From Thermodesulfovibrionia bacterium (GTDB lineage Bacteria > Nitrospirota > Thermodesulfovibrionia > UBA6902): a stretch of DNA of 64,000 nucleotides. A program made the position numbers and the translations under genes. Shown piece after piece: positions 1-64,000 of the stretch. Below the pieces are notes generated by a model. It searched no databases. It was given only the letters and a program-made list of their open reading frames with translations, and was not told the DNA's origin. Every line of letters starts with the position of its first letter. Positions within the stretch are counted from its first letter, which is position 1. The stretch is from the NCBI GenBank assembly GCA_947259735.1, contig CAMYNN010000009.1, positions 17,856-81,855 of the forward strand, written 5' to 3'.

Positions 1-154
1 TTATTTGGTCTCTTCATCAACATATGCCGACTGCGATCGATTTCTACCACATCCCGATCTTTATCCGATTGTGGATCAATTAAGTACTGTGTAACAGAAT
101 ATTCGGTTAAGGTGATGTTAATGTTTGTAAAGAAGTGGTAAATTTTATGAAAGA

Positions 155-250
155 CAGGCAAGAGGCAAGAGGCTAGGGGCAAGAGGCTAGGGGCTAGAGG
201 CTAGGGGCGATAGGCACTGCTTCCCATTGCCCATGGCCTCTCGCCTCTAT
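155..250. repeat. Hairpin-forming intergenic repeat, copy A: octamer tandem array (GGCAAGAG/GCTAGGGG units) + spacer + inverted complement (CCCATGGCCTCTCGCCTCT)
   Basis: Direct reading: ggcaagaggcaagaggctaggggcaagaggctaggggctagaggctaggggcgataggc, then a 14-nt spacer, then cccatggcctctcgcctct, which is the reverse complement of the GGCGAGAGG/GGCCATGGG-type units. Shares a GGCCATGGGC core and gaggcgagagg with the copy at 10613-10780. Overlaps the last ~19 codons of the response-regulator CDS. Confidence 0.6.
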
Positions 251-895
251 AACGTATTCGGGATTTGAAGGGTCTTTTTCTATTTTTTGCCTCAGGTGCT
301 GAATATGCACGTCGATTACCCGGCTCCATGAGTAAATCTTTGAACCCTTCCAGATATTTTTTCTGATAGTCTCTCTGCTCACGACTTCACCGCGGTGATC
401 TACAAAAAAACAGAGAAGGCTGTATTCCTTCGGTGTGAGGTCTACGGTCTCCCCGGAAACAGTAACAATACGTTTTTTGTAATCAACATGAAGTTTCCCC
501 ACTGTGACTTTCCCCTTAAGAGCAGGAGCGGTTACCCTGCGGAGGCAGGCCTTTATCCTTGCCACCAGTTCAAGGGTCTCGAAAGGTTTTACAACGTAAT
601 CGTCTGCCCCGCTTTCAAGGCCGAATACCTTGTCCGAAACCTTGTCTTTTGCTGTAAGCATGATAACAGGGATTTCCGGCATCTCCTTTCTGAGAGAGCG
701 GCAAATTTCCATTCCATCTCCATCAGGAAGCATTACATCAAGAATAATCAGGTCAGGAACACTTTTTGTCAGCAATTCCCGGGCATCAGTCCAGTTTTCT
801 GAAGTAATAACTTCATAATGATGAAGCTCGAGGTTTGCCTTGACCACTTTCAATATGTCCCTGTCATCGTCAACGGCAAGTATCCTGTTACCCAT
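194..895 (-). CDS. OmpR/PhoB-family response regulator (receiver + winged-helix DNA-binding domain)
   Basis: 233-aa ORF. N-terminal receiver motifs (ILAVDDDRDIL...DLIILDVMLPDGDG...IPVIMLTAKD) and a C-terminal trans_reg_C-like region (VVKPFETLELVARIKACLRR ... KEYSLLCFFVDHRGEVVSRETI). The extreme C-terminus (WEAVPIAPSL) is encoded by the adjacent repeat element. Confidence 0.9.
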   Translation of the reverse strand: MGNRILAVDDDRDILKVVKANLELHHYEVITSENWTDARELLTKSVPDLIILDVMLPDGDGMEICRSLRKEMPEIPVIMLTAKDKVSDKVFGLESGADDYVVKPFETLELVARIKACLRRVTAPALKGKVTVGKLHVDYKKRIVTVSGETVDLTPKEYSLLCFFVDHRGEVVSRETIRKNIWKGSKIYSWSRVIDVHIQHLRQKIEKDPSNPEYVIEARGHGQWEAVPIAPSL

Positions 896-973
896 CGCAG
901 CCCCCCCTGTTCATGATATGTAGTAAACTGTCAATAGTCATCATATACGGCACAGATGTGTATGACAAACAGA

Positions 974-2707
974 TCAATCATCCTCAATGGAATCCTCCTG
1001 TGCTGCCGATTTCGGTATTGTAAAATATATTGCACTTCCTTCACTACCCTCACTTGACACTTTAATTTCACCGTTATGGGCTTCAACAATACCTTTACAA
1101 ATAGCGAGACCAAGACCCGAACCGGGTCTTTTGCCTATTGTATAAAATTTATCAAATATTTTTCCCCGGACCTCCGCAGGTATTCCCGGGCCCTCATCCC
1201 TCAAGGTCACAGTAACATTCTCTGGCCCTTCCCTTACCGTTATCTGGACATCAGCGTTGTCAGGACTGAAGTTTATCGCATTTGATATGAGATTTATCAG
1301 GACCTGCCCTATTCTGTCCTGATCTGCAGAAACAAGAATATTGGGGTTTGCCACGATTTTAAAAGTAATGTTTCTCTCATTTGTCAGGGACTGAAAACTG
1401 ATGATCACTTCTTTTATAAGTGAAAGGATATTCACCTTTGAGTAATCAAGGTCGAACATACCTGATTCGATACGCTCGAGATCGAGCGTATCATTCACCA
1501 TTCTCATAAGCCTGTCTGCGTTCTTTTTAATGACATCGAGGAATTCCATAATATCCCGCTTGTCGCCGCCGCCTTGAGCAATTGTTGGAACCTTGACAGT
1601 CAGATAGTCCATCGCACCTTTTATAGAGGTCATGGGGGTCCTTAACTCATGTGAGATCTTGGCAATAAAATCAGATTTTTTTTCGTTCAATTCTGTTAAT
1701 CGCTGATTTGCCTGTTCAAGGTTATTCGTGGCTTCCCGGACTTTATTCTCGAGGCCCGCATGGTACTCTGTGAGGGTTCCGGACATTTCAACGAAGGAGT
1801 TACTGAGGTCCTCCAGTTCATCACCGGTACTGACCGTAGTTGTTTGGGAGTTCGTCCCTTTTGAGAAATTATTAATTGAAGTCTTTAATTCATTCACAGG
1901 TCGTATCACGAGCTCTTTCATCATCACAAAAAGTACAATCATCAATACGCCAATTGTCAGGCTGCTCGCCAGTATCACGTTCCTTCTGCCTGACTTAATC
2001 ATCTGAAAAGCCGATTCCATGGGGATCGTTACACTTATTGCTCCTCTCACGTCTCCGATATTATATCCCTGATGAGAGTGGCACTTGAGGCATGGCTTTT
2101 CCACATAGAGAGGGGCTATGTATCGATAAAAGAAATGAGAATTATTTTTTTCAATTTTTACGGCTTCCTTTGTCCCCAGGGCTTCAAAATCCATTAATGC
2201 GGTCTTTTCAAATTCATCAGGAGCGTTTTCCGGATTAATGAGCTTCAGGCTGGTAATGTGAAACCAGTAGAGTCCTTTTTCACCGGCGTACTTTGAGAGT
2301 TCCTTGGTAACCATTGCCGGGCTCTGCTTTAAGTATTTTTTTCCCCGGGCATCGATGATCTCCGGGACATTAAGGTAGGGACTCGGTTCTTTCCACGGGA
2401 CATTTTCAATAAATATACCTCCATGGTCCGCAATCCATCTCCGGGTCAGCACAATCTGTCTAAATAAGGCTTTTGCCTCATGGCCAACCTGTTCCATGAC
2501 AAGGGTTCTATTGTTCCTGTCAATGAAATAAAGAGTAACTCCCATTGCGATAGTCAATAAAAGGGCAACTCCAATAACAAATTTCAGGCTGAGGCTGATT
2601 TTCAGTGCTCTGAATTTTTTTAATAGCTGTCTGACTGTCCGCATAGAGAAATAATAATGATAGCCTGATGCATCCTTTTTTAGATTGTATTCCCTATCCA
2701 ATATCAA
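974..2707 (-). CDS. Sensor histidine kinase with periplasmic haem-c (CxxCH) sensor domain (Tll0287/DUF3365-like), HAMP, HisKA, HATPase
   Basis: 577-aa ORF. Two transmembrane segments flank a ~190-aa periplasmic domain containing CLKCH. Followed by the H-box ISHELRTPMTSIKG and the N/G boxes of HATPase_c (NLISNAINFS...DEGPGIP...GSGLGLAICK). The annotated start is a TTG; alternative ATG starts lie a few codons in. Confidence 0.85.
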   Translation of the reverse strand: MILDREYNLKKDASGYHYYFSMRTVRQLLKKFRALKISLSLKFVIGVALLLTIAMGVTLYFIDRNNRTLVMEQVGHEAKALFRQIVLTRRWIADHGGIFIENVPWKEPSPYLNVPEIIDARGKKYLKQSPAMVTKELSKYAGEKGLYWFHITSLKLINPENAPDEFEKTALMDFEALGTKEAVKIEKNNSHFFYRYIAPLYVEKPCLKCHSHQGYNIGDVRGAISVTIPMESAFQMIKSGRRNVILASSLTIGVLMIVLFVMMKELVIRPVNELKTSINNFSKGTNSQTTTVSTGDELEDLSNSFVEMSGTLTEYHAGLENKVREATNNLEQANQRLTELNEKKSDFIAKISHELRTPMTSIKGAMDYLTVKVPTIAQGGGDKRDIMEFLDVIKKNADRLMRMVNDTLDLERIESGMFDLDYSKVNILSLIKEVIISFQSLTNERNITFKIVANPNILVSADQDRIGQVLINLISNAINFSPDNADVQITVREGPENVTVTLRDEGPGIPAEVRGKIFDKFYTIGKRPGSGLGLAICKGIVEAHNGEIKVSSEGSEGSAIYFTIPKSAAQEDSIEDD

Positions 2708-3088
2708 GTCAAACCATTTCAGCCGCTCTGAAGGACCATCCTTCTGTTTTTAAAATTCTTATACCAATATTAAACCCCTATCATATTAACCTTGAAAACT
2801 CTACACTTTTGAAAGAAGCACTGGAGTAGCAAAACATAAAATTTACTGTTTCTTAACATATTTTAACAGCACATTTACAGCCAAGTCTGGTACCTTTTTA
2901 CTATGTTTGGTGATATTTCGGTCATACAGAAACAGAAATTAATTATCAGATTGCACAACCCGATCTTTTACATTTTGAAATCTGATCTGAACAAGAGGGG
3001 GAATATACCTTTTGTTATCTAATACAAAGAGTTTCTTTCCTATACTGTTAAACATTATTCTCATCATGAATCAAAAAGGAGGCCTACT

Positions 3089-5863
3089 ATGAAAGTGTCA
3101 AGAAGGGACTTTCTGAAAACCACGGCAGCCGTTAGTGCTGCAGCCGCTGTCGGCATGGCTGTACCCGATGAATTAAAGGCAGTCGCAAAGGAAACAGAGG
3201 CCGGATGGCGATGGGACAAAGCCGTATGCAGGTTCTGCGGCACCGGATGCGGCATCATGGTTGCGACAAAGAATGACATGATCGTAGCGGTCAAGGGCGA
3301 TCCCCTTGCACCGGTCAATATGGGATTGAACTGTATTAAGGGCTACTTCAATGCCAAGATCATGTACGGTGCGGACAGGCTCTCAGAACCCCTGCTCAGG
3401 GTGAATGAAAAAGGTGCGTTTGATAAGAAGGGCAAGTTCAAACCCATTACATGGGAGCGGGCCTTTGATGAAATGTCAAAGCAGTTCAAGAAATACTACA
3501 CCGAATTGGGGCCGACAGGCGTATCTGTATTCGGTTCAGGTCAATATACGATCATGGAAGGGGTAGCAGCTGTCAAGTTAATGAAAGCCGGATTACGAAG
3601 CAATCATATCGATCCGAACGCCCGTCACTGCATGGCAAGCGCGGTCGTCGGTTTTATCCAGACATTCGGCATTGATGAACCGGCAGGTAATTACGACGAT
3701 ATGCACTATGCCGATTCAGTAGTCCTCTGGGGGGCCAACATGTCAGAGATGCATCCAGTTCTCTGGTCCAAGGTAATGGACAGAAAGCTGAGCAAACCCG
3801 ACCGGGTAAAAATTGTCAACCTCTCCACCTATACAAACAGGTGCTCTGACCTTGCTGATCTCGAAATAATTTTCAAGCCGAACACCGACCTCGCCATCCT
3901 CAATTACATCGCACGTGAAATAGTCTATAACCGTCCCGAAGCTATTGACTGGGACTTTGTCAATCAAAATTGCATTTTCGCGACCGGACCGGTAGATATC
4001 GGATACGGTATGAGAGGTCAGGTCGATCACCCAAAATTTAAAGCACGTGAAAAAGATACAGTGGCCCGTGAGGTTTCCAAAGTTATTACAAAAGATGAGG
4101 CCCACGCTATGAGTTCCCTGGGATTTAAGCCCGGCCAGAAAATGGAAATGAAAAACACAAAGAAACCGGTCAAGCACTGGGCAATCAGCTTTGAGGACTT
4201 TAAAAAGGGCCTCGAACCTTATACCCTGGATTTTGTGGCGCAGCTCGCAAAGGGTGACGCCGATGAGTCCATTGATGATTTCAAGAAGAAGCTTGTGCAG
4301 CTCGTGGATTATTATGCGGCAAAGGACAGAAAGGCCGTCAGTTTCTGGACCATGGGCTTTAACCAGCATGTCCGCGGTTCCTGGGTAAATGAGCAGATGT
4401 ATATGGTCCACCTTCTTCTCGGCAAACAGGCTCAGCCGGGCAACGGCGCCTTCAGTCTCACCGGCCAGCCGAGCGCCTGCGGAACTGCGAGAGAGGTCGG
4501 CACATTTGCTCACCGGTTACCTGCAGACATGGTCGTGACAAACCCGAAACACAGGGCAAAGTCGGAAAAGCTGTGGAAGCTTCCCGAAGGAACTCTCAAC
4601 CCCGTCGTTGGTTCACATTACACGAAAATCATGAGGGACCTTGAAGACGGAAAGATCAAGTGGACATGGGTACAGGTCAATAACCCCTGGCAGAACACTG
4701 CCAATATGAGTCACTGGATCAAAGCGGCACGGGAGATGGATAACTTCATTGTTGTTTCGGAGGTATACCCCGGAATATCGGCAAAGGTAGCTGACCTGAT
4801 CCTGCCCACTGCAATGATATTTGAAAAGTGGGGAGCATACGGAAACGCAGAGCGGAGGACCCAGCACTGGAAACAGCAGGTGACCCCGATAGGCAAGTCA
4901 ATGTCCGATACGTGGCAGACAGTGGAGTTCGCAAAGAGATTCACCCTTGCCGAAGTCTGGAAGGAACAGAAAATTAATGACAAGGTTACGCTGCCGAATG
5001 TCCTGGCCAAAGCAAAGGCAATGGGATATAAAGAAACAGACACCCTGTTCGATGTGCTCTTTGCAAATAAGGAGGCACGGTCATATAAGTGGCCCGACCC
5101 GGTCGGAAAAGGGTTCATCAATTCTGAAGCAGGAGGAGATAAGCGGGATGTAGAAGGTTTCAAAGGTTATGGTTTCTTCATTCAGAAATATCTCTGGGAA
5201 GATTACAGAAAGTTCGGCCTTGGCAACGGACACGACCTTGCCGATTTTGACACCTATCACAAGGTAAGGGGATTAAAATGGCCCGTCGTGAACGGTAAAG
5301 AGACAGAGTGGAGGTTCAATGCTGATTATGATCCCTACGCAAAGGCGGCCAACCACGGCAAGTTCGCTTTTTACGGCAAAGCTCTCAAGGAAATACCACA
5401 GGGCGATCTTTTCGGCCCGACAAAAGGAAAAGAAAAGGTAAAGCTGCCCAATAAGGCAAAGATATTCCTGAGGCATTATGCAGAAGCGGCTGAGATCCCG
5501 AATAAGGAATACCCGCTCTGGCTCTGCACCGGAAGAGTACTCGAGCACTGGCACAGCGGAACAATGACAATGCGCGTACCTGAACTGTACCGTGCAGTCC
5601 CTGAGGCACTCTGCTCTATGAATCCGAAAGATGCGAAAGACAATGGATTGAAAGACGGCCAGCTTGTCTGGATTGAATCAAGAAGGGGAAAAATCAAGTC
5701 AAGGATTGAAACGAGAGGAAGGAACAATCCTCCCCGCGGCCTGATTTTCGTGCCCTGGTTTGATGAGCGCGTCCTGATCAATAAAGTAACCCTTGATGCG
5801 ACGTGTCCGATGTCAAAAGAAACGGACTTCAAGAAATGCGCGGTGAAGATTTATAAAGCATAA
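3089..5863 (+). CDS. napA: Periplasmic nitrate reductase catalytic subunit NapA (Mo-bisMGD, Tat-exported)
   Basis: 924 aa. Twin-arginine signal [15 protein letters not shown]. 4Fe-4S motif [12 protein letters not shown], and the NapA-diagnostic stretch [17 protein letters not shown]...KIMYGADRL. Good RBS aaaaaggagg. Length matches Epsilon/Delta-type NapA. Confidence 0.95.
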
Positions 5864-6026
5864 AAAGAAAGATAAACAACAAATTTCAAGCACCAAATAA
5901 CAAATAAATAACAATGATCAAATTTCAAACACATGTTTCGCTCATTGGATTCTGGAATTTATTTGGAGCTTGTTATTTATAATTTGGAATTTCACACAAT
6001 AAGGGACTGAAGGTGTTTGAACATAG

Positions 6027-6848
6027 ATGCTTAAAAAGAAAAGGCAGAATAGTGAGGTAGCAATGCCTGAACGAAGAGAGTTTCTGCTTAAGGCTTGTAA
6101 AGGAATCGGAGTTGCTGCAACTGGCGGACTGGTATGGAGCGGCTTCATTGGAGAAGGCAAATCCGCGCCGTTGATGCTCAGGCCTCCGGGTGCTGTGCCG
6201 GAAAAGGATTTTATTGCTTCATGCATAAAGTGCGGAATGTGTGTTGAGGCATGCCCTTATGATACATTGGTTCTTGCTAAACCGGAAGACGATAAACCAA
6301 TCGGAACTCCTTATTTCACACCGAGAACCATCCCCTGTTACATGTGTAAAGACATACCCTGTGTCCCGGCCTGCCCGACAGGGTCACTTGATCAATCCCT
6401 GGTAAGTGAAACAAATAAAGAGGGTGAACTGATACTGAACGTCGATCTTGCAAAAATCGGGCTTGCTGTGATTGACCGTGAGACATGTATTGCATATGCC
6501 GGGATTCAATGTGACGCCTGTTACCGTGCCTGCCCTTTAATTGGCAAAGCCATAACTGTTGATTTCACGAGAAACGTACGGACAGGCAAGCATGCAATGC
6601 GTGCCCCCGTGGTGCACAGTGATGTTTGTACCGGGTGCGGTGTCTGCGAAAAGGCATGCGTTACTCAAAAGGCTTCAATTTTTGTATTGCCGAGGAACAT
6701 TGCCATGGGAGAGTCAAGCGAGCGGTATTTTAAGGGCTGGGACGAGCGCGATGTGGAACGAATAAAAGATGCCACAACTGAAGTTACGACGAAAACACCA
6801 AGGAGCGACAGGGCACCCGTTGATTATCTGAACGAGGAAGATTTGTAA
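6027..6848 (+). CDS. napG: Ferredoxin-type protein NapG (Tat signal, four [4Fe-4S] motifs)
   Basis: 273 aa. RREFLLKACKGIG Tat-like signal. Four CxxCxxCxxxCP-type cluster motifs (CIKCGMCVEACP, CYMCKDIPCVPACP, CDACYRACP, CTGCGVCEKAC). Position immediately after napA. Confidence 0.88.
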   Translation: MLKKKRQNSEVAMPERREFLLKACKGIGVAATGGLVWSGFIGEGKSAPLMLRPPGAVPEKDFIASCIKCGMCVEACPYDTLVLAKPEDDKPIGTPYFTPRTIPCYMCKDIPCVPACPTGSLDQSLVSETNKEGELILNVDLAKIGLAVIDRETCIAYAGIQCDACYRACPLIGKAITVDFTRNVRTGKHAMRAPVVHSDVCTGCGVCEKACVTQKASIFVLPRNIAMGESSERYFKGWDERDVERIKDATTEVTTKTPRSDRAPVDYLNEEDL

Positions 6849-6858
6849 TTGTAGGGGC

Positions 6859-7698
6859 ATGGCATGCCATGCCCCTACAGGACCTTATGAAATGAGAAAA
6901 TATAAATACCTCATATCAAGAAGAAGCACACAAATCGTAATCCTCTTCCTGTTCTTCTCCGGAAACGCATACGGCTGGCAGATTTTGAGGGGCAACCTGA
7001 GCTCGGCAAAGGTGTTTGGTGCAATTCCTCTGTCAGATCCCTTTGCAGTGCTGCAGAGTTTGTCTGCAGGGGCTTCTCCTGCCACAGATGCCATAATTGG
7101 AGCTCTGATTATATTCCTCATCTATGCTCTCCTCGGCGGCAGGATATTCTGCGCCTGGGTATGTCCTTTAAATATGGTCACAGACCTTGCCAATAAAATC
7201 AGAACGATGTGGAACATGAATTCGACACAGAAATCATGGGAGATGAAACGGGAAGTACGCTACTGGGTAATAGCCTTATCCTTGGTGCTATCGGCCATTC
7301 TCGGAGTTGCAGCCTTTGAATGGATAAGCCCCATAGGAGCGCTGCACAGAGGAATCATATACGGACTCGGGGCCGGATGGGCTTTTGTCATGGTCGTCTT
7401 TTTATTTGATCTGTTTGCCGTGAAAAACGGATTTTGCGGACACCTCTGCCCTCTTGGCGGTTTTTATTCCCTCATCGGCCGTTTCGGTTTTTTGCGTATC
7501 GGTTATGACAAGGATAAATGCAGTTCCTGTATGAAGTGTATTGATATCTGTCCTGAAAAACAGGTCCTGCACATGGTAGGGAAACAGAGCGGGGCCGTCC
7601 TTTCCGGAGAATGTATAAATTGCGGGAGATGCATTGAAGTATGTGACGAAGATGCAGTGAGGTTCAGCAGCATCTATCCAAAAAATATCAAATCATAA
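6859..7698 (+). CDS. napH: Membrane quinol dehydrogenase subunit NapH (polytopic, two C-terminal [4Fe-4S] motifs)
   Basis: 279 aa. Several hydrophobic helices plus CxxC motifs (CAWVCP, CGHLCP) and C-terminal CSSCMKCIDICP / CINCGRCIEVC. Gene order napG-napH. Start codon uncertain (MRKYKYL at 6892 is an alternative). Confidence 0.85.
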   Translation: MACHAPTGPYEMRKYKYLISRRSTQIVILFLFFSGNAYGWQILRGNLSSAKVFGAIPLSDPFAVLQSLSAGASPATDAIIGALIIFLIYALLGGRIFCAWVCPLNMVTDLANKIRTMWNMNSTQKSWEMKREVRYWVIALSLVLSAILGVAAFEWISPIGALHRGIIYGLGAGWAFVMVVFLFDLFAVKNGFCGHLCPLGGFYSLIGRFGFLRIGYDKDKCSSCMKCIDICPEKQVLHMVGKQSGAVLSGECINCGRCIEVCDEDAVRFSSIYPKNIKS

Positions 7699-7713
7699 AT
7701 AAAGGAGGGATTC

Positions 7714-8283
7714 ATGATGAAAGCAAAAAACACACAGTCCTTGATTCTTATCATTGCTCTTCTCATAGCCGCCGGAGCAACCTTGGTGTTTGCTGAATCA
7801 AAGCCGTACGTTTATGCCGAGACAAGGACGTACGATGAAGAAGAACTTGGCATCAGACAGGAATCACTTTATAATGAGAGGGATACCTATCCTGCTCAGG
7901 GATATAAAACAACGCTGGAGCCGGGAGAAAGCGAAAGGTTTCAAAGATCATTTGAAAACAGTCCCCCGCTGGTTCCCCATGACCTGACCGGAATGTTGCC
8001 CTTGGGCCGGGAACCTATCTGTCTGGACTGTCACATGCCTGAAGAGGCAGTCAGCATGGGAGCAACTCCTCTGCCGAAATCTCATTTTGTCGAACTCGGG
8101 ACAGGAACGGATCTAAAGGGCAAACTGGACGGTGATCGTTACAACTGCTTACAGTGCCATGTCACACAGAACAGGATTTCGCCCCCGATTGCAAATCTCT
8201 TCAAAGGAGAGTTCAGGAGCGAAGACTCACGCCACAGATCAAACCTGCTCAGCATCTTAAACGAAGGAGTAGAAGCTGATTAA
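7714..8283 (+). CDS. napB: Dihaem cytochrome c NapB (small subunit of periplasmic nitrate reductase)
   Basis: 189 aa. N-terminal signal peptide (LILIIALLIAAGATLVFA). Two CxxCH motifs (CLDCHMP, CLQCHV). RBS aaaggaggg. Confidence 0.85.
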   Translation: MMKAKNTQSLILIIALLIAAGATLVFAESKPYVYAETRTYDEEELGIRQESLYNERDTYPAQGYKTTLEPGESERFQRSFENSPPLVPHDLTGMLPLGREPICLDCHMPEEAVSMGATPLPKSHFVELGTGTDLKGKLDGDRYNCLQCHVTQNRISPPIANLFKGEFRSEDSRHRSNLLSILNEGVEAD

Positions 8284-8300
8284 ATCAAAAGGAGCTATTC

Positions 8301-8600
8301 ATGAACGTATCGAGTGTTGTCGTGCAGACAAAAGCAGAGCACCTGCAGGAGGTCATGGACACTATTAATGCATACGAACTTTGTGAAGTTCATTTCTATG
8401 ATTCCGAAGGAAAGATCGTTGCAACAATAGAAGGGGATGACATTGGAGAGCAAATGGAGAAATTGAAAAAAATTCAGAGCATACCATCCGTATTCAATGC
8501 GAACCTTGCATATTCGTATTGCGAAGATGAGTTGACCCAGATTCTGGGACAACTCGAAAGTACAGGAGGGGAAGTCCCCTCGGAATTAAAGGAAACATAA
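8301..8600 (+). CDS. napD: NapD chaperone (NapA maturation / Tat proofreading)
   Basis: 99 aa. The N-terminus VSSVVVQTKAEHLQEV resembles the E. coli NapD N-terminus (VCSLVVQAKSERI). Size and position at the end of the nap operon fit. Confidence 0.8.
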   Translation: MNVSSVVVQTKAEHLQEVMDTINAYELCEVHFYDSEGKIVATIEGDDIGEQMEKLKKIQSIPSVFNANLAYSYCEDELTQILGQLESTGGEVPSELKET

Positions 8601-8898
8601 AATGCCCGGCATTTATTATGATTCAGATATCAGAGCGCATCACAGTGCTGCCCGGCATGGATAAGGAATCACATTCTCCACAATACAAAGGAGAGAGGCC
8701 CTTTTTTTATCCTATCCCGGTTCTTTTCCTGCTCCTATGTCAAAAAAACGGCACATTTCACTCTCAACAGCAGCCGAAGTAGAGAGTTTTGAAGAGGATG
8801 AGTGCATTATTTACGGGGAGTTAGAATATTCATTGTGTTTGGCATGGCTATTGCATTTTCAGTGTTGAGATAAAGTATTTGTTATCAACGAGGAGATT

Positions 8899-10158
8899 AT
8901 GCGCATTGCAGATGTCATGAAAGTTTCCGGTGCACCGGATGATAAAGCACACCAGAAGAATAAGAATGATACCGGATTTTCCAGAGTACTTGATAATGTT
9001 GCACAGGCGGAAGGAGAGCCCTTAAAGAGTGACAACATAATTGAACTCGGCAGGATCAGCAGGGAAACCCCTACGGTATCCCATATCCTCAAAAAACATC
9101 CGGATTTTACCGGAAAATGCTGGGACATCATTTTTTCTTCTTTAAACAGGGGCAAAGAGTTCAGTAAGATGCGCGAAGGGACAGTGGTTGCCCTGAAGAC
9201 TGACAGCAATGAACTGGTCTGGGGGAAAACCCTTTCTCCCATGAAAGGAAATGCGCGTGTTCAGTCTTCTGAACAGGGAGAGAATACGTCACAGGGATCG
9301 GGACTGCAGAATAATTCCATTATCATAGGCACCATAAGCAGGGATAACCCGACGGTCTCACATTTATTGCATGCACATTCAGAATTCAGGGCATTTACCT
9401 ATGACATCATCAACTCTCCTGCAAACCATACTATGAATTATACCTCCCTGAGGCCCGGGACAAAGGTAGCCATTGACCCTGAGACAATGAAACTGACTTT
9501 TATGAATAATCATAAATCAACGCCGGACTCGCAAACAGTTCTGGCAAGACTGCCTGAACAGAGTCCCGCCGGGGAAAATATCAATCATGCATCCCTTGCC
9601 GATGCGGTGAAAACCTATATCGGTACGCCCTATAATAAAATAGACTGCTACGGACTTGTTGTGAGAGGCCTTATGAATCAGGGCATTCAGTACACAGGAC
9701 AGGGGGGACTGAGAGAAATGCTCGAAAGCACAGCTGCAGATAAGGGTATTGCCCAGAACGCCTATTTCAACGGTGAAGGACTAGTTGAAATAGCAGGCAC
9801 AAGAATATTCTCAAAATCAATGCAGAATATTTCCAATGCAGGGGAGAAGACAGAAGAGATTTATTCTGAAGTAGCGCCGCATCTTCGGGAAGGTCTCATC
9901 CTGTCCTTTTCCACACCGACACGCGGGCATACGGGAATCGTATCCAGGCAGGGGAATGACTGGACCTACATAAATTCAGGTGTCATTGACAATCAAATTT
10001 CTCCCGGCAGGGTTTCAAAAAGAGTGGGAGAAGAATTTCTCAAGGCAGAGATAAACAACTGGTGTAAACTGGCCGCTGGCAGAAAGGAACCGCTCATGGT
10101 CACCATCGGCCACCTGGACGGACAACTGCAACGTTCCAACGGATCTGAAAAGATTTAG
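8899..10158 (+). CDS. Hypothetical protein with C-terminal NlpC/P60-like cysteine peptidase domain and two N-terminal internal repeats
   Basis: 419 aa. YIGTPYNKIDCYGLVVRGL (P60 catalytic Cys context) and RGHTGIVSRQGNDWTYINSG (His). The repeated segments I(I)ELGRISRETPTVSHILKKHPDF and IIGTISRDNPTVSHLLHAHSEF. No signal peptide. RBS gaggag. Confidence 0.6.
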   Translation: MRIADVMKVSGAPDDKAHQKNKNDTGFSRVLDNVAQAEGEPLKSDNIIELGRISRETPTVSHILKKHPDFTGKCWDIIFSSLNRGKEFSKMREGTVVALKTDSNELVWGKTLSPMKGNARVQSSEQGENTSQGSGLQNNSIIIGTISRDNPTVSHLLHAHSEFRAFTYDIINSPANHTMNYTSLRPGTKVAIDPETMKLTFMNNHKSTPDSQTVLARLPEQSPAGENINHASLADAVKTYIGTPYNKIDCYGLVVRGLMNQGIQYTGQGGLREMLESTAADKGIAQNAYFNGEGLVEIAGTRIFSKSMQNISNAGEKTEEIYSEVAPHLREGLILSFSTPTRGHTGIVSRQGNDWTYINSGVIDNQISPGRVSKRVGEEFLKAEINNWCKLAAGRKEPLMVTIGHLDGQLQRSNGSEKI

Positions 10159-10179
10159 CGAAAAGAGCGACTTCCCATG

Positions 10180-10482
10180 TTAAGAAGGTCTCAGTTTATG
10201 GATAAGTTTTATATAGTTGTCCGGCTGTTCCAGGATCTCAACACCCATGCTGTCATAATATCCGTTTGACTTCGCTATCCTTCTCACTCTCACAGGTACA
10301 TGTAATATCTCATCTTTTAATGGAAGGGTTATATCAAACTGGAGTTCAAGCGGAAAGTTTATCTTCCCCGATTTAATATACATTCCCTTTTCCGAGAGGT
10401 TTTCCACTATGCCGAAGTAATCTATGTTAAAGCAATGAAATTCAAGGTTTGCAGCTATTCTCTGAGAGTCTCTTTTTTCCAT
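10180..10482 (-). CDS. PilZ-domain protein (c-di-GMP binding)
   Basis: 100 aa. RxxxR-like SQRIAANLE and N/DxSxxG motif ENLSEKGMYI typical of PilZ. Confidence 0.7.
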   Translation of the reverse strand: MEKRDSQRIAANLEFHCFNIDYFGIVENLSEKGMYIKSGKINFPLELQFDITLPLKDEILHVPVRVRRIAKSNGYYDSMGVEILEQPDNYIKLIHKLRPS

Positions 10483-10612
10483 TTCAAATTCATGAAACGA
10501 GCAAAATTAACTAGATATAAGAATTATTATCAGAATTTGCTTCAATTGTCAAATTTAAAATCATTATAAATATTATAAAAATTGTTAATAGATTTTTTAG
10601 TGAGGAAAAAAA

Positions 10613-10780
10613 AGGCCAGGGGCAATAGGCAATAGGCAATAGGCAATAGGCAATAGGCAATAGGCAATAGGCAATAGGCAATAGGCAATAGGCAATAGGC
10701 CAGAGGCGAGAGGCGAGAGGGGAATAACCAGATACTATTGCATATCTTTTCCTCGCCCATGGCCTATTGCCCCTTGCCTG
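10613..10780. repeat. Hairpin-forming intergenic repeat, copy B: (GGCAATAG)x~11 + (GGCGAGAG)x2 array with terminal inverted repeats around a GGCCATGGGC core; T-runs on both sides (bidirectional terminator-like)
   Basis: Direct reading: aaggccaggg(gcaatagg)n ccagaggcgagaggcgagagggg ...cctcgcccatggcctattgccccttgcctgtttttt. The left end aggccaggggcaatagg is complementary to the right end cctattgccccttgcct. Preceded by gaggaaaaaaaa on the plus strand, which gives a U-tract for the minus-strand transcript. Lies between the gspE-like stop and the PilZ start. Confidence 0.7.
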
Positions 10781-10784
10781 TTTT

Positions 10785-12620
10785 TTAAATTATTCCCGTA
10801 ACCCTGATGATTTCATCAACAGTTGTTATACCCTTCAACAGTTTTTCCACGGCGCCTTCCTTAAGCGTGCGAAGACCTTCTTTTTTTGAGATCTGCTTTA
10901 TCATATCGGGAGTGGCTTTTTCTTCAATTGCTTCCCGTATCTTCTCTGAAATTTCCATGGCCTCAAAAACACCTGTTCTTCCCAGGTAGCCTGTTCCTCT
11001 GCATTGCGGACATCCTTTCCCTGAGGGAACTTCATATTTCCCGGCTGTGTCATAACTCAGACCAAGCATCCTGCAGTCATCTTCAGACAGGGGATACATC
11101 TCAGCGCAATGACTGCACACCTTTCTAATGAGTCTCTGGGCAACTACTCCCGACAGTATTGAGTTGATGAGAAAAGGCTGTATTCCGAGGTCAATCAGCC
11201 GTGTAACGGTACTCGGGGCATCATTGGTGTGCAGTGTTGACATCACGAGATGCCCCGTGAGAGCCGCCTGCATTGCATTCGTCGCAGTCTCGTAATCCCG
11301 TATTTCACCGACCATGATAACATCCGGGTCCTGCCGGAGAATTGTCCGGAGACTGCTCGCGAATGTAGTTCCCAGCTGGGGCTGTATTGATATCTGGTTG
11401 AATTCTTCATACACCATCTCAACAGGGTCTTCTATAGTAGTGAGATTTACATCAGGTGTTGAAAGCGTCTTGAGTGCAGAATAAAGAGTTGTTGTTTTCC
11501 CGCTGCCTGTCGGTCCAGTTACGAGAATAAGACCGTAAGGAGCAGAAATCAATGATCTGAAAATGTTTAATTCTCTTTGTGACATTCCAAGTTCATCAAC
11601 TTGCTGCATCAGGATAGCCGGATCAAATATCCTCATGACAATCTTTTCTCCAAAGGCAACGGGGAGAGTGGAAACACGAAGTTCTATTTCTTTTCCATCC
11701 TGGACAGTCTTGATCCTGCCATCCTGGGGTCTTCTTTTTTCAGCAATATCCATCCGTGAAAGTGTTTTGATCCGTGAAGCAAATGCGGGGAATACCGCCT
11801 TCGGCATTTTGTGAATTGTATGGAGAACACCGTCAATCCTGAAACGCACAAGGCAGTGTTCCCTCTTTGGTTCAATGTGTATGTCCGATGCCCTCTGGGA
11901 ATATGCATAGCGCAGGAGATACTCAACGGCATTGATTATGTGCTGATCGTTTGCCCCGAGTTCCTGGACCGATTTCAGCTTTACATACTGTTCCAGATTA
12001 CCGAGGTCATTCTGAGACGAGAGTTCGTCCTGGGCGGCCGTTATGGATAATTGAAAGCCGTAGAACTCGGTAATAATCTTCATTATGTCCGACCGTGACG
12101 ATACAACTATCTCTATATCATATCCCTTCGACTGTTTAATTCTGTCTATTCCTTCACGATCAAAGGGGTTTGATGTTGCAATGACCAGAGTGTTTCCGGC
12201 AACGCTGATCGGCACAAGCTCGTGCCGCAGCGCATAGGGCTTTGAAATGATTTTAGTCACCACATCAGAATCAAGCTTCAGGGGGTCTATTTTCAGATAG
12301 GGCAGTCCAAAGTGCTTCGCAATCTCCTTCACGATGATATCTTCCGTAATATTCTGACCATTCCCGTTGACCGGCAGGTGCATGGATTCAATAATGTCTA
12401 TTATTGAAATATCAGAATGACGGATCGTCCCCGATGGAACACCTGCACCCTTTGCCTCCCTTGACTTAAGGATTCTCATACGGAACATGTCTTCCTTCGA
12501 CAAAATGTCCCCGACCTGCCTTTCCGATAAAAGGCCTGCCGATAAAAGTATATTCAACACGTTTTCTTTGGTTTTCCTGCTCATAGTGACAACATTATTC
12601 TTTCTGCCTGAACAAGGCAT
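10785..12620 (-). CDS. GspE/PilB/MshE-family secretion ATPase with N-terminal T2SSE_N (MshEN-like) domain
   Basis: 611 aa. Walker [10 protein letters not shown], Asp box, His box ([14 protein letters not shown]), tetracysteine CSHC...[14 protein letters not shown], and an N-terminal GspII_E_N-like domain. Orphan: no adjacent gspF or secretin. Confidence 0.9.
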
Positions 12621-12811
12621 AGATAAAGGGTTGCACCCTATTTGTCCGGCTCACATTCCGCCCGCATTTATTGACTCTCCTTCTGTATATAGATATTTAA
12701 CGAGACAAGCAGCATAAACCTTTAATTTTTATATTTTCCTCTGCCAGAGAGCTGAAAGTTTAAAAAATAATGCTGTATTTTTATTCAGATGAGTAAGTAA
12801 AATTAAAGACT

Positions 12812-13495
12812 ATGAAAACGTACAGAAAACCAGCGGTTCTCCTGCTGACCATTCATCTCTTCATCTGTATCTCCTGCGCTGTTATTACCGCTCCCTACAA
12901 GGTTACAAAGGCTGTTCTGAAGGGGAGCATCTGGACCATCAGGGGAGCTTATGAACTGACTGCAGGTACAACAAAGCTTGTCTACAGTGTAGGCAAATTC
13001 ACCTTTCATGTTGTCCGGGCTCCTCTGGAGTGGCCCCTCATAAATGATGATATCGAAGCGATTGACGGTCTCCCCGTGAAGGAGGCTATACGTCAGGGTC
13101 GTGTGAAGAATTCTCCCTACACGGTAAAAGGGAAACGATACTATCCTATGTCTGTGATGGAGTCAAAGAAGTACAACGAGGTGGGTATTGCCTCCTGGTA
13201 CGGCCACGAGACTCTGCGGCAGAAGGGAGGCCATATGACCGCAAATGGTGAAAAGTTCAGTCCCTACGCCCTGACAGCAGCTCACAAGCACCTGCCTCTC
13301 CCTACGAACGTAAAAGTCACTAACCTCAGTAATAACCGGGCAATAGTAGTCAGGGTGAACGACCGAGGTCCCTTTCCGAGCAGAAACAATCCTAACTCGG
13401 GAAAGAGAATTATCGATCTCAGTATGAATGCAGCAAAGAAACTCGGTTTTTATCGCAATGGTACGGCCAGGGTCCGCGTGGAAGTTATCAGTTAA
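12812..13495 (+). CDS. rlpA: Septal ring lytic transglycosylase RlpA-family lipoprotein (double-psi beta-barrel)
   Basis: 227 aa. Lipoprotein signal (LFICISC). DPBB motif IASWYGHETLRQKGGHMTANGEKFSPYALTAAHKHLPLPTNVKVTNLSNNRAIVVRVNDRGPF. Confidence 0.85.
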   Translation: MKTYRKPAVLLLTIHLFICISCAVITAPYKVTKAVLKGSIWTIRGAYELTAGTTKLVYSVGKFTFHVVRAPLEWPLINDDIEAIDGLPVKEAIRQGRVKNSPYTVKGKRYYPMSVMESKKYNEVGIASWYGHETLRQKGGHMTANGEKFSPYALTAAHKHLPLPTNVKVTNLSNNRAIVVRVNDRGPFPSRNNPNSGKRIIDLSMNAAKKLGFYRNGTARVRVEVIS

Positions 13496-14125
13496 GTACA
13501 TGCCTGTTCTCCCGAGGAATAGAGACATTGTTCACCTAAGTAATCACCTCGATGAAACATGAATGATATTCATGATGTTCATGATCTGTTCACGGTTTGT
13601 TTTTTTAATTTTCTATGGGTTATTGTCAGACTATGTCAAGTTACACATTAATGATTTTTCCTGCTTATCAATATATCTGAGTCAATCGGAGTGCCGTTGA
13701 CTCTTCGCTTAAAGCATCAAGTTCAATTCCATTAAAATGAGCTGAATTTATTCCTGAAAGAGAGAGGTTCGGCGGGAGTGAAAAATTTTTTTTATCGGCA
13801 TGAAATAAATAATGTATGCTATGAGCAGGAGGTAGATTTTCATTCTCTTTATTTAAAAGGAGAGGGGGAGATATGTCTGCGCAGGGCTTGAATCATACTC
13901 GAAACAGTGAGGTTTCTGCAAGTATTACGGCCTGACTGCGGAGCAGGAAGACCGAACCGTAAATTTTCGTATAATAGATCACCGGAATTTGCAGGAAAGG
14001 CGGAAAATAAAAAAATATCTCGCCGGACCGGCATTTATTCTGGTAAAATTAAAACAAGCTTTAAAAGCGATTTCTTATCAGTCGGAAAACCGTGGAAAAG
14101 GAGCACCATCCTTTAGGCAGTTCAG

Positions 14126-14941
14126 ATGCGAACCAGGACTAGCGAAGACATGTGGTACGCGAAAACTTCGACCGGCGGGGTTTTCATAAGCTATCGGCGT
14201 CAGGACAGCCAGGGCTTTGCCGGCCGTCTGGCCGACGATCTGACCGATCAGCTCGGTGACGAGCAGATCTTTCGCGACGACGAAATCCCGGAGGGCGAGG
14301 ATTTCACCGAAATTCTGGGCAGCGCGCTCGACACTTGTCGAGCACTGATTGTCGTCATAGGGCGAGACTGGTTGGATACCCGCGATGCCGCTGGTGAGCG
14401 ACGGCTGAATCAACCGGATGACTGGGTGCGACTCGAGATTGAAGCAGCTCTCGCCCGGGATGTGTGGGTTTTGCCGGTGTTGGTGAGTGGAGCAGCCATG
14501 CCCCGGCCAGATGAGCTGCCGCCGAGCCTGGTCGCACTAACGAACGTACAAGCGTTCAATCTCTCCGACCGGCGGTGGGACTACGATATCGAACGGCTCA
14601 TGGCCCTCCTGACCAACCGAATTCCGGCATTGACCGCCGCTTCATCCAAAAAATCCGCCAAATCGGTCAATGGAGAGCGGAGCAGCGAGATCGAATCAAC
14701 CCCCCTGGGCACCGTTATCGCCCGAGTTCAGGAATACCTCGCGACGGCCGCTGGAGATAACGCGAGCAAGCCACGGTGGGGATTGACACTTTTTTTGTCC
14801 GTGATCAGGCGCGCGGTCGTCTTGGGAATAGCGGCGCTGGTGGCGTACTTCGTTTTGGAAAACTACGCGCCGCCGGCGGTCCGGAATTTCGTGTATGGCT
14901 TTCTTGGTTTCGTCGCTGATCTCGTGAGATCGGTTTTTTGA
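14126..14941 (+). CDS. TIR-domain protein with C-terminal transmembrane helices (candidate NADase/defence effector); GC-rich, likely horizontally acquired
   Basis: 271 aa. TIR hallmarks VFISYRRQDSQGFAGRLADDL ... ALIVVIGRDWLDTRD ... DDWVRLEIEAAL (a W-x-x-x-E motif with a putative catalytic Glu). Two predicted C-terminal TM helices (LTLFLSVIRRAVVLGIAALVAYFVL ... FVYGFLGFVADLV). Codon usage and GC (~60%) clearly differ from the flanking genes. Flanked by ~600 and ~500 bp of AT-rich non-coding DNA. An alternative start lies at 14150. Confidence 0.75.
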   Translation: MRTRTSEDMWYAKTSTGGVFISYRRQDSQGFAGRLADDLTDQLGDEQIFRDDEIPEGEDFTEILGSALDTCRALIVVIGRDWLDTRDAAGERRLNQPDDWVRLEIEAALARDVWVLPVLVSGAAMPRPDELPPSLVALTNVQAFNLSDRRWDYDIERLMALLTNRIPALTAASSKKSAKSVNGERSSEIESTPLGTVIARVQEYLATAAGDNASKPRWGLTLFLSVIRRAVVLGIAALVAYFVLENYAPPAVRNFVYGFLGFVADLVRSVF

Positions 14942-15441
14942 GCTGGATAGAAATGAGTCAAAATAAAGAAGAGGATTCAGGACTGACTTCTAACGGCAAT
15001 CAATAAAATACAGTTTCAGCTCATACATTGACTCTTAGATAGAGTCTTCAATTCTTACTGGAACAATTTTCGATAATAACTGGTTTAAATCCTGCCTCAT
15101 TTATTCATTATCGACTGAAAGTTACAGAACCGGACTGTCTCCAATCCCCTCTTATTGAGATTTCAGGGCATTCTTCAAAAAGCGATGCAACTTACAGTAA
15201 CAAACGATTTGAATATTTACTTTTTATTCAACATTACAAATGTAAATCAAACTAATTCAATCTTATTTTTTTCTTTACAAGCGAGCGTTTTGCCCTTGAT
15301 AATTAAACATTTCACTGCTATGATTATGAGTTAATAAGGAAAGAAATTTTATATACGGTATTGGCGACAGATAAATATTAACATCTCCCCCGATTCCATT
15401 ATTAAGCAAGAAATTATAATTTCTGAAAGGAGTAATTTACT

Positions 15442-15711
15442 ATGTCTGAAAAGAACCATGTTCCAGTTCCAAAAAATACACCTGCTTTCATTTGTGCAAA
15501 CTGTGGGGCTGTCGCACTTGACTCAAACAGTATCTGCAAGGTGCAGGGTAAAGGAAAAAAGGCTGACTGGTGCGGCACTAAAGGAGTTAAGCCGCCGGCG
15601 TTTTGTCAAAATAATGTGAATAATGACAGATGGCAGTGTCAAAACTGCGGAACAATATCTGTCAATCCTGAACTTCTCTGCGAGCCTGCAAAACTAAAAG
15701 CAACTGAGTAA
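15442..15711 (+). CDS. Small Cys-rich zinc-ribbon-like protein (two CxxC pairs), unknown function
   Basis: 89 aa. CANCGAV and CQNCGT motifs plus additional Cys. Strong RBS gaaaggag 8 nt upstream of ATG. AT-rich, located within the same island as the TIR gene. Confidence 0.5.
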   Translation: MSEKNHVPVPKNTPAFICANCGAVALDSNSICKVQGKGKKADWCGTKGVKPPAFCQNNVNNDRWQCQNCGTISVNPELLCEPAKLKATE

Positions 15712-15859
15712 ATATTGTCCGGCAATGGTAACATCAGAAAATAATCTCATGAATAGTCGAATCTTATTCATGACAACCTCTTAAATGTATTTTAGCAGAA
15801 GAGTTACAAGTGCAACAGAGCCGAAGTGGAAATGGATAATTAATCCGAAAATACATGGT

Positions 15860-16366
15860 TTATTGTGACACCAGATCCTTTACCATGCTCTCCGGTCTAT
15901 CCACTGACAGCAAAAAAGGTCTGCCATTTCGTTGTTCGATGAAGATGAAGCTGTCAATCCTTGTTATATAGAAGCGGATGAATCCCCGTTTTCGACTCCA
16001 GAGGAGACCAAATCCGCCGAACAGCCCGCCCACCCCTATTCTCACTGCGAAGCCGATTTCCTTCTTCACCTGGTCTTTATCAAGTGTACGAACTCCGACA
16101 ATACCGGCTCTCGCTATATGGAACTTTCTCAAGGGCCAGACTATTGTCAAACCTGTGCTGTCTACAATATAATGAGACGGTCTCATCCAGAGCCAGACAC
16201 CGATCATGAGAAGAACAAAGAACAGTGCTATCGGAATCAGCGGTGTATTATGATCAGTAAGGGCGAAATAGATAAGGAGAAGAGGGACTGCTGCAATGAC
16301 ATACGTAATCACCCTGATTGAGCCCGACATGGGCGGGGTCCTGTATGTTGATGCTCGTTCCCTCAT
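15860..16366 (-). CDS. Membrane protein with bacterial PH-like (bPH_2/DUF304-type) domain
   Basis: ORF 15860..16432. The upstream transporter ORF ends at 16363, so the probable start is an internal Met (MRER at 16366 or MSGS at 16330). Two TM helices followed by a PH-like fold (PSHYIVDSTGLTIVWPLRKFHIARAGIVGV). Confidence 0.5.
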   Translation of the reverse strand: MRERASTYRTPPMSGSIRVITYVIAAVPLLLIYFALTDHNTPLIPIALFFVLLMIGVWLWMRPSHYIVDSTGLTIVWPLRKFHIARAGIVGVRTLDKDQVKKEIGFAVRIGVGGLFGGFGLLWSRKRGFIRFYITRIDSFIFIEQRNGRPFLLSVDRPESMVKDLVSQ

Positions 16367-17346
16367 TCGGCCCGAATACCGTCTTTCCTTCTCTGTAAGA
16401 TACCATATTTCCTGTTCAGACCCGCAAACCACACTGCTGACTGCTGCTGAATAAGAAATGCAAGTGCGACCATCATAGTCGTTTGCGGGCCGAATGCAGA
16501 GGCTGCAAGACCGATGGAAATGGCGAGGTTTCTTAAGACAAGACTGAGTACAAGGGTTATCCCGTCAACGTCACTGAAAGACTTTCTGGCCACAGTAATG
16601 ACGGTTAAATAAATCAGGATGTAAAATATTACAAGTGCCGTCAGCCCTTTCAGGAGAAGTCCCGGATATGCAATGATCATTTGGGCCTTCAGGCTGATAC
16701 TGGTAAAGATTATATAGATAAGCCCCCACGAACTGATACCGGGAAGGAGAGGCCGTATGCGTGAATTAAATTCTTCCTCCGTTAATCTCTTCATCAAAAC
16801 GCTATATGTTAATATCCCCATTCCCATAGGAAGAAAAACGACAACTGCAATGTTCTTGAATACATTCACAATATCCACGGGGACATATTTTCCAACAATA
16901 AAATAAAGATAGAGTGGTGCAAGGAATGAACCGGTAACGAGGCTGACCGTCGTAAGCTTTATAGCCGCTTTCACATTGCCTTTAAAAAGCATCGTAAATG
17001 CAATAATCATGGTGCCCCCGGGTACAACGGATATGATGATCAGGCCGGTAAACAGCTCAGGATATTGCTGAAGAAAGACAAAACCTGTTATGCAGGCAAT
17101 AAGAGGGATAATAAACAGATTAAAGAGGAGATTGAACAACAGTATCCTTTTTTCTTTCAATAGGGCAAGATCGCTGAACCTGAATCCTATCATGGAAGGA
17201 TAAATGGTACAGATGATAACGGGCAGCATAAAGCTCTTCAGCGGCTCAGTATCAATAAAATATCCTGATATCAGACCGGCAATAATGACGGAAGGGAGGA
17301 TGTATTTAAGATTTCTTGATGGAAATGTCAGTATTTTCCTGATCAA
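16363..17346 (-). CDS. Polytopic membrane transporter, bile acid:sodium symporter (BASS)/ACR3-like family
   Basis: 327 aa, about 10 predicted TM helices, composition and length typical of the BASS/SBF family. No soluble domains. Confidence 0.55.
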   Translation of the reverse strand: MIRKILTFPSRNLKYILPSVIIAGLISGYFIDTEPLKSFMLPVIICTIYPSMIGFRFSDLALLKEKRILLFNLLFNLFIIPLIACITGFVFLQQYPELFTGLIIISVVPGGTMIIAFTMLFKGNVKAAIKLTTVSLVTGSFLAPLYLYFIVGKYVPVDIVNVFKNIAVVVFLPMGMGILTYSVLMKRLTEEEFNSRIRPLLPGISSWGLIYIIFTSISLKAQMIIAYPGLLLKGLTALVIFYILIYLTVITVARKSFSDVDGITLVLSLVLRNLAISIGLAASAFGPQTTMMVALAFLIQQQSAVWFAGLNRKYGILQRRKDGIRAE

Positions 17347-17541
17347 TTATGACCTCTTTCGGGTTTCTGCAGATAATTATACAGGAATGGCTGAATATAC
17401 ATTCTTAGCATCCGTCTGCAATCAGCCGTCGGCCGTCAGCGACCAGCTTTCAGCATAAGACTGACAGGGCTGCCGTGGCTGAGGCAGTGTCCCATTAGCA
17501 CTCATATATTTTTGCTCTGAGGTAGTACGGAAGGTTCGCTA

Positions 17542-17739
17542 AAAATGAACGTCGAACGTCCAACATCCAACGTTCAACATCGAATTAAAAAAATAAACTT
17601 CCAATACCGAATATTCAATACTTGTTTTTTCACCCAGCCGTTTTAATAAGCGAAGCAAAAATCTAAATTAATTCTTCTTTTCCTTCATTTTTCCATTCAA
17701 CATTCAATGTTGGACGTTGGACGTTCGATGTTCATTTTT
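17542..17739. repeat. Large imperfect inverted repeat (arms ~44 bp built from NCAACRT heptamer tandem repeats) flanking a ~108-bp AT-rich loop; MITE-like or structured regulatory element
   Basis: Left arm aaaatgaacgtcgaacgtccaacatccaacgttcaacatcgaat (17542-17585). Right arm attcaacattcaatgttggacgttggacgttcgatgttcatttt (17694-17737). The outer ~30 bp are complementary with 2 mismatches. Lies in the divergent promoter region between the transporter and the dsrE-like gene. Confidence 0.7.
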
Positions 17740-17911
17740 CAAAAGATCCTAGTACGGCATAAACTCTAATCGTGAATGTTTACAATACAGCTTAGCATTT
17801 ATGGGGCAATGCCTCATTCTAATTATTATTAATGACACTTTTGTTTTAAGTGTTACAATAATTAAGCAACGTGATTGTTTACTAATAAAACGCCTTTTCA
17901 GGAGAGCCCGC

Positions 17912-18268
17912 ATGAAACGTCTAAAAGTACTGTTTCACATTAATGAAATCGAAAGATGGGACACAGCCCTCGGAAATATTATCAATCTCCTGAAGGATGT
18001 GGGAGAAGACGCGGTCGATGCGGTGGTCCTCGGGAATGGTCCTTCTATTAATGCCTATGGTAATGAGACTAAACTGTCGGTAATGAAAGGCCTCTCCGAA
18101 AGAGGTGTCAGATTTCTTGCCTGCAGAAATTCTCTGCGAAAAATGTGCTCATCAGGTGATTCCTGTATTGCAGAAGATGCCCTCTCTTCATTCATAGAGG
18201 TCGTTCCTGCCGGTATTACTGCGATAATCAGAATTCAGTCCGATGGTTATGCCTATGTCAAGCCCTAG
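17912..18268 (+). CDS. DsrE/DsrF-like family protein (DrsE_2-type sulfur-relay-like fold)
   Basis: 118 aa from the ATG at 17912 (RBS ggagag). The longer ORF from 17801 is probably an artefactual extension. MKRLKVLFHINEIERW ... VVLGNGPSINAY ... RFLACRNSL, with a conserved Cys in the ACRNS context. Confidence 0.65.
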   Translation: MKRLKVLFHINEIERWDTALGNIINLLKDVGEDAVDAVVLGNGPSINAYGNETKLSVMKGLSERGVRFLACRNSLRKMCSSGDSCIAEDALSSFIEVVPAGITAIIRIQSDGYAYVKP

Positions 18269-18277
18269 AGAATGTCT

Positions 18278-18360
18278 GGGGTCAAACCTTCAATATTCAT
18301 TTATAAAATACTTTATGAATAATAGTAATCTTGAAAATTGAATTATGAAGGTTTGACCCC
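18278..18360. terminator. Bidirectional hairpin between convergent genes (15-bp perfect stem GGGGTCAAACCTTCA / TGAAGGTTTGACCCC, AT-rich loop with a nested inverted repeat)
   Basis: Read directly. Lies between the dsrE-like stop (18268) and the VKOR-Trx stop (18376). Confidence 0.6.
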
Positions 18361-18375
18361 ATGGATTCTCTCCCG

Positions 18376-19311
18376 TCATTGGGTACTGACATAACCTGAA
18401 AGAGCTGACAACCGCTCAGGAGTGAGTACCCCCTGATATGTTTGCCCTCCAACAATCCATGTAGGGTACGAGTTAATTCTATTCTTTATGCAGACAGCGG
18501 CCTTCGGTCCTGATCGCCCCTGTGGAGAGCATTCCACGTAGGGCACTCTGTCTACTGATGCCTCGAACAGATCCTTCTGTTCCACGCAGGCCGGTCACCA
18601 ATAGGCACCGTACATAACTGCATTTTCCTTTGAGAGATGGAGAGCCAATCCCTTCAAAAAGGGATCTTCCGGGCCGGCCGAAGAATCGAAAACACCACTG
18701 TAATGTAAATGCATACCCCCGATGAGCAGCATGGTCACGACAACTGTCTCTCCCGCCCAGGTTGTAAATTTAAAGGTGCGCAATCCAGCCGGCCGCTGGG
18801 AAATTACCACCCCGAATATGACAGCCATAATTGTAAGCGAAGCGAGGCAGTAAGCACACAGAGCCTCAATCACAAAAAGAGAAATTGCATTGAGATAAAC
18901 ACTGTAGCACAGGCCCAGCAAAGAGAATGCCCAGGCCCACTTCCAGTGCTTCTCCCGATCGCGGACCCGGAACCCGATATGCCCCAACACTGCATAGGTC
19001 AGGAAACCAAGGAAAGCTGTCGGCACACCGAGGAAGGTACCCCACCGGCTTTGCTGAACGATGTCGCAGGAGCTTCCATCATCGCAGTACAAAGGTGCCT
19101 GATCCAGCAAGGATGTAATTACAAGGTACGCTGTTAACACCATCCCGACTACGGCCAATGCTGTCAGTGGCCAGTTTGGACGTTCCCGCCTCTGCGGAAC
19201 CGTATGACGCTTCTTCTTTTTCTGCGCTACCGCTTTTTCCTGAGACGCCATCTCTGTCTGATTCGAGGGCTTCTCCTGAGGAGGCTTCTGGCGTTTTCTT
19301 TTTTTACCCAA
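18376..19311 (-). CDS. Vitamin K epoxide reductase (VKOR)-thioredoxin-like fusion; candidate selenoprotein with in-frame TGA (Sec) replacing the first Cys of the Trx CxxC motif (U-P-A-C)
   Basis: The ORFs at 18595..19311 (VKOR: loop Cys pair CDDGSSC, TM CxxC = CAYC) and 18376..18585 (Trx-like tail VEQKDLFEASVDRVPYVECSP...YPTWIVGGQTYQGV) are in the SAME frame, separated only by TGA-CCG-GCC-TGC. The read-through gives ...MYGAYW-U-PAC-VEQKDLFE. This matches, as far as I recall, the GAYWCPHCQEQKELF junction of cyanobacterial VKOR-Trx proteins, with U aligned to the first Cys. A small hairpin (AACAGAAGGAUCUGUU) lies ~14 nt downstream of the UGA. Confidence 0.65.
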
Positions 19312-19849
19312 TTTCCTGTCCTTAACTCGCGTGTAGGATTATGATAGCAAATTATGCTGGAATATTTATATCATATCTGTACCTGGCTGTGCCCAAAGTA
19401 TGCTATGGCTTAGAAGCAGACAGATACTCTTTCATATATATCTGTATGATATATCATACGTTGGTGATAAATATTTGACGCTGTTGTGAAAATAAGCATG
19501 TATATTATTAATTTAATTAACTGAAAGCCGTCCATTACGTTAAATGCCTTTACAATTACGTGTAAATTTCATCATAAAACAATGAATTCCAGTTTGGCAA
19601 CAATATTGCTATTTATCTATTATATATAAAAGATGAGATCCCTTAATGTGGAGGCGCCATGACATCACAGACACTATTTCTTGAACTAGGAAGAGTTATA
19701 ATGAATCCATACCAAAAGATGAAGCTCATTATTGAAGAGAAAAGAAGAATAAAGGAAAAACGGTTGGGGATTAAAATGGCAGTCCTGTCAGGAAGCATAC
19801 GAAGGGTTAAATAATTATTCTGGTGCCTTTCCCCGGGGGATATCTCCTC

Positions 19850-20161
19850 TCACAGTACAAACAATAGATTTTCCACAAAATCCAGATACTTCTGAGGTGG
19901 GTTTACAACTTCAATACCAACTCCTTCGCATGCGTCATTGTTCTCAGATAGTCTGACCAAAGTACCAGCAACAGACAGCATGCCGTCCTTTAAAGGTATG
20001 GATATACTGCAGTTCGATTTCTCAGCAAAACCCTTCTCATCAGTCTTGACATACATCCCTCTTTCCGAAAGATTTGTCACAGTTCCCGAGCATACCTTCC
20101 CCTCAACATCCAGTTGTACCTCCATGCGAATAGGGATTCTCCATGTAGCTCTTCTTGCCAT
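19850..20161 (-). CDS. PilZ-domain protein
   Basis: 103 aa. RIPIR (RxxxR) and TNLSERGMYV (DxSxxG-type) motifs. Paralogous to the ORF at 10180..10482. Confidence 0.7.
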   Translation of the reverse strand: MARRATWRIPIRMEVQLDVEGKVCSGTVTNLSERGMYVKTDEKGFAEKSNCSISIPLKDGMLSVAGTLVRLSENNDACEGVGIEVVNPPQKYLDFVENLLFVL

Positions 20162-20324
20162 AATGACCCTTTTCGTACCGCATTCACCGGTTAATAAAGT
20201 CCGTACTAGCTTTAGACCTCTTCTTATCTGATTATCATTTTATCCGGGAGCTGTCAACACAGGAATACTTATTCCCTTATAAGAGCATTAGCTCTGCCTT
20301 AAATATAAAATGTTATAATCGCTC

Positions 20325-21452
20325 ATGACAACACCGGTGAAAAATGAACAACTCAAAGTCCTTGTTCTTGAACCCTATTATGGAGGTTCTCACAAATCCT
20401 TTCTGAAGGGCCTGAAAAATCTTCCCTTCACGTTTGACTTCATGACCCTGCCTGCCCGCAAGTGGAAATGGAGAATGCGCCTTGCGGCTCCTTACTTTGC
20501 ACAGAGACTGCATGAACTGAAGAAGATGTATGACTTTATTCTATGCTCTACCTTTGTTGATGTTGCTGCTTTTCGGGGTCTGGCTCCCTCCTGGGTAAAT
20601 GAGGTTCCGGTCCTGACCTATTTTCACGAAAACCAGTTCGCCTATCCCACGCAGGTACATTATGAACGCGACTTCCACTATGCACTCACAAACATGACGA
20701 CCGCCCTCGCCTCTGATTGCATTGCATTCAACTCCCAATATAATCTCGATTCTTTTCTTTCGGGAATCGAAAAATTGCACAAAAAATCACATGACCTGAA
20801 ACTGGATGACCCCGTGAATGAAATACGTGGAAAGTCAAAGGTAATTTACCCCGGCATTGATTTCTCAGATATCGATGACGCCAAAAAAGCCGGTGACACA
20901 GGCCCGCCAGTAATTTTGTGGAATCATAGATGGGAACATGATAAAAATCCCGAACTCTTTTTTAAAACACTCTTTGATCTGGACAGAGCGGGGATTGCCT
21001 TCAGTCTCGTCATCCTTGGCGAAAAATTCCAGCAACACCCGCTCGTATTTGAAGAGGCCAGAGAAAACCTCTCTCAAAGAATCCTGCACTGCGGGTATAT
21101 CAAATCACGCCGGGAATATGCGAAATGGCTTAAACGCTCTACTATAGTGGTCTCTACTTCAAACCATGAGTTTTTTGGAATGTCGGTAATTGAGGCCGTA
21201 CGGGCCGGATGCCGTCCAATTCTTCCAGCCCGGCTGTCCTACCCTGAGCTTTTCCCCCGAGAATACCTCTATAACGAGAATGAATTTGCTGCCAGACTGA
21301 AAGATGCAGTTTTAGAGGGGAAGAGGCTTACTGACGAGCAGGCACAAAGCATGACAGATATGTTTTCGTGGGACACCCTTCGGCCTGTTTATGAAAAGTG
21401 GATTTTAAACAGCAGGAAATTCAGGCAGACAATATCGAGGCAAACTGAATGA
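20325..21452 (+). CDS. DUF3524-domain glycosyltransferase (GT4-like; GTDC1/tRNA-queuosine mannosyltransferase-like family)
   Basis: 375 aa. N-terminal LKVLVLEPYYGGSHKSF characteristic of DUF3524. C-terminal GT1/GT4-like region (HEFFGMSVIEAVRAGCRPILP). Confidence 0.6.
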   Translation: MTTPVKNEQLKVLVLEPYYGGSHKSFLKGLKNLPFTFDFMTLPARKWKWRMRLAAPYFAQRLHELKKMYDFILCSTFVDVAAFRGLAPSWVNEVPVLTYFHENQFAYPTQVHYERDFHYALTNMTTALASDCIAFNSQYNLDSFLSGIEKLHKKSHDLKLDDPVNEIRGKSKVIYPGIDFSDIDDAKKAGDTGPPVILWNHRWEHDKNPELFFKTLFDLDRAGIAFSLVILGEKFQQHPLVFEEARENLSQRILHCGYIKSRREYAKWLKRSTIVVSTSNHEFFGMSVIEAVRAGCRPILPARLSYPELFPREYLYNENEFAARLKDAVLEGKRLTDEQAQSMTDMFSWDTLRPVYEKWILNSRKFRQTISRQTE

Positions 21453-21489
21453 ATGAAGATAAAGAACCTCGGGATTTTTTCTCTCTCAT

Positions 21490-22497
21490 TCACTCCCAGA
21501 CTCCTTCAATTCTCTCCGTGCAGCGGGGACAGGCACTGACTGACATTTTATTCTGTAGAATCTGAAAACCGAAACGCTCTATGAGGAGTTCGCTGCAGGC
21601 CGGACAATAGGTGCTCTCCCCTCCCTCCCCGGGGACATTGCCTTCATATACATACTTCAGGCCTCTTTCAACACCCATGTTCTTCGCCATCCTTAATGTA
21701 TGCACAGGAGTTCTGGGCTGATCCAGAATTTCATGGGTAGGATAAAACTGGCTCACATGCCAGGGCATGGCCGCATCTACTGATTTAATGAATTCAATTA
21801 TACCTTCACAGGATTCTACAGAATCATTGTATGCAGGTATAATCAGGGTCGTAAGTTCGACCCACACTCCAAGTTCCTTCATCAGCTTTATCGTGTCTAA
21901 AACAGGCTGTAACCGAGCATTGCATATTTTCTTATAAAATTCATCATTACCTTTCAAGTCGATATTATTCCCATCAAGGTAGGGTGCTATAGCCCTGGTT
22001 GCTTCAGCAGATGTATATCCATTGCTGACGAAAACATTCTTTATTCCTTTTTCGTGTGCAAGACGTGCGCAGTCGTAGGCAAACTCGAAAAACACAGTTG
22101 GTTCCGTATATGTATAGGATATGCTTCTGCATCCAACGCTCTCTGCAGCATGAACAACTTGTTCAGGAGATACAGATTCTCCCGGGATGTCTGCATGTAT
22201 TTTTGAATACTGAGCGATATCATAGTTCTGACAGTGCCTGCACCGGAAATTGCATCCCACGGTTGATATAGACAGTGATTTAGATGAGGGAAGAAAATGA
22301 AACAGGGGCTTCTTCTCTATGGGATCTATATTCATTGAAATAAGTTTGCCGTACACAAGAGAATAGAGTGTCCCTCCCCTGTTTTCTCTTACACAACAAA
22401 TGCCTCTCTTGCCATTATTGATACTGCAATGGTGAGCACAGAGAAAACACCTTACTTTCATTCCCTTCATCTTCTCATAAAACATTGCCTCTTTCAT
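21490..22497 (-). CDS. AmmeMemoRadiSam-system radical SAM enzyme (PFL-activase-like)
   Basis: 335 aa. N-terminal Cys-rich region (CFLCAHHC), radical-SAM CNFRCRHC (CxxxCxxC), C-terminal CPAC...CPRC. Overall length and motifs match the AmmeMemoRadiSam radical SAM family. Confidence 0.8.
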   Translation of the reverse strand: MKEAMFYEKMKGMKVRCFLCAHHCSINNGKRGICCVRENRGGTLYSLVYGKLISMNIDPIEKKPLFHFLPSSKSLSISTVGCNFRCRHCQNYDIAQYSKIHADIPGESVSPEQVVHAAESVGCRSISYTYTEPTVFFEFAYDCARLAHEKGIKNVFVSNGYTSAEATRAIAPYLDGNNIDLKGNDEFYKKICNARLQPVLDTIKLMKELGVWVELTTLIIPAYNDSVESCEGIIEFIKSVDAAMPWHVSQFYPTHEILDQPRTPVHTLRMAKNMGVERGLKYVYEGNVPGEGGESTYCPACSELLIERFGFQILQNKMSVSACPRCTERIEGVWE

Positions 22498-22800
22498 AAA
22501 TCCATTATATCACGATAGATATTACCCGTACCCGTCATACACAAACACCGCCCTGCTGTCTTTATCTATTACACGCTCCCCTCATCAAAATATTATCGGT
22601 GATTATTGTGGAGAAATATATAAATATAATTAAACCTGCAAAGGTATTCTGCCGATATATGTATAAGCATGTTTATAAATGGACAACAAAAGGATCTAAA
22701 TTGGCAACAATCAAATCGTTTACAAAATGTATTCATATGTTCCATTTTTGTATTTTTCCCTTGACAATTAAAAAATAATTATATAAATTATAAACAACGT

Positions 22801-23346
22801 ATGTTAGAAAAACTTTTTACATCGGGAATCAGGGCTGACATCATGTCACTTCTTTTCAATAATCCTGAAGAGAAGTTTTATGTTAGAGAGATAGCCAGGC
22901 TTATCAGTAAAAATCCTTCGGGAGTAAAAAGAGAGCTTGATAAACTTCTCAAGATGGATCTTGTTTTAACTGAAAGGGAAGGCAATCTTAAATATTTTAC
23001 GGTAAACAGGAACTCCCCTCTCTTTCCCGAACTCAAAGGTTTGATTGCAAAATCCCTTGGTCTTCCCGGTGCACTTAAATCTGTACTGAAAGCATCGGAG
23101 GCAAAGTCAGCCTTTATTTACGGCCCCTACGTAAATAATGCAAACCGTTCTTCCCTTGACCTGTTTGTTGTTTCCGATTCAAATCATATTCGAAAAACAC
23201 TTGATGATATAGAAAAAAGATTCGGGAGAGAAATTAACCTTACGTTAATGAATCTTTTAGATTATAAGTCCAAGAAAAAGAGCGGAGACCGTAAGCTCAA
23301 GAAGCTTATCACCGCGAAAAAGATAGTACTTCTTGGAAGACTATAA
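22801..23346 (+). CDS. Winged-helix HTH + minimal nucleotidyltransferase (Pol-beta fold) domain protein
   Basis: 181 aa. N-terminal HTH-like region (YVREIARLISKNPSGVKRELDKL). NTase signature FIYGPYVNNANRSSLDLFVVSD (hG[GS]-x-D-x-D pattern). Confidence 0.55.
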   Translation: MLEKLFTSGIRADIMSLLFNNPEEKFYVREIARLISKNPSGVKRELDKLLKMDLVLTEREGNLKYFTVNRNSPLFPELKGLIAKSLGLPGALKSVLKASEAKSAFIYGPYVNNANRSSLDLFVVSDSNHIRKTLDDIEKRFGREINLTLMNLLDYKSKKKSGDRKLKKLITAKKIVLLGRL

Positions 23347-23387
23347 AATACTCCCGCGCAAAGGGAGAAGAAAGGGGGTGAAAATAA

Positions 23388-23663
23388 ATGGCCGCCAAGA
23401 AAAAAGCCGCTGCAAAAAAGAAAAAGACTACCGCTAAGAAGAAAACTACTGCGAAGAAGAAAACTACTGCGAAAAAGAAAACTACTGCTAAGAAGAAAAC
23501 TGCGAAGAAGAAGACTACTGCGAAAAAGAAAACTACCGCTAAGAAGAAAACTACTGCTAAGAAGAAAACTGCTGCGAAAAAGAAAACTACCGCTAAAAAG
23601 AAAACTACTGCTAAGAAGAAGACTGCAAAAAAGAAAACTGCTGCGAAAAAGAGAAGAAGATAG
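23388..23663 (+). CDS. Lysine-rich histone H1-like / Hc1-like nucleoid protein composed of (KKTTAKK)n repeats
   Basis: 91 aa. MAAKKKAAAKKKKTTAKKKTTAKKK... encoded by a 21-nt tandem DNA repeat. RBS aagggggtg. Followed by a clear intrinsic terminator. Antisense ORFs of 132 and 134 aa over the same repeat are artefacts. Confidence 0.65.
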   Translation: MAAKKKAAAKKKKTTAKKKTTAKKKTTAKKKTTAKKKTAKKKTTAKKKTTAKKKTTAKKKTAAKKKTTAKKKTTAKKKTAKKKTAAKKRRR

Positions 23664-23689
23664 CAAGAGTATAGTTTCTTTAAGCTTAG

Positions 23690-23724
23690 CTGTCCCATCT
23701 GAAGCAAGGTGGGGCAGTTTTTTT
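23690..23724 (+). terminator. Rho-independent terminator (stem CTGTCCCA/TGGGGCAG + T7)
   Basis: ctgtcccatctgaagcaaggtggggcagttttttt, 27 nt after the stop of the histone-like gene. Confidence 0.7.
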
Positions 23725-23864
23725 ATATTCAGACAGACTCTGCGGAGTACTCTGCAAGTCTTATAACAGGCGGAGTTACGAATATTAGGATTAAAACGGT
23801 TTCAGAAAAGTATAAAGGGCGATTTCCATCGCCCTAGGAACGATCTGGAGAGATACGAATAATT

Positions 23865-24761
23865 TTAAACCTGCGCAGCCAGTTCTGAAGATGTTGACAC
23901 AGGAACTGTTTCTGGAGTAACAATTTCCCAGGTGTCTCTTAATAAGAGTATTTTCTTGAGTAATTTTATATGCAGCGTATGTCCTGATTTATTTGCAAGG
24001 ATATGTCCATGTATGGGCAGACCAATCAGTGAAATATCACCTACTGCATCAAGTATTTTGTGTCGGACAAATTCATCTTTAAATCTCATTTTGTTATCAT
24101 TTATGACTTCCCGGTCATTCAGCACGATAGCATTGTCCAGTGATCCCCCCCGGGCCAATCCTCTTGACTTCAACATTTCAACATCCCGCAGAAAACCAAA
24201 GGTCCGGGCTGGCGCAAGTTCATCTATAAAGCTCATTGTCGTAATGTCGATTCCCATCTTTTGTTCTCCAAATGCAGGATGAGTATAGAATAAACGATAG
24301 GTTATTCTCGTTCCCTCATAGGGAATCACAGCTATCTGGCTATTACCATCCATAACAACAACGGGAGCCAGTATTCTTAAGTAAGAAACTGCTTTTGCCT
24401 GTTTATCGACTCCGGCTTCCATTATTCTGGAAACAAAATGAGATGAACTGCCATCAATTATCGGCACTTCAGGTCCATCAATCTCAACATACACATTATC
24501 AACATTGAGACCGGAGAGAGCAGCCATAAGGTGCTCCACCGTGCCAATTCTTACCCCTTCAGCAGACAGTGTTGTAGCAAAAGTCGTATCAGAGACAGAA
24601 CTCACACTGGCTTTAATTCTGACATTTCCTTTGTCAGTCCTTATAAAGACCACACCTGTATCACTCGGTGCAGGCATGAGTCTCATATTTATAGTCCTTC
24701 CAGTATGAAGACCTAACCCGCTGATAAATATTTCATCTTTAATCGTATTTTGCAATCGCAT
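23865..24761 (-). CDS. lpxC: UDP-3-O-acyl-N-acetylglucosamine deacetylase LpxC
   Basis: 298 aa. GLGLHTGRTINMRL, EHLMAALSGLNVDN, HGHILANKSGH – canonical LpxC motifs. Confidence 0.92.
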   Translation of the reverse strand: MRLQNTIKDEIFISGLGLHTGRTINMRLMPAPSDTGVVFIRTDKGNVRIKASVSSVSDTTFATTLSAEGVRIGTVEHLMAALSGLNVDNVYVEIDGPEVPIIDGSSSHFVSRIMEAGVDKQAKAVSYLRILAPVVVMDGNSQIAVIPYEGTRITYRLFYTHPAFGEQKMGIDITTMSFIDELAPARTFGFLRDVEMLKSRGLARGGSLDNAIVLNDREVINDNKMRFKDEFVRHKILDAVGDISLIGLPIHGHILANKSGHTLHIKLLKKILLLRDTWEIVTPETVPVSTSSELAAQV

Positions 24762-24873
24762 AACTCAACTATATAAGCAATTTGGATACCAGAGAATTTA
24801 CCTTTTAAAATCAAGGGGATTGATTTTAGACATGTATCATTAATACCTCTACAGTGTCTCTATTCTGCACATT

Positions 24874-26265
24874 TCAGACTTCCCCTCCTACAACCATTTC
24901 AGGTATTCTCACGGTAGGCATGGCATCGGAGACAGGAACCCCTTGCGCATCTTTACCGCAGGTTCCTATGGCAAAACCAAGATCATTTCCGACCATATCT
25001 ATTGATTGCAGGACATCAGGGCCGTTGCCTATGAGAGTAGCACCTCTTACAGGTTCTCCTCGTTGTCCCTTTTCTATGAGGTACCCTTCTGATACTTCAA
25101 ACACGAATTCTCCCGTTACAGTGTTGACCTGTCCTCCGCCCATTTTCATTACGAGAAACCCCTTGTCTACAGAACCTATAATTTTCAGAGGATCCTCTTC
25201 TCCTGATGCAATGAATGTATTGGTCATCCTCGGAATAGGCCTCTCTTTATAAGACTGCCTTCTTCCATTTCCGCTCGATGGAACACCATCTTTCATGGCA
25301 GTTAGCCTGTCGTACATGTACCCTGTAAGGACCCCTTTCTCTACCAGCACAGTACTTTGAGATATGGTGCCTTCATCGTCAAACCTGAACGACCCTCTCT
25401 TATTCTGAAGGGTCGCATCATCAATAATAGTCACCATCGGGGATGCAATCCGCTCACCCATTTTGCCTGTATATACTGACAGCCCCTGCTGCACGAGATC
25501 AGCCTCGAGTCCGTGTCCCACGGCCTCATGAATCATAGTGCCCCCTGCTTCAGCAGATATGATAACGGGCATCCTCCCCCCCGGCGCCTTCCTTGCATTT
25601 AACAGAGTTACAGCCTTCTGTGCCGCCTTGCAGGCTACCTCTTCAAAAGGGGTCTCATCAAAGATTTCAAAGCCCGCAAGCCCGCCAACAGGTTCATAGC
25701 TTGTCTGCAATACATCACCTTCGGCAGCAATGACCTGAATCAGGGCAAGGGTATAAATCCGCTCGTCTTCCGCAATTATTCCGTCCGAGGATGCGATACA
25801 AACATTTTTAATGGAATCCCTGTACATAATTGAAACCTGCTTGATCTTCGGACTGACACTCCTGGCAGCTTTGTTTGATTCTTCGATAAGTGAAATTTTT
25901 CTGTTTGTTGCCACATCCCGGGGATTTAATTTTATAGTGAAATCAGTTGCAGGCTTCAGTTTTCTCAAGTCGAAAGACAGGATTCCTTCCTTTTTGTCTT
26001 TTACTGCGCTGCTGACTGTCTCCGCGATATGGGCGAGAGACTCCTCGGAGAAATCATTACTGTATGCATAGGCAGATTTACCTCCAAAGATAACTCGAAC
26101 ACCTATGCCGGTATCTACTCCGGAATACAGTTTTTCTATTTTGTCATCTTCAAGCTGAATAGCGAGAGGCCTTTCCCTCTCAATATAAACGTCCGCATAA
26201 TCGCCCCCCCTTGAAAGCGACTTTTTTATTATTCTGCTTATCAGTTCATCAGAAATTCTGTTCAT
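24874..26265 (-). CDS. tldD: TldD/PmbA-family metalloprotease (TldD-like)
   Basis: 463 aa. GGDYADVYIERERPLAIQLEDDKIE... and HEAVGHGLEAD metal-binding motif. Confidence 0.85.
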   Translation of the reverse strand: MNRISDELISRIIKKSLSRGGDYADVYIERERPLAIQLEDDKIEKLYSGVDTGIGVRVIFGGKSAYAYSNDFSEESLAHIAETVSSAVKDKKEGILSFDLRKLKPATDFTIKLNPRDVATNRKISLIEESNKAARSVSPKIKQVSIMYRDSIKNVCIASSDGIIAEDERIYTLALIQVIAAEGDVLQTSYEPVGGLAGFEIFDETPFEEVACKAAQKAVTLLNARKAPGGRMPVIISAEAGGTMIHEAVGHGLEADLVQQGLSVYTGKMGERIASPMVTIIDDATLQNKRGSFRFDDEGTISQSTVLVEKGVLTGYMYDRLTAMKDGVPSSGNGRRQSYKERPIPRMTNTFIASGEEDPLKIIGSVDKGFLVMKMGGGQVNTVTGEFVFEVSEGYLIEKGQRGEPVRGATLIGNGPDVLQSIDMVGNDLGFAIGTCGKDAQGVPVSDAMPTVRIPEMVVGGEV

Positions 26266-26473
26266 TATTTAACGCAGGGGAAAGAGATTTGTGGGCTCCA
26301 TTGTCCACTTAAAATCTGGTCCTTCCATCTCTTGCATCTGAAGCTCTCCGTGAAGAACCACCCGGAGCGGCACCCAATACCCCCAAATCCTTTCTATCAA
26401 TTTTCATTATAATTTGAAATGGTATTATACAACATATCTTACATCCATTATATAGAGTGAGAAAGGAGAATAA

Positions 26474-27263
26474 CATGCCCAAAATAGGCGTTATCGGCGG
26501 AAGCGGTCTGTATGATATGAAGGGATTTGTACTCAATAAAAAGAAAGCGGTAAAAACACCCTTCGGCAAACCGTCGGATCAGTATCTGCTCGGTAAGATT
26601 GGCAACGTTGAAGTCGTGTTTCTTCCCCGGCACGGCAAACACCATGACATCCCTCCCCATTCTATCAACTACAGGGCAAATATCTGGGGGTTCAAAAAGC
26701 TTGGCGTTGACAGAATCCTTTCAATCAGTGCCGTCGGTGGAATAAAAAAGGGCTTAACGCCAGGGGATATAGTTATTTTGGATCAGGTGCTGGACATGAC
26801 GCAAAGCAGAATATCCACATTTTATGACGGGAAAGATGGTGTCGTTCATATTGATTTTACGGAGCCTTACTGCCCTGAGCTGCGAAAAGTTCTGATGAAA
26901 GCCGGGAAAGGAGCAAAAGTATCCGTAAAAAACGGTGGTACCTATGTAGCGGTAGAAGGGCCACGACTGGAAACTGCTTCGGAAATAAAGAGTTTTAAAA
27001 TCCTCGGCGGTGATGTTGTCGGGATGACAGGAATGCCCGAGGCTTCGCTTTCAAGAGAACTGGAAATATGTTATTCCGGGTTGTCCGTCGTCGCAAATTA
27101 TGCTGCGGGAATAAGCAAAAAAAAGCTTACTGTAGCTGAAGTTATGGAAGCAATGCAGTCATCAACTGGAAACATAAAGCGTCTGTTAAAAGAAACAATC
27201 AGGCTGATCCCGAAAAACCGAAAATGCCATTGCGGAGAGGCACTGAAAGAAGCTAAAATATAG
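26474..27263 (+). CDS. mtnP: S-methyl-5'-thioadenosine phosphorylase (MTAP / purine nucleoside phosphorylase family)
   Basis: Start at ATG 26474 after RBS aaaggag. PKIGVIGGSGLYDM, phosphate-binding and PNP-family signature regions (VGMTGMPEASL). Confidence 0.85.
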
Positions 27264-27398
27264 TATCACTGCTCAATACCTGTTTTCATCCGACTCCCGA
27301 TTTAAAGTGCCCGGTACAGTCAGCCTCTGACAGCGTTTTTTGCAGGAACAGACAGTGTCCACCAATTGTGATTCAGATAATTGACAGTAAACAGGTAA

Positions 27399-28304
27399 TT
27401 GTATAACCTAATTAAAGTGCTTGAATATTCTTTAAAAAAGTTCCGTTATCTCAACTACCTGCTCGCTGTTTTGATAGTTTTTGCATCCCTGCTCCTGGTG
27501 AGAAACGTTGTGAGCATTTCTTTTTCAAAAAACGGAGAACCGCAGGTCGCCTCAGAAGATACCCCTTTACCATATAAGAATAAAAAAGACATTATGCACT
27601 ATTCCGGAATACTGGAAAGAAATCCTTTCGGAGAGCCGATGAGCCTCAAACCTATCGCCGGTGAGAAAAAGGAGGCAACATTTCATGGATCATTGACTGA
27701 TCTGACCTTGGTCGGAACGGTAGTCGGTCCCCGATGGCTGAGTTATGCAATATTTGAAAACAAGGCAAATTCGTCCACCGGAGGCCAGGAAGTTTTTGCA
27801 TACAGGGAAAAAATCTACGATTACGGGATGTTAACAACGATCAGCAGCTCATCTGTTGAAATAGAGCAGGACGGTCGGCTTTACAAACTCACAATTCCAT
27901 TTGAAGAAGCCGGAGAAAAGTTGACAGGGGAACCGGACAGGCGATCTTCAACTCCTCAAAACTCATTTGCAAGAAAAGTAGGTGAAAGGGAGTATGTTCT
28001 TGACGGCAGAAGAGTCCAGAAATCACTCGAAAGCCCTGAACAGATATTGACAGACGCGCGACTGCTACCGAACTTTGTGGACGGAAAGCAGGAGGGCTTC
28101 AAAGTAAGCGAAGTAATTCCTGACGGAATTTACCACACCATGGGGATCAGAAACGGAGACATCCTGTTAAGAGTAAACGGCCTTGAAATATCAAATCCTG
28201 AAGTTGCCATGCAGGCAATGACTGCCCTGAAAGGAATGAACAGGGTCGAACTGGACATAGCGAGAGAAGGCAAGAACATGTCTATGAATTACCAGATACG
28301 GTAA
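27399..28304 (+). CDS. gspC: Type II secretion system protein GspC (N-terminal TM anchor, HR/PilP-like region, C-terminal PDZ)
   Basis: 301 aa. TM helix YLNYLLAVLIVFASLLLV. C-terminal PDZ (GIRNGDILLRVNGLEISNPEVAMQAMTALKGMNRVELDIAREGK). Immediately upstream of gspD. Confidence 0.75.
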   Translation: MYNLIKVLEYSLKKFRYLNYLLAVLIVFASLLLVRNVVSISFSKNGEPQVASEDTPLPYKNKKDIMHYSGILERNPFGEPMSLKPIAGEKKEATFHGSLTDLTLVGTVVGPRWLSYAIFENKANSSTGGQEVFAYREKIYDYGMLTTISSSSVEIEQDGRLYKLTIPFEEAGEKLTGEPDRRSSTPQNSFARKVGEREYVLDGRRVQKSLESPEQILTDARLLPNFVDGKQEGFKVSEVIPDGIYHTMGIRNGDILLRVNGLEISNPEVAMQAMTALKGMNRVELDIAREGKNMSMNYQIR

Positions 28305-28349
28305 GCAAATATACCCAATTATTTGACAATTGACACCCAATAAAGAATA

Positions 28350-30893
28350 ATGGATAATCCTTTTAATACTATTCAGAACCTGAAATCCTTTAAGGACCCA
28401 TTGATGAAGATAATGAAGAAGCTTTCAGTCCTGCTATGTTCGCTTGTGGTTGCAGCCTGGACCCTCTCTTTTCCTTCATTGACCGCTGCAGATACGTCCA
28501 GAGGAACTAATTCTTCGCAGCCGCAGATAGCCTTCAATTTTGTTGACGTGGAAATCCCCACAGTCATTAAATTCATCAGTGAAATTACGAAAAAAAACTT
28601 TCTTTTTGATAACAGGATAAAGGGGAAAATAACAATAATAGCCCCGACAAAACTCTCTCTTGATGAATCGTTCAACCTCTTCACATCGGTACTCAGCCTG
28701 AAGGGGTTCACCATAATTCCTTCAGGTCCGAACACGTATAAGATTATCCCCTCATCACTCGCAAAACAGACAGGGCGAATTTCTGACGACAAATTTGTTT
28801 CCGTTAACGAGGGATACATAACGAAACTGCTCCCCATCGATAACATTAAGGCCAGCGAGGCATTGCAGTTTCTCCGCCCTGTCATTTCGAGGGACGGACA
28901 CATATCTGCTTTTGGCCCCCGCAATATGCTGCTCGTTGTTGACTCCGGTATAAATATCGACAAAGTCATGTCAATTCTCAGCCTGATTGATAAGCCGTCC
29001 ATAGCAGAAGAAGAGTCACAGATCAATGTCTACTTCCTCGAGCATGCCGATGCGGTAGACATGTCAACGGTCCTGCAGGGGATAATAAAGGATCTTCAGA
29101 CATCATACAAATCCGCCAGGAGGGCTAAACAGACACCCGCTGAAAGTGCAGTTCCCATACTGAGCGTCACACCTGACAAGGCAACCAATGCCCTTGTAAT
29201 AGTGGCCCCCTTATCGGACTACGACAACATCCTCCGGGTAATCAGAACTCTCGACAAGAAGAGGAAGCAGGTCTTTGTTGAGGCAATGATCGTTGAAGCG
29301 CAAATGGACAAATTGAAAGATCTTGGAACAAAATGGAGGGTAATGGCAACCCACAATGATGAACCAATCGCCATAGGAGGCGTTGGAAATGTCAGTTCCG
29401 GAACAATCCTGGATATCATCACCGGTCTTTCCGGTTTTTCTGTCGGCGGCATGGGGAACTTCATTGATATCCCCGTTACATCTATCGGCGGAAGCGGGGC
29501 TTCTAGTGAGACATTGACAGCTCCGGGATTTGCTGCACTCTTCAGCCTGAGCGATTTCAAAGATGCAATAAACGTTTTGTCAACTCCGCAGATACTCACC
29601 TCCGATAATGAAGAAGCAGAAATACTTGTTGGTGAAAATGTCCCCTTCATATCCCAGAGAGAGCGGGACGTTGTTACGACTAACACTGTGCTGAATTCCA
29701 TCGTGAGGACCGATGTAGGGATCAAGCTGCGGATAACTCCTCAGATTACTGAAGGGGACTACGTCAAACTCGATTTATTCCAGGAAATTTCCGCGGTTAA
29801 GAATACCTCTGAGGAAATACTCACCACCGTCGGACCTACAACCACCAAAAGGTCAACAAAGACCTCTGTGGTGGTCAAGGATGGACGGACCGTCGTCATA
29901 GGAGGACTGATGCAGGAAAGAGAAGAGGAAAGTGTTATCAAGATACCCCTTCTGGGTGACATTCCTGTCCTTGAATGGCTCTTCAAGTTCAAGAGCGTTT
30001 CAAAAACCAAGACAAACCTCCTCGTATTTCTCTCTCCCCATATTGTCAAAGAACATCCCAGACAGGAAGAAACAACGGAAAATATGCACCGGGAATTTGC
30101 GGCAAATGAAAATTCATACAGCCGCGGGGAATTGATGGTCAAATTCAGAGACTATATTTCCGTAGAGAGAGCCCTGGAAATAATTACGATGATGGATGCA
30201 GCAGTCATAAAACGCTTTGCAAGCATAGATGTCTATCACATACGACTCAGGGGCGGCCAGGATGTGGACCATGCCATTGAAATGTTTTCATCTCATCCTG
30301 ACGTTCTGTACGCCGAACCGAACTACAAAGTCAGAATCCCTGAACCTCCTGAAGAGAGAAATATGGAATATCAAGTGCCTGAGCTGAATACGAACAATAC
30401 TGAACATTCTCAGCAAGAGAATAAAGTACGTCCCCTGCCCCGTGAAACGAAAGAGTCATCACCTGTAGAACCATTCGCATATGTCAACAGTTCAGTTAAA
30501 CCGTCTTTGCCAATAAGCAAAATGAAAAAAAAAACAAGTTCAGATCATGACGATTTCAACGCAGGCAGCAGCCCTCCCACGACAGACCTGTCTCAAAGCA
30601 TAGCCCCTGCAGCGTCTCCCGGGTATTCTCGGGACTTTGAGATACAGCAGATCAACAAGCCGGCAGTAAATAAGTATTATATCCAGGTCGGTGCCTGGAA
30701 AAACATTAAGTATGCCACAGACACCCTTTCAACACTGAGGACTCAATACCCTGATGTATATCTGGCCAAAGAAGGCACCTTTCACAAGATCCGGATCCCG
30801 GGCACCATGAGCAGAAAAAAAGATGTATCAATACTGAATGATCTGAAAAATAATTTTAATCTGAAGCCTATTCTCGTAAATCAATCGTTGTAA
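28350..30893 (+). CDS. gspD: Type II secretion system secretin GspD with extra C-terminal SPOR (peptidoglycan-binding) domain
   Basis: 847 aa. N0-N3 domains and secretin core (VVIGGLMQEREEESVIKIPLLGDIPVLEWLFKFKS...NLLVFLSPHIV). C-terminal ~80 aa resemble a SPOR domain (YYIQVGAWKNIKYATDTLSTLRTQYPDVYLAKEGTFHKIRIPG). An inserted ~70-aa segment ends in HPDVLYAEPNY. Confidence 0.85.
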   Translation: MDNPFNTIQNLKSFKDPLMKIMKKLSVLLCSLVVAAWTLSFPSLTAADTSRGTNSSQPQIAFNFVDVEIPTVIKFISEITKKNFLFDNRIKGKITIIAPTKLSLDESFNLFTSVLSLKGFTIIPSGPNTYKIIPSSLAKQTGRISDDKFVSVNEGYITKLLPIDNIKASEALQFLRPVISRDGHISAFGPRNMLLVVDSGINIDKVMSILSLIDKPSIAEEESQINVYFLEHADAVDMSTVLQGIIKDLQTSYKSARRAKQTPAESAVPILSVTPDKATNALVIVAPLSDYDNILRVIRTLDKKRKQVFVEAMIVEAQMDKLKDLGTKWRVMATHNDEPIAIGGVGNVSSGTILDIITGLSGFSVGGMGNFIDIPVTSIGGSGASSETLTAPGFAALFSLSDFKDAINVLSTPQILTSDNEEAEILVGENVPFISQRERDVVTTNTVLNSIVRTDVGIKLRITPQITEGDYVKLDLFQEISAVKNTSEEILTTVGPTTTKRSTKTSVVVKDGRTVVIGGLMQEREEESVIKIPLLGDIPVLEWLFKFKSVSKTKTNLLVFLSPHIVKEHPRQEETTENMHREFAANENSYSRGELMVKFRDYISVERALEIITMMDAAVIKRFASIDVYHIRLRGGQDVDHAIEMFSSHPDVLYAEPNYKVRIPEPPEERNMEYQVPELNTNNTEHSQQENKVRPLPRETKESSPVEPFAYVNSSVKPSLPISKMKKKTSSDHDDFNAGSSPPTTDLSQSIAPAASPGYSRDFEIQQINKPAVNKYYIQVGAWKNIKYATDTLSTLRTQYPDVYLAKEGTFHKIRIPGTMSRKKDVSILNDLKNNFNLKPILVNQSL

Positions 30894-30909
30894 GGCCCTG
30901 CAGGACAGT

Positions 30910-32436
30910 ATGATGGACAGTATAGAAAATATCAAAGACGATGAGATAGAGTTCTCCCTTCTCGAAAAAATATCCCTCTCCTTTGCCAAGGGCAATGTAT
31001 TTTTGCCGCTGAGAAGAGAGGACAATGAATTGCTGGGAGCCGTGGCTGATACCCGGGGAATTTTTGCACTTCGGGATCTGGCGCGAAGCATGAACCTCAA
31101 GCCCCGTCCGCTTCAGGCAGGAGAGGCCCTCATAATAGAAACAATTAACCGCATTTACAGCCGGACAAGCAGGGTAGACGAAGCAATGGGGGTCATCCAC
31201 GGAGAAGACCTTTCCATGGTAGCTACGGAATTTGAATCACCGACCGATCTTCTTGAACTGACGGAAGAGGCCCCGATCATCCGTCTGCTGAATGCGCTGT
31301 TGATGGAAGCAGTAAAGGAAAAAGCAAGTGATATTCATATCGAACCCTATGAAAAAGGCATTGATGTCAGATTCCGGGTAGACGGGATTCTGAGCAAAGT
31401 CTTGAGTCCTCCAAAAATTATTCATGACGCCCTCATATCCAGGGTAAAGATACTTGCCGGTCTCGATATTGCGGAAAAAAGACTTCCCCAGGACGGAAGA
31501 ATACAGCTGCTTGTGGGCGGGAAAGACATCGATATCCGTGTGTCCATCATACCGACCGCACTGGGCGAAAGGGCCGTCCTGAGACTCCTTGACCGTCATT
31601 CAGGTATGCTGAGCCTTGAAATGCTCGGACTGACAGACACCCTTCTCATTTCATTAAAGAATGCCCTGTCCAGGCACAATGGAATCATACTGGTTACAGG
31701 ACCGACAGGCTCCGGTAAAACTACTTCATTGTATGCATCACTCCTGCGGCTCAACACGGAAGACAGGAATATCATCACTGTTGAAGACCCTGTTGAGTAT
31801 CAGTTGGCCGGCATAGGGCAGATGCAGGTCAATCCAAAAATCGGTCTGACATTTGCAGCGGGACTGAGATCGATACTGCGGCAGGATCCGGATATAATGA
31901 TGGTCGGTGAGATACGAGATCTGGAAACTGCGGAGATTGCAGTTCACGCTTCCCTGACAGGGCATCTGGTCCTGAGCACCCTGCATACAAACGATGCTCC
32001 CAGTGCTGCCACACGACTCATTGACATGGGTATAGAACCATTTCTTGTCTCCTCATCGCTGGCATGTGTACTGGCCCAGCGGCTTGTAAGGGTAATCTGC
32101 CCTCACTGCAAAGAATCCTATGTGCCGTCTAAACAGGAACTGAACTACCTCGAAATTGACCCTCCTCCTTCTGAACTGTACCGTGGGAAGGGATGCGAAA
32201 AGTGCCTGGACAAGGGATATCTCGGCAGGACAGGCATCTACGAACTGCTCGAAATCACTCCTGATGTAAGAACAATGATAGCGGAGAGAAAAGATGCTCA
32301 GGCAATCAAGGCAGCCGCAGTACGGTCCGCCGGATTTAATTCTCTCCAGAAAAATGCATTGGACAAGATATTAAAAGGTATTACAACCGTTGAGGAAGTC
32401 ATACGGGTAACACTAAAAGATGCAGAATCATTATAG
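30910..32436 (+). CDS. gspE: Type II secretion ATPase GspE
   Basis: 508 aa. N1 domain, Walker [24 protein letters not shown], Zn tetracysteine CPHC...CEKC. Confidence 0.92.
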   Translation: MMDSIENIKDDEIEFSLLEKISLSFAKGNVFLPLRREDNELLGAVADTRGIFALRDLARSMNLKPRPLQAGEALIIETINRIYSRTSRVDEAMGVIHGEDLSMVATEFESPTDLLELTEEAPIIRLLNALLMEAVKEKASDIHIEPYEKGIDVRFRVDGILSKVLSPPKIIHDALISRVKILAGLDIAEKRLPQDGRIQLLVGGKDIDIRVSIIPTALGERAVLRLLDRHSGMLSLEMLGLTDTLLISLKNALSRHNGIILVTGPTGSGKTTSLYASLLRLNTEDRNIITVEDPVEYQLAGIGQMQVNPKIGLTFAAGLRSILRQDPDIMMVGEIRDLETAEIAVHASLTGHLVLSTLHTNDAPSAATRLIDMGIEPFLVSSSLACVLAQRLVRVICPHCKESYVPSKQELNYLEIDPPPSELYRGKGCEKCLDKGYLGRTGIYELLEITPDVRTMIAERKDAQAIKAAAVRSAGFNSLQKNALDKILKGITTVEEVIRVTLKDAESL

Positions 32437-32598
32437 TTCATATAACGTAATGGATAGAACTTTGTTTCAATCACCAATAAATAAATAATGACCAATAATG
32501 TGATAACAATATTCATGACTTCAAAGTTTATTGATACTTCGGTCATGGGACATGGAAATTTATTCGTAATTCGTAATTCGTAATTTTCTTTTAATAGT

Positions 32599-33774
32599 AT
32601 GCCTGTATTCAAATATCGAGGATATGATCAGCAGGGAGCGGCAACTGACGGAGTAATAGAAGCCGACGGACAACGGGATGCCGCCCTGAAAATAAAAACA
32701 AAGGGAATCTTCCCAAAAGAGATACGGGAGGCAAGCACCTCACCGAAGAAATCTCTTTTCAAACAGATATCGCCCCTGACACTTGCCAACATAACACGAA
32801 GACTTTCAACGCTCCTTTCGTCAGGAGTTCCGCTCATAGAAGCAATGGGAGCCCTCTCTAACGAGCAGAAGGGTGAATGGAAGAACATTTTAATCGACGT
32901 GAAAGACAGACTTGCCGGTGGCGCGACTTTTGACCGTGCGCTGAGTGCACATCCTGATGTCTTCCCTGATTTTTACTGCGGCATGATTTCCGCAGGCGAA
33001 AGCAGCGGCAAACTGACTGATGTGCTGGAAAAACTCGCCGATTATCTTGAAAAGGAAATCAATATTAAAAGCAAAGTCACAACAGCACTCACCTATCCCC
33101 TGTTCATGGCCTGTGTAAGCGTCGCCATTGTCCTTTTCCTGTTTACCTTTGTAATCCCGAAGATAACCAAGATATTCGAGGAAAGTGCTTCAGCCCTCCC
33201 CTTTGCGACCATCGTCCTCATCTGGATCAGCACGGCACTGAAAAAATTCTGGTGGCTTTTGATAGCGCTCACAGCAGGCATTGCTTTCACATTCAGAAAG
33301 ATAAAACAGAAGAGAAAAGATCTGATTGACGGCCTCCTCCTCAGGGAACCGACGGGCATCATGACAGGGCTTTACATGCTGCGCTTTTCCATGACAATGG
33401 GATTCCTTCTCTCAGGCGGACTTCCAATTCTCCGGGCCATGAAGCTGACTTCAAAGGCAACGGGAAATGTTGTACTTGAGCAGAGAATCATATCTGCCGA
33501 GAATCTGGTTTCACAGGGAGCAAAACTCTCGTCAAGTCTTGAGGGGTTCCCTCCCACACTGTTGCAGATTATTTCTACAGGGGAACAGACGGGAAAACTT
33601 CCTGAAGTGCTCTTGAAAACAGCCCAGTCCTATGAGTCCGATTTTGACAGAAAACTCCAACGGGGGATCAGCCTTCTGGAACCGGTCCTTATTTTAACCA
33701 TGGGACTGGTTGTCGGTTTTATCGTTGTGTCAGTACTGCTCCCCATTTTTGAGCTGAATGAAATGATGCGCTAA
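32599..33774 (+). CDS. gspF: Type II secretion inner-membrane platform protein GspF
   Basis: 391 aa. Duplicated GspF/PilC domain and 3 TM segments. Conserved GE..G motifs. Confidence 0.9.
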   Translation: MPVFKYRGYDQQGAATDGVIEADGQRDAALKIKTKGIFPKEIREASTSPKKSLFKQISPLTLANITRRLSTLLSSGVPLIEAMGALSNEQKGEWKNILIDVKDRLAGGATFDRALSAHPDVFPDFYCGMISAGESSGKLTDVLEKLADYLEKEINIKSKVTTALTYPLFMACVSVAIVLFLFTFVIPKITKIFEESASALPFATIVLIWISTALKKFWWLLIALTAGIAFTFRKIKQKRKDLIDGLLLREPTGIMTGLYMLRFSMTMGFLLSGGLPILRAMKLTSKATGNVVLEQRIISAENLVSQGAKLSSSLEGFPPTLLQIISTGEQTGKLPEVLLKTAQSYESDFDRKLQRGISLLEPVLILTMGLVVGFIVVSVLLPIFELNEMMR

Positions 33775-34271
33775 TGTAAATAAGCCCTTACGTCAACAGA
33801 CCGGAATCACGTACCCTCTAAAGCCATAACGACTAAGCCCTGGGATCGAAATCTTCAAGAAACATCAAGGATGGAAATTCAAAGATTCCTCTTCGATATA
33901 CAGAGTATGTATGGCACGCACATGTGTCTATAAAGCATTGGTGATCACACCTTGTAAACATGCAGTTCATCTTTCCTTACGATACATTCATCAGACAGCA
34001 ACAGGTCAGTTGTTTATACGTTTATTAGCTTTTTAAATTGTGTAGCGATGCATTTGATGCTACATATAAGTTAATGGATAAAACTCACAATTTTTTAATA
34101 CCATTACATGAAAGGGGCGAAACACATGGTGTATACGCAAGACCAGGCTGCCGGGAAATGGAACGGTGGCTTGGCCGCTCTTTTGTTTCTTGCAGGTGAA
34201 AATGGCATTGTATTGGAATATGCTTCAGTGTAATAAGGGAATAGCTGAATTTAAATAAACAGGAGAAACCT

Positions 34272-36125
34272 GTGAGAAAAAGGTTCCAATTCAAGAGCAT
34301 CGGAGCACGCCTCACCTTCTGGTTTTTCATTATGGCAATGCTTCCACTGATTATGGTCAATATCGCAATCTACATTCATATGGTGCATTCAATAAAGGTA
34401 TCAGTATTCAATAAGATCGAATCTATCAGGGATTTAAAGGTTCTTGAAGTCAACCACTGGCTCAAAGAAAGAATCAGCGATATCTATATTATTTCTGCCA
34501 GCGACGAGATACGCCTGCTGGAAATTATTCAAAGTGACAGAGAAGAAATCAGTCGACCCGATATGGCGATTATTTCCAGGGAGCAAACTCTTCTCAATAA
34601 CTACCTGAAAAATTATGATGACTTCCATGAAATCTCTATTGTAGACCCGCACACAAATAAAATCCTGGTCTCTACCGATAGAAAGAACGAAGGGAAAGTT
34701 CGTTTAACAGCGCCTCATGTTACAGAGTCCTTTCGGGGAGGGGAATTATTCATCGAGGATATTCATTATCCCGAGGGGCTCGATAAGCCCTCCATGGCTT
34801 TTTCCATTCCCATTTTCAGTCTGGCCAACCGTAGCACCCCTATCGGCTTACTCGTTGCCAGCATTAACCTTGAAAGCTCCCTTTATAAATTGTTGCTCAA
34901 TCGTACGGGAGTCGGAAAGACGGGTGAAACCCTCATTGTTAACAAAGACATCATTGCCCTGAACGAGTTGCGCTGGCACAAGGACGCCGTTCTTAAACTG
35001 AAAATAGAATCAGGACCTGCCCGAAAGGCCTCCCGCGGAAAAACGGGTATTGTTGAGACAGATGACTACAGGGGCGAAATGGTATTGGCCGCGTATACAC
35101 ATATCCCCATGACCGGATGGGGTTTTGTCGCAAAGCAGGACCTTAAAGAAGTTTACGCCCCCATCTATGGTCTCAGAAAATGGATGTTCGCCATTGTAAT
35201 CATGACTTTGTCTGGAGTGATCATTGTTGCTTTTCGTGTCTCAAAATCAATTTCCAGACCGATCAAGGTATTACATAAAGGCAGTGAAATAATAGGGAAT
35301 GGGAATCTGGATCATAGAGTTGGAACTGGCGCACATGACGAAATCGGTGAGTTGTCCAGAACATTCGATCATATGATAGAAAAGCTCAAGACTACCACCG
35401 CTTCATGGGATGAATTGAATAGAGAGATTGTCCAGCGCAAGCATCTTGAAAAAACGCTTCTCGAAATTGAGGAACATGAACGACGGCGTATTGGACACGA
35501 TCTTCATGATAATCTGGGACAACAACTTACGGGCATTTCTTTTAAGACCAAAGGACTGGAAAACATATTAAGGAAAAAATCAATTCCCGAGGCTGAAGAT
35601 GCAGAAAGAATTGCATACCTCATAGAGATGTCAAAAGCACAGCTCAAATCCCTGTCAATAGGTCTTGCTCCCATGTTTGGAAATGATGAGTACAGTCTGG
35701 CTACAGCCTTAGCAGAACTAGCGTCCAATTCCGAAAAACTATTTGGAATACATTGTGATCTGAAATGCAATAAATTTGTCAGATTATATTATAAATCCGC
35801 ACTGATACACCTCTACCGTATCGCTCAGGAGGCCATTACAAATGCTGCGCGGCACGCCAAACCCGACAAAATCGAAATTCGCCTCAGCAAGAAACATGAT
35901 GAAATTACAATGTCAATAAGAGATGATGGCCTGGGCTTTTCTACGCTGCACCGGACAAGCGGGATGGGTCTTGAAATTATGAAATATCGGGCAGCCATAA
36001 TCAATGCATCAATTGACATCCGTCCCGACAGCAAGAAAGGGACACGTGTAACCTGCGTTTTTTATGATAAACAGAAAAGTGAGACCAACATTACGGAGAA
36101 ACTTCATAATTCTTTATCCTGTTAG
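34272..36125 (+). CDS. Sensor histidine kinase, NarX/NarQ-like architecture (periplasmic Cache-like domain, HAMP, HisKA_3, HATPase)
   Basis: 617 aa. GTG start with RBS aggag. Two TM helices around a ~270-aa periplasmic domain. HAMP. HisKA_3 H-box RRIGHDLHDNLGQQLTGI. C-terminal ATPase (GMGLEIM). Confidence 0.85.
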   Translation: MRKRFQFKSIGARLTFWFFIMAMLPLIMVNIAIYIHMVHSIKVSVFNKIESIRDLKVLEVNHWLKERISDIYIISASDEIRLLEIIQSDREEISRPDMAIISREQTLLNNYLKNYDDFHEISIVDPHTNKILVSTDRKNEGKVRLTAPHVTESFRGGELFIEDIHYPEGLDKPSMAFSIPIFSLANRSTPIGLLVASINLESSLYKLLLNRTGVGKTGETLIVNKDIIALNELRWHKDAVLKLKIESGPARKASRGKTGIVETDDYRGEMVLAAYTHIPMTGWGFVAKQDLKEVYAPIYGLRKWMFAIVIMTLSGVIIVAFRVSKSISRPIKVLHKGSEIIGNGNLDHRVGTGAHDEIGELSRTFDHMIEKLKTTTASWDELNREIVQRKHLEKTLLEIEEHERRRIGHDLHDNLGQQLTGISFKTKGLENILRKKSIPEAEDAERIAYLIEMSKAQLKSLSIGLAPMFGNDEYSLATALAELASNSEKLFGIHCDLKCNKFVRLYYKSALIHLYRIAQEAITNAARHAKPDKIEIRLSKKHDEITMSIRDDGLGFSTLHRTSGMGLEIMKYRAAIINASIDIRPDSKKGTRVTCVFYDKQKSETNITEKLHNSLSC

Positions 36126-36241
36126 CATAATTTTCTGGCGGGACAAAACAAAGGAGAAACAATCATGAAAAAGTTACCTATGCTTCATAGGAAAAAACAC
36201 CTAATAAAACATAAGGATTCTCTTTAAAAAAACCCTACTCA

Positions 36242-36270
36242 CTTCTGTCGATTTTCAGGGCACTATAATT
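36242..36270 (+). promoter_or_regulatory. Conserved promoter/operator motif (copy 1) TTCTGTCGATTTTCAGGGCACTATAATT upstream of the NarL-like regulator gene
   Basis: Nearly identical 30-mer recurs at 37221-37250 upstream of nfnA (CTTTCTGTCGATTTACAAGGCAATATATTT). Contains a TATAAT -10-like hexamer. In addition a related upstream motif AAAAARCACCTARTN..CATAAGRA occurs at 36186-36220, 37105-37137 and 37172-37198. Confidence 0.5.
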
Positions 36271-36327
36271 GTCCTATAATGAATACAATGAGAATAATAC
36301 GAAAGGGAATTGAGGGGAGAAAAAACC

Positions 36328-36996
36328 ATGAAAACGCAAAAGCCTGGAAATAAAACAAAAAAGAGTAAAGTCTTTATTGTTGACGACCATTGCATTTTAC
36401 GTGAAGGTCTTTCTCACCTTATTAACAGTGAAGAAGACCTTATAGTATGTGGAGAAGCAGACAATGTTTCCGATGCGCCACAGGCCATTGAAGATTCCAA
36501 ACCCGATATTGTAATAGTTGATATCGGTCTTGGAGATGGAAGTGGAATCAGACTCACAGAGAATCTCATGTATTCCCATCCCGCCATATCAGTACTGGTC
36601 CTGTCCATGCATGATGAATCGGAATATGCCGAACGTTGTCTTAAGTCAGGGGCACGGGGCTATATCATGAAACAGGAGTCATCCCGGAAATTGCTGTCAG
36701 CAATACGAAAAGTCCTGAACGGTGAAATATACGTGAGCGATAAATTAAACGTAACACTTTTGCATAAGTTTGTTAAAAACAAATTTGAAAGTTTCGATTC
36801 TTCCACAAAGCCCCTCAGCAACCGTGAACTGGAAGTGTATCAACTCCTCGGGCAGGGACTGAAAAAACACAAGATAGCAGAACGGTTAAACCTCAGTGTC
36901 AAAACCATTGAAACCTACATAGAACACATCAAGATCAAGCTGCAGTTAAAGGGCACACATGATGTCCTTATGCACGCGGTCAAGTCTATTTATTAA
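36328..36996 (+). CDS. NarL/FixJ-family response regulator (receiver + LuxR-type HTH)
   Basis: Start at ATG 36328 (RBS gagggga). VFIVDDHCILREGL...DIVIVDIGLGDGSG...LSMHDE. C-terminal LSNRELEVYQLLGQGLKKHKIAERLNLSVKTIETY. Confidence 0.9.
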   Translation: MKTQKPGNKTKKSKVFIVDDHCILREGLSHLINSEEDLIVCGEADNVSDAPQAIEDSKPDIVIVDIGLGDGSGIRLTENLMYSHPAISVLVLSMHDESEYAERCLKSGARGYIMKQESSRKLLSAIRKVLNGEIYVSDKLNVTLLHKFVKNKFESFDSSTKPLSNRELEVYQLLGQGLKKHKIAERLNLSVKTIETYIEHIKIKLQLKGTHDVLMHAVKSIY

Positions 36997-37220
36997 TGTA
37001 AAGCAAAAATCATGGCTACGCTGTAGGGGCAATCCCTTGCGGATGCCCTTGTCCTCGTGGCTCCCCATAAGGGCAGGCACGAGACATGCCCCTACATTAT
37101 CCCCCATAGGAAAAAGCACCTAGTCCATCATAAGAAGCTTCCTCAGTATAAATTTCAGCCTTTGATTTAGTACAAAAATACCTAGTCTATCATAAGGAAT
37201 TTCTACCCGAAAACCTTCAA

Positions 37221-37250
37221 CTTTCTGTCGATTTACAAGGCAATATATTT
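37221..37250 (+). promoter_or_regulatory. Conserved promoter/operator motif (copy 2) upstream of nfnA
   Basis: See the feature at 36242. Lies 89 bp upstream of the nfnA start. Confidence 0.5.
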
Positions 37251-37338
37251 ATCCCACAATGGAAATAAGGAGGCAGCCCTCAGGGATGATAAAGAGAATG
37301 AACAAGAACACATTTAAAAAGAGAGGAGGCATAAGGGA

Positions 37339-38172
37339 ATGTTCAATATCTTAAAGAAGGAGGAATTGTCAGAGCAGATAACGTTATTTGAGATCTCTGC
37401 AAAAGACATCGCGAATAAGGCAAAGCCGGGTAATTTTTTTATGCTCAGGACTCATGAGCAGGGAGAAAGGGTTCCTTTAACCATTGCTGATTTTGACAGG
37501 GACAGAGGGACCATAACAGCTGTGTTTCAGAAGGTCGGCAAGTCGACCAATCATCTGGGGTCCCTCAATGAAGGTGATTTTATACCCGATGTCACCGGTC
37601 CTCTCGGTAACCACTCCCACATAGATAATTTCGGCAGAGTTGTGTGCGTGGGAGGCGGCGTGGGGATCGCGCCTGTATACCCCATAGCAAAAGCGCTCAA
37701 AGAATCAGGCAATATCGTCACATCAATCATAGGTGCCCGTTCAAAATCAATTCTCTTTTGGGAAGAAAAGATGCGGAACGTATCTGACGAACTTATTATT
37801 ACCACCGATGACGGTTCCTACGGCACCAAGGCAACTGTAACCGCTCCCCTGGAAGATATTCTGAGCACCGAACAGGTCGACCTGGTCGTTGCCATCGGCC
37901 CTGCAGTCATGATGAAGTTCGTCTGCAAGACGACGGAAAAGTACAGAGTAAAAACGGTAGTCAGCCTCAATTCAATCATGATTGACGGGACGGGAATGTG
38001 CGGCGGCTGCAGGGTTGAAGTTGGAGGGGAGACAAAGTATACCTGTGTCGACGGCCCCGAATTTAATGGCCACGACGTGAACTTTGATCTGCTTATGAAC
38101 AGGCTGAAGGCGTATATTCCCCAGGAAAGTATAGCTTTGAACCGGGGAGGATCAACAGTGGAGGTCCAATAG
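37339..38172 (+). CDS. nfnA: NADH-dependent reduced ferredoxin:NADP+ oxidoreductase subunit A (NfnA / SudB; PyrK-like FAD + [2Fe-2S])
   Basis: 277 aa. FAD/NAD-binding fold (VCVGGGVGIAPVYPIAKAL). C-terminal Cys cluster (GTGMCGGCRVEVGGETKYTCVDGPEF). Followed by the gltD-like partner. Confidence 0.8.
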   Translation: MFNILKKEELSEQITLFEISAKDIANKAKPGNFFMLRTHEQGERVPLTIADFDRDRGTITAVFQKVGKSTNHLGSLNEGDFIPDVTGPLGNHSHIDNFGRVVCVGGGVGIAPVYPIAKALKESGNIVTSIIGARSKSILFWEEKMRNVSDELIITTDDGSYGTKATVTAPLEDILSTEQVDLVVAIGPAVMMKFVCKTTEKYRVKTVVSLNSIMIDGTGMCGGCRVEVGGETKYTCVDGPEFNGHDVNFDLLMNRLKAYIPQESIALNRGGSTVEVQ

Positions 38173-38174
38173 AT

Positions 38175-39605
38175 ATGGAATTAAAGACAGAGGAGAAAAG
38201 CACACATCATAGAGTGGAAATGAGGGAACAGGCACCTCTGGTACGGGCACGGAATTTCAAGGAGGTTCCTTTTGGATATACCCCTGATGAAGCAGTCGAG
38301 GAGGCATCAAGATGCAAGACATGCAAGAAAGGCGTCTGCAGGACAGGGTGCCCCGTTGAAGTAGATATTCCCGGATTTATAGAACTGATAAAAGAAAGAA
38401 AATTCCTCGATGCCTGCTACAGGGTAAAGGAGAAAAATGCCCTGCCGGCTGTCTGCGGAAGGGTATGCCCCCAGGAAAGACAGTGCGAATCACGCTGCCT
38501 GCTGGGCAAGACGGGAAAGCCCGTTGCGATTGGAAACCTGGAGAGATTTGTTGCTGATTATGAGGCAGAGAAGGGTAACATGAGAATTCCTGAAAGACCG
38601 GATCCCACAGGGAGAAAAGTCGCAGTCATTGGCTCCGGTCCGGGAGGCCTGACATGTGCAGTCGATCTTGCAATGGCCGGACATCAGGTCACCTTATATG
38701 AGGCATTTCATGAAGCGGGAGGGGTATTAGTTTACGGTATACCCGAGTTCAGGCTTCCCAAGGCAATTGTGAAAAGAGAGGTCGAGTATATAAAGAAGCT
38801 GGGTATCGAGCTTAAACTCAATGTGGTAATTGGAAAACTCCACACCATTGATGAATTACTGAATGGCAAGGGATATGATGCATGCTTTATTTGTACAGGT
38901 GCAGGACTGCCCATGTTTTTAGGAATACCGGGTGAAAACCTTAATGGTGTCTGCTCTGCAAATGAATATCTGACAAGGGCCAATCTTATGAAGGCCTATC
39001 TCTTTCCCGAATATGAAACACCCATAAAAGTAGGCACGAAAGTCGCTGTACTGGGTGGAGGCAATGTTGCCATGGATGCTGCACGGGTAGCATTAAGGCT
39101 TGGCGCGGAAAAGGTCTATCTTATTTACCGCCGCTCCGAGGACGAGATGCCTGCAAGAAAAGCGGAAGTACACCATGCACGCGAGGAAGGCATTGAGCTT
39201 TTACTCCTGACAAACCCGACAAGATACATTGATGACGGGAATGGGAATCTCTGCGGACTTGAATGCATCAGTATGAACCTCGGCGAACCGGATGAATCAG
39301 GCAGGAGAAGGCCCGTTCCGATCAAGGGCAGCGAGTTTCAAATCCCCGTAGATGTAGCAATCCCCGCATTAGGGGCCAAAGCAAATCCGCTTCTCACAAG
39401 AACAATGTCGGATTTAACCGTAAATAAAGGCGGCTATATTACCGCTGAAGACGGGACTGGCATGACATCGAAGAAGGGTGTATTCGCAGGTGGAGATATT
39501 GTCACAGGTGCTGCAACGGTTATCTCGGCTATGGGAGCAGGAAGGAGGACAGCGAATGCAATCAACGAGTATCTCAAATGGAATCACTGGGAGTTTAACG
39601 CATAG
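38175..39605 (+). CDS. nfnB: NfnB / SudA / GltD-like subunit (glutamate synthase small-chain family; 2x[4Fe-4S], FAD, NADPH)
   Basis: 476 aa. N-terminal Cys motifs (CKTCKKGVCRTGCPV, CGRVCPQERQCESRC). Two dinucleotide-binding motifs VAVIGSGPGGL and VAVLGGGNVAMD. Confidence 0.85.
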   Translation: MELKTEEKSTHHRVEMREQAPLVRARNFKEVPFGYTPDEAVEEASRCKTCKKGVCRTGCPVEVDIPGFIELIKERKFLDACYRVKEKNALPAVCGRVCPQERQCESRCLLGKTGKPVAIGNLERFVADYEAEKGNMRIPERPDPTGRKVAVIGSGPGGLTCAVDLAMAGHQVTLYEAFHEAGGVLVYGIPEFRLPKAIVKREVEYIKKLGIELKLNVVIGKLHTIDELLNGKGYDACFICTGAGLPMFLGIPGENLNGVCSANEYLTRANLMKAYLFPEYETPIKVGTKVAVLGGGNVAMDAARVALRLGAEKVYLIYRRSEDEMPARKAEVHHAREEGIELLLLTNPTRYIDDGNGNLCGLECISMNLGEPDESGRRRPVPIKGSEFQIPVDVAIPALGAKANPLLTRTMSDLTVNKGGYITAEDGTGMTSKKGVFAGGDIVTGAATVISAMGAGRRTANAINEYLKWNHWEFNA

Positions 39606-39611
39606 ATGTAT

Positions 39612-39638
39612 GTAAGGGCGGGGGCACCCCGCCCTTAC
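39612..39638 (+). other. Perfect GC-rich palindrome GTAAGGGCGGG-GGCAC-CCCGCCCTTAC between nfnB and the REC-nuoE-like gene (stem-loop; no T-tract)
   Basis: Read directly. 11-bp stem, 5-nt loop. Located 7 nt after the nfnB stop and 17 nt before the next start. Confidence 0.5.
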
Positions 39639-39654
39639 GAAGGGAGGGAAAACA

Positions 39655-40398
39655 ATGAGAGAAGATATAAACATTCTGATCGTAGACGATGAGCCTGTAG
39701 TTTTAAAGAGTGCCGCGAGGATCCTGAGTCCCGAAGGCTATGACGTAGAAGGAGTAATCAGCGGGAAAATGGCAGTACAAAATATAAAGCACAATAATTA
39801 CAGACTTGTCATCACAGACCTCAAGATGCCCGGAATAGACGGCATTACGCTCATACAATGGATCAGACAGTATCAGCCTGGTATAGGTATCGTGGTTATT
39901 ACCGGACACCTCTTCCCGGAAAACATCAAAGAGGAAGATAAACGCGGAATACTCAGCCATATCATGAAGCCCTTTACACCGGAAATACTGAAAGACGCAG
40001 TACATATGGCAGTAGAAATGACAATTGGAAATGATTCAGAGATTGCACCGGAACAATACTTCCAGCAGGCAAAGATCGAGGAACTGGACGGGATGATAAA
40101 TCGATACAAAAAAAATTCACGCCATGCAATAGGTGCGCTGCTGCAGGCCCAGGAAATATTAGGGTATCTTCCCCCAATAATACAGAAACATATCGCTCAT
40201 GGCCTGGATATGTATCCCTCTGAAATACGCCGTATTGTTTCCTTTCACTCCTGCTTCAGGACAGAACCGGAGGATATTCATGTATCGGGTTGCACAAATG
40301 GCATTGAAAAGGCATGGAACAGCGTGACCTGGATGACAGGGCATAATGCTTTGCATGCAGTCGGCGATTTTATTAAAGGGAGACAATTGGAGTCTTGA
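39655..40398 (+). CDS. Response-regulator receiver domain fused to an NuoE/HoxE-like (24-kDa subunit, N-terminal helical part) domain
   Basis: 247 aa. REC: ILIVDDEPVVL...RLVITDLKMPGIDG...IVVITGH. C-terminal region RHAIGALLQAQEILGYLPPIIQKHIAHGLDMYPSEIRRIVSFHSCF aligns with the NuoE N-terminal segment. The usual four-Cys 2Fe-2S motif is incomplete. A G7 homopolymer lies just downstream (40468-40475). Confidence 0.7.
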   Translation: MREDINILIVDDEPVVLKSAARILSPEGYDVEGVISGKMAVQNIKHNNYRLVITDLKMPGIDGITLIQWIRQYQPGIGIVVITGHLFPENIKEEDKRGILSHIMKPFTPEILKDAVHMAVEMTIGNDSEIAPEQYFQQAKIEELDGMINRYKKNSRHAIGALLQAQEILGYLPPIIQKHIAHGLDMYPSEIRRIVSFHSCFRTEPEDIHVSGCTNGIEKAWNSVTWMTGHNALHAVGDFIKGRQLES

Positions 40399-40501
40399 TG
40401 ATGGATATCTGCAGGGACGGCAACACACTCTTTCGGAACAAAACCTATGAATCCTTCAGCACCTCTATAGGGGGGTGGTGCTGCTGGAAAGGAGAATTCT
40501 T

Positions 40502-40885
40502 ATGGCCAGGCTAAGTATTGCAGACCTTCAGAAAGTGAGGGATAAAAACAAAGCATCATTTACTCTCAGAAAGGGCGATTACAAAGCGAAAATTACTGTC
40601 CATATGGGGACCTGCGGAATCGCGGCCGGTGCAAGGAATGTTATGACTGCCCTGATGAATGACATTGCCCTTTCCGGGAGAGAAGATATTGTAGTAAAAA
40701 CCTCAGGCTGCGGCGGGCTCTGCGCCCGTGAACCCATGACTGTTATTGAATTAGAGGATCAGACGCCTGTCATTTACGGCGACATGAATGAAGAGAAGGT
40801 CTCGGAAATATTCAGAGAACATATTATGGGCGGAACTCCTGTAGAAAAATATGCATTGGCTCTTGGAGGCACAGCTATATTCTGA
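40502..40885 (+). CDS. HndB-like small thioredoxin-fold [2Fe-2S] ferredoxin subunit (NuoE C-terminal-half-like)
   Basis: Start at ATG 40502 with perfect RBS aaggag. KITVHMGTCGIAAGA ... KTSGCGGLCAREPMT aligns with the Trx-like half of NuoE / Desulfovibrio HndB. Confidence 0.65.
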   Translation: MARLSIADLQKVRDKNKASFTLRKGDYKAKITVHMGTCGIAAGARNVMTALMNDIALSGREDIVVKTSGCGGLCAREPMTVIELEDQTPVIYGDMNEEKVSEIFREHIMGGTPVEKYALALGGTAIF

Positions 40886-40945
40886 CAGCCACTAACTACC
40901 TGTTGAACTTTGGACTTACAAATTATAAATATAAAGGAGGAATAC

Positions 40946-42823
40946 ATGGAAACTGCGGCTCGGACACATGCAATGCTTTGCGGAGGGACAGGCTGTATGG
41001 CAAGCGGCACGAACAAGGTCAAAGCCGCTCTCGAGGAGGAGTTTAAGAAGAAGGGAATTGACGATGAAGCAAAAGTGCACCTCTCAGGATGCAACGGGTT
41101 CTGCGCAAAGGGCCCTGTTATGGCTGTCTATCCCGATGAGACATTTTATCAGGATATAACGCCTGAAGATGTCCCCGGTCTTGTTGAGGAACATTTCCTG
41201 AAAGGGAGGCCCTATCAAAAATTGGCGTTCAAAGGGCATGACAAGAAAATTGCCATCCCCTCAATACATGATATTCCTTTCTTTAAACACCAGGTTCTGG
41301 TGGTGCTGAAAAACAAAGGGCTTATTGACCCTGAGAAGATCGAAGACTATATAATGATGGACGGCTATAAGGCGCTCGCAAGGGCACTCACGCAGATGAA
41401 GCCCGAAGAGATAGTAACGGTGGTTACCGACTCCGGACTAAGGGGAAGGGGCGGCGCAGGTTTCCCCACTGGCAAAAAATGGGAGCTCGGACGAAAAGTC
41501 GAATCGGAAGAGAAATATGTCATATGCAACGGTGATGAGGGTGACCCGGGCGCATTCATGGACAGATCGGTAATGGAATCAGACCCCCACGCAGTAATCG
41601 AAGGGATGATTCTCTGCGGCGTGGCGACTGAATCACATAAAGGCTACATCTATGTAAGGGCCGAATATCCCCTGGCAGTGAAACGACTTCAAATCGCCAT
41701 TGACCAGTGTTACGAGACAGGACTGCTCGGCAGTGACATATTCGGATCAGGTTTTGCTTTTGACCTTGAGATATACCAGGGCGCCGGCGCATTTGTTTGC
41801 GGTGAAGCTACGGCCCTGATGCGTTCTATTGAAGGCAAACGCGGGATGCCGAGGCCCAAACTGTTTCGTTCTGCAGTCAAGGGACTGTGGGACAATCCGA
41901 CTATACTAAACAATGTGGAGACCCTGGCGAATATTCCTCAAATCGTCTTAAACGGCGCTGGCTGGTACAGAAGCCTCGGCACCGATGAAAGCGCCGGGAC
42001 AAAGGTCTTTGCGCTTACAGGTGATATAAATAATGTGGGATTGGTTGAAGTCCCCATGGATACAACGCTCAGGAAGATTATCTTCGATATCGGCGGAGGG
42101 ATAGCAAAGAAGGGGAGAAAATTCAAGGCCGTACAGCTGGGAGGGCCTTCGGGAGGCTGCATCACCGAGGAGTTCCTGGATATCCCTGTTACCTATGAGG
42201 CCATCAAGAAGAGCGGCGCAATCGTAGGTTCCGGAGGTATGGTTGTAATGGATGACAGTACCTGCATGGTGAACACTGCAAAGTTCTTCCTTGACTTTAC
42301 TGCTGATGAATCCTGTGGTAAATGTGTCCCCTGCAGAATCGGAACAAAATTAATGTATGATCTGCTCGGCGACATCTGCGAAGGGAGGGGAAAAGCAGGG
42401 GATATAGAGATACTCGAAGACCTCTCGCAGGACATCATTGACTCATCACTCTGCGGCCTGGGCCAGTCAGCACCTACCCCGGTACTCTCAACGTTAAAAC
42501 ATTTCAGAAACGAATATGAAATGCACATAAATCACAAATGGTGTCCTACCGGTGTTTGTGGTGACCTCAGCACATTCTATATAGATGAAAAACTGTGCAA
42601 GGGATGCGGTGCCTGCGTGAGGGCATGTCCGGCAAATGCTGTAACCGGTGAAAAGAAAAAACCCCATGCGATAAATCAGGAAAATTGCGTACATTGCAGA
42701 ACATGCTGGGATTCATGCAAGTTCGGTTCTATAAAGATACTTCCTGCCGCGGCCCGTCATGCGGGAGAGGCTGAAATAAAGCATCTGTCGGGCATGCTGG
42801 AGGAAAGGGGAAAAATAATCTGA
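40946..42823 (+). CDS. NuoF/HndC/FdsB-like NAD(P)H-binding flavoprotein subunit (N-terminal Trx-like 2Fe-2S, FMN/NADH 51-kDa core, C-terminal 2x[4Fe-4S])
   Basis: Start at ATG 40946 (RBS aaggagg). LCGGTGCMASG...SGCNGFCAKGP. GLRGRGGAGFPTGKKW (FMN site). SLCGLGQ. C-terminal CKGCGACVRACP and CVHCRTCWDSC. Confidence 0.9.
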   Translation: METAARTHAMLCGGTGCMASGTNKVKAALEEEFKKKGIDDEAKVHLSGCNGFCAKGPVMAVYPDETFYQDITPEDVPGLVEEHFLKGRPYQKLAFKGHDKKIAIPSIHDIPFFKHQVLVVLKNKGLIDPEKIEDYIMMDGYKALARALTQMKPEEIVTVVTDSGLRGRGGAGFPTGKKWELGRKVESEEKYVICNGDEGDPGAFMDRSVMESDPHAVIEGMILCGVATESHKGYIYVRAEYPLAVKRLQIAIDQCYETGLLGSDIFGSGFAFDLEIYQGAGAFVCGEATALMRSIEGKRGMPRPKLFRSAVKGLWDNPTILNNVETLANIPQIVLNGAGWYRSLGTDESAGTKVFALTGDINNVGLVEVPMDTTLRKIIFDIGGGIAKKGRKFKAVQLGGPSGGCITEEFLDIPVTYEAIKKSGAIVGSGGMVVMDDSTCMVNTAKFFLDFTADESCGKCVPCRIGTKLMYDLLGDICEGRGKAGDIEILEDLSQDIIDSSLCGLGQSAPTPVLSTLKHFRNEYEMHINHKWCPTGVCGDLSTFYIDEKLCKGCGACVRACPANAVTGEKKKPHAINQENCVHCRTCWDSCKFGSIKILPAAARHAGEAEIKHLSGMLEERGKII

Positions 42824-42943
42824 TGCTGCCTAAGTATAAAACGGGAGATTTCAGTATCCATGATCAACTGTCCCATGTGAAGCGGTTAACCGCGGAACGA
42901 CGGAACGGTTACACAGTGCAACGTTTAAAAGCGGAGGTGTTCC

Positions 42944-45427
42944 ATGATAAAACTTACAATTAATGGCAAAAAGGTCAGGACTGAAAAAGGCAGTACCATC
43001 CTTGAAACCGCAATGAGCAACGGCATAAAAATACCCAATCTCTGCTATGATGGCAGAGTGGAGCCCCACGGGGGCTGCAGGTTGTGTATTGTGGAGATCG
43101 AGGGGTGGAGGAAACCCGAGGCATCATGTGCGACATTTGCAGCTGAAGGGATGACCGTGTGGACAAATACCCCTAAGGTGACAAAGATACGCCAGTCCGT
43201 ACTTGAGTTCATGTTAGTCCATCACCCCCTTGACTGTCCAGTTTGCGACAAAGCTGGTGAATGTGATGTCCAGGATCTAGCCCATCAGTATGGCAGCCCA
43301 CGATCACGTTTTATGAGGGAGAGGAAACACGCACTGCCTGATACCAAAGGCCCCCTCGTAGAATTAAATGCAAGCAGGTGTATCCTCTGCGGCAAATGCG
43401 TCCGTATCTGTGAAGAACATCAGGGCCGGGGAGCACTGGGGTTTATCGGGAGAGGCTTTCCCACTGTTGTTCAGCCTGCATTTGGTGAAGTTCTTGAATG
43501 TGATTACTGCGGACAATGCATTGATGCATGTCCTACAGGTGCCCTCATGAACAAATCCCATAAATTCGAGGCGCGGTCATGGTCCCTCGATGAGAAGGAT
43601 ACCATATGCCCCTTCTGCAGCTGCGGCTGTACTCTCACCCTTGGAATGATGGAAGGAAAGATACTGAGATCGAGAGGAAGGAAAGGCAGGGGAGTAAACG
43701 AGGGCAATCTATGTGGCAGAGGACGGTTTGGCGTTGATTATGTCTACAGCGAGAACCGTCTCAAGTCACCTGTAATTAATAAAGGTGGAGAGCTTGTCCC
43801 GGTCTCATGGGATGAGGCCCTTAATTATATCAGCGACAGACTCAAAAATATAATCAATGCCCACGGCCCGTCATCCATAGGCGCAATAGGGTCGCCCAGA
43901 TGTACAAATGAGGAGAATTATATTTTTCAGAAATTCATGAAGGAGACAATAGGTTCGAACAACATAGATTCCTCCGCTTCCTTCGGCTACGGCATTGCAG
44001 AGAGGGCCTGGAACAAGGCCTTCGGTCTCAAAGGTCACAGGATAGACCTGAAATCTCCTCTGGGTAAGGATGTAATCCTCGTCATAGAGTCTGACCTCAG
44101 CGTAACTCATCCTGTTTTCGGACTCAACATCCTTCAGGCACAGAAGGAGGGATCAAAGCTCATCGTTGCTGACAGCAGGGAGACAAAGTTGACAAGGCAC
44201 AGCACAGAATCTCCAAAATTAAAACAGGGGACAGGGGTTGCGTTCCTGAACGGAATAATGAAGGTCCTGCTGGACAGGGGTCTTTATGAGACGGAACATG
44301 TCTCAAATGTAAAAGGTTTTTCAGCACTTGAGGAAACGTTAAAAGAGTATTCCCAGGATCGAGTCTACGCGATTACAGGGGTTCCCGGGGATGAGCTTAT
44401 TGCCATTGCAGAGACTTTGGTGAATGCCAAAACCAGAATGCTCACTCTTTCCATCGGGATTTCTGAAAATACAAAGGGACTGGATACTATGTTGGCCGCA
44501 GCAAATTTAATTCACCTTCTGGGTGAGAGTCCCGACGCCCTTCAGGTGCCTGCAGAATACTCCAATACCTTTGGCCTTTATCAAATGGGTGTGCGCCCCG
44601 ATGCCGGTCCGGCTTATCAACCCTTCGGGGGTACCGGTAAAGATGTGAGGGAAATGCTCTATGAGCCTTACTCTCTCAAGGCGCTTTATATAATGGGAGC
44701 AGACCCTGTTGTCACCTTCCCCAACAACTCAGATATTATCACCACATTGAAATCACTCTACCTGCTCATCGTTCAGGATATCGCTTTGACGGAGACAGCA
44801 AAATTTGCTCACGTTATACTCCCTGCATCCAGCTGGTCGGAAAAAGACGGCACCTATACCAATACCGAAGGAATTACCCAGAAGATCCACAAGGTCATTG
44901 ATCCTGCAGGCCAGTCGCTTCCTGATTGGCAGATCCTTAAAAAACTAGCAGCGACTATGGGAAAGGACATCGATATAAAAGAGAGAAAAGACATAGTACA
45001 GGAGATAAACTCATTGCTTGATGAACAAAGCGAATTGCCGCCTCTCACCCGCGCATTTAACCCGGTTCATTATACCCCGGGCGAAAAAACGGATAAAGAG
45101 TATCCATTGAACATGGTCGCAAGGGATGTACTGCAGCACGCCGGCAGCATGTCAACGAGGTCAAAATCGCTGAACCTGGTCTCATCTGAGGCGCTCCTTG
45201 AGATAAACTGGAAAGATGCGAAAAGGTACGGCATTTCAGATAACGGTCATGTAAAAGTGACTTCGAGACGGGGTACGGTATTTCTCAAGGCAGCCGTCTC
45301 CGATGACGTTCCTGATGGAAGTGTCTATGTACCGACACACTTTCCGCACAGCGGAGTAAGTACCCTTATGAGTCCATCGGGAAATGGGGGAATTTCTACT
45401 GATGCGGTCAGGATTGAAACAGCATAA
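42944..45427 (+). CDS. fdhA: NAD-dependent formate dehydrogenase catalytic subunit FdhA/FdsA-like (2Fe-2S + 4Fe-4S + Mo/W-bisPGD), cysteine-type
   Basis: 827 aa. N-terminal 2Fe-2S (CYDGRVEPHGGCRLC). His/Cys cluster (HHPLDCPVCDKAGEC). 4Fe-4S CILCGKC / CDYCGQCIDACP. MopB start ICPFCSCGC. Mo-ligand position reads SPRC (Cys, not TGA). Clustered with NuoE/NuoF-like subunits. Confidence 0.88.
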   Translation: MIKLTINGKKVRTEKGSTILETAMSNGIKIPNLCYDGRVEPHGGCRLCIVEIEGWRKPEASCATFAAEGMTVWTNTPKVTKIRQSVLEFMLVHHPLDCPVCDKAGECDVQDLAHQYGSPRSRFMRERKHALPDTKGPLVELNASRCILCGKCVRICEEHQGRGALGFIGRGFPTVVQPAFGEVLECDYCGQCIDACPTGALMNKSHKFEARSWSLDEKDTICPFCSCGCTLTLGMMEGKILRSRGRKGRGVNEGNLCGRGRFGVDYVYSENRLKSPVINKGGELVPVSWDEALNYISDRLKNIINAHGPSSIGAIGSPRCTNEENYIFQKFMKETIGSNNIDSSASFGYGIAERAWNKAFGLKGHRIDLKSPLGKDVILVIESDLSVTHPVFGLNILQAQKEGSKLIVADSRETKLTRHSTESPKLKQGTGVAFLNGIMKVLLDRGLYETEHVSNVKGFSALEETLKEYSQDRVYAITGVPGDELIAIAETLVNAKTRMLTLSIGISENTKGLDTMLAAANLIHLLGESPDALQVPAEYSNTFGLYQMGVRPDAGPAYQPFGGTGKDVREMLYEPYSLKALYIMGADPVVTFPNNSDIITTLKSLYLLIVQDIALTETAKFAHVILPASSWSEKDGTYTNTEGITQKIHKVIDPAGQSLPDWQILKKLAATMGKDIDIKERKDIVQEINSLLDEQSELPPLTRAFNPVHYTPGEKTDKEYPLNMVARDVLQHAGSMSTRSKSLNLVSSEALLEINWKDAKRYGISDNGHVKVTSRRGTVFLKAAVSDDVPDGSVYVPTHFPHSGVSTLMSPSGNGGISTDAVRIETA

Positions 45428-45500
45428 TGTTTTGAAGTCTCATGACTTATTGAGGATTATGCTTAGCTGAGGCGGTGAGATTAGGCCCGTGCATACCAGT

Positions 45501-45549
45501 GGGGTCAGGATTAAAATTGAGTTTATGTATTCAATTTTAATCTGACCCC
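45501..45549. terminator. Bidirectional terminator hairpin (19-20-bp stem GGGGTCAGGATTAAAATTGA / TCAATTTTAATCTGACCCC) between convergent fdhA and lipoprotein gene
   Basis: Read directly. Shares the 5' GGGGTCA with the hairpin at 18278. Confidence 0.65.
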
Positions 45550-45559
45550 GCTTATAGTA

Positions 45560-45967
45560 CTACTTATATGTGTCCTTCAATAATCCTTCAGTTTTGTCGG
45601 CGGCCTTTTTGCCTTCATCCACAATATCACTGACAGTCCTCATATCTTCTTCTTTCTCTGTTAAAGCACGTGCCGCCTCTGTTCCTTTTTCCTTGAGGGA
45701 ACCAGCAGTTTCAAGCGCCTCATCCTTGGCCCCCAAGGCTTTATCTGTCATCGCACTTGCTGTTTCTGAAGCGCTGTCTTTCATGGCGCCAGCAGTTTCA
45801 ACTGCCGCGTCTTTAGCGTCCAGGGCTTTGTCTCTCATCGCACTTGCTGTTTCTGATGCCTTGCTTTTAACCTCTGCTGCCTTTTCACTGGCTTTCTGAC
45901 AACCTATCGTCATGGTAAAAGAAAAAGCCAGGATAACAGATACTAATATTGTCCAAATATACTTCAT
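45560..45967 (-). CDS. Repetitive lipoprotein (LEA/apolipoprotein-like 22-aa repeats), unknown function
   Basis: 135 aa. Lipobox TMTIGC. Repeats SETASAM[RT]DKAL[DG]AKD[AE]A[VL]ETAG x2 plus related segments. Confidence 0.6.
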   Translation of the reverse strand: MKYIWTILVSVILAFSFTMTIGCQKASEKAAEVKSKASETASAMRDKALDAKDAAVETAGAMKDSASETASAMTDKALGAKDEALETAGSLKEKGTEAARALTEKEEDMRTVSDIVDEGKKAADKTEGLLKDTYK

Positions 45968-46327
45968 CTCGCGTCTCCTCTCTGTCCCCTCACCTTTTGT
46001 GAAAAGATTTGTGATTTAATAGAGATATTTATTAATCTCCGGATTTACTCTTAAGCAGAAAAAATTTAATATAAATTAGAGACATTTAATATGATATATA
46101 TCATATTACAAGAAATTGTTGGCACGTTCCGGTATGTACGGATACAGCGATTTATTCAGCCCGCCGAGAAACAATAACACTTTTACTCATATTTTCCAAT
46201 GACCTTCGTCCGGGTAATTTCGGCTTTAAGCATCTGTCCTTCACCTTCATGCCTTTCTGTGCGATTCAAAGCAAAAGAGCATATACATGATGTATAATTG
46301 AATGATTTTATAGGAGACTGCAGTAGT

Positions 46328-47680
46328 ATGGCAAAATCAATCAAAGCAACAATTATGGTTGTAGATGACGAGGAAAACATTCTCGATACACTGTCCGGTA
46401 TCCTGGAAGATGAAGGACATCACGTGATCACGGCATCATCAGGTGAAAGTGCCCTTGTTAAATATGCTGAATCTTCTCCTGACCTTGTCCTGCTTGATGT
46501 ATGGATGCCAGGGATGGACGGCATTGATACCCTCAAGAGCCTGAAAAAGAAAAACAAAGATGTATGCGTAATAATGATCTCCGGACACAGCAATATAGAC
46601 ACTGCGGTACATGCGATCAAGCTCGGCGCCTATGACTTTCTGGAAAAACCCCTTTCCCTTGATAAGGTCCTGATCCTTATTACAAGGGCCCTTGAGAAAC
46701 GGGTTCTTGAAAAAGAAAATATTGCATTAAAAAGCAGTATATCCGAGCAGTGGGAGATTATCGGAGAAAACCACAAAATGGTTGAACTCAGGGACAGGAT
46801 TGCAAAGGCTGCTGTTTCCCACGGCAGAGTTCTGATTATTGGTGAAAGTGGTTCGGGCAAAGAACTTGTTGCACGGGCATTGCATGATGGAAGTGACCGG
46901 AAGCACAACAGTTTTATAGAGGTAAACTGTGCCGCCATCCCCCATGAGTTAATTGAGAGTGAACTCTTCGGTCATGAAAAAGGCTCTTTTACAGGTGCCT
47001 TCGAAAGCAAGAGAGGAAAGTTTGAGCTCGCCCATGAAGGGACCCTGTTCCTGGACGAAATTGGTGATATGTCCCTCATCACACAGGCGAAGGTGCTGAG
47101 AATCATCGAGACACAGGAGTTTCAAAGGGTCGGTGGGAGCAAAAAAATAAAAGTTGATGTAAGGATTATTGCGGCCACAAACAAAGAGCTGGAAGAAGAG
47201 ATCCAGAAAGGAAATTTCAGGGAAGATCTGTTTTTCAGGCTGAATGTCATTCCTATACATGTTGCTCCTCTTAGAGAAAGGAAAAGTGATATTCCTCTTC
47301 TCGTCGAATACTTTCTGAAAAACTACGGCCGGCAATACGGCCAGAAGAAAAAGCGGGTCAGCAAATCTACGCTCCGAATCCTCATGGAATATGACTGGCC
47401 GGGCAATGTGCGTGAGTTAAAAAACACAATCGAACGCTTCGTGATTATGAACTCCTCTGAAGTCATTGACGTGAAAGAAATCCAGCCTGTCAAAGGAATG
47501 AAATTGGACTACACGTCCTTAAAGACGTTGCGTGAGGCACGGGAAAACTTCGAGAAAGAGTTCATCCTGAAAAAGCTTCAGGAAAACAACTGGAATGTTT
47601 CAAAGACAGCTGAGGAAATGGAAATTGAGAGAAGCAACCTCCACAGAAAGATCAAGTCCCTGGGAATAGAAACTCCTTAG
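46328..47680 (+). CDS. Sigma-54-dependent response regulator (NtrC family: REC + AAA+ + Fis-type HTH)
   Basis: Start at ATG 46328. IMVVDDEENILDT...LVLLDVWMPGMDG. GESGSGKE Walker A. GAFTGA-like GHEKGSFTGAF. C-terminal HTH VSKTAEEMEIERSNLHRKIK. Confidence 0.92.
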   Translation: MAKSIKATIMVVDDEENILDTLSGILEDEGHHVITASSGESALVKYAESSPDLVLLDVWMPGMDGIDTLKSLKKKNKDVCVIMISGHSNIDTAVHAIKLGAYDFLEKPLSLDKVLILITRALEKRVLEKENIALKSSISEQWEIIGENHKMVELRDRIAKAAVSHGRVLIIGESGSGKELVARALHDGSDRKHNSFIEVNCAAIPHELIESELFGHEKGSFTGAFESKRGKFELAHEGTLFLDEIGDMSLITQAKVLRIIETQEFQRVGGSKKIKVDVRIIAATNKELEEEIQKGNFREDLFFRLNVIPIHVAPLRERKSDIPLLVEYFLKNYGRQYGQKKKRVSKSTLRILMEYDWPGNVRELKNTIERFVIMNSSEVIDVKEIQPVKGMKLDYTSLKTLREARENFEKEFILKKLQENNWNVSKTAEEMEIERSNLHRKIKSLGIETP

Positions 47681-47705
47681 GAGTAAACACCCTTACATTT
47701 CCACT

Positions 47706-48356
47706 TCATTCGTCAATATCAGGCAGACCCGGAGTTCGTTGCTGCTCCTGGTCTGAGGAGCGCCTGACCCTGGTCGGTCTTCTGCGGGGAGGGGTTGCTC
47801 TCCTTCGTCGAGGCTTGGGTCTCTCCCTCGCTACAGCCTTGCGTTGTGTTGCTGCGCGCGCCTTCGCTCTGGTCGGCGGTTTAATCCCTTTATCGTCCCT
47901 CAACTTTACTTCTATATCATCGCCATCTCTGGAAAGCACAACCTTGTTTTCAAGTATTTCTGAAATCTTGTATCCGGAAAGGGAATCATTCAGTTTATAC
48001 ACTTTTGTCGTCTTCGTTTCAGGGTCCTCAAGAATAGCCGTTTTCATGTCATTAAGAATGATTGTTCCGAACAGCTTCGGCGGATTTTTCAGCGGAGCTT
48101 TTTCAGTTTTTTTCTTTTCCTTTACCGATGCTGATCTTGATGGCCTGAAAAGGTCCAGTTTCGATATATTATCAAAAGTGCCGGCACTGACAACTTTATC
48201 TTTCCTGCTTACAACATTCTCAGAATTTTGTACTTCATTAACATTTGCTTCCTTCGGGAGATCCGCGGAAGAGGACAGGACACTGTACAGTTTGATACCC
48301 AATACGCAAATTATTGTTATAAGAATAAGATTTACTAAGAAATAATTACGTATCAC
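47706..48356 (-). CDS. GspC/PilP-like type II secretion protein (TM anchor + HR-like domain, no PDZ; Arg/Pro-rich C-terminal tail), possibly GspN-equivalent
   Basis: 216 aa. Last gene of the gsp operon. N-terminal TM (LVNLILITIICVLGI). PilP/HR-like segment LFGTIILNDMKTAILEDPETKTTKVYKLNDSLSGYKISEILENKVVLSRDGDDIEVKL. Tail RAKARAATQRKAVARERPKPRRRRATPPRRRPTRVRR. Confidence 0.55.
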   Translation of the reverse strand: MIRNYFLVNLILITIICVLGIKLYSVLSSSADLPKEANVNEVQNSENVVSRKDKVVSAGTFDNISKLDLFRPSRSASVKEKKKTEKAPLKNPPKLFGTIILNDMKTAILEDPETKTTKVYKLNDSLSGYKISEILENKVVLSRDGDDIEVKLRDDKGIKPPTRAKARAATQRKAVARERPKPRRRRATPPRRRPTRVRRSSDQEQQRTPGLPDIDE

Positions 48357-48948
48357 TTTTCGCCTCTTTCTTATCCGTCTTTTTTTCCCCGGGTTTCTTT
48401 ATAAAGCCGGTAACGACCAGGGTCGTATAAATGTCCTCTGGCTTGCTTATATTTGTCACTCTCACCTTTATTTCGGACACTGTAAGCAGAAAAGGCGATT
48501 TGCGAAGCTTTACGAGCAGATCTTTTAATTCTCTCGTGGTGGCTGTAAACCCAATTTCAACAGGAATTCCAAGGTATGATTCGGCATCTACAAGGTTCAG
48601 AGCCCGCTCCAGTTTCACAACCACGTTCAAAGACGATGCAGTGTCCTTGAGAAATTTCTGCAGCGCCGCAGCGGCTACGGGCGGGGTGTTGCCCCGGAGA
48701 AGGGTCCTTTCCTGTATTTCCAGCTCCTGACTGACGACCCTGTACTTTTCTTCTATGTATTTCTGTTCCGATATCTTGTTTATCTGCCGCTGCAACATGA
48801 AAGCTTTTGCATCTGAATATTCCTTAATACTCTTTTTTGTATCACTGTACCAGGAAAAAAGGTAAAATACCATGATCAGTACTACTGCAATCCCACCGAT
48901 GATGAGGAATTTTTTTTCCCTTTCGTTAATCTTGATCGGAAGATTCAT
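48346..48948 (-). CDS. gspM: Type II secretion protein GspM (PilO-like)
   Basis: 200 aa. Single N-terminal TM, coiled coil, PilO-like C-terminus. Position after gspL. Confidence 0.7.
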   Translation of the reverse strand: MNLPIKINEREKKFLIIGGIAVVLIMVFYLFSWYSDTKKSIKEYSDAKAFMLQRQINKISEQKYIEEKYRVVSQELEIQERTLLRGNTPPVAAAALQKFLKDTASSLNVVVKLERALNLVDAESYLGIPVEIGFTATTRELKDLLVKLRKSPFLLTVSEIKVRVTNISKPEDIYTTLVVTGFIKKPGEKKTDKKEAKSDT

Positions 48949-50456
48949 TGAACCCCGCTTTCCCCGCCCGATGGGATGACGATTCTCGCACTCAGTTTAA
49001 ACTGCTCCTTATCTCTCGTTTTCTTTATAGGGCCCACAAATTCTACCTCTTCAAACAGAGGTGAATCCTCCAGGAGCGGGATAAGTGACGATGAGGAATC
49101 TGCATACCCGTTAATAATCAGATCACCCCCTGATTTTTCTTTGTCACTCAGATCACCCCCCTCATAGTTAAGGTTGGTTACCCATGAATCTTTGGGCATT
49201 ATCCCGGCAAGCTCAGCAAGGATTTCAAGGGTCATTTCATTGTCCCTCACATCATGAAGAAACTTACTTTCCTCCTTGAGTGAATTGATATCAGAAAGAA
49301 GCTTTTCAAGGGTTTTCACTTTCGGTTCATTCGCCGCAAGCGTCTCTTCCATTTTCTCTAAATATTTCTTCTGTTTTATTGTCTCTGTAGCAAAGATTCC
49401 CACGATCATTAACAGTATCAGTACAACAAAAACTTTCGCTGCCCAGGGAGCAAATTTTCTTATTTCATAATCCGTCTGATGGGGCAGCAAATTAATTCTG
49501 TACGTCCCTATTCCCAGTCCGCCGAAACAAGCTCCGATTGACGAAGACAGGCCGTTCATTTCCACGTCCTTCAGTTTACCCGAAAATCTTTCGATACGAT
49601 CCACGTGAATAACACCTTCCGAAATCTTTCCATTCAACTCATCGGTTATATTTGATGTAAAAGAAGTGTCTCCGGCAAGTATTAATTTATTAAACCGTTC
49701 CAGTGAAAGTGCTGACTGTACTTCGGCTATATGCCGAGAGATGTCATCGATCGGAATTTCAGGCTCCCCGTTCATATCATAAAGAAAAGATCGCAAACTG
49801 ATACAGATACCGTCTCTCGTAACAGCCACACTGGCGTAGGTCTTATCAATATACAGAGAAATATTCGCCTCACCCGGTTTCCCCAGCACGTCTGATCTTC
49901 TGACAATTCCGATTATGTCCTGCCATCCACCCGATGACAATCCGCCCAGTTCCAGGGAGTTTAAAACAGCAAAAGAGGATATGGTAATCGCATCGGGCTC
50001 GATGGAAAGTTTCTCAAGATATTCTTTTACAAAATTGAGTTTCTCGTTTTGCACTGCCACAAACACAACATAGTTCTTCCCATCCCTTTCATCTATCACG
50101 AGGAAATCAAAGGCAACATCATCTATCTCAAGGGGAATATGGCGCTCTATCTCAAACTTCATCAGGTTTGCGAGGGCACCCTTCCCCTTGCCTTTCATGG
50201 AGGGTATGTCGATAAATTTTGTAATCGCCCACCGATCAGGAACGCTCACAAATACTTTCTCTATGTTCAGATTTTGCTGGCCGATATAATCCCGGACTTC
50301 ATCAGACGCAGTTTCATCGTACGTCAGAGGAAATGTCGATGAAGACAGGAGAGCAATTCCTGAAAAGCTGTTTTCAAGGTACGTAATAACAACGGAGTCT
50401 TCCTTAAACTCCATCCCGAGGTACGTTCCAAATATCTTATCCAATAAAGTTGTCAT
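48945..50456 (-). CDS. gspL: Type II secretion protein GspL (cytoplasmic actin-like domain + TM + periplasmic domain; PilM/PilN-like)
   Basis: 503 aa. TM helix VFVVLILLMIVGIFA about two-thirds of the way in. Operon position between gspK and gspM. Confidence 0.7.
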   Translation of the reverse strand: MTTLLDKIFGTYLGMEFKEDSVVITYLENSFSGIALLSSSTFPLTYDETASDEVRDYIGQQNLNIEKVFVSVPDRWAITKFIDIPSMKGKGKGALANLMKFEIERHIPLEIDDVAFDFLVIDERDGKNYVVFVAVQNEKLNFVKEYLEKLSIEPDAITISSFAVLNSLELGGLSSGGWQDIIGIVRRSDVLGKPGEANISLYIDKTYASVAVTRDGICISLRSFLYDMNGEPEIPIDDISRHIAEVQSALSLERFNKLILAGDTSFTSNITDELNGKISEGVIHVDRIERFSGKLKDVEMNGLSSSIGACFGGLGIGTYRINLLPHQTDYEIRKFAPWAAKVFVVLILLMIVGIFATETIKQKKYLEKMEETLAANEPKVKTLEKLLSDINSLKEESKFLHDVRDNEMTLEILAELAGIMPKDSWVTNLNYEGGDLSDKEKSGGDLIINGYADSSSSLIPLLEDSPLFEEVEFVGPIKKTRDKEQFKLSARIVIPSGGESGVQ

Positions 50457-51396
50457 TCCAGTAAAGAATCTCCAATTCGTCGCTCATCCGGTGCACTACA
50501 GTTTTGACGGACCTTTTTATTGTACCATCTGAATTAGTGCCAGTGGATATAATGGTAAAAATTTCGGATGTTACCTTTCCGTGCTGTGTTGCAGACTTTA
50601 GCGGACCGTCCGCTCTCCGGCTTATTATCTGATCGGCATCGGCAGGGGTAAAAACCGCCGACAGTACAAAGTCAGAAGCTGTATTAATATTCAGCCTTTC
50701 AGTACCATAAACAGTCAAATACTTTTCAACTCCTTCATAGGTTTCCTCATCATCACTATCTGTACCTTCATCATCGCTGTCTTTTTTTGAACCGTATAGT
50801 ATATCCCTGCTTATCCCCTTCACGAGGAGAAGCTCATCTATTGAATCAAAATCTCCGTCTTTGCAGCTATAGGGCCTGTCCAGCGACTGGTAATACTCCT
50901 CTTCCGCGCCATTCAGCATATGCAGATCATTCGCGTCCCTCCAATCAAGAATCGAATCAACGATCTCGTCCACATCGGTCATATCAACACCGGAATCGTG
51001 AAACAGTAATACCAGTTGATCCCGCTCTGCCGTATTGATATCAAGTTTCCTGTCCTCGTCAATGAGATCATAGGTAAACTCACCTTTGCCAAGAGTTACC
51101 TTTCTTTGAAACAGGAGCTCGCCTTCATCTTCCTCGTCACCGAACTTCAGCACATTTTCATCTTCCAAGTAAACAACTTCTTCCTCTTTTACCGAGAGAA
51201 GTTCCAATTTTGCCTGTTCAACACCGGAAAGGGCTAACTGATAGGCCTCCTGCTCTTCCTTGAAATTCCTGGTAATATTGATTTCTGTCCTCATGGAATA
51301 TGAAAACTCTCCCACTATTGCAACGAGAACAACCAGCACCCAGATAACGAGAACAAGGGCAACTCCCCCGGCCTCGTTGGCAAAGACATTTTTCAT
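50437..51396 (-). CDS. gspK: Type II secretion minor pseudopilin GspK
   Basis: Probable start MKNVFANEAGGVALVLVIWVLVVL at 51396 (the longer ORF extends to 51582). Large pseudopilin following gspJ. Confidence 0.75.
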   Translation of the reverse strand: MKNVFANEAGGVALVLVIWVLVVLVAIVGEFSYSMRTEINITRNFKEEQEAYQLALSGVEQAKLELLSVKEEEVVYLEDENVLKFGDEEDEGELLFQRKVTLGKGEFTYDLIDEDRKLDINTAERDQLVLLFHDSGVDMTDVDEIVDSILDWRDANDLHMLNGAEEEYYQSLDRPYSCKDGDFDSIDELLLVKGISRDILYGSKKDSDDEGTDSDDEETYEGVEKYLTVYGTERLNINTASDFVLSAVFTPADADQIISRRADGPLKSATQHGKVTSEIFTIISTGTNSDGTIKRSVKTVVHRMSDELEILYWNDNFIG

Positions 51397-51418
51397 ACTA
51401 CCCTGTGAATTGCACCGC

Positions 51419-52060
51419 CTAGCCGATCTCATCTTCATCCTCTTCTTCTGCGTCAGATGCCATAGGTATATAAATAACAAACGGATCAAAATAGGAAATC
51501 TTAACCCTGACCGCTCGCGGCAGTTCCTCTCCCAGCTCCCAGGAATCCTTCCATTCATCGTCATCCTGCGAGAAATATTCAAATTGCATCTCTTCTATAG
51601 AGGAGTCAACCACTTCTTCGTCTCCGGTGATATGATCCAGCACTTCCTTATCAGGAAGCAGTCCTTCTTTCAGTAGCAATGCGCCCTCTTGATGGGAATA
51701 TCGCAGCCATTTAAATCCTCCGGAAAAAGACTCCGTCAGGGTCGTAACAAAGAATATAGAATCAGCTTCGCCCTGAAATAATACAACTTCTTCATCTTCA
51801 TCAATCTCCAGTGAATAGGGGAAAACGGATTTTATCTGCTGTGAAAAAAGTCCCGATAAAACCCGAAACTTCTGCGTCCACTCCGTTTCACTCTCACCCC
51901 TGTCCCATGCTTTCATACCAAGTCGAAAACCATTCCCGATAATGAGTACAACCAGCGTCAGAATTGTAATGGAAATCACGAGCTCAAGAAGGGTAAACCC
52001 TCCATGACAACGATAAGGAAGGAACGGGGGAGTCTTTTTTCTGCATTTACCCTTATTCAT
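51419..52060 (-). CDS. gspJ: Type II secretion minor pseudopilin GspJ
   Basis: 213 aa. Prepilin motif GGFTLLELVISITIL. Acidic C-terminus. Confidence 0.75.
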   Translation of the reverse strand: MNKGKCRKKTPPFLPYRCHGGFTLLELVISITILTLVVLIIGNGFRLGMKAWDRGESETEWTQKFRVLSGLFSQQIKSVFPYSLEIDEDEEVVLFQGEADSIFFVTTLTESFSGGFKWLRYSHQEGALLLKEGLLPDKEVLDHITGDEEVVDSSIEEMQFEYFSQDDDEWKDSWELGEELPRAVRVKISYFDPFVIYIPMASDAEEEDEDEIG

Positions 52061-52512
52061 GGTGTCTCATCACTATCGGTCATCTTCAAACTCACTATTT
52101 CATAAGTTTTTTGCCTTTTCTGAACATCGGGCCAATATATTTTTACTATCAATTTCACAAGTTTGAATGTTGAATCTTCCAGTTCCCTGAAGTCCTCAAC
52201 CGCTGCCTCCCATCTGAAACCATCTTCAAAATCACCGCTCCCGGTCTCCATAGTTCCCGACAATTCATCCATAATGGCTTTTCCATGGACCACTGCCCGG
52301 GTATAGTCACAGGAGGCCCTCGCAGACCTGAGTCCGGCCGCAAAAAGCTGCATGACCATGACCATGCTTATGCCCAGGATAGCAACGGCAATGATTACTT
52401 CGAAGAGGGTAAAACCTGAAGATGAAGAGCAGAGATTGTCCGGCACAATACTTTTCTTCGTGTTACAGGACGCCCGGATGTTGTCTAATGCCTTCTGGGA
52501 AAATATTTTCAT
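52057..52512 (-). CDS. gspI: Type II secretion minor pseudopilin GspI
   Basis: 151 aa. Prepilin motif SGFTLFEVIIAVAILG (true start probably an internal codon). Confidence 0.75.
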   Translation of the reverse strand: MKIFSQKALDNIRASCNTKKSIVPDNLCSSSSGFTLFEVIIAVAILGISMVMVMQLFAAGLRSARASCDYTRAVVHGKAIMDELSGTMETGSGDFEDGFRWEAAVEDFRELEDSTFKLVKLIVKIYWPDVQKRQKTYEIVSLKMTDSDETP

Positions 52513-53018
52513 TGGTCCTCTTCCACGTCAACCTTGCCGGTGATCCTGTTTATTCGCAAGGAAACGACCTTGCCCTTTTCATTCATGATTTCTATTTTCC
52601 CTCCTGATGAGCTTCCCCTGGGTAGAAATTCTACATGAGGAGAGTCTTCATTATCGTCATTCAGAGACATCTGAATTTCTTCAGGTATAGGCTTGGTCAG
52701 AACGGTCTTCACGTTCCTGTAATCAGTATCTTCCGAAAAAACCCAGTATGTGTGCTCTTCCTTATTAATAACGAAGCAGTATATTTTCTTTTCCGCAACA
52801 GCCCGGTTTCTTGCGTACCTGAGAACGGAAGACACCTCTTTCGTAAATATCTTCATCTCACGATTGCCGCCGCCCCTGCTGATCATAATGCCTGCAAGTC
52901 CGGAAGCCAGACCTATTATCAGCATGACCACAATAATCTCCAGGAGGGTAAATCCCGGGCTGATCAAAGGCTTACCGACAGTGTTCAGACGATGCTTTCT
53001 AATGCATACCGGCCCCAT
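52509..53018 (-). CDS. gspH: Type II secretion pseudopilin GspH
   Basis: 169 aa ORF. Prepilin motif PGFTLLEIIVVMLIIG. A TTG at 52967 (giving leader MISPG|FTLLE) is a more likely start than 53018. Confidence 0.75.
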   Translation of the reverse strand: MGPVCIRKHRLNTVGKPLISPGFTLLEIIVVMLIIGLASGLAGIMISRGGGNREMKIFTKEVSSVLRYARNRAVAEKKIYCFVINKEEHTYWVFSEDTDYRNVKTVLTKPIPEEIQMSLNDDNEDSPHVEFLPRGSSSGGKIEIMNEKGKVVSLRINRITGKVDVEEDQ

Positions 53019-53023
53019 TTCCC

Positions 53024-53476
53024 TTATTTCAGTCCTTCCCAGCTTTTCACGTCTCTGTCTTCTTTTTCGCCACCCTGCGCATTATCAGCGCCAAGTGAAT
53101 AGAGGTCATAATCACCATGTTCTCCCGGAGACGAATAATGATATGCATGTTTCCAGGGATCAAGAGGTATTTCATTTTTTTTCAGATAGGGGCCGCTCCA
53201 GTCATCCGATCCCGACACTGGGGATATAAGAGCTTCCAGTCCCTCCCCAGATGTGGGATATCTGCCCACATCAAGGCGGAATGAATCAAGTGCCGTTCCC
53301 AGAAGTTCTATTTGTGCATATGCTGCATTTGTTTTCGCTGTTCCCAGCTTTCCAAACATCCTCGGCACGACAAGCGCCGCCAGCAGTCCGAGTATTATCA
53401 TGACCACCATAAGTTCAATAAGAGTAAATCCGTCCCGTCTGTTTAACAAAATCTTTTTCTTATGACTTTTACCCAT
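53024..53476 (-). CDS. gspG: Type II secretion major pseudopilin GspG
   Basis: 150 aa. Leader + GFTLIELMVVMIILGLLAALVVP. Conserved GspG C-terminal region (LDPWKHAYHY...YDLYSLGADNAQGG). Confidence 0.9.
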   Translation of the reverse strand: MGKSHKKKILLNRRDGFTLIELMVVMIILGLLAALVVPRMFGKLGTAKTNAAYAQIELLGTALDSFRLDVGRYPTSGEGLEALISPVSGSDDWSGPYLKKNEIPLDPWKHAYHYSSPGEHGDYDLYSLGADNAQGGEKEDRDVKSWEGLK

Positions 53477-53616
53477 GAAAACCTCCCTTTAACATCTCAA
53501 ATCATTTAACATCTATCTATTAATTGGCGCTTTTGAATCGGATTTCCGACACCGGATCTCTCAAGTACTGTGCGACTCCAATATGGCAGATCTTTGTGCC
53601 TGTTTCAATGTGCCAT

Positions 53617-54834
53617 TTAAAACGGCAGTTCGTTAATGCTGAATATTGCAAGAAGCATTGATATAACAATAAAGCCGACCATGGCACCGACAATTAATAT
53701 CAAAACAGGTTCGAGAAGGGCAAGCATACGTTTTACCGTAGTCCTCACTTCCATATCAAACCGGTCGGCAATCTTGATCAGCATGGCATCAAGTTTTCCC
53801 GTCTCTTCTCCGACTGTCACCATATGGACGGCAATGGGTGGGAAAATGTCGCTGTTTTTCAAAGGCTCAACAATCCCCTTCCCTTTTCTCGCTGATTCCC
53901 GGACAGAAGATATGATATCAGCTATTTTTTCGCTGCCCAGCGTTCCCTTTACAATCTGAAGCGCATTCAACAGGGGAACTCCGCTCCCGAGGAGGGTGCC
54001 AAAAGTTCTCGCAAATCGGGAAACGGCAACTTCTTTATAGAGTTTGCCAAACACAGGGAGCCTGAACTTCATTATGTCCCAGGCCCTTCTCCCCTTTTCG
54101 GTAGCAACATATCTTTTTACACTGATAAAAAGACCGCCAAAAAGCAGCAGCAGCAGCCACCAGTAGCTTATCAGAACGTCACTGATCGCAAGCAGCATAA
54201 CAGTGGCGAAAGGAAGGGACTCGCCCATGTCGGTAAATATTTTGGTAAACTGCGGGACCACGAAGGTCAGCAGCACGACAACGGCAGCACCTCCTACAGT
54301 ACTGAGGAGAACGGGATATATAAGGGCCGAACGCACATCTTCCTTGAGCCCCTGAGAGTTTTCAAGATAGATTGCCATCCTGGTGATTGTATCCTCTATA
54401 AAACCTCCCGCTTCACCCGCCTTGATCATGTTCACATAAAACAATGGAAAACTGGAGGGGAATCTGGTCAACGCATCAGAAAACGACTTACCGCTTCTGA
54501 CCTGACCCAGGAGCTCCTGGATAAGTTCTTTCAGTTTTTTTTTCTCCGCAAGTTCGGACAGGATGGACAGTGAACGGTCAAGTGGGAATCCCGAATCAAG
54601 GAGAACACCGAGCTGATAGGTAAAAGTCATAATGTCTTTTTCCCGTACCCTGTTCTGTATGGTAGAGACAATTTTAGTAAAAAACCTCTCACGCTCAACT
54701 GCCCGCCCTATCTTAAGGGGGAAATATCCCATTTCCTGGAGACGTTCAACAGCAGACCGTTCGTTTACACCTTCAATATTACCCGATACAATGTTCCCTT
54801 CCCGCGTCGTCGCCTCATATTGGAAATTCTCCAT
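53617..54834 (-). CDS. gspF: Type II secretion platform protein GspF
   Basis: 405 aa. Duplicated GspF domain, 3 TM segments. Confidence 0.9.
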   Translation of the reverse strand: MENFQYEATTREGNIVSGNIEGVNERSAVERLQEMGYFPLKIGRAVERERFFTKIVSTIQNRVREKDIMTFTYQLGVLLDSGFPLDRSLSILSELAEKKKLKELIQELLGQVRSGKSFSDALTRFPSSFPLFYVNMIKAGEAGGFIEDTITRMAIYLENSQGLKEDVRSALIYPVLLSTVGGAAVVVLLTFVVPQFTKIFTDMGESLPFATVMLLAISDVLISYWWLLLLLFGGLFISVKRYVATEKGRRAWDIMKFRLPVFGKLYKEVAVSRFARTFGTLLGSGVPLLNALQIVKGTLGSEKIADIISSVRESARKGKGIVEPLKNSDIFPPIAVHMVTVGEETGKLDAMLIKIADRFDMEVRTTVKRMLALLEPVLILIVGAMVGFIVISMLLAIFSINELPF

Positions 54835-56558
54835 CAGATACCCTCTTGAGAAACCCTCAGAACTTCTTCAATAGTGGTTACGCCCTCCTGGACTTTTCTC
54901 CATCCGCCGTCTCTTAACACATTCATCCCCATTGATACCGCCTTCTGCCTGATTATATCTGAGCTCGCTTTGTCAAGAATCATTCTTCTCATTTCCCCGT
55001 CCACGACCATCAATTCAAAAATTCCCGTTCTTCCCTTATATCCTGTCCCCCGGCACTCATCGCACCCTGTCCCGCGATAGGCCGTGAAATTATCAGGAAG
55101 GAATTCAACCTTGTCAATAATGTCCTGTTGAGGAGTATGGGGCTCCTTGCAGACGGAACATATAACTCTCACCAGTCTCTGTGCAAGTACTCCAATGAGT
55201 GATGATGATACGAGGAAACCTTCAATCCCCATATCGAGGAGTCTCGTGACGGCACCGGGTGCGTCATTCGTGTGCAGCGTACTGAAGACAAGATGTCCTG
55301 TCAGCGCGGAATTTATCGAGATTTCGGCAGTTTCAACATCCCTGATTTCACCAACCATGATAATGTCGGGGTCCTGCCGTACAATATGCCTCAGGCCAGT
55401 CGCAAATGTCAGGCCTATCTGGGGCTTGATCTGTATCTGGTTTATCCCGTCAATCTGATACTCAATGGGGTCTTCAACGGTAATAATTTTTTTATCATCG
55501 GAGTTAATTTTATTTAGAGACGCGTATAACGTTGTCGTCTTACCACTGCCGGTAGGTCCCGTAACAAGAAGCATGCCGTAGGGAGTAGTAATAAGTTTCT
55601 CATAGCTATCAATGATATCATGGGGAAAGCCCAGATGTTCCAGAACAACAAGTGCGGTACCCCTGTCCAGGATCCTCATAACGATGCTTTCCCCGTAGAT
55701 TGTCGGAATGGTGGAAACCCTGAGATCTATGTCTCTGCCCGATACCCGCAGCTTGATCCTCCCGTCCTGCGGCAGTCTTCTTTCCGCTATATTCATCCTC
55801 GACATTATCTTTATCCTCGAGATGACAGCAGGCTGTATCCTTTTTGGCAAAGATTCTACATGAGTCAACGCTCCGTCAATCCTGTACCTGACCTTGATCC
55901 CGCTCTCAAAGGGCTCAATATGAATATCACTGGTCCTTCCTTCGACGGCCCTTGTAATGAGCATATTGACGAGTTTTACGATCGGTGCCTCAAAGGCCAT
56001 GTCCCTGAGGTGATGGACATCCTCCTGCAGGTCGATCTCTTCCGACTCACTCTCCTCCTCCCTCATTCCCTCCATAATGCTCGTCATGTGAACATTACCA
56101 CCGAAATACTGTTCAATAGCCTCCATGATGTCCTTCTCACTGCTCAGGAACAGCTCCACTGACTGGTCTGAGAAGAACTGAAGCGCGTCTGTAACATATT
56201 CATCGAGTGGATTGTAGGTGGCTATCTTCAGGACGCCATCTTCCATTCCAATCGGTACAAACCTGTACTGCTTCATGAACTTTACGGTAGGATAGGACCC
56301 GCCCGGGATCGTTTTGGGGAATTCTGAAAACTTGAGATAGTTCAGGCCAAGCTGTGAACTGAGGGCATTGAGCATATCATCTTCTGATATGAAGCCAAGG
56401 TTCACCAGTATTTCACCGATGTGTCGACCGGATTTTCCTGAAGAAGATTTTTCCTTGAGTGCTATTTCGAGTTTCTCAGGTGTGACTAACTGCCGCTCCA
56501 GCAGGATACTTCCCAGGAGACCTGTTTTATGTATTTTTTTTACAGCGTCACGGCTCAT
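54834..56558 (-). CDS. gspE: Type II secretion ATPase GspE (with N-terminal GspII_E_N/MshEN-like domain)
   Basis: 574 aa. [27 protein letters not shown]...CDEC tetracysteine. Confidence 0.92.
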   Translation of the reverse strand: MSRDAVKKIHKTGLLGSILLERQLVTPEKLEIALKEKSSSGKSGRHIGEILVNLGFISEDDMLNALSSQLGLNYLKFSEFPKTIPGGSYPTVKFMKQYRFVPIGMEDGVLKIATYNPLDEYVTDALQFFSDQSVELFLSSEKDIMEAIEQYFGGNVHMTSIMEGMREEESESEEIDLQEDVHHLRDMAFEAPIVKLVNMLITRAVEGRTSDIHIEPFESGIKVRYRIDGALTHVESLPKRIQPAVISRIKIMSRMNIAERRLPQDGRIKLRVSGRDIDLRVSTIPTIYGESIVMRILDRGTALVVLEHLGFPHDIIDSYEKLITTPYGMLLVTGPTGSGKTTTLYASLNKINSDDKKIITVEDPIEYQIDGINQIQIKPQIGLTFATGLRHIVRQDPDIIMVGEIRDVETAEISINSALTGHLVFSTLHTNDAPGAVTRLLDMGIEGFLVSSSLIGVLAQRLVRVICSVCKEPHTPQQDIIDKVEFLPDNFTAYRGTGCDECRGTGYKGRTGIFELMVVDGEMRRMILDKASSDIIRQKAVSMGMNVLRDGGWRKVQEGVTTIEEVLRVSQEGI

Positions 56559-56572
56559 GGCTCAGGGTGAGT

Positions 56573-58720
56573 TTATTTTTTACCGGGAGGAGATGCATTC
56601 TCCCGGAGCTCTTCTTCATAAAGGAAGTTTTTCAGTTCATTCAGTTTTCCAAGGAACTGTCTCGTCAGCGCATCACCTTCTGTTTTGTTCGTAATAACAT
56701 GAGGGGTAATCATGATGACGAGCTCTTTCTTGGTGACAAGCGAGGTGTCATATCGAAACAAATGTCCGAGAACAGGGATGTCTTTCAGAAGCGGAATGCC
56801 CGAGTGACTGGTATTTTCCTCTTCCTCCATTATTCCGCCGATCACGATAGACTGCTTATCGGGCACAATAATGGATGTTTTTGTTTTCGTCGTATTAAAA
56901 GACGGGAATGTGTTCCCTTCCGCTCCGACCTGCTGATCAGCTCCTTTTGACGAAACCTCCTGCTCAAGATCAAGGACGACAGTCTTTTCATCGTTTATAG
57001 TAGGCTTTATTTTCAACTTGATGCCCACTGTTCTGTATTCAATATTCTGGGTCAGCGTTTCAGTCGTTGTCGTTGATGTGGTACTCGTGGCTGTCGGCAC
57101 ATCTTCTCCGACCTCGATGTTCGCCTCCTCCTGGTCCCGGACAAGAAGCCGCGGGCTCGAAAGAATATTGACTTTCCCCTTCCCTGCCAGTGCATGGACC
57201 ATCGCAATAAATTTGTCGGGCCTGAATGCCAGATATGACAGGCCGGAAGCAGTTACTGAAACAGGGTCAAAAGACGGCGGAACTGATAATGAAGGGACGT
57301 CCGTACGGCTCTGGACAAGTGCCCTGATATCATTTTTATTATCACTTGGATGAATATCGTGAAGGACAGACCACTGAACTCCATACTGGTCTGAATCTGA
57401 AAGAGTCACCTCTGCGATTACTGCCTCTATCAGTACTTCTCTCGGGTAGATATCCATTCTTTTGATCGTCTTTACAATTTCCCTGTATATGCCGGGAGGA
57501 GCCAGAATAACGAGAGAGTTTGTCGGTTCAAATGTGATGATTTCAACTCTGCTGCTTCCTGAAGCCTGTTGGGAAGAGCTTCTGGGTGCTGTTCTCCGTG
57601 CCGTTGAACCTTTCTTCGATGTTATTGTAGTTTTTATCTTTTGAGGGGTAATCCTGGATTTGGTCCCGTCCGTTGATTCATACAGTGTCTTCAGAATATC
57701 CGCAATTTTTTCAGCCTCCACATTCTGTACAGGATAAACGAATATATTCTGACCCGTCATAACTTCCTCGTCCAGCTTCTTGATCCATCCCGAAACTGTC
57801 TGGAGAAGAGTCGGGCTTGCAGAAAATATCACCAGGCTGTTGATTCTTTCAATTGGCACCAGTGCTATGCCCTCACGTGACAGGTTTAACGCATTGAGAA
57901 CTTCTGTCAGTTCGTTTGACAGAGACAGCACATCGGAATACTTGGGCTTAAAAAAAGACATTCTCGTATTTTTAAAAGCATTCACGTCGATTTCTTTCAG
58001 AACCTTCATTACACGGAGAATGCTGGAAGAATTATCATTGATAATAAGTAGATTGTTTCTGGGATTCGGAATGATACTGCCAATCTGGGAAAGCATGGGA
58101 GTAAGTACCGCGCTGATCTCGGTCACAGGAACATACTGCACGGCCACTATCTGTGTAACCGGCCGGTCAACGTCCGAAAGGGTACCTACCTCTTCGACGG
58201 TCCTCACTTCAACGGGTTTTTGCTTGGCTGCACTCCCTGAGACCAGCTTCAGGAATTCTCCTGACCTCACAAGGGCTATGCCGTTCGCTTCAAGAACAGA
58301 TTCAAATACACTCATCACCTGGCTGACAGGTATCTTTTTCGCAGAATGAATAGTAATCCGGGCATCCAGTCCCGGACTTAAAATGAAATTTTCATTTGTA
58401 ATAGAACCCACTGTGTTTATAACATCCTTCAGGTCAGCATTGTCAAAATTCAAAATAATGTAGTTTTCTTCCTTAGGTTTTGAGAAAAAAGACTTGATCT
58501 GCTCAGGCGTCACTGAACCGGAGGAGACACTTCCCGGAAGTCCGGGCCTGCCTGATGCTTTTGGGTTCTGAGGCACATCTCCTCCCCTCTTCACAGCCGG
58601 CGGTTGAGTTCTTACAGGCCGCTGACGGGCAGGATCTGGTGATTTGTTTCCCTCATCGGCTCCGGCATGTGCGAAGCAGAGAAAAAAAGCGGCAATAAAG
58701 ATTGCAATAATATTTTTCAT
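56573..58720 (-). CDS. gspD: Type II secretion secretin GspD
   Basis: 715 aa. Signal peptide (IFIAAFFLCFAHA). N-domains, secretin core (IVIGGIMEEEENTSHSGIPLLKDIPVLGHLFRYDTS...LVIMITPHVI). Confidence 0.9.
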   Translation of the reverse strand: MKNIIAIFIAAFFLCFAHAGADEGNKSPDPARQRPVRTQPPAVKRGGDVPQNPKASGRPGLPGSVSSGSVTPEQIKSFFSKPKEENYIILNFDNADLKDVINTVGSITNENFILSPGLDARITIHSAKKIPVSQVMSVFESVLEANGIALVRSGEFLKLVSGSAAKQKPVEVRTVEEVGTLSDVDRPVTQIVAVQYVPVTEISAVLTPMLSQIGSIIPNPRNNLLIINDNSSSILRVMKVLKEIDVNAFKNTRMSFFKPKYSDVLSLSNELTEVLNALNLSREGIALVPIERINSLVIFSASPTLLQTVSGWIKKLDEEVMTGQNIFVYPVQNVEAEKIADILKTLYESTDGTKSRITPQKIKTTITSKKGSTARRTAPRSSSQQASGSSRVEIITFEPTNSLVILAPPGIYREIVKTIKRMDIYPREVLIEAVIAEVTLSDSDQYGVQWSVLHDIHPSDNKNDIRALVQSRTDVPSLSVPPSFDPVSVTASGLSYLAFRPDKFIAMVHALAGKGKVNILSSPRLLVRDQEEANIEVGEDVPTATSTTSTTTTETLTQNIEYRTVGIKLKIKPTINDEKTVVLDLEQEVSSKGADQQVGAEGNTFPSFNTTKTKTSIIVPDKQSIVIGGIMEEEENTSHSGIPLLKDIPVLGHLFRYDTSLVTKKELVIMITPHVITNKTEGDALTRQFLGKLNELKNFLYEEELRENASPPGKK

Positions 58721-58915
58721 GTTTTATCTCATCTAAAAAAAATTCCCCATTCTCGCCTCAGATACTACAGAGGAAATCAGGGAAAAGATTAATTTCCAGC
58801 ATCCTGTGCCGGTTGTCCGGTCTCTGCATATTAAAATTATCCAAATAACTAAAGAGAGTATACCAAAGTAAAAGATACTATATCAATTATCGGCACGAAT
58901 GGAAAAATCTTTATT

Positions 58916-60475
58916 TTATTTGAAAGATTCTGCATTAAATGCCTGATTCTCATAAAGTTTTTCTTCCTTCCAGCGGACAGGGAACTTGACCTGAAATGTC
59001 GATCCCTCACCAGGTTTGCTGGTCACGATCAACTCCCCCAGATGTTCCGAGATTATCTGTTTTACAAGCGGCAGCCCCATTCCGAAACCACGTTCTTTCG
59101 TACTGAAAAAAGGTTTGAATACATGATTAACGTCCCCGTCCGGGATTCCATATCCTGTATCGGAGACGCTGAATCCTACACTGTCTCCATCCCTGAATGT
59201 TTCAATTATTATCATGCCTCCCGTCGATGTTGCCTCTACTGCATTTTTCATGATATGAAACAGCGCGACTCTCAGAAGGTCTTTCTGCATGTTCATTCTG
59301 AGCTGTTCAGCGGCTAGTCGCGCAGAAATTTTCACGTCTTTGAATGCAGCTTCTTTTTCTAATATGGAAAAGACCCGTTCCACGACTTTGTTCAGATCAT
59401 CATTCTTAAACATGGACTGCCTGTTTTTAAGGAGAGTTTCAAAATCAGCAACAATCCTGTCCAGATTATCAGCCCCTTCAAGTATATATTGAAGACTCTC
59501 CCTCAGACTTTCTGACACTTCTTCTTTTTCAAGAATTCTCTTGCATCTGCCGCCAATCATTGATGCGGGATTTCTAATCCTGTCTGCTACGGTTAAAGCC
59601 ATCAGGCTCATTGTCCTCTCAGCCCCGACCGTTTCAAGTTCCTGATTCAGTTCGGTCAGGTCAGCGTTTATCATTTCTATTTCTTTTATGAGCCGTTCTC
59701 TTTCTTCTTCTGCCTGTTTACGTTCTGTAATGTCCCTCTGGACAGAAACCCAGTGGATAAATGAGCCCTTTTCGTCGGCAAAAGGGACTATGTTGCATTC
59801 GACCCAGAATTCGGTGCCGTCTTTGCGGTAGTTGACCAGTTCTACCCTGACAGGGTGCACCTGATCAAGGGCAACGCGGAGTTTGTTCAATACTTCGAGA
59901 CTTGTTTTCGGTCCTCTCAGCATACGCAGTGTCTTGCGAGTTGCTTCCTCATATGAATATCCGGTCATACTGCTGAATGCTTCATTTACATAAAGAATCC
60001 GCCTTCCGAGCATTTGTCCGGGTTCTGCTTCCAGAATAATGATGGCATCATTGGCGTTCATTACAGCAGATTCAAGGAGGCGAAGTCTTTCTTTCGCTTC
60101 CTTGTGCTTTATGGCATTGCTAATCGTTACGGGAAGAATTTTCAAATAATTCAGCTCAGCATCCTTTATAATGTAGTCACAGGCCCCGGCCTTCATGGCC
60201 TTGACAGCAACTTCCACATCACCTCCGCCTGCAACGACAATGACCGGTAATTCATGGTCGAGATTAAAAATATCATGAACGGTGCCGTCTCCTATGTCAT
60301 AGTCACTGATTACCACATCAATTTTCCGGGAATTCAACAGGTTCCTTACCTCTAAAACAGTCGCGGCCAGGACATAATCATATTGAGCATTTGCCTTTTC
60401 AATGCTACTGGAGAAGGAATTTTTTCCCACTTTATTATTTTCGACGAGCAGAATAACTCTCTTTCTGTTTCCCAT
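58916..60475 (-). CDS. Receiver-PAS-histidine-kinase-like ATPase protein (no recognisable H-box), first gene of the gsp operon
   Basis: 519 aa. N-terminal REC-like fold (VILLVENN...DVVISDYDIGDG...PVIVVAGGGD). PAS (RRILYVNEAFSSMTGYSYEE). Coiled coil. HATPase N/G boxes (HIMKNAVEA...DTGYGIP...GFGMGLPL). No canonical H-E-x-x-T/N-P His box was found in the dimerisation region. Confidence 0.75.
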   Translation of the reverse strand: MGNRKRVILLVENNKVGKNSFSSSIEKANAQYDYVLAATVLEVRNLLNSRKIDVVISDYDIGDGTVHDIFNLDHELPVIVVAGGGDVEVAVKAMKAGACDYIIKDAELNYLKILPVTISNAIKHKEAKERLRLLESAVMNANDAIIILEAEPGQMLGRRILYVNEAFSSMTGYSYEEATRKTLRMLRGPKTSLEVLNKLRVALDQVHPVRVELVNYRKDGTEFWVECNIVPFADEKGSFIHWVSVQRDITERKQAEEERERLIKEIEMINADLTELNQELETVGAERTMSLMALTVADRIRNPASMIGGRCKRILEKEEVSESLRESLQYILEGADNLDRIVADFETLLKNRQSMFKNDDLNKVVERVFSILEKEAAFKDVKISARLAAEQLRMNMQKDLLRVALFHIMKNAVEATSTGGMIIIETFRDGDSVGFSVSDTGYGIPDGDVNHVFKPFFSTKERGFGMGLPLVKQIISEHLGELIVTSKPGEGSTFQVKFPVRWKEEKLYENQAFNAESFK

Positions 60476-60643
60476 GTTTCAGAACCAATATCTTTTTATG
60501 CCATACCATTTATGGCGTTAATGTTATGACCTCTTACCTTATCGACATAAAAGGATAATATCTTCAATGAATATGATAGAATTGGACTTACGCATCACGT
60601 ACTTGAAGCCTTATGAACAATAAGATAATAATATGAATTAATT

Positions 60644-62071
60644 ATGAACTCTGCATCATTCCATTCATTAAAACATCTCATAGTCCTTCTTCTCATCTTT
60701 ACCTGTTCCTGCGCAGTAAACCCTGTTTCAGGCAAGAGGGAGTTAATGCTGGTCAGCGAGGAGCAGGAGTTGAAAATCGGCATAAATGCCGCACCGTCAC
60801 TTAAGTGGGAATTCGGCGGTCCCTATCAGGACAAGGACCTCGAGTCACACCTCGGTGGAATTGTCGGAAAATTATGGGAACAATCTGAAAGGCCTCACCT
60901 GCCAGTTGAATTTCACGTGCAGAATTCCTCAGTACCGAATGCATTTGCCCTTCCCGGTTATGTAGCAATTACGAGGGGGCTGCTCAGCGAAATGGAAAAT
61001 GAAGCCCAGTTTGCCGCTGTCATGGGACATGAGGTGGGACATGTGATGGCCCGTCACACTGCCCAGCGATTATCACGTATGCAGCTTCAGCAGGCGGGGC
61101 TTGCCATTGGTTCAGTCGCCCTGCAGGGTACGACAGGAGGTGACGCGCTGCTTTCTTTTGGCGCACTGGGAAGCAGTCTCTTCCTTTTAAAATATGACCG
61201 GAGCCAGGAAATACAGTCAGACAGGCTCGGAGTAAAGTACATGGCGAACCTCGGATATGATCCTCATGAAGCAATCTCTGCCCACAAAGTACTTGAAAAA
61301 TCTGTTGATAATTACCTGGAAAGACAGGGGAAATCACGAGGAAACGACACTGTCATGTCCAGTATACTGTCTACTCACCCAAGAACCGAAGTCAGGTTAA
61401 GCGAAATACAGGATATGATAGATCAGCTTCCTCCCTATTCACTGAAAGGTGACGGAAAGTTCGAAAAGCGATTTCAGACATCATCGAGGAAATTGAAAGA
61501 AACGAATAAAGTCTATCATGTTTACGATAAGGCGGAGCAGTTCTATAAGGAAAAGAAATACACCGAAGCAGAGACAACCTTAAAGGAAGCAATAAAGATG
61601 AACAGTTCCCAGGCCCCCTTCCATAACCTTTCCGGGTTAATAAATCTGCAGAAGAAGAAATTTACGAAAGCAGACAGATCTTTCCAAATGGCCCTGTCAC
61701 TTCACCCGGGGTATCAACCATCACTCTATGGAAGAGGACTCGTTCAGTATTACCAGAAGAATTACCAGGAAGCTATAAGGGAATTCAATAAAAGCATCAA
61801 AGAATTCCCCGGACATGCACATACTCACTTCGGGCTCGGTAAGAGCTACTTCCATTTGAAGAAATATTCCGAGGCCATTCCCTATCTCAGCAGTATTGCT
61901 CAGATCGCACCGAAAAACCCGGAGATCCACGGACTCCTCGGAATCTGCTACGACAAGACAGGGAAGGTCAAGCCTGCGGTTCAGGAATACGGATACCAGG
62001 TACAGGTAGCACCCAAGACGGATCTCGGCAAATATGCGAAAAAAAGGCTTGCTGCATTGACTGGTAAATGA
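60644..62071 (+). CDS. M48-family Zn metalloprotease with C-terminal TPR repeats (BepA/YfgC-like), lipoprotein/periplasmic
   Basis: 475 aa. Signal/lipobox (LLLIFTCSCA). HEVGHVMARH (HExxH). Several TPR-like repeats in the C-terminal third. Confidence 0.8.
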   Translation: MNSASFHSLKHLIVLLLIFTCSCAVNPVSGKRELMLVSEEQELKIGINAAPSLKWEFGGPYQDKDLESHLGGIVGKLWEQSERPHLPVEFHVQNSSVPNAFALPGYVAITRGLLSEMENEAQFAAVMGHEVGHVMARHTAQRLSRMQLQQAGLAIGSVALQGTTGGDALLSFGALGSSLFLLKYDRSQEIQSDRLGVKYMANLGYDPHEAISAHKVLEKSVDNYLERQGKSRGNDTVMSSILSTHPRTEVRLSEIQDMIDQLPPYSLKGDGKFEKRFQTSSRKLKETNKVYHVYDKAEQFYKEKKYTEAETTLKEAIKMNSSQAPFHNLSGLINLQKKKFTKADRSFQMALSLHPGYQPSLYGRGLVQYYQKNYQEAIREFNKSIKEFPGHAHTHFGLGKSYFHLKKYSEAIPYLSSIAQIAPKNPEIHGLLGICYDKTGKVKPAVQEYGYQVQVAPKTDLGKYAKKRLAALTGK

Positions 62072-62112
62072 GGGGACAGCAGCTTTCCATGCACACCACA
62101 ATCCCTGTTTAT

Positions 62113-62670
62113 TTACTGCCCGTGAAACCTGTTCTGTGCAGAAGTTGCACCTTTGGAGAGTATTTCCCCGACAGCGTCGGCAGCTGTTTCAACGGCCTCT
62201 TCAATAACAGGTCTTTCCTGTTTGTTAAACCTGCGAAGCACATATTTTTCTGCAGGGCCCCTGTTCGGACGGCCGATACCGATTTTAATGCGAAGAAAAT
62301 CTTTTGAACCCAGCCTCTCAATTATTGACTGAATGCCGTTATGCCCGCCGGAAGAACCTGTCTCCCTGATTCTGATAACGCCTGTTTCCAGATCGAGATC
62401 GTCATGGATGACAAGGACATTGTTTATGTCATCAAACTGCCTTATTGCGTCCCATACTGCAATGCCGCTTCTGTTCATAAAAGTAAGAGGCTTTATGAGG
62501 ACCACCTTCTGCTCCCCGATAAAGCCTCTTCCGTGTATAAAATTTGCCGTTTTCTTCTTTAGTGAGATGGAGAACCTGTCGGCAAGAACCTCGACAACCT
62601 TAAACCCGATATTATGCCTCGTATTCTCATACTCATCTCCGGGATTGCCCAGACCAGCCACAAGCCACAT
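62113..62670 (-). CDS. pth: Peptidyl-tRNA hydrolase
   Basis: 185 aa. MWLVAGLGNPGDEYENTRHNIGF canonical Pth N-terminus. Conserved position after rplY. Confidence 0.95.
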   Translation of the reverse strand: MWLVAGLGNPGDEYENTRHNIGFKVVEVLADRFSISLKKKTANFIHGRGFIGEQKVVLIKPLTFMNRSGIAVWDAIRQFDDINNVLVIHDDLDLETGVIRIRETGSSGGHNGIQSIIERLGSKDFLRIKIGIGRPNRGPAEKYVLRRFNKQERPVIEEAVETAADAVGEILSKGATSAQNRFHGQ

Positions 62671-62679
62671 GATAACGGA

Positions 62680-63363
62680 CTACTTCTCTTCCACTTTTTT
62701 CTCTTCTTTCGAGTCTTCCTCTTTTCCTTTTCCCTTCACAAGTTCGGGCTCCGCAGCCTCTTCTTCAGCACCTTCAGCCGGCACTTCCTCTTCAATAACA
62801 GGGGCACTGACCAGCAGAATAACTTCTGACGGATCGGTAATTATTTTCACCCCTTCCGGAACTGAAAGATCACTGACGTGAAGAGAATTTCCTATTTCTA
62901 TAAATTCAGCATCAACTTCAATCTTGTCCGGTATCTGCATAGGGAGACATTCTACCTCAATTTCCCTTAACCGGTTTTGTAAAATACCCCCCATTTTAAC
63001 TCCTGCAGGTTTTTTAATGATATCGATCAGAACGGTCACAGTGACTACTTCTTTCAGTGACACTTCCATGAAGTCAACATGCAGAATTTCTTCAGAGACA
63101 GGGTCTCTCTGATAATCCTTGATCAGCACAGGATGTTCCGATGTCTTGGTCCCATCCTCACTGAGCTCAATAGTAATGAGGGAATGCTGCCCCCCCTCAC
63201 CTGAATAAATGAGACCTGTCATCTGTTTTCCCGGAACCTTGATCGGTGTTGAATTGCCCCCGGAGTAAAAAACAGCGGGGAGCATCCCTGCTCTTCTCAA
63301 AGTGCGGGCGCTCCCTTTGCCTATTTCAGGTCTTTTATCTGCTTTAATTAATATTTTTTCCAT
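62680..63363 (-). CDS. rplY: 50S ribosomal protein L25 / general stress protein Ctc (with charged C-terminal extension)
   Basis: 227 aa. ADKRPEIGKGSARTLRRAGMLPAVFYSGG typical L25/Ctc. Lys/Glu-rich tail. Confidence 0.9.
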   Translation of the reverse strand: MEKILIKADKRPEIGKGSARTLRRAGMLPAVFYSGGNSTPIKVPGKQMTGLIYSGEGGQHSLITIELSEDGTKTSEHPVLIKDYQRDPVSEEILHVDFMEVSLKEVVTVTVLIDIIKKPAGVKMGGILQNRLREIEVECLPMQIPDKIEVDAEFIEIGNSLHVSDLSVPEGVKIITDPSEVILLVSAPVIEEEVPAEGAEEEAAEPELVKGKGKEEDSKEEKKVEEK

Positions 63364-63436
63364 ATGTCACTCCCTCCATTTATTGACGCGGTTTAAACGG
63401 CTTAATCTGTTTAAACCGTTCAAGCATTTCTGTTTC

Positions 63437-64000
63437 TTATATAAATAATGAACTGACCGATGTCTCTTCATGTATATTCTTAATCGCTTCGCCAAGCAAA
63501 GAGGCTACAGAAAGGACTTTGAGTTTCCTGCACTTTTGCTGCTTTTCATCCATCCGGATAGTATTGGTTACAATAACTTCTTCGAGTGGGGACTCGTTAA
63601 TTCTATCCAAAGCCGGCCCGGAAAGTACAGCATGGGAACAGGCAGCAATAACCTTATTTGCACCGCTCTCTTTCAGTGCCGCGGCGGCATGTGTAATAGT
63701 TCCGGCAGTATCGATCATATCGTCAAAGAGAATAGCATCCATCCCCTCCACTTCGCCGATAACATGCATTACCTGTGACACATTCGCCCTCTCTCTGCGC
63801 TTATCAATGATCGCCAGTGAAGCATTAAGTCTCTTTGCAAATGCCCGCGCCCTCTCCACGCCTCCGGCATCGGGAGATACAATGACAAGGCCGTTCCGGT
63901 ATTCCTTTTTTACATACTCTACAAGCACCGGTGAAGAATATAGATGGTCAACAGGTATGTCAAAGAAACCCTGAATCTGCCCGGCATGCAAATCAATAGT
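63437..64000 (-). CDS. prs: Ribose-phosphate pyrophosphokinase (PRPP synthetase), 3' portion; N-terminus beyond window end
   Basis: PRPP-binding loop [13 protein letters not shown] and the conserved C-terminal region. The listed Met at 63991 is internal; the gene continues past position 64000. Conserved prs-rplY-pth order. Confidence 0.9.

Follow-up and report, generated by a model that had tools for sequence, protein, structure and literature searches.

The window, i.e., the whole stretch of 64,000 nucleotides that was analyzed, belongs to a Thermodesulfovibrionia-type (Nitrospirota) MAG and carries a gspC-D-E-F operon, the genes of which are as follows:

27399–28304, plus strand: gspC, with which the operon begins, T2SS protein C carrying a PDZ domain at its C-terminus (Pfam T2SSC 31.1 bits, PDZ 28.3 bits)
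28350–30893, plus strand: gspD, T2SS secretin with a C-terminal extension, an 847-aa open reading frame
30910–32436, plus strand: gspE, ATPase of the first set (TIGR02533, 680 bits versus a cut-off of 630)
32599–33774, plus strand: gspF, inner-membrane platform protein of the first set (Pfam T2SSF, 204 bits)

The open reading frame at 28350–30893 is a true GspD secretin, scoring 462.8 bits with the equivalog model TIGR02517 (cut-off 351.35), and the PilQ, MshL and SctC models all remained below their respective cut-offs. Its start codon is likely the ATG at 28404 (M19), which gives a protein of 829 aa; on inspection of start codons and ribosome-binding sites, an AAGGA was seen 8–12 nt 5' of this ATG, and a normal signal peptide begins at M19. 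The top NCBIfam matches of gspC (GspC_delta, 131.7 bits) and gspF (TIGR02120, 372.9 bits) were under the cut-offs of 150 and 424, respectively. Synteny in the neighborhood of gspF is conserved among the loci of relatives, gspC being found directly 5' of the secretin gene in 46 of 54 loci and gspE 3' of it in 50 of 54. No gspG-M genes adjoin the operon, and the window contains none of cognate type, so that the activity of this particular system is not assured. Many relatives possess cognate gspG-M directly 3' of the same operon type, and the SPOR-bearing secretins of three of them (L018, L045 and L053) lie in complete gspC-to-M operons. No recognizable pilotin gene was found in the operon.

The domains of the secretin are arranged along gspD in the following order:

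28533–28745, plus strand: N0 domain, aa 62–132 (PF21305, 82.2 bits)
29028–29270, plus strand: best Secretin_N (N-domain) repeat, aa 227–307 (PF03958, 74.7 bits, two stretches)
29565–30050, plus strand: Secretin beta-barrel/gate domain, aa 406–567 (PF00263, 160.6 bits, E 3.5e-47)
30051–30086, plus strand: short S-domain remnant, aa 568–579 (on to about aa 585), a conserved helical segment at the position of helix alpha11
30087–30323, plus strand: subtilase-prodomain-like domain (Fervidolysin_NPro-like, PF22148), aa 580–658, ending in ...HPDVLYAEPNYKVR
30333–30659, plus strand: low-complexity linker of about 110 aa, aa 662–770, rich in Pro, Glu, Asp, Gln and Asn
30669–30878, plus strand: SPOR domain at the extreme C-terminus, aa 774–843 (PF05036, 27.8 bits versus a cut-off of 21)

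The N0, the N-domains (including a further Secretin_N repeat 5' of the one at aa 227–307) and the secretin core are canonical, and the matches to GspD N0, Secretin_N, Secretin, PF22148 and SPOR all exceeded the curated Pfam cut-offs. The core aligns to the solved GspD structures 5wq7, 5wln, 5zdh, 6hcg and 5wq8, solved GspDs being 15-mers. Upstream of N0 there is only the signal peptide with about 15 more residues, and no peptidoglycan-binding module was detected N-terminally to N0. The alignment to the solved GspDs ends at approximately aa 585, in the alpha11 region, where AlphaFold places a low-confidence helix (aa 574–586) and where conservation of the remnant's T, F, E and Y reaches 90% or more. 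The pilotin-binding helix alpha12 was absent after the alpha11 remnant in this alignment, the PF22148 domain being found there instead; the pilotin-binding end of the S-domain is thus replaced by a domain homologous to the S8 subtilase prodomain. Among accepted GspDs the S-domain with its pilotin-binding helix is a variable element, located on the outside of the barrel, below the beta-lip and hence on the periplasmic side (PMC6532946).

The replacing module of about 80 aa combines a subtilase-prodomain fold with an HMM score above the gathering threshold (PF22148, 54.3 bits versus a cut-off of 21, E 1.9e-14) and is a true homologue of subtilase prodomains. Its last strand, HPDVLYAEPNY, had caught attention in the sequence-only reading as a speculative resemblance to the I9 propeptide; the resemblance proved real, except that the segment is appended after the secretin domain and not inserted into it. 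The terminal YAEPNY aligns with the YVEPSY/YVEED strand that leads to the protease active site. The module was present in all of the 120 best homologues at 38–59% identity, with F, E and P positions that never vary, as well as in a second, divergent class of Nitrospirota secretins (705–766 aa). Among the fetched loci, which are the best 80 of 182 confirmed matches in species-representative genomes, 54 possess it, and all 54 are from Nitrospirota-type MAGs.

Outside these secretins, domains of the PF22148 type occur either as cis prodomains of S8 proteases or as small stand-alone open reading frames just upstream of an S8 gene. GspD itself contains no S8 domain, no S8 gene was detected in the window, and only one of 53 secretin loci from other genomes has an S8 gene near the secretin; we therefore regard the module as a homologous domain and not as a protease propeptide. 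A role as a trans prodomain for a nearby prodomain-less subtilase was also considered and found unsupported, as the sole neighboring S8 protease (locus L039) has a prodomain of its own. The homology nevertheless invites the explanation that the module serves to dock, chaperone or inhibit an S8 subtilase, be it cargo of the T2SS or a processing enzyme of the periplasm, which the secretin would hold, fold or silence at the pore. The alignment of YAEPNY with the strand preceding the active site is in line with such a role, as are the ends of the SPOR-less members, located 5–10 residues past this strand and near the end of a processed prodomain, and the partnership with S8 enzymes that the domain has elsewhere. 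Furthermore, the same lineage encodes subtilases of NPro-S8-fn3 architecture, S8 genes or genes with this domain lie beside T2SS genes in several cases (L039, L063, L082 and P0365), and in two-copy subtilases the C-terminal copy outscores the N-terminal prodomain with a profile derived from the secretins. However, the scarcity of S8 genes at the secretin loci leaves no conserved genomic link, and the L039 protease has its own prodomain. Moreover, GspC and the GspD N-domains recognize T2SS cargo within the periplasmic vestibule, so a docking site on the S-domain, outside the barrel, would be awkwardly positioned for secretion. For these reasons we consider docking of a subtilase a rather unlikely function of the module.

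The linker gave no Pfam matches above the cut-off (aa 662–770), and in homologues it can be as short as 35 or as long as 254 aa. In 66 linkers Pro makes up 10.8% of the residues versus 4.7% in the rest of the protein (counted from its N-terminal end as far as the prodomain-like domain), and hydrophobic residues are depleted. The linker is presumed to be a disordered tether.

The SPOR match following the linker, although modest in score, covers model positions 3–75 of 76 (E 3.2e-6), and the YYIQVGAW motif forms strand beta1. The AlphaFold model of the domain (pLDDT 87.9) has the order E-H-E-E-H-E (beta-alpha-beta-beta-alpha-beta), and the first three Foldseek ranks in the PDB were occupied by the RlpA SPOR structures 6i09 and 6i05 and the CwlC SPOR 1x60 (TM 0.67–0.78), with 6i09, in which the RlpA SPOR is bound to denuded glycan, matching at TM 0.73/0.78. 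Across 37 diverse sequences, IQVGAW never varies at Q, G and W, and KVRIPG hardly ever at R/I. A profile of the family could be aligned to the SPOR domains of FtsN (1uta) and CwlC, with marginal profile-to-PDB E-values (0.002–0.014); in this alignment the invariant Gln falls onto the Gln of FtsN VQCGSF and F-x-K onto the FtsN W-N-R residues, both of which we take to be functionally important, as understood from the mutagenesis of FtsN and DamX. The GspD SPOR keeps the beta1 Gln and the aromatic/basic pair of the glycan-binding face of the FtsN type. The C-terminal SPOR domain proposed in the sequence-only reading is thus borne out by the profile score above the gathering threshold, by the fold matches and by its recurrence in 66 of the 120 orthologues; neither a missing SPOR match nor a C-terminal region absent or poorly conserved in orthologues, which had been named there as outcomes against it, was what we observed.

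A word-based homology search with the tail only was uninformative, as its four matches were unrelated SPOR proteins and did not even include the identical protein. Searching the PDB with the tail sequence gave nothing, while the profile and fold searches gave matches. The distribution of the tail was therefore taken from a full-length homology search combined with local phmmer, covering the best 120 homologues. In those 66 the SPOR domain is at the extreme C-terminus, followed by 0–10 residues, and the other 54 have neither SPOR nor a SPOR remnant, ending soon after the terminal prodomain-like strand. With these 54 homologues lacking it, SPOR is dispensable for this type of secretin. The SPOR state was the same between nearest neighbors in 100 of 120 cases, compared with a maximum of 85 in shuffles; as the agreement reaches only 100 of 120, the domain has been gained or lost repeatedly.

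The same data bear on the proposal that the tail is a passive add-on, in which a subtilase fragment and SPOR, fused by recombination, would be tolerated and do nothing essential, any SPOR binding being incidental. Close homologues that do without SPOR and a linker of highly variable length are what such a history could leave behind, and changes at the C-terminal end of the S-domain are tolerated in the secretin ExeD of A. hydrophila (PMC6532946). We nevertheless consider this proposal quite improbable, because the module is kept throughout the homologues and in the divergent class, the Q/G/W motif is invariant, SPOR is always found at the extreme C-terminus and its distribution is strongly tree-structured; taken together, these features indicate purifying selection.

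The origin of the sequence from a MAG also raises the question of whether assembly or gene calling merged two or three neighboring genes. The prodomain-like part is indeed a separate 87-aa open reading frame in one relative (L070), and the subtilase open reading frame P0365 reads through into gspG. On the other hand, the identical 847-aa GspD was called in two independent MAG assemblies (GCA_947258725.1 and GCA_945786855.1), the architecture is likewise unbroken in dozens of MAGs obtained by different studies as well as in closed MAG chromosomes (e.g., CP070788.1 and CP070632.1), and gspE begins 16 nt past the stop codon of gspD. An artificial fusion is thus extremely improbable.

Besides the operon described, the window contains other secretion genes:

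10180–10482, minus strand: PilZ protein of 100 aa (PilZ, 34.5 bits versus a cut-off of 22.5)
10785–12620, minus strand: third ATPase, of the GspE/PilB family (T2SSE 426 bits, MshEN-type N-domain 70.7 bits)
47706–58720, minus strand: second T2SS, gspD'-E'-F'-G-H-I-J-K-L-M-C', complete and divergent (Pfam and NCBIfam scans)

The complete second T2SS, noticed already from the sequence alone, is real, and its gspD' encodes a 714-aa protein without the tail domains. Its G-L genes share 24–50% identity with the G-L genes in the operons of relatives that are of the first type, i.e., they are distant paralogues. With this level of identity and with D, E and F genes of its own, the second system is not a split-off gspG-M half of the first. 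The first set was correctly described as lacking adjacent pseudopilins, but the suggestion that it borrows them from the second is unsupported, given the cognate gspG-M of relatives and the same 24–50% identity. The third ATPase with its adjoining PilZ protein was likewise recognized correctly, and only the designation "MshE-like" is unsupported: the c-di-GMP motif model NF053729 had no match in this ATPase at E <= 1e-5, and its top NCBIfam matches were of the TfpB/PilB type, all below the cut-off. The only ATPase that passes NF053729 is GspE of the second set (54834–56558; 54.2 bits versus a cut-off of 38). A regular expression for the 24-residue MshEN motif matched none of the three ATPases, nor did a loosened form match the third, but this result is uninformative, as the GspE of the second set is missed too; the expression being too strict, the curated NCBIfam model was relied on.

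Taken together, the sequence and structure comparisons make it probable that the tail ties the secretin pore to the cell wall. The reading that we favor, and consider reasonably probable, is that of a GspD with a lineage-specific extension, comprising an assembly or interaction module at the S-domain and a tethered SPOR domain anchoring the pore to peptidoglycan. As the S-domain is placed outside the barrel, below the beta-lip, the modules of 15 subunits would be displayed as a ring on the outer wall of the channel. Most likely the prodomain-like module would take over a protein-protein interaction or assembly role from the S-domain, possibly stapling neighboring subunits or binding an assembly partner. 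The 15 SPOR domains would hang on tethers of about 110 residues, presumably long enough to reach the peptidoglycan, and their binding to it would fix the pore to the wall. The expected target, as is typical for SPOR, is glycan strands stripped of peptides, which would be enriched at septa and new poles; SPOR may also bring secretin monomers to division sites, so that the machine could be built there through the wall under remodeling. A bolder version, to our mind distinctly unlikely, is that these pores are self-piloting and wall-addressed: the prodomain would replace the pilotin/S-domain pair, either as a built-in chaperone or as an outside receptor parking inhibited S8 cargo, and SPOR would direct assembly to denuded septal peptidoglycan, the T2SS thus being put in place at division sites and inherited at new poles. 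If true, secretins would here be made by a novel route, and the subtilase prodomain fold would have a novel use unrelated to proteases.

How secretins cross or attach to peptidoglycan, and how they arrive in the outer membrane when pilotin and GspA/B are lacking, are open questions of T2SS biology (PMC10329019, PMC9239104). The present family offers a natural experiment in this respect, a lineage-wide swap of the pilotin-binding end of the S-domain for a folded protease-prodomain module, to which about half of the members add a tethered SPOR, so that close relatives differ only in the tail. It also demonstrates that the subtilase prodomain fold is reusable outside proteases. The practical impact is limited by the organisms being uncultured, while the tail domains are small and suited to in vitro tests or to grafting onto a model secretin.

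We found no description in the literature of a secretin with a C-terminal prodomain-like plus SPOR layout, and each of its parts may be compared with a known system. The prodomains of S8 proteases (fervidolysin 1r6v, subtilisin BPN'/E, PC1/3, furin and the I9 inhibitors) differ from the GspD module in that the latter is not attached to a protease but placed at the C-terminus of an outer-membrane channel, with no sign of its being cleaved off or acting as an inhibitor. With the GspDs of the Klebsiella and Vibrio types (PulD/PulS, GspD-beta/AspS, EpsD/EpsS) the secretin shares the N0-N3 and secretin core and a C-terminal appendage outside the barrel with an expected assembly role; only the alpha11 start of their S-domain is alignable, however, alpha12 being replaced by the prodomain-fold domain of about 80 aa. 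PilQ of the type IVa pilus (P. aeruginosa, M. xanthus) resembles it as a secretin with peptidoglycan-binding modules of its own, putative in the case of the GspD SPOR; its AMIN domains were shown to bind peptidoglycan and to bring the machine to the poles and to sites of future division (PMC5285504), which is the model we propose for SPOR function, but they are N-terminal, are not SPOR domains, and belong to a pilus secretin without an S-domain or a prodomain-like module. The GspD SPOR could be a C-terminal functional counterpart of these AMIN domains and of the N-terminal SPOR of LspD from Legionella pneumophila. The latter is the only T2SS secretin described with SPOR, and neither a pilotin nor GspA/B is known for its system (PMC9239104, PMC6617341, bioRxiv 10.1101/525063), and this precedent qualifies the earlier remark that such domains are not normally found on secretins. 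The authors of the Legionella tomograms left open how LspD associates with peptidoglycan (bioRxiv 10.1101/525063). Both proteins are T2SS secretins of the GspD family with their own peptidoglycan-binding domain of the SPOR type; in LspD (SPOR-N0-N1-N2-N3-secretin), from a gammaproteobacterium, it sits immediately before N0, where the periplasmic vestibule has its base, and is not accompanied by a subtilase-prodomain-like module, whereas in the Nitrospirota GspD it follows such a module and occupies the extreme C-terminus, on a tether of about 110 residues that starts on the barrel's outer wall, close to the outer membrane. That the two secretins carry it at opposite ends suggests more than one evolutionary origin, each with a geometry of its own, for the anchoring of the pore to the wall.

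The gspD gene of set 1, the gspC-D-E-F operon around this secretin, encodes an 847-aa protein found in identical form in two MAG assemblies, GCA_947258725.1 (on a 166-kb contig) and GCA_945786855.1. The true start is probably the ATG at 28404, the annotated M1 lying 18 codons too early; upon sequence inspection AAGGA was found 8-12 nt 5' of this ATG, and the protein read from it begins with a typical signal peptide, MKIMKKLSVLL...LTA/AD, which has no lipobox. The protein exceeded the cut-off of the NCBIfam GspD model (TIGR02517, 462.8 bits vs 351) and fell below that of the PilQ, MshL and SctC models. Its Pfam domains, every one above its gathering threshold, are listed below.

Gene and domains of the SPOR-bearing secretin
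28350-30893, plus strand: gspD ORF, 847 aa
aa 62-132: N0 domain (Pfam)
two stretches: Secretin_N (Pfam)
aa 406-567: Secretin domain (Pfam, E 3.5e-47)
aa 580-658: Fervidolysin_NPro-like domain, PF22148, hereafter the module (54.3 bits, cut-off 21, E 1.9e-14)
aa 774-843: SPOR domain, PF05036 (27.8 bits, cut-off 21, E 3.2e-6)

The terminal SPOR domain proposed by the sequence-only reading is borne out by the Pfam match above threshold, by a SPOR-like predicted fold and by its position at the C-terminal end in 66 of the 120 best homologues. The model of aa 765-847 (pLDDT 87.9) has the order beta-alpha-beta-beta-alpha-beta, and its top three PDB fold matches are all SPOR domains, namely those of Pseudomonas aeruginosa RlpA with denuded glycan (6i09, TM 0.73/0.78), Bacillus subtilis CwlC (1x60) and apo RlpA (6i05). 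The alignment of 37 diverse sequences shows no variation at Q, G and W of IQVGAW, and hardly any at R and I of KVRIPG. The family profile aligns to the SPOR domains of FtsN (1uta) and CwlC, with the invariant Gln placed on the Gln of FtsN VQCGSF and F-x-K on FtsN W-N-R; these FtsN residues reportedly matter for septal localisation and peptidoglycan binding, as judged from mutagenesis work on FtsN and DamX. The linker between the module and SPOR spans 35-254 aa (median ~135) among the 66 SPOR-bearing homologues; compared with the protein up to the module, it has more Pro (10.8% vs 4.7%), Glu, Asp, Gln and Asn and fewer hydrophobic residues. RlpA proteins commonly carry a C-terminal SPOR domain. 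The window also encodes an RlpA-like protein of 227 aa (12812-13495, plus strand), whose DPBB lytic-transglycosylase domain (aa 123-223) lies near the protein end and in which Pfam detected no SPOR; in this window SPOR sits on the secretin instead of on the RlpA-like protein.

The segment preceding the linker had been likened, speculatively, to the subtilisin propeptide of the I9 family. The predicted structure of aa 570-668 has a core pLDDT above 90 and a general sandwich as in the SPOR region, and Foldseek placed at the top the subtilisin BPN' prosegment, pro-subtilisin E, the prodomains of PC1/3 and furin, and fervidolysin. The module family profile aligned end to end with fervidolysin 1r6v (E 0.0016), the terminal YAEPNY of the module matching fervidolysin YVEPSY and subtilisin YVEED. 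Given these fold matches and the 1r6v alignment, the resemblance is true homology; the family is PF22148, and the assignment to Inhibitor_I9 did not stand.

Alignment to solved GspD structures (5wq7, 5wq8, 6hcg, 6i1x, 6i1y and others) runs past the last barrel strand and stops at ~aa 585, where the S-domain begins. Solved secretins have just their beta-lip/AHL rim inside the outer membrane and are otherwise periplasmic, while the S-domain packs helix alpha11 against the neighbouring subunit and binds the pilotin through alpha12 (PMC6532946). A helical segment, ITExKHxEFVxxEKFY, is conserved after the barrel in the homologue alignment and plausibly corresponds to alpha11; judged from sequence, the position of alpha12 is occupied by the module, with the pilotin-binding helix lost. 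Given the S-domain topology and this placement of the module, the tail is expected to be periplasmic and to sit on the barrel's outer wall.

Each of the 120 best homologues belongs to a metagenome bin of Nitrospirota/Thermodesulfovibrionia type and carries the module. Where SPOR is present (66/120), the protein ends 0-10 residues after it; the 54 SPOR-less proteins end 0-161 residues past the module, mostly within 5-25, and the SPOR-less loci examined held no SPOR remnant. SPOR presence is not strictly monophyletic and tracks the secretin tree, nearest neighbours agreeing in 100 of 120 cases vs 60 on average, and never more than 85, in shuffles. Scanning species-representative genomes gave 182 confirmed matches, the best 80 of which were analysed as loci; in 54 of these 80 the module ends a secretin, in each case in a Nitrospirota-type bin. 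Such recurrence in many independent assemblies makes it scarcely conceivable that the architecture is an assembly artefact, and the conservation pattern speaks against a merely tolerated add-on, an explanation that we regard as quite improbable. The 54 loci include a second secretin class of Nitrospirota, with lengths of 705-766 aa (loci L019, L021, L022, L024, L029, L030, L032, L035-L037, L039, L041, L044, L048, L050, L051, L056, L065 and L067), for which the alignment to the GspD of the window begins only at about residue 240; it too has the module at its end, and never SPOR. In two metagenomic secretins, P0125 and P0126, the barrel is followed by two modules in tandem, with family-profile scores of 73-130 bits each. 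In a Thermodesulfovibrio sp. MAG (locus L070, 9001-9234) the module is an unfused 87-aa ORF of its own between gspD and gspE, which points to a frameshift in the bin or else to a naturally split form; the latter, if genuine, would be informative on module function.

Within set 1, gspD is accompanied by gspC (T2SSC and PDZ domains; best NCBIfam match GspC_delta), gspE (TIGR02533, 680 bits vs 630) and gspF, the successive intergenic gaps of gspC-D-E-F being 45, 16 and 162 nt. These neighbours are conserved around the secretin (gspC in 46, gspE in 50 and gspF in 39 of 54 loci, many of them cut by contig ends), frequently at a shared syntenic site of lpxC, tldD/pmbA and a PNP_UDP_1 phosphorylase followed by gspC. 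In ~20 loci eight more genes come straight after gspC-D-E-F: matches to GspG, H, I, J, K and L, then two further families, which occupy the places of gspM and a second C-like gene; in sequence, neither matched M or C' of the window. Complete-operon loci include those of the SPOR-bearing secretins L018, L045 and L053; judged by operon content, SPOR-bearing secretins therefore work within an ordinary complete T2SS.

Downstream of set 1 the window has a Cache-HAMP histidine kinase, a LuxR-type regulator and then redox genes. The stretch 37339-45427 holds a formate dehydrogenase-like cluster, with genes for NuoF-like, Fe-S and molybdopterin-oxidoreductase proteins around a response-regulator receiver domain fused to a thioredoxin-like, NuoE-like 2Fe-2S ferredoxin (39655-40398, plus strand). 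Set-1-type genes from GspG onward are absent downstream, and no cognate copy occurs anywhere in the 64 kb, so the earlier view of set 1 as lacking pseudopilins holds for the window. Set 2 (47706-58720, minus strand) is a second complete T2SS, as had been noted. The suggestion that set 1 borrows its pseudopilins from set 2 is unsupported, since in this comparison within 64 kb set 2 proved a distant paralogue: its GspG shares ~47% and its H-L 24-32% identity with the set-1-type genes of relatives, vs 51-75% for set-1 C-F and their own orthologues.

A third ATPase (10785-12620, minus strand) has an MshEN-type N-domain, and its best NCBIfam matches are of TfpB/PilB type, below cut-off. Next to it, as had been proposed, a 100-aa ORF encodes a PilZ protein. 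The MshE-type assignment of the third ATPase is not supported, the curated MshE-related c-di-GMP motif model (NF053729) being passed only by the set-2 GspE (54834-56558, minus strand; aa 14-68, 54.2 bits vs cut-off 38) and absent from the GspE of set 1 and from this PilZ-linked enzyme. With the motif thus confined, the candidate for c-di-GMP gating is the second T2SS rather than the system proposed initially. The gap separating the PilZ ORF from the third ATPase gene holds a perfect 7-bp tandem repeat, GGCAATA, in 11.4 copies (10621-10700; also read as a 21-bp unit to 10714), which could make this a spacer or promoter region prone to slippage and phase variation. Nearby, a 419-aa ORF (8899-10158, plus strand) with an internally duplicated segment in translation (ISRETPTVSHILKKHPDF / ISRDNPTVSHLLHAHSEF) matched no Pfam family at E <= 1e-3.

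An exhaustive profile search with the module retrieved 2919 representative clusters at E <= 1e-3. Among the top 150 of these, 93 proteins are shorter than 200 aa, 37 are large with the module near the N-terminus, and the module is C-terminal in 11 and internal in 8. The large carriers are S8 subtilases (Pfam), and at the loci examined the small stand-alone ORFs mostly lie directly upstream of an S8 gene (L054, L057, L078, L080, L081, L082), so the ancestral context of the module is that of a subtilase prodomain acting in cis or in trans. NPro-S8-fn3 subtilases are encoded by Thermodesulfovibrionales too. A second PF22148 at the extreme C-terminus occurs in 23 of 120 homologues of the subtilase P0136 (P0136, P0153, P0159, P0160 and 19 further homologues; layout NPro-S8-fn3-NPro), and the secretin-derived profile scores this copy higher than the N-terminal one.

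Such ancestry makes a role in docking or inhibiting an S8 protease attractive for the secretin-borne module. Its position outside the barrel is awkward for this role, and no genomic link to S8 genes is conserved: an S8 gene is near the secretin in one of 53 loci from other genomes, and that protease has its own prodomain. We therefore hold this explanation to be unlikely. T2SS genes do neighbour S8 or module-carrying genes at L039, L063, L082 and in the read-through ORF P0365, an association that is not conserved. At L039 a subtilase lipoprotein gene (1012-3582) lies directly upstream of gspC-gspD, and its product has at the C-terminus a run rich in Gly, the motif CFIATAAYGS and a hydrophobic helix; P0365 has the same C-terminal motif and reads through into a GspG pseudopilin. 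This shared C-terminus may be a sorting signal, and the protease may be T2SS-linked. In the non-Nitrospirota bins L063 and L082 a module-carrying gene follows the T2SS operon within ~4 kb, adjoining an S8 protease in L082 and cut by the contig end in L063.

We consider it established what the domains are, how they are ordered and conserved, and that the pilotin-binding helix has been lost; on this basis the following arrangement can be proposed. Fifteen subunits would surround the channel exterior with a ring of modules, each most plausibly standing in for the S-domain in assembly, by subunit stapling or partner binding, and up to 15 SPOR domains would hang on flexible tethers of ~110 residues able to reach peptidoglycan. 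SPOR binds glycan strands without stem peptides, and septa and poles are rich in these (PMC5285504, with its references); thus the tail would anchor the pore to the wall, and it may also address secretin monomers to division sites. We regard this picture of an S-domain substitute combined with a SPOR wall anchor as reasonably probable overall, with more confidence in its peptidoglycan-anchor part than in the function given to the module.

Both the components and the general notion of anchoring a secretin to the wall are already known. A corresponding anchoring and addressing role was shown for the AMIN domains of PilQ (PMC5285504) and proposed for the N-terminal SPOR of Legionella LspD (PMC6617341, PMC9239104). 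Some members of the present family are labelled 'SPOR domain-containing protein' or 'GspD/.../FtsN' by NCBI/JGI pipelines, and the architecture is therefore already visible in databases; no paper found in the literature searched describes the secretin-module-SPOR architecture as such, with its co-opted protease prodomain. The natural pairs with and without SPOR, from uncultured organisms, offer tests of how a pilotin-less secretin is placed. The closest known case is LspD, described as the sole T2SS secretin with a SPOR domain (PMC9239104); in contrast to it, the family analysed here bears SPOR at the opposite protein end, on a long tether, and has a subtilase-prodomain module in the position of the S-domain.

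Follow-up and report, generated by a model that had tools for sequence, protein, structure and literature searches.

The enzymes closest to the locus described here are the flavin-based Bfu (HydABC/Hnd-like) complexes. In these, the minimal bifurcating 'flavobicluster' includes the C1 cluster of BfuC, and the N-terminal domain (NTD) of BfuC belongs to the stable platform (PMC11829005). StnABC without its NuoE-type cluster no longer bifurcates, while its NADPH:viologen activity is retained (PMC10482914). In the NiFe-HydABCSL of Acetomicrobium mobile (PDB 7t2r), BfuA is a non-catalytic NuoG-like scaffold fed by extra subunits (PMC11829005). Non-bifurcating homologues (e.g. 6TGA) lack the B3/B4 and B5 domains (PMC11829005), and the small subunit of HndABCD-type operons is thought to be without a redox centre (PMC10084766). 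An N-terminal CheY-like receiver is absent from every characterised member of the BfuC-like family, and our literature search found no paper describing a receiver-NuoE fusion.

Sequence and profile comparisons identify positions 39655-45427 of the window (the whole 64-kb stretch of DNA analysed) as a Bfu flavin/iron-sulfur core; all relatives of this lineage lie in Nitrospirota genomes. The core has four parts, namely a BfuC-like receiver-NuoE, an HndB/HydD-like thioredoxin (Trx)-fold protein, a BfuB NuoF and a BfuA NuoG-like scaffold:

39655..40398, + strand, receiver-NuoE(NTD) protein, 247 aa, BfuC-like but lacking the [2Fe-2S] domain
39673..40002, + strand, CheY-like receiver domain, aa 7-116 (Pfam), with D11, D12, D55, T83 and K105
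40090..40299, + strand, NuoE/BfuC N-terminal helical domain, aa 146-215 (PF01257 profile positions 3-73 of 145)
40300..40395, + strand, tail specific to the short clade, GIEKAWNSVTWMTG..ALHAV..FIK.RQLES, in place of the Trx-like [2Fe-2S] domain
40470..40475, + strand, intergenic G6 run, of no consequence for the ORF structure
40502..40885, + strand, HndB/HydD-like Trx-fold subunit, 127 aa, with the invariant motif VH.GTCG.A.G ... GC.G.C..EP
40946..42823, + strand, NuoF/HydB-type BfuB (Pfam; full-length match to 7t2r_B)
42944..45427, + strand, NuoG/FdhA-like BfuA scaffold, 827 aa, N-terminal Fe-S domains intact and molybdopterin fold kept

The flavin/iron-sulfur core and its molybdopterin fold

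The NuoF protein opens with a four-Cys Trx domain, carries the FMN/NADH site and a [4Fe-4S] site, and ends in a 2x[4Fe-4S] ferredoxin domain. Its full-length scores reach 777 bits to the bifurcating NiFe-HydB 7t2r_B, its best structural match, and 757 bits to 7q4v_B, compared with 337-401 bits to FdsABG-type homologues. It is thus a full HydB/BfuB-type subunit, which places the locus among the Bfu cores and bears out the initial annotation in calling the enzyme flavin-based. In contrast to NiFe-HydABCSL, hydrogenase S/L genes are absent beside the locus, and NfnAB, which accompany the short clade alone, are the only candidates for extra subunits.

The 827-aa protein had been taken for FdhA, and the locus for an NAD-linked, possibly bifurcating formate dehydrogenase. 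Pfam indeed finds Molybdopterin, Molydop_binding and Molybdop_Fe4S4 domains in it, and its top solved-structure match is FdsA of Rhodobacter capsulatus (6tg9_A, E 9e-120). In the alignment with FdsA, however, 'ARVCHS' stands opposite 'ASFGYG' and 'NPLRGQNNVQG' opposite 'VPAE-YSNTFG', so that the catalytic Cys/Sec is replaced by Gly, the His by Tyr and the Arg by Glu or a gap. The NuoG-like proteins of the window and of the related loci L001 and L004 have the motif DS[SA]A.FGY in common and all three miss the Cys/Sec-His pair and the Arg; no conserved alternative ligand was found near the catalytic position. Both NCBIfam scores also fall under their cutoffs, Fdh-alpha by 207 bits (459.5 vs 666.25) and NuoG, whose model spans the full length, only narrowly (461 vs 470.05). 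Because the catalytic residues are absent, a genuine formate dehydrogenase is very improbable, and the protein is best classed as a NuoG-like scaffold with a catalytically dead molybdopterin site. FdsABG (R. capsulatus 6tg9; C. necator 6vw7, subunit beta) has the NuoE/NuoF/molybdopterin-subunit architecture in common with the window, but differs in its catalytic Cys-His and Arg and in lacking the extra B3/B4 and B5 domains of the window NuoF.

The four-gene layout (NuoE-like, small ~14-kDa Trx-fold, NuoF-like and large Fe-S subunit) is that of the HndABCD [FeFe]-hydrogenase of Solidesulfovibrio fructosivorans and of Thermoanaerobacter-type hyd operons with HydD, a likeness at the level of gene layout and subunit description. 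In HndABCD the large subunit is an [FeFe]-hydrogenase, whereas that of the window is the NuoG-like protein with a dead molybdopterin site, and only the window has a receiver fused to the NuoE-like subunit.

Short and long forms of the receiver-NuoE protein

The product of the first gene consists of a complete CheY-like receiver and only the N-terminal helical half of NuoE, as had been proposed. The Pfam Response_reg match (aa 7-116) has an E-value of 1.1e-24 and 87 bits against a cutoff of 30, and the phospho-site quintet listed above is complete; PF01257 (NuoE-type) matches only aa 146-215 (E 3.8e-10). AlphaFold2 predicts four helices for the NuoE NTD (pLDDT 73-90), and gives no confident fold for the 32-aa tail (pLDDT 41-61). 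Across the 28 clusters of the short form, W221 and F239 of the tail are invariant, G216 and V236 are near-invariant, and no conserved Cys is present. The NTD and the neighbouring HydB-type NuoF, with N-terminal Trx and C-terminal 2x[4Fe-4S] domains, are in common with the BfuC-like family, while the window's clade lacks the C-terminal Trx domain that houses the C1 [2Fe-2S] cluster.

The same fusion was found in relatives, where it occurs in a short form, with 28 clusters of 241-280 aa (defined at 90% identity, with sequences drawn from many samples), and in a long form, with 33 clusters of 285-310 aa. In every long locus examined NuoE is full-length with CX4C...CX3C intact; the short form differs by a 7-aa deletion of the 'IRVCLGT' strand and by the conserved Cys-free tail. 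These comparisons identify the receiver with a complete NuoE as the ancestral form of the gene, and place the window copy in a derived short group in which the 32-aa tail has replaced the C1 domain, a group that is monophyletic in a quick neighbour-joining (NJ) tree without bootstrap. A tandem double short form (P0136) also exists.

The phospho-site quintet is kept in all 33 long clusters, whereas 18 of the 28 short clusters have lost at least one of its residues (D12 in 18, D55 in 6). The concern that the conserved Asp might be missing in orthologues thus holds for part of the short group, where D55 was replaced in at least three lineages of the unbootstrapped NJ tree, and never for the long one. 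Relative to NuoF, the receiver-NuoE diverges about 1.7 times faster in the short than in the long clade, and the mean pairwise identity of the short proteins is 58%, compared with 86% for NuoF; pN/pS values of 0.4-0.5 are uninformative since synonymous sites are near saturation. As in aspartate-less or pseudo-receiver domains (PMC4395418), the fold and K105 persist where phospho-site residues are lost, but here the decay is lineage-specific and coincides with the loss of a partner domain, and the window copy has all five residues. The intact quintet in long forms and its decay in short forms suggest a tie between the phospho-switch and the mobile [2Fe-2S] domain. As C1 was lost only once, in one clade, this correlation has n = 1 at its deepest level.

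A frameshift had been suspected at a G7 tract at 40468-40475 between the first two genes. The actual run is the G6 listed above. It follows a tandem stop (TGATGA, 40396-40401) at a distance of 72 nt, and no change in its length could therefore fuse the two ORFs. In favour of an artefact, be it a frameshift from sequencing or assembly or the recent decay of an ordinary full-length NuoE gene, are the homopolymer in the spacer and the frame disruptions that the related genome assembly L088 has in nuoF and nuoG. However, the same length and conserved tail recur throughout the 28 clusters, near-identical 247-aa proteins occur in three independent NCBI assemblies, and the G6 run is present in the independent assembly L087 (it is absent from L088 and L001). 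A profile of the lost domain, run over all frames of 12 short loci, found nothing beyond a shared FYS.F..KP motif (all E > 0.002). As far as sequence data allow, the artefact is refuted, and we regard it as extremely unlikely.

Electron transfer in the short complex

The 2Fe-2S half of NuoE had been thought to be supplied by a split, through the 127-aa gene, which has its own Shine-Dalgarno sequence (GGAAAGGAGA, 8 nt 5' of the ATG). Such a split was rejected: the 127-aa gene also lies 3' of a full-length receiver-NuoE in 19 of 19 long-form Nitrospirota loci examined (L004, L007-L024), as a separate orthologous subunit (43-64% identity, E 1e-32 to 1e-56). Compared with the C-terminal domain of NuoE, the protein shows no significant similarity; among solved structures it matches the N-terminal Trx domains of NuoF/BfuB subunits best. 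Its invariant motif, with three Cys plus Glu/His, is unchanged between long and short clades.

We suggest that, in the long form, receiver phosphorylation would control the mobile C1 domain, the gate for low-potential electrons in Bfu enzymes. With C1 lost, the phospho-site would become dispensable, hence its decay in most short-form lineages. The window copy, with the full quintet, may best be understood as an anchor on NuoF, formed by NTD and receiver, with structural and regulatory roles. The canonical C1 route of bifurcation would then be impossible, and the complex would probably serve simple electron transfer linked to NAD(H), working beside the co-transcribed NfnAB. The StnABC deltaA1 variant (PMC10482914) similarly misses the cluster on the NuoE-like subunit, and its loss of bifurcation suggests that canonical bifurcation has probably ceased in the short complex too; that variant is engineered and keeps the protein domain, whereas the natural short form deletes the domain, gains a conserved tail and persists clade-wide. 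Taken as a whole, a Bfu core with a dead-site scaffold, ancestral phospho-gating, loss of C1 and a window copy acting as a non-bifurcating NuoF anchor is the reading we consider moderately likely.

Short-clade NuoF keeps all eight Cys of its C-terminal B3/B4 ferredoxin domain and the four-Cys N-terminal Trx domain, which would not be expected of a complex that no longer reduces ferredoxin through C1. B3/B4 would make sense only if low-potential electrons still arrive, for instance if a [2Fe-2S] cluster of the HndB-like protein took over the C1 role between FMN and B3/B4 in trans and the short complex still bifurcated, even though the protein did not arise by gene splitting. Its gene always adjoins the short gene, its Trx-like ferredoxin fold carries three invariant Cys with an invariant His and Glu, and the same motif was modelled as [2Fe-2S] in the StnB NTD of S. 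ovata (PMC11829005). We nevertheless give this only a small chance, as the identical ligand motif is found in all C1-bearing long loci and did not change upon C1 loss, the one high-resolution structure with the 3Cys+Glu motif contains Zn rather than Fe-S (PMC11829005), and the protein is structurally nearest to BfuB N-terminal, not BfuC C-terminal, domains. Equally improbable is a free-standing, response-regulator-like short protein, e.g. a kinase-titrating decoy or a competitor for the NuoE site on NuoF. The faster evolution than its neighbours, the degenerate phospho-site of many members and the tandem double form would fit such a role, but NTD and tail are still conserved, and in solved Bfu structures it is the NTD that docks onto NuoF (PMC11829005); gene order and spacing are strictly kept, and no second NuoE-type gene was found within the 64-kb window.

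Upstream genes and gene order

The order receiver-NuoE, HndB-like, NuoF, NuoG is kept in L004, L007-L024 and 11 short loci. Upstream of the core, the window contains:

34272..36125, + strand, NarX-like sensor histidine kinase, dCache-HAMP-HisKA_3-HATPase, 617 aa (Pfam domains of its L087 counterpart)
36310..36996, + strand, NarL/GerE-type response regulator (REC+GerE in L001, L087 and L088, 86-92% identity to the window gene)
37339..38172, + strand, NfnA/NfnS-like FAD/NAD-binding subunit (NCBIfam PRK06222, 404 bits vs cutoff 220)
38175..39605, + strand, NfnB/NfnL (GltD/GltA-type) subunit (NCBIfam TIGR01316, 544 bits vs cutoff 472)
39612..39638, + strand, 12-bp G+C hairpin without a following T-run, in the nfnB/receiver-nuoE spacer (dG -24.9 kcal/mol, z -3.8)

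The kinase, which opens a conserved 8-gene block, matches a 617-aa gene in the near-identical locus L087 and is also conserved upstream in L001 and L088; the NarL/GerE-type regulator is probably its cognate transcription factor. The adjacent NfnAB of the initial annotation is confirmed by the NfnA and NfnB homologues directly upstream. NfnB immediately precedes the short receiver-NuoE gene in L001-L003, L087-L092 and the window; in L093 it does not, and the long clade is without adjacent NfnAB. Locus comparison thus indicates that NfnAB and the NarX/NarL pair joined upstream in the short clade. In several homologues the spacer hairpin has been translated into a spurious extension of the N-terminus.

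Domain architecture and integrity of the receiver-NuoE gene

Six genes lie on the plus strand between 37339 and 45427:

37339-38172, plus strand: NfnA-like gene (PRK06222, score 404 against a cutoff of 220)
38175-39605, plus strand: NfnB-like gene, GltD-type (TIGR01316, 544 against a cutoff of 472)
39655-40398, plus strand: receiver-NuoE(NTD) gene, 247 aa
40502-40885, plus strand: 127-aa HndB/HydD-like ORF, its ATG preceded by GGAAAGGAGA
40946-42823, plus strand: NuoF-like ORF, with the ATG at 40946 as its most likely start
42944-45427, plus strand: 827-aa NuoG/FdhA-like ORF

The 247-aa protein joins a complete receiver to the N-terminal half of NuoE, as the initial annotation had proposed. 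This assignment is correct because of the Pfam domain extents and the presence of all five receiver residues. PF00072 covers aa 7-116 (87.2 bits against a threshold of 30.2, E 1.1e-24), the quintet D11, D12, D55, T83 and K105 is complete, and the NuoE-type match to PF01257 at aa 146-215 spans profile positions 3-73 of 145 only (E 3.8e-10). The AlphaFold2 prediction places helices at aa 138-197, corresponding to the N-terminal helical domain of NuoE and of BfuC, the NuoE-like subunit of the HydABC-like bifurcating (Bfu) family; in the short-form model, built from a 28-sequence alignment, the receiver and this domain are well predicted and the tail has pLDDT 41-61. The C-terminal Trx-like [2Fe-2S] domain (CX4C...CX3C), hereafter C1, is absent from the protein, PF01257 coverage ending at position 73. 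A search of the 64-kb window for a second NuoE-type domain gave only weak Trx-fold matches at the HndB-like gene and the NuoF N-terminus (E 3e-4 and 5e-4).

Proteins with both domains were retrieved from about 5.8 billion sequences and sorted by the CX4C...CX3C signature. They fall into two length classes, 28 clusters of 241-280 aa without the signature and 33 clusters of 285-310 aa with it. In the alignment, the short forms lack seven residues ('IRVCLGT') that correspond to the opening strand of the Trx-like domain and its first Cys. The tail after this deletion (GIEKAWNSVTWMTG..ALHAV.EFIK.RQLES) is strongly conserved, with W221 and F239 invariant and no conserved Cys. We argue its conservation from the amino-acid alignment and not from pN/pS, which is 0.4-0.5 in every segment and uninformative on purifying selection of the tail because synonymous differences have almost saturated (pS 0.44-0.59). 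Three distinct NCBI assemblies encode proteins almost identical to that of the window. The NuoE truncation is genuine and old. The same fusion, which was to be sought in related genomes, recurs in short and long clusters at Nitrospirota loci; all related loci bearing an organism name belong to Nitrospirota, and the closest assembly is GCA_947258725.1. One metagenomic protein of 501 aa (P0136) carries two tandem short-form units, each a receiver with a NuoE N-terminal half, in one ORF.

The initial annotation had also warned of a frameshift at a G7 run at 40468-40475. The run is in fact G6 at 40470-40475; it is intergenic, 72 nt past the tandem stop TGATGA, identical in the independent assembly of the near-identical locus L087, and absent from two other short-form loci (L088 and L001). 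A G-run frameshift was rejected on its length and its position downstream of the stops. A possible relic of the lost domain in frame +2 near 40370-40440, where 'RFY*RET..VLMMD' resembles the long-form 'KFSLET..PVMMID' by eye, was rejected as chance, because a profile of 19 long-form C-terminal domains, run against three-frame translations of 12 short loci, recovered no remnant beyond a shared FYS.F..KP motif (all E > 0.002). Within what sequence data can show, the gene is neither the product of a sequencing frameshift nor a recent pseudogene.

The 127-aa subunit and the class of the enzyme

The 127-aa gene had been taken for the missing half of a split NuoE. Its orthologue, however, stands beside a full-length NuoE in 19 long-form loci. 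At one of these, L004, the gene after a full-length receiver-NuoE (285 aa, with all four Cys) encodes 127 aa and is 52% identical to that of the window over its whole length (E 1e-50), and the order receiver-NuoE, 127-aa gene, NuoF, NuoG-like is repeated in 18 other Nitrospirota loci, all 18 with NuoE at full length. In 30 loci the gene keeps its place between those for the NuoE-like and NuoF-like proteins. In BLASTP against full-length receiver-NuoE, the similarity of the 127-aa protein to the NuoE C-terminal domain is not significant (E 0.44). Judged by these comparisons, an evolutionary split is refuted.

That the 127-aa protein is a purely functional substitute for the missing half is a minority reading. 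The protein scores 23 bits against the C-terminal half of PF01257, just under the 24.8 cutoff, and its best solved matches are the N-terminal Trx domains of the NuoF-like subunit BfuB (9n5u_B, 8oh5_B and 9bov_B, E 6e-13 to 2e-11). Its invariant motif, VH.GTCG.A.G ... GC.G.C..EP, is identical in the short and long clades and is of the 3-Cys-plus-Glu type, a type that holds Zn in the high-resolution structure of C. saccharolyticus NfnB (PMC11829005). We assign the protein as an HndB/HydD-like small subunit on two features, a Trx-fold of about 14 kDa and a gene placed between those for the NuoE-like and NuoF-like subunits.

The cluster had been read as an NAD-linked formate dehydrogenase. Over its entire length, the NuoF-like protein can be aligned to HydB from bifurcating hydrogenases (7t2r_B 777 bits, 7q4v_B 757 and 8a6t_B 715; 681-777 bits at full length when 7p5h_B is included), compared with 337-401 bits for formate dehydrogenase beta subunits and 355 for complex I NuoF. 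Pfam and alignment give it an N-terminal 4-Cys Trx domain, FMN and [4Fe-4S] modules and a C-terminal 2x[4Fe-4S] domain. The top solved-structure match of the 827-aa protein is FdsA (6tg9_A), but the catalytic Sec/Cys-His pair and the Arg are missing: 'ARVCHS' of 6tg9_A aligns with 'ASFGYG' (FGY in place of VCH) and 'NPLRGQNNVQG' with 'VPAE-YSNTFG'. The same substitutions are seen in L001 and L004. The protein scores 459.5 against the formate dehydrogenase alpha model TIGR01591, 207 bits short of the cutoff of 666.25, and 461 against the NuoG model TIGR01973 (cutoff 470.05) over the whole model (positions 1-606 of 606); at its N-terminus it carries all three of the Fer2_4, NADH-G_4Fe-4S_3 and Fer4_Nqo3 domains. 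The most fitting description is a putative NuoG-like BfuA scaffold. In some Bfu enzymes, a BfuA of this kind receives its electrons from additional subunits (PMC11829005).

By its sequence, the enzyme is a Bfu-type core and not a formate dehydrogenase. The core element BfuB is present; the C1-bearing C-terminal domain of BfuC is missing from the window protein and throughout the short clade, and present in the long clade. The 'FdhA' label is an annotation trap, corrected here. The protein so labelled gives no ground for deducing formate metabolism in these genomes. In L088 (MAG GCA_945787795.1), about 23 aa are deleted within nuoF, with a change of frame at 12851-12853, and the frame of the NuoG-like gene shifts near aa 660 (position ~15389); either the cluster is decaying in that lineage or the assembly contains errors.

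Receiver conservation and the C1 gate

Bfu/HydABC enzymes are central in anaerobic energy metabolism. Their bifurcation mechanism is still debated, and current models place the gate in the mobile [2Fe-2S] domain of the NuoE-like subunit. Within Bfu structures, the N-terminal domain of BfuC forms part of a stable platform on BfuB and the C1-bearing C-terminal domain is a mobile gate that shuttles low-potential electrons between FMN and the B3/B4 clusters, on the way to ferredoxin (PMC11829005). In StnABC, deletion of the NuoE-type cluster abolished bifurcation in both directions and left NADPH:viologen activity intact (PMC10482914). Because of this structural role of C1 and the StnABC result, the window complex probably cannot bifurcate by the canonical route. 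Its expected role is that of a simple NAD(H)-linked module for electron transfer, in which the receiver-NTD protein would be retained as an anchor or regulator, and it may cooperate with the putatively co-transcribed NfnAB. The latter pair is complete, with an FAD/[2Fe-2S] small subunit and a GltD-type large subunit both above curated cutoffs, and is itself of a complete bifurcating transhydrogenase type. Against a non-bifurcating complex stands the NuoF of the short clade, which keeps all eight Cys of the B3/B4 domain.

The receiver had been expected to be phosphorylatable, an expectation that loss of its Asp in orthologues would refute. All 33 long-form clusters keep D55 together with the rest of the quintet, and D55, T83 and K105 are also kept in six more distant receiver-NuoE fusions. 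In the short forms, however, at least one quintet residue is lost in 18 of 28 clusters, D12 being changed to N, S or H in 18 and D55 to E, G, A or T in 6, so that the phospho-acceptor Asp stands in every long-form cluster and in part of the short ones. A neighbour-joining tree (one quick run, without bootstrap support) unites the short forms in a single clade and places the long Nitrospirota clade as its sister group; the lineages at the base of the short clade, that of the window included, have the full quintet, and D55 is replaced in at least three lineages. Relative to NuoF, receiver-NuoE diverges about 1.7 times faster in the short clade than in the long. From the phospho-site, perfectly conserved while the gate domain is present and decaying after its loss, and from the faster divergence, we infer that a phospho-switch may have served the C1 domain, a reading built on a single loss event.

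Beyond the anatomy, all that we say of this system we infer. A tentative and rather unlikely reading is that receiver-BfuC fusions represent a Bfu class in which two-component phosphorylation bears directly on the enzyme and gates the swinging C1 [2Fe-2S] domain, on which the passage of low-potential electrons to ferredoxin depends, the clade of the window being a natural 'C1-less' derivative that shows either the core without bifurcation or an unrecognised bypass through the HndB-like subunit. A receiver in the gate-bearing subunit would put electron bifurcation under direct post-translational control, and the short clade, as a natural and evolutionarily stable gate deletion, offers a way to test whether the C1 cluster is truly indispensable. 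The co-variation of receiver and C1 and the natural C1 deletion give work on bifurcation two leads that can be tested.

Adjacent to the cluster lie genes for a NarX-like kinase and a NarL-type regulator. The closest paralogue of the fusion's receiver in the window is that of the NtrC-type protein at 46298 (29% identity, E 2e-13); the adjacent NarL-type receiver is 23% identical (E 6e-6).

Full-length matches to receiver-NuoE number about 16 among 1.84 billion cluster representatives, and their database names are 'NAD(P)H-dependent oxidoreductase subunit E' or 'CheY-like chemotaxis protein'. The searchable literature yielded no paper describing a receiver-NuoE/BfuC fusion, and the terms 'response regulator' and 'CheY' are both absent from a survey of the Bfu family (PMC9304861). 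For the regulation of such clusters, one study (PMC11406978) describes sensory hydrogenase-like subunits that are separate proteins and carry PAS or histidine-kinase domains. The short C1-less form is a further derived variant of the fusion.

Genomic surroundings of the short and long clusters

The NarX-like kinase, the NarL-type regulator, NfnA and NfnB precede the four remaining genes in the window and in the short-form loci L001-L003 and L087-L092, but not in L093. The flanks of this eight-gene block differ between genomes, and because the related blocks in L001 and L088 have unrelated flanks, the kinase/regulator/nfnAB/bfu block appears to move as one unit. In the window, type II secretion and type IV pilus genes lie on both sides of the block (28350-33774 and 47706-51582); annotated through L087, they are GspD/E/F-like upstream and T2SSC, T2SSM and PilM/N-like downstream.

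Within the 49-nt spacer between nfnB and the receiver-nuoE gene, a strong 12-bp G+C hairpin at 39612-39638 (dG -24.9 kcal/mol, z -3.8) is followed by no T-run. It is conserved, since its translation, 'GAGLKPAPAKGG', turns up as a spurious N-terminal extension of several short-clade homologues; its role may lie in processing or stability, or it may be REP-like. Downstream of the cluster, the minus strand carries a 135-aa ORF (45560-45967) with a lipoprotein-like N-terminus (…TIGC) and Ala/Glu/Lys-rich repeats ('ETASAM.DKAL.AKD.A.ETAG'), and a sigma-54-dependent response regulator follows at 46298-47680, on the same strand as the cluster. Sigma-54 regulators also accompany the long-form clusters.

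Immediately upstream of the long-form cluster lies a gene for a 255-aa protein with a canonical receiver and a GcvH-like domain that lacks the conserved lipoyl-lysine. It is found in at least 15 of 19 loci (L004, 9113-9883; L008, 7211-7978; also L007, L009-L010, L012-L021 and L024) and is absent from the clade of the window, which has NfnAB in that position. Further upstream, a conserved regulatory set (L004, 2976-8860, with equivalents in about 10 long-clade loci) encodes a HAMP-HisKA kinase, two DRTGG proteins, HATPase_c_2, PHP and HATPase_c proteins, a single-domain receiver and a sigma-54 response regulator. L008 (162-3415, minus strand) and 5-6 more loci of the long clade carry, 5-8 kb upstream of the receiver-NuoE cluster, a divergent nuo operon with nuoA, nuoB, nuoD and a canonical 154-aa nuoE, so that an ordinary NuoE is encoded in those genomes in addition to the fused one.
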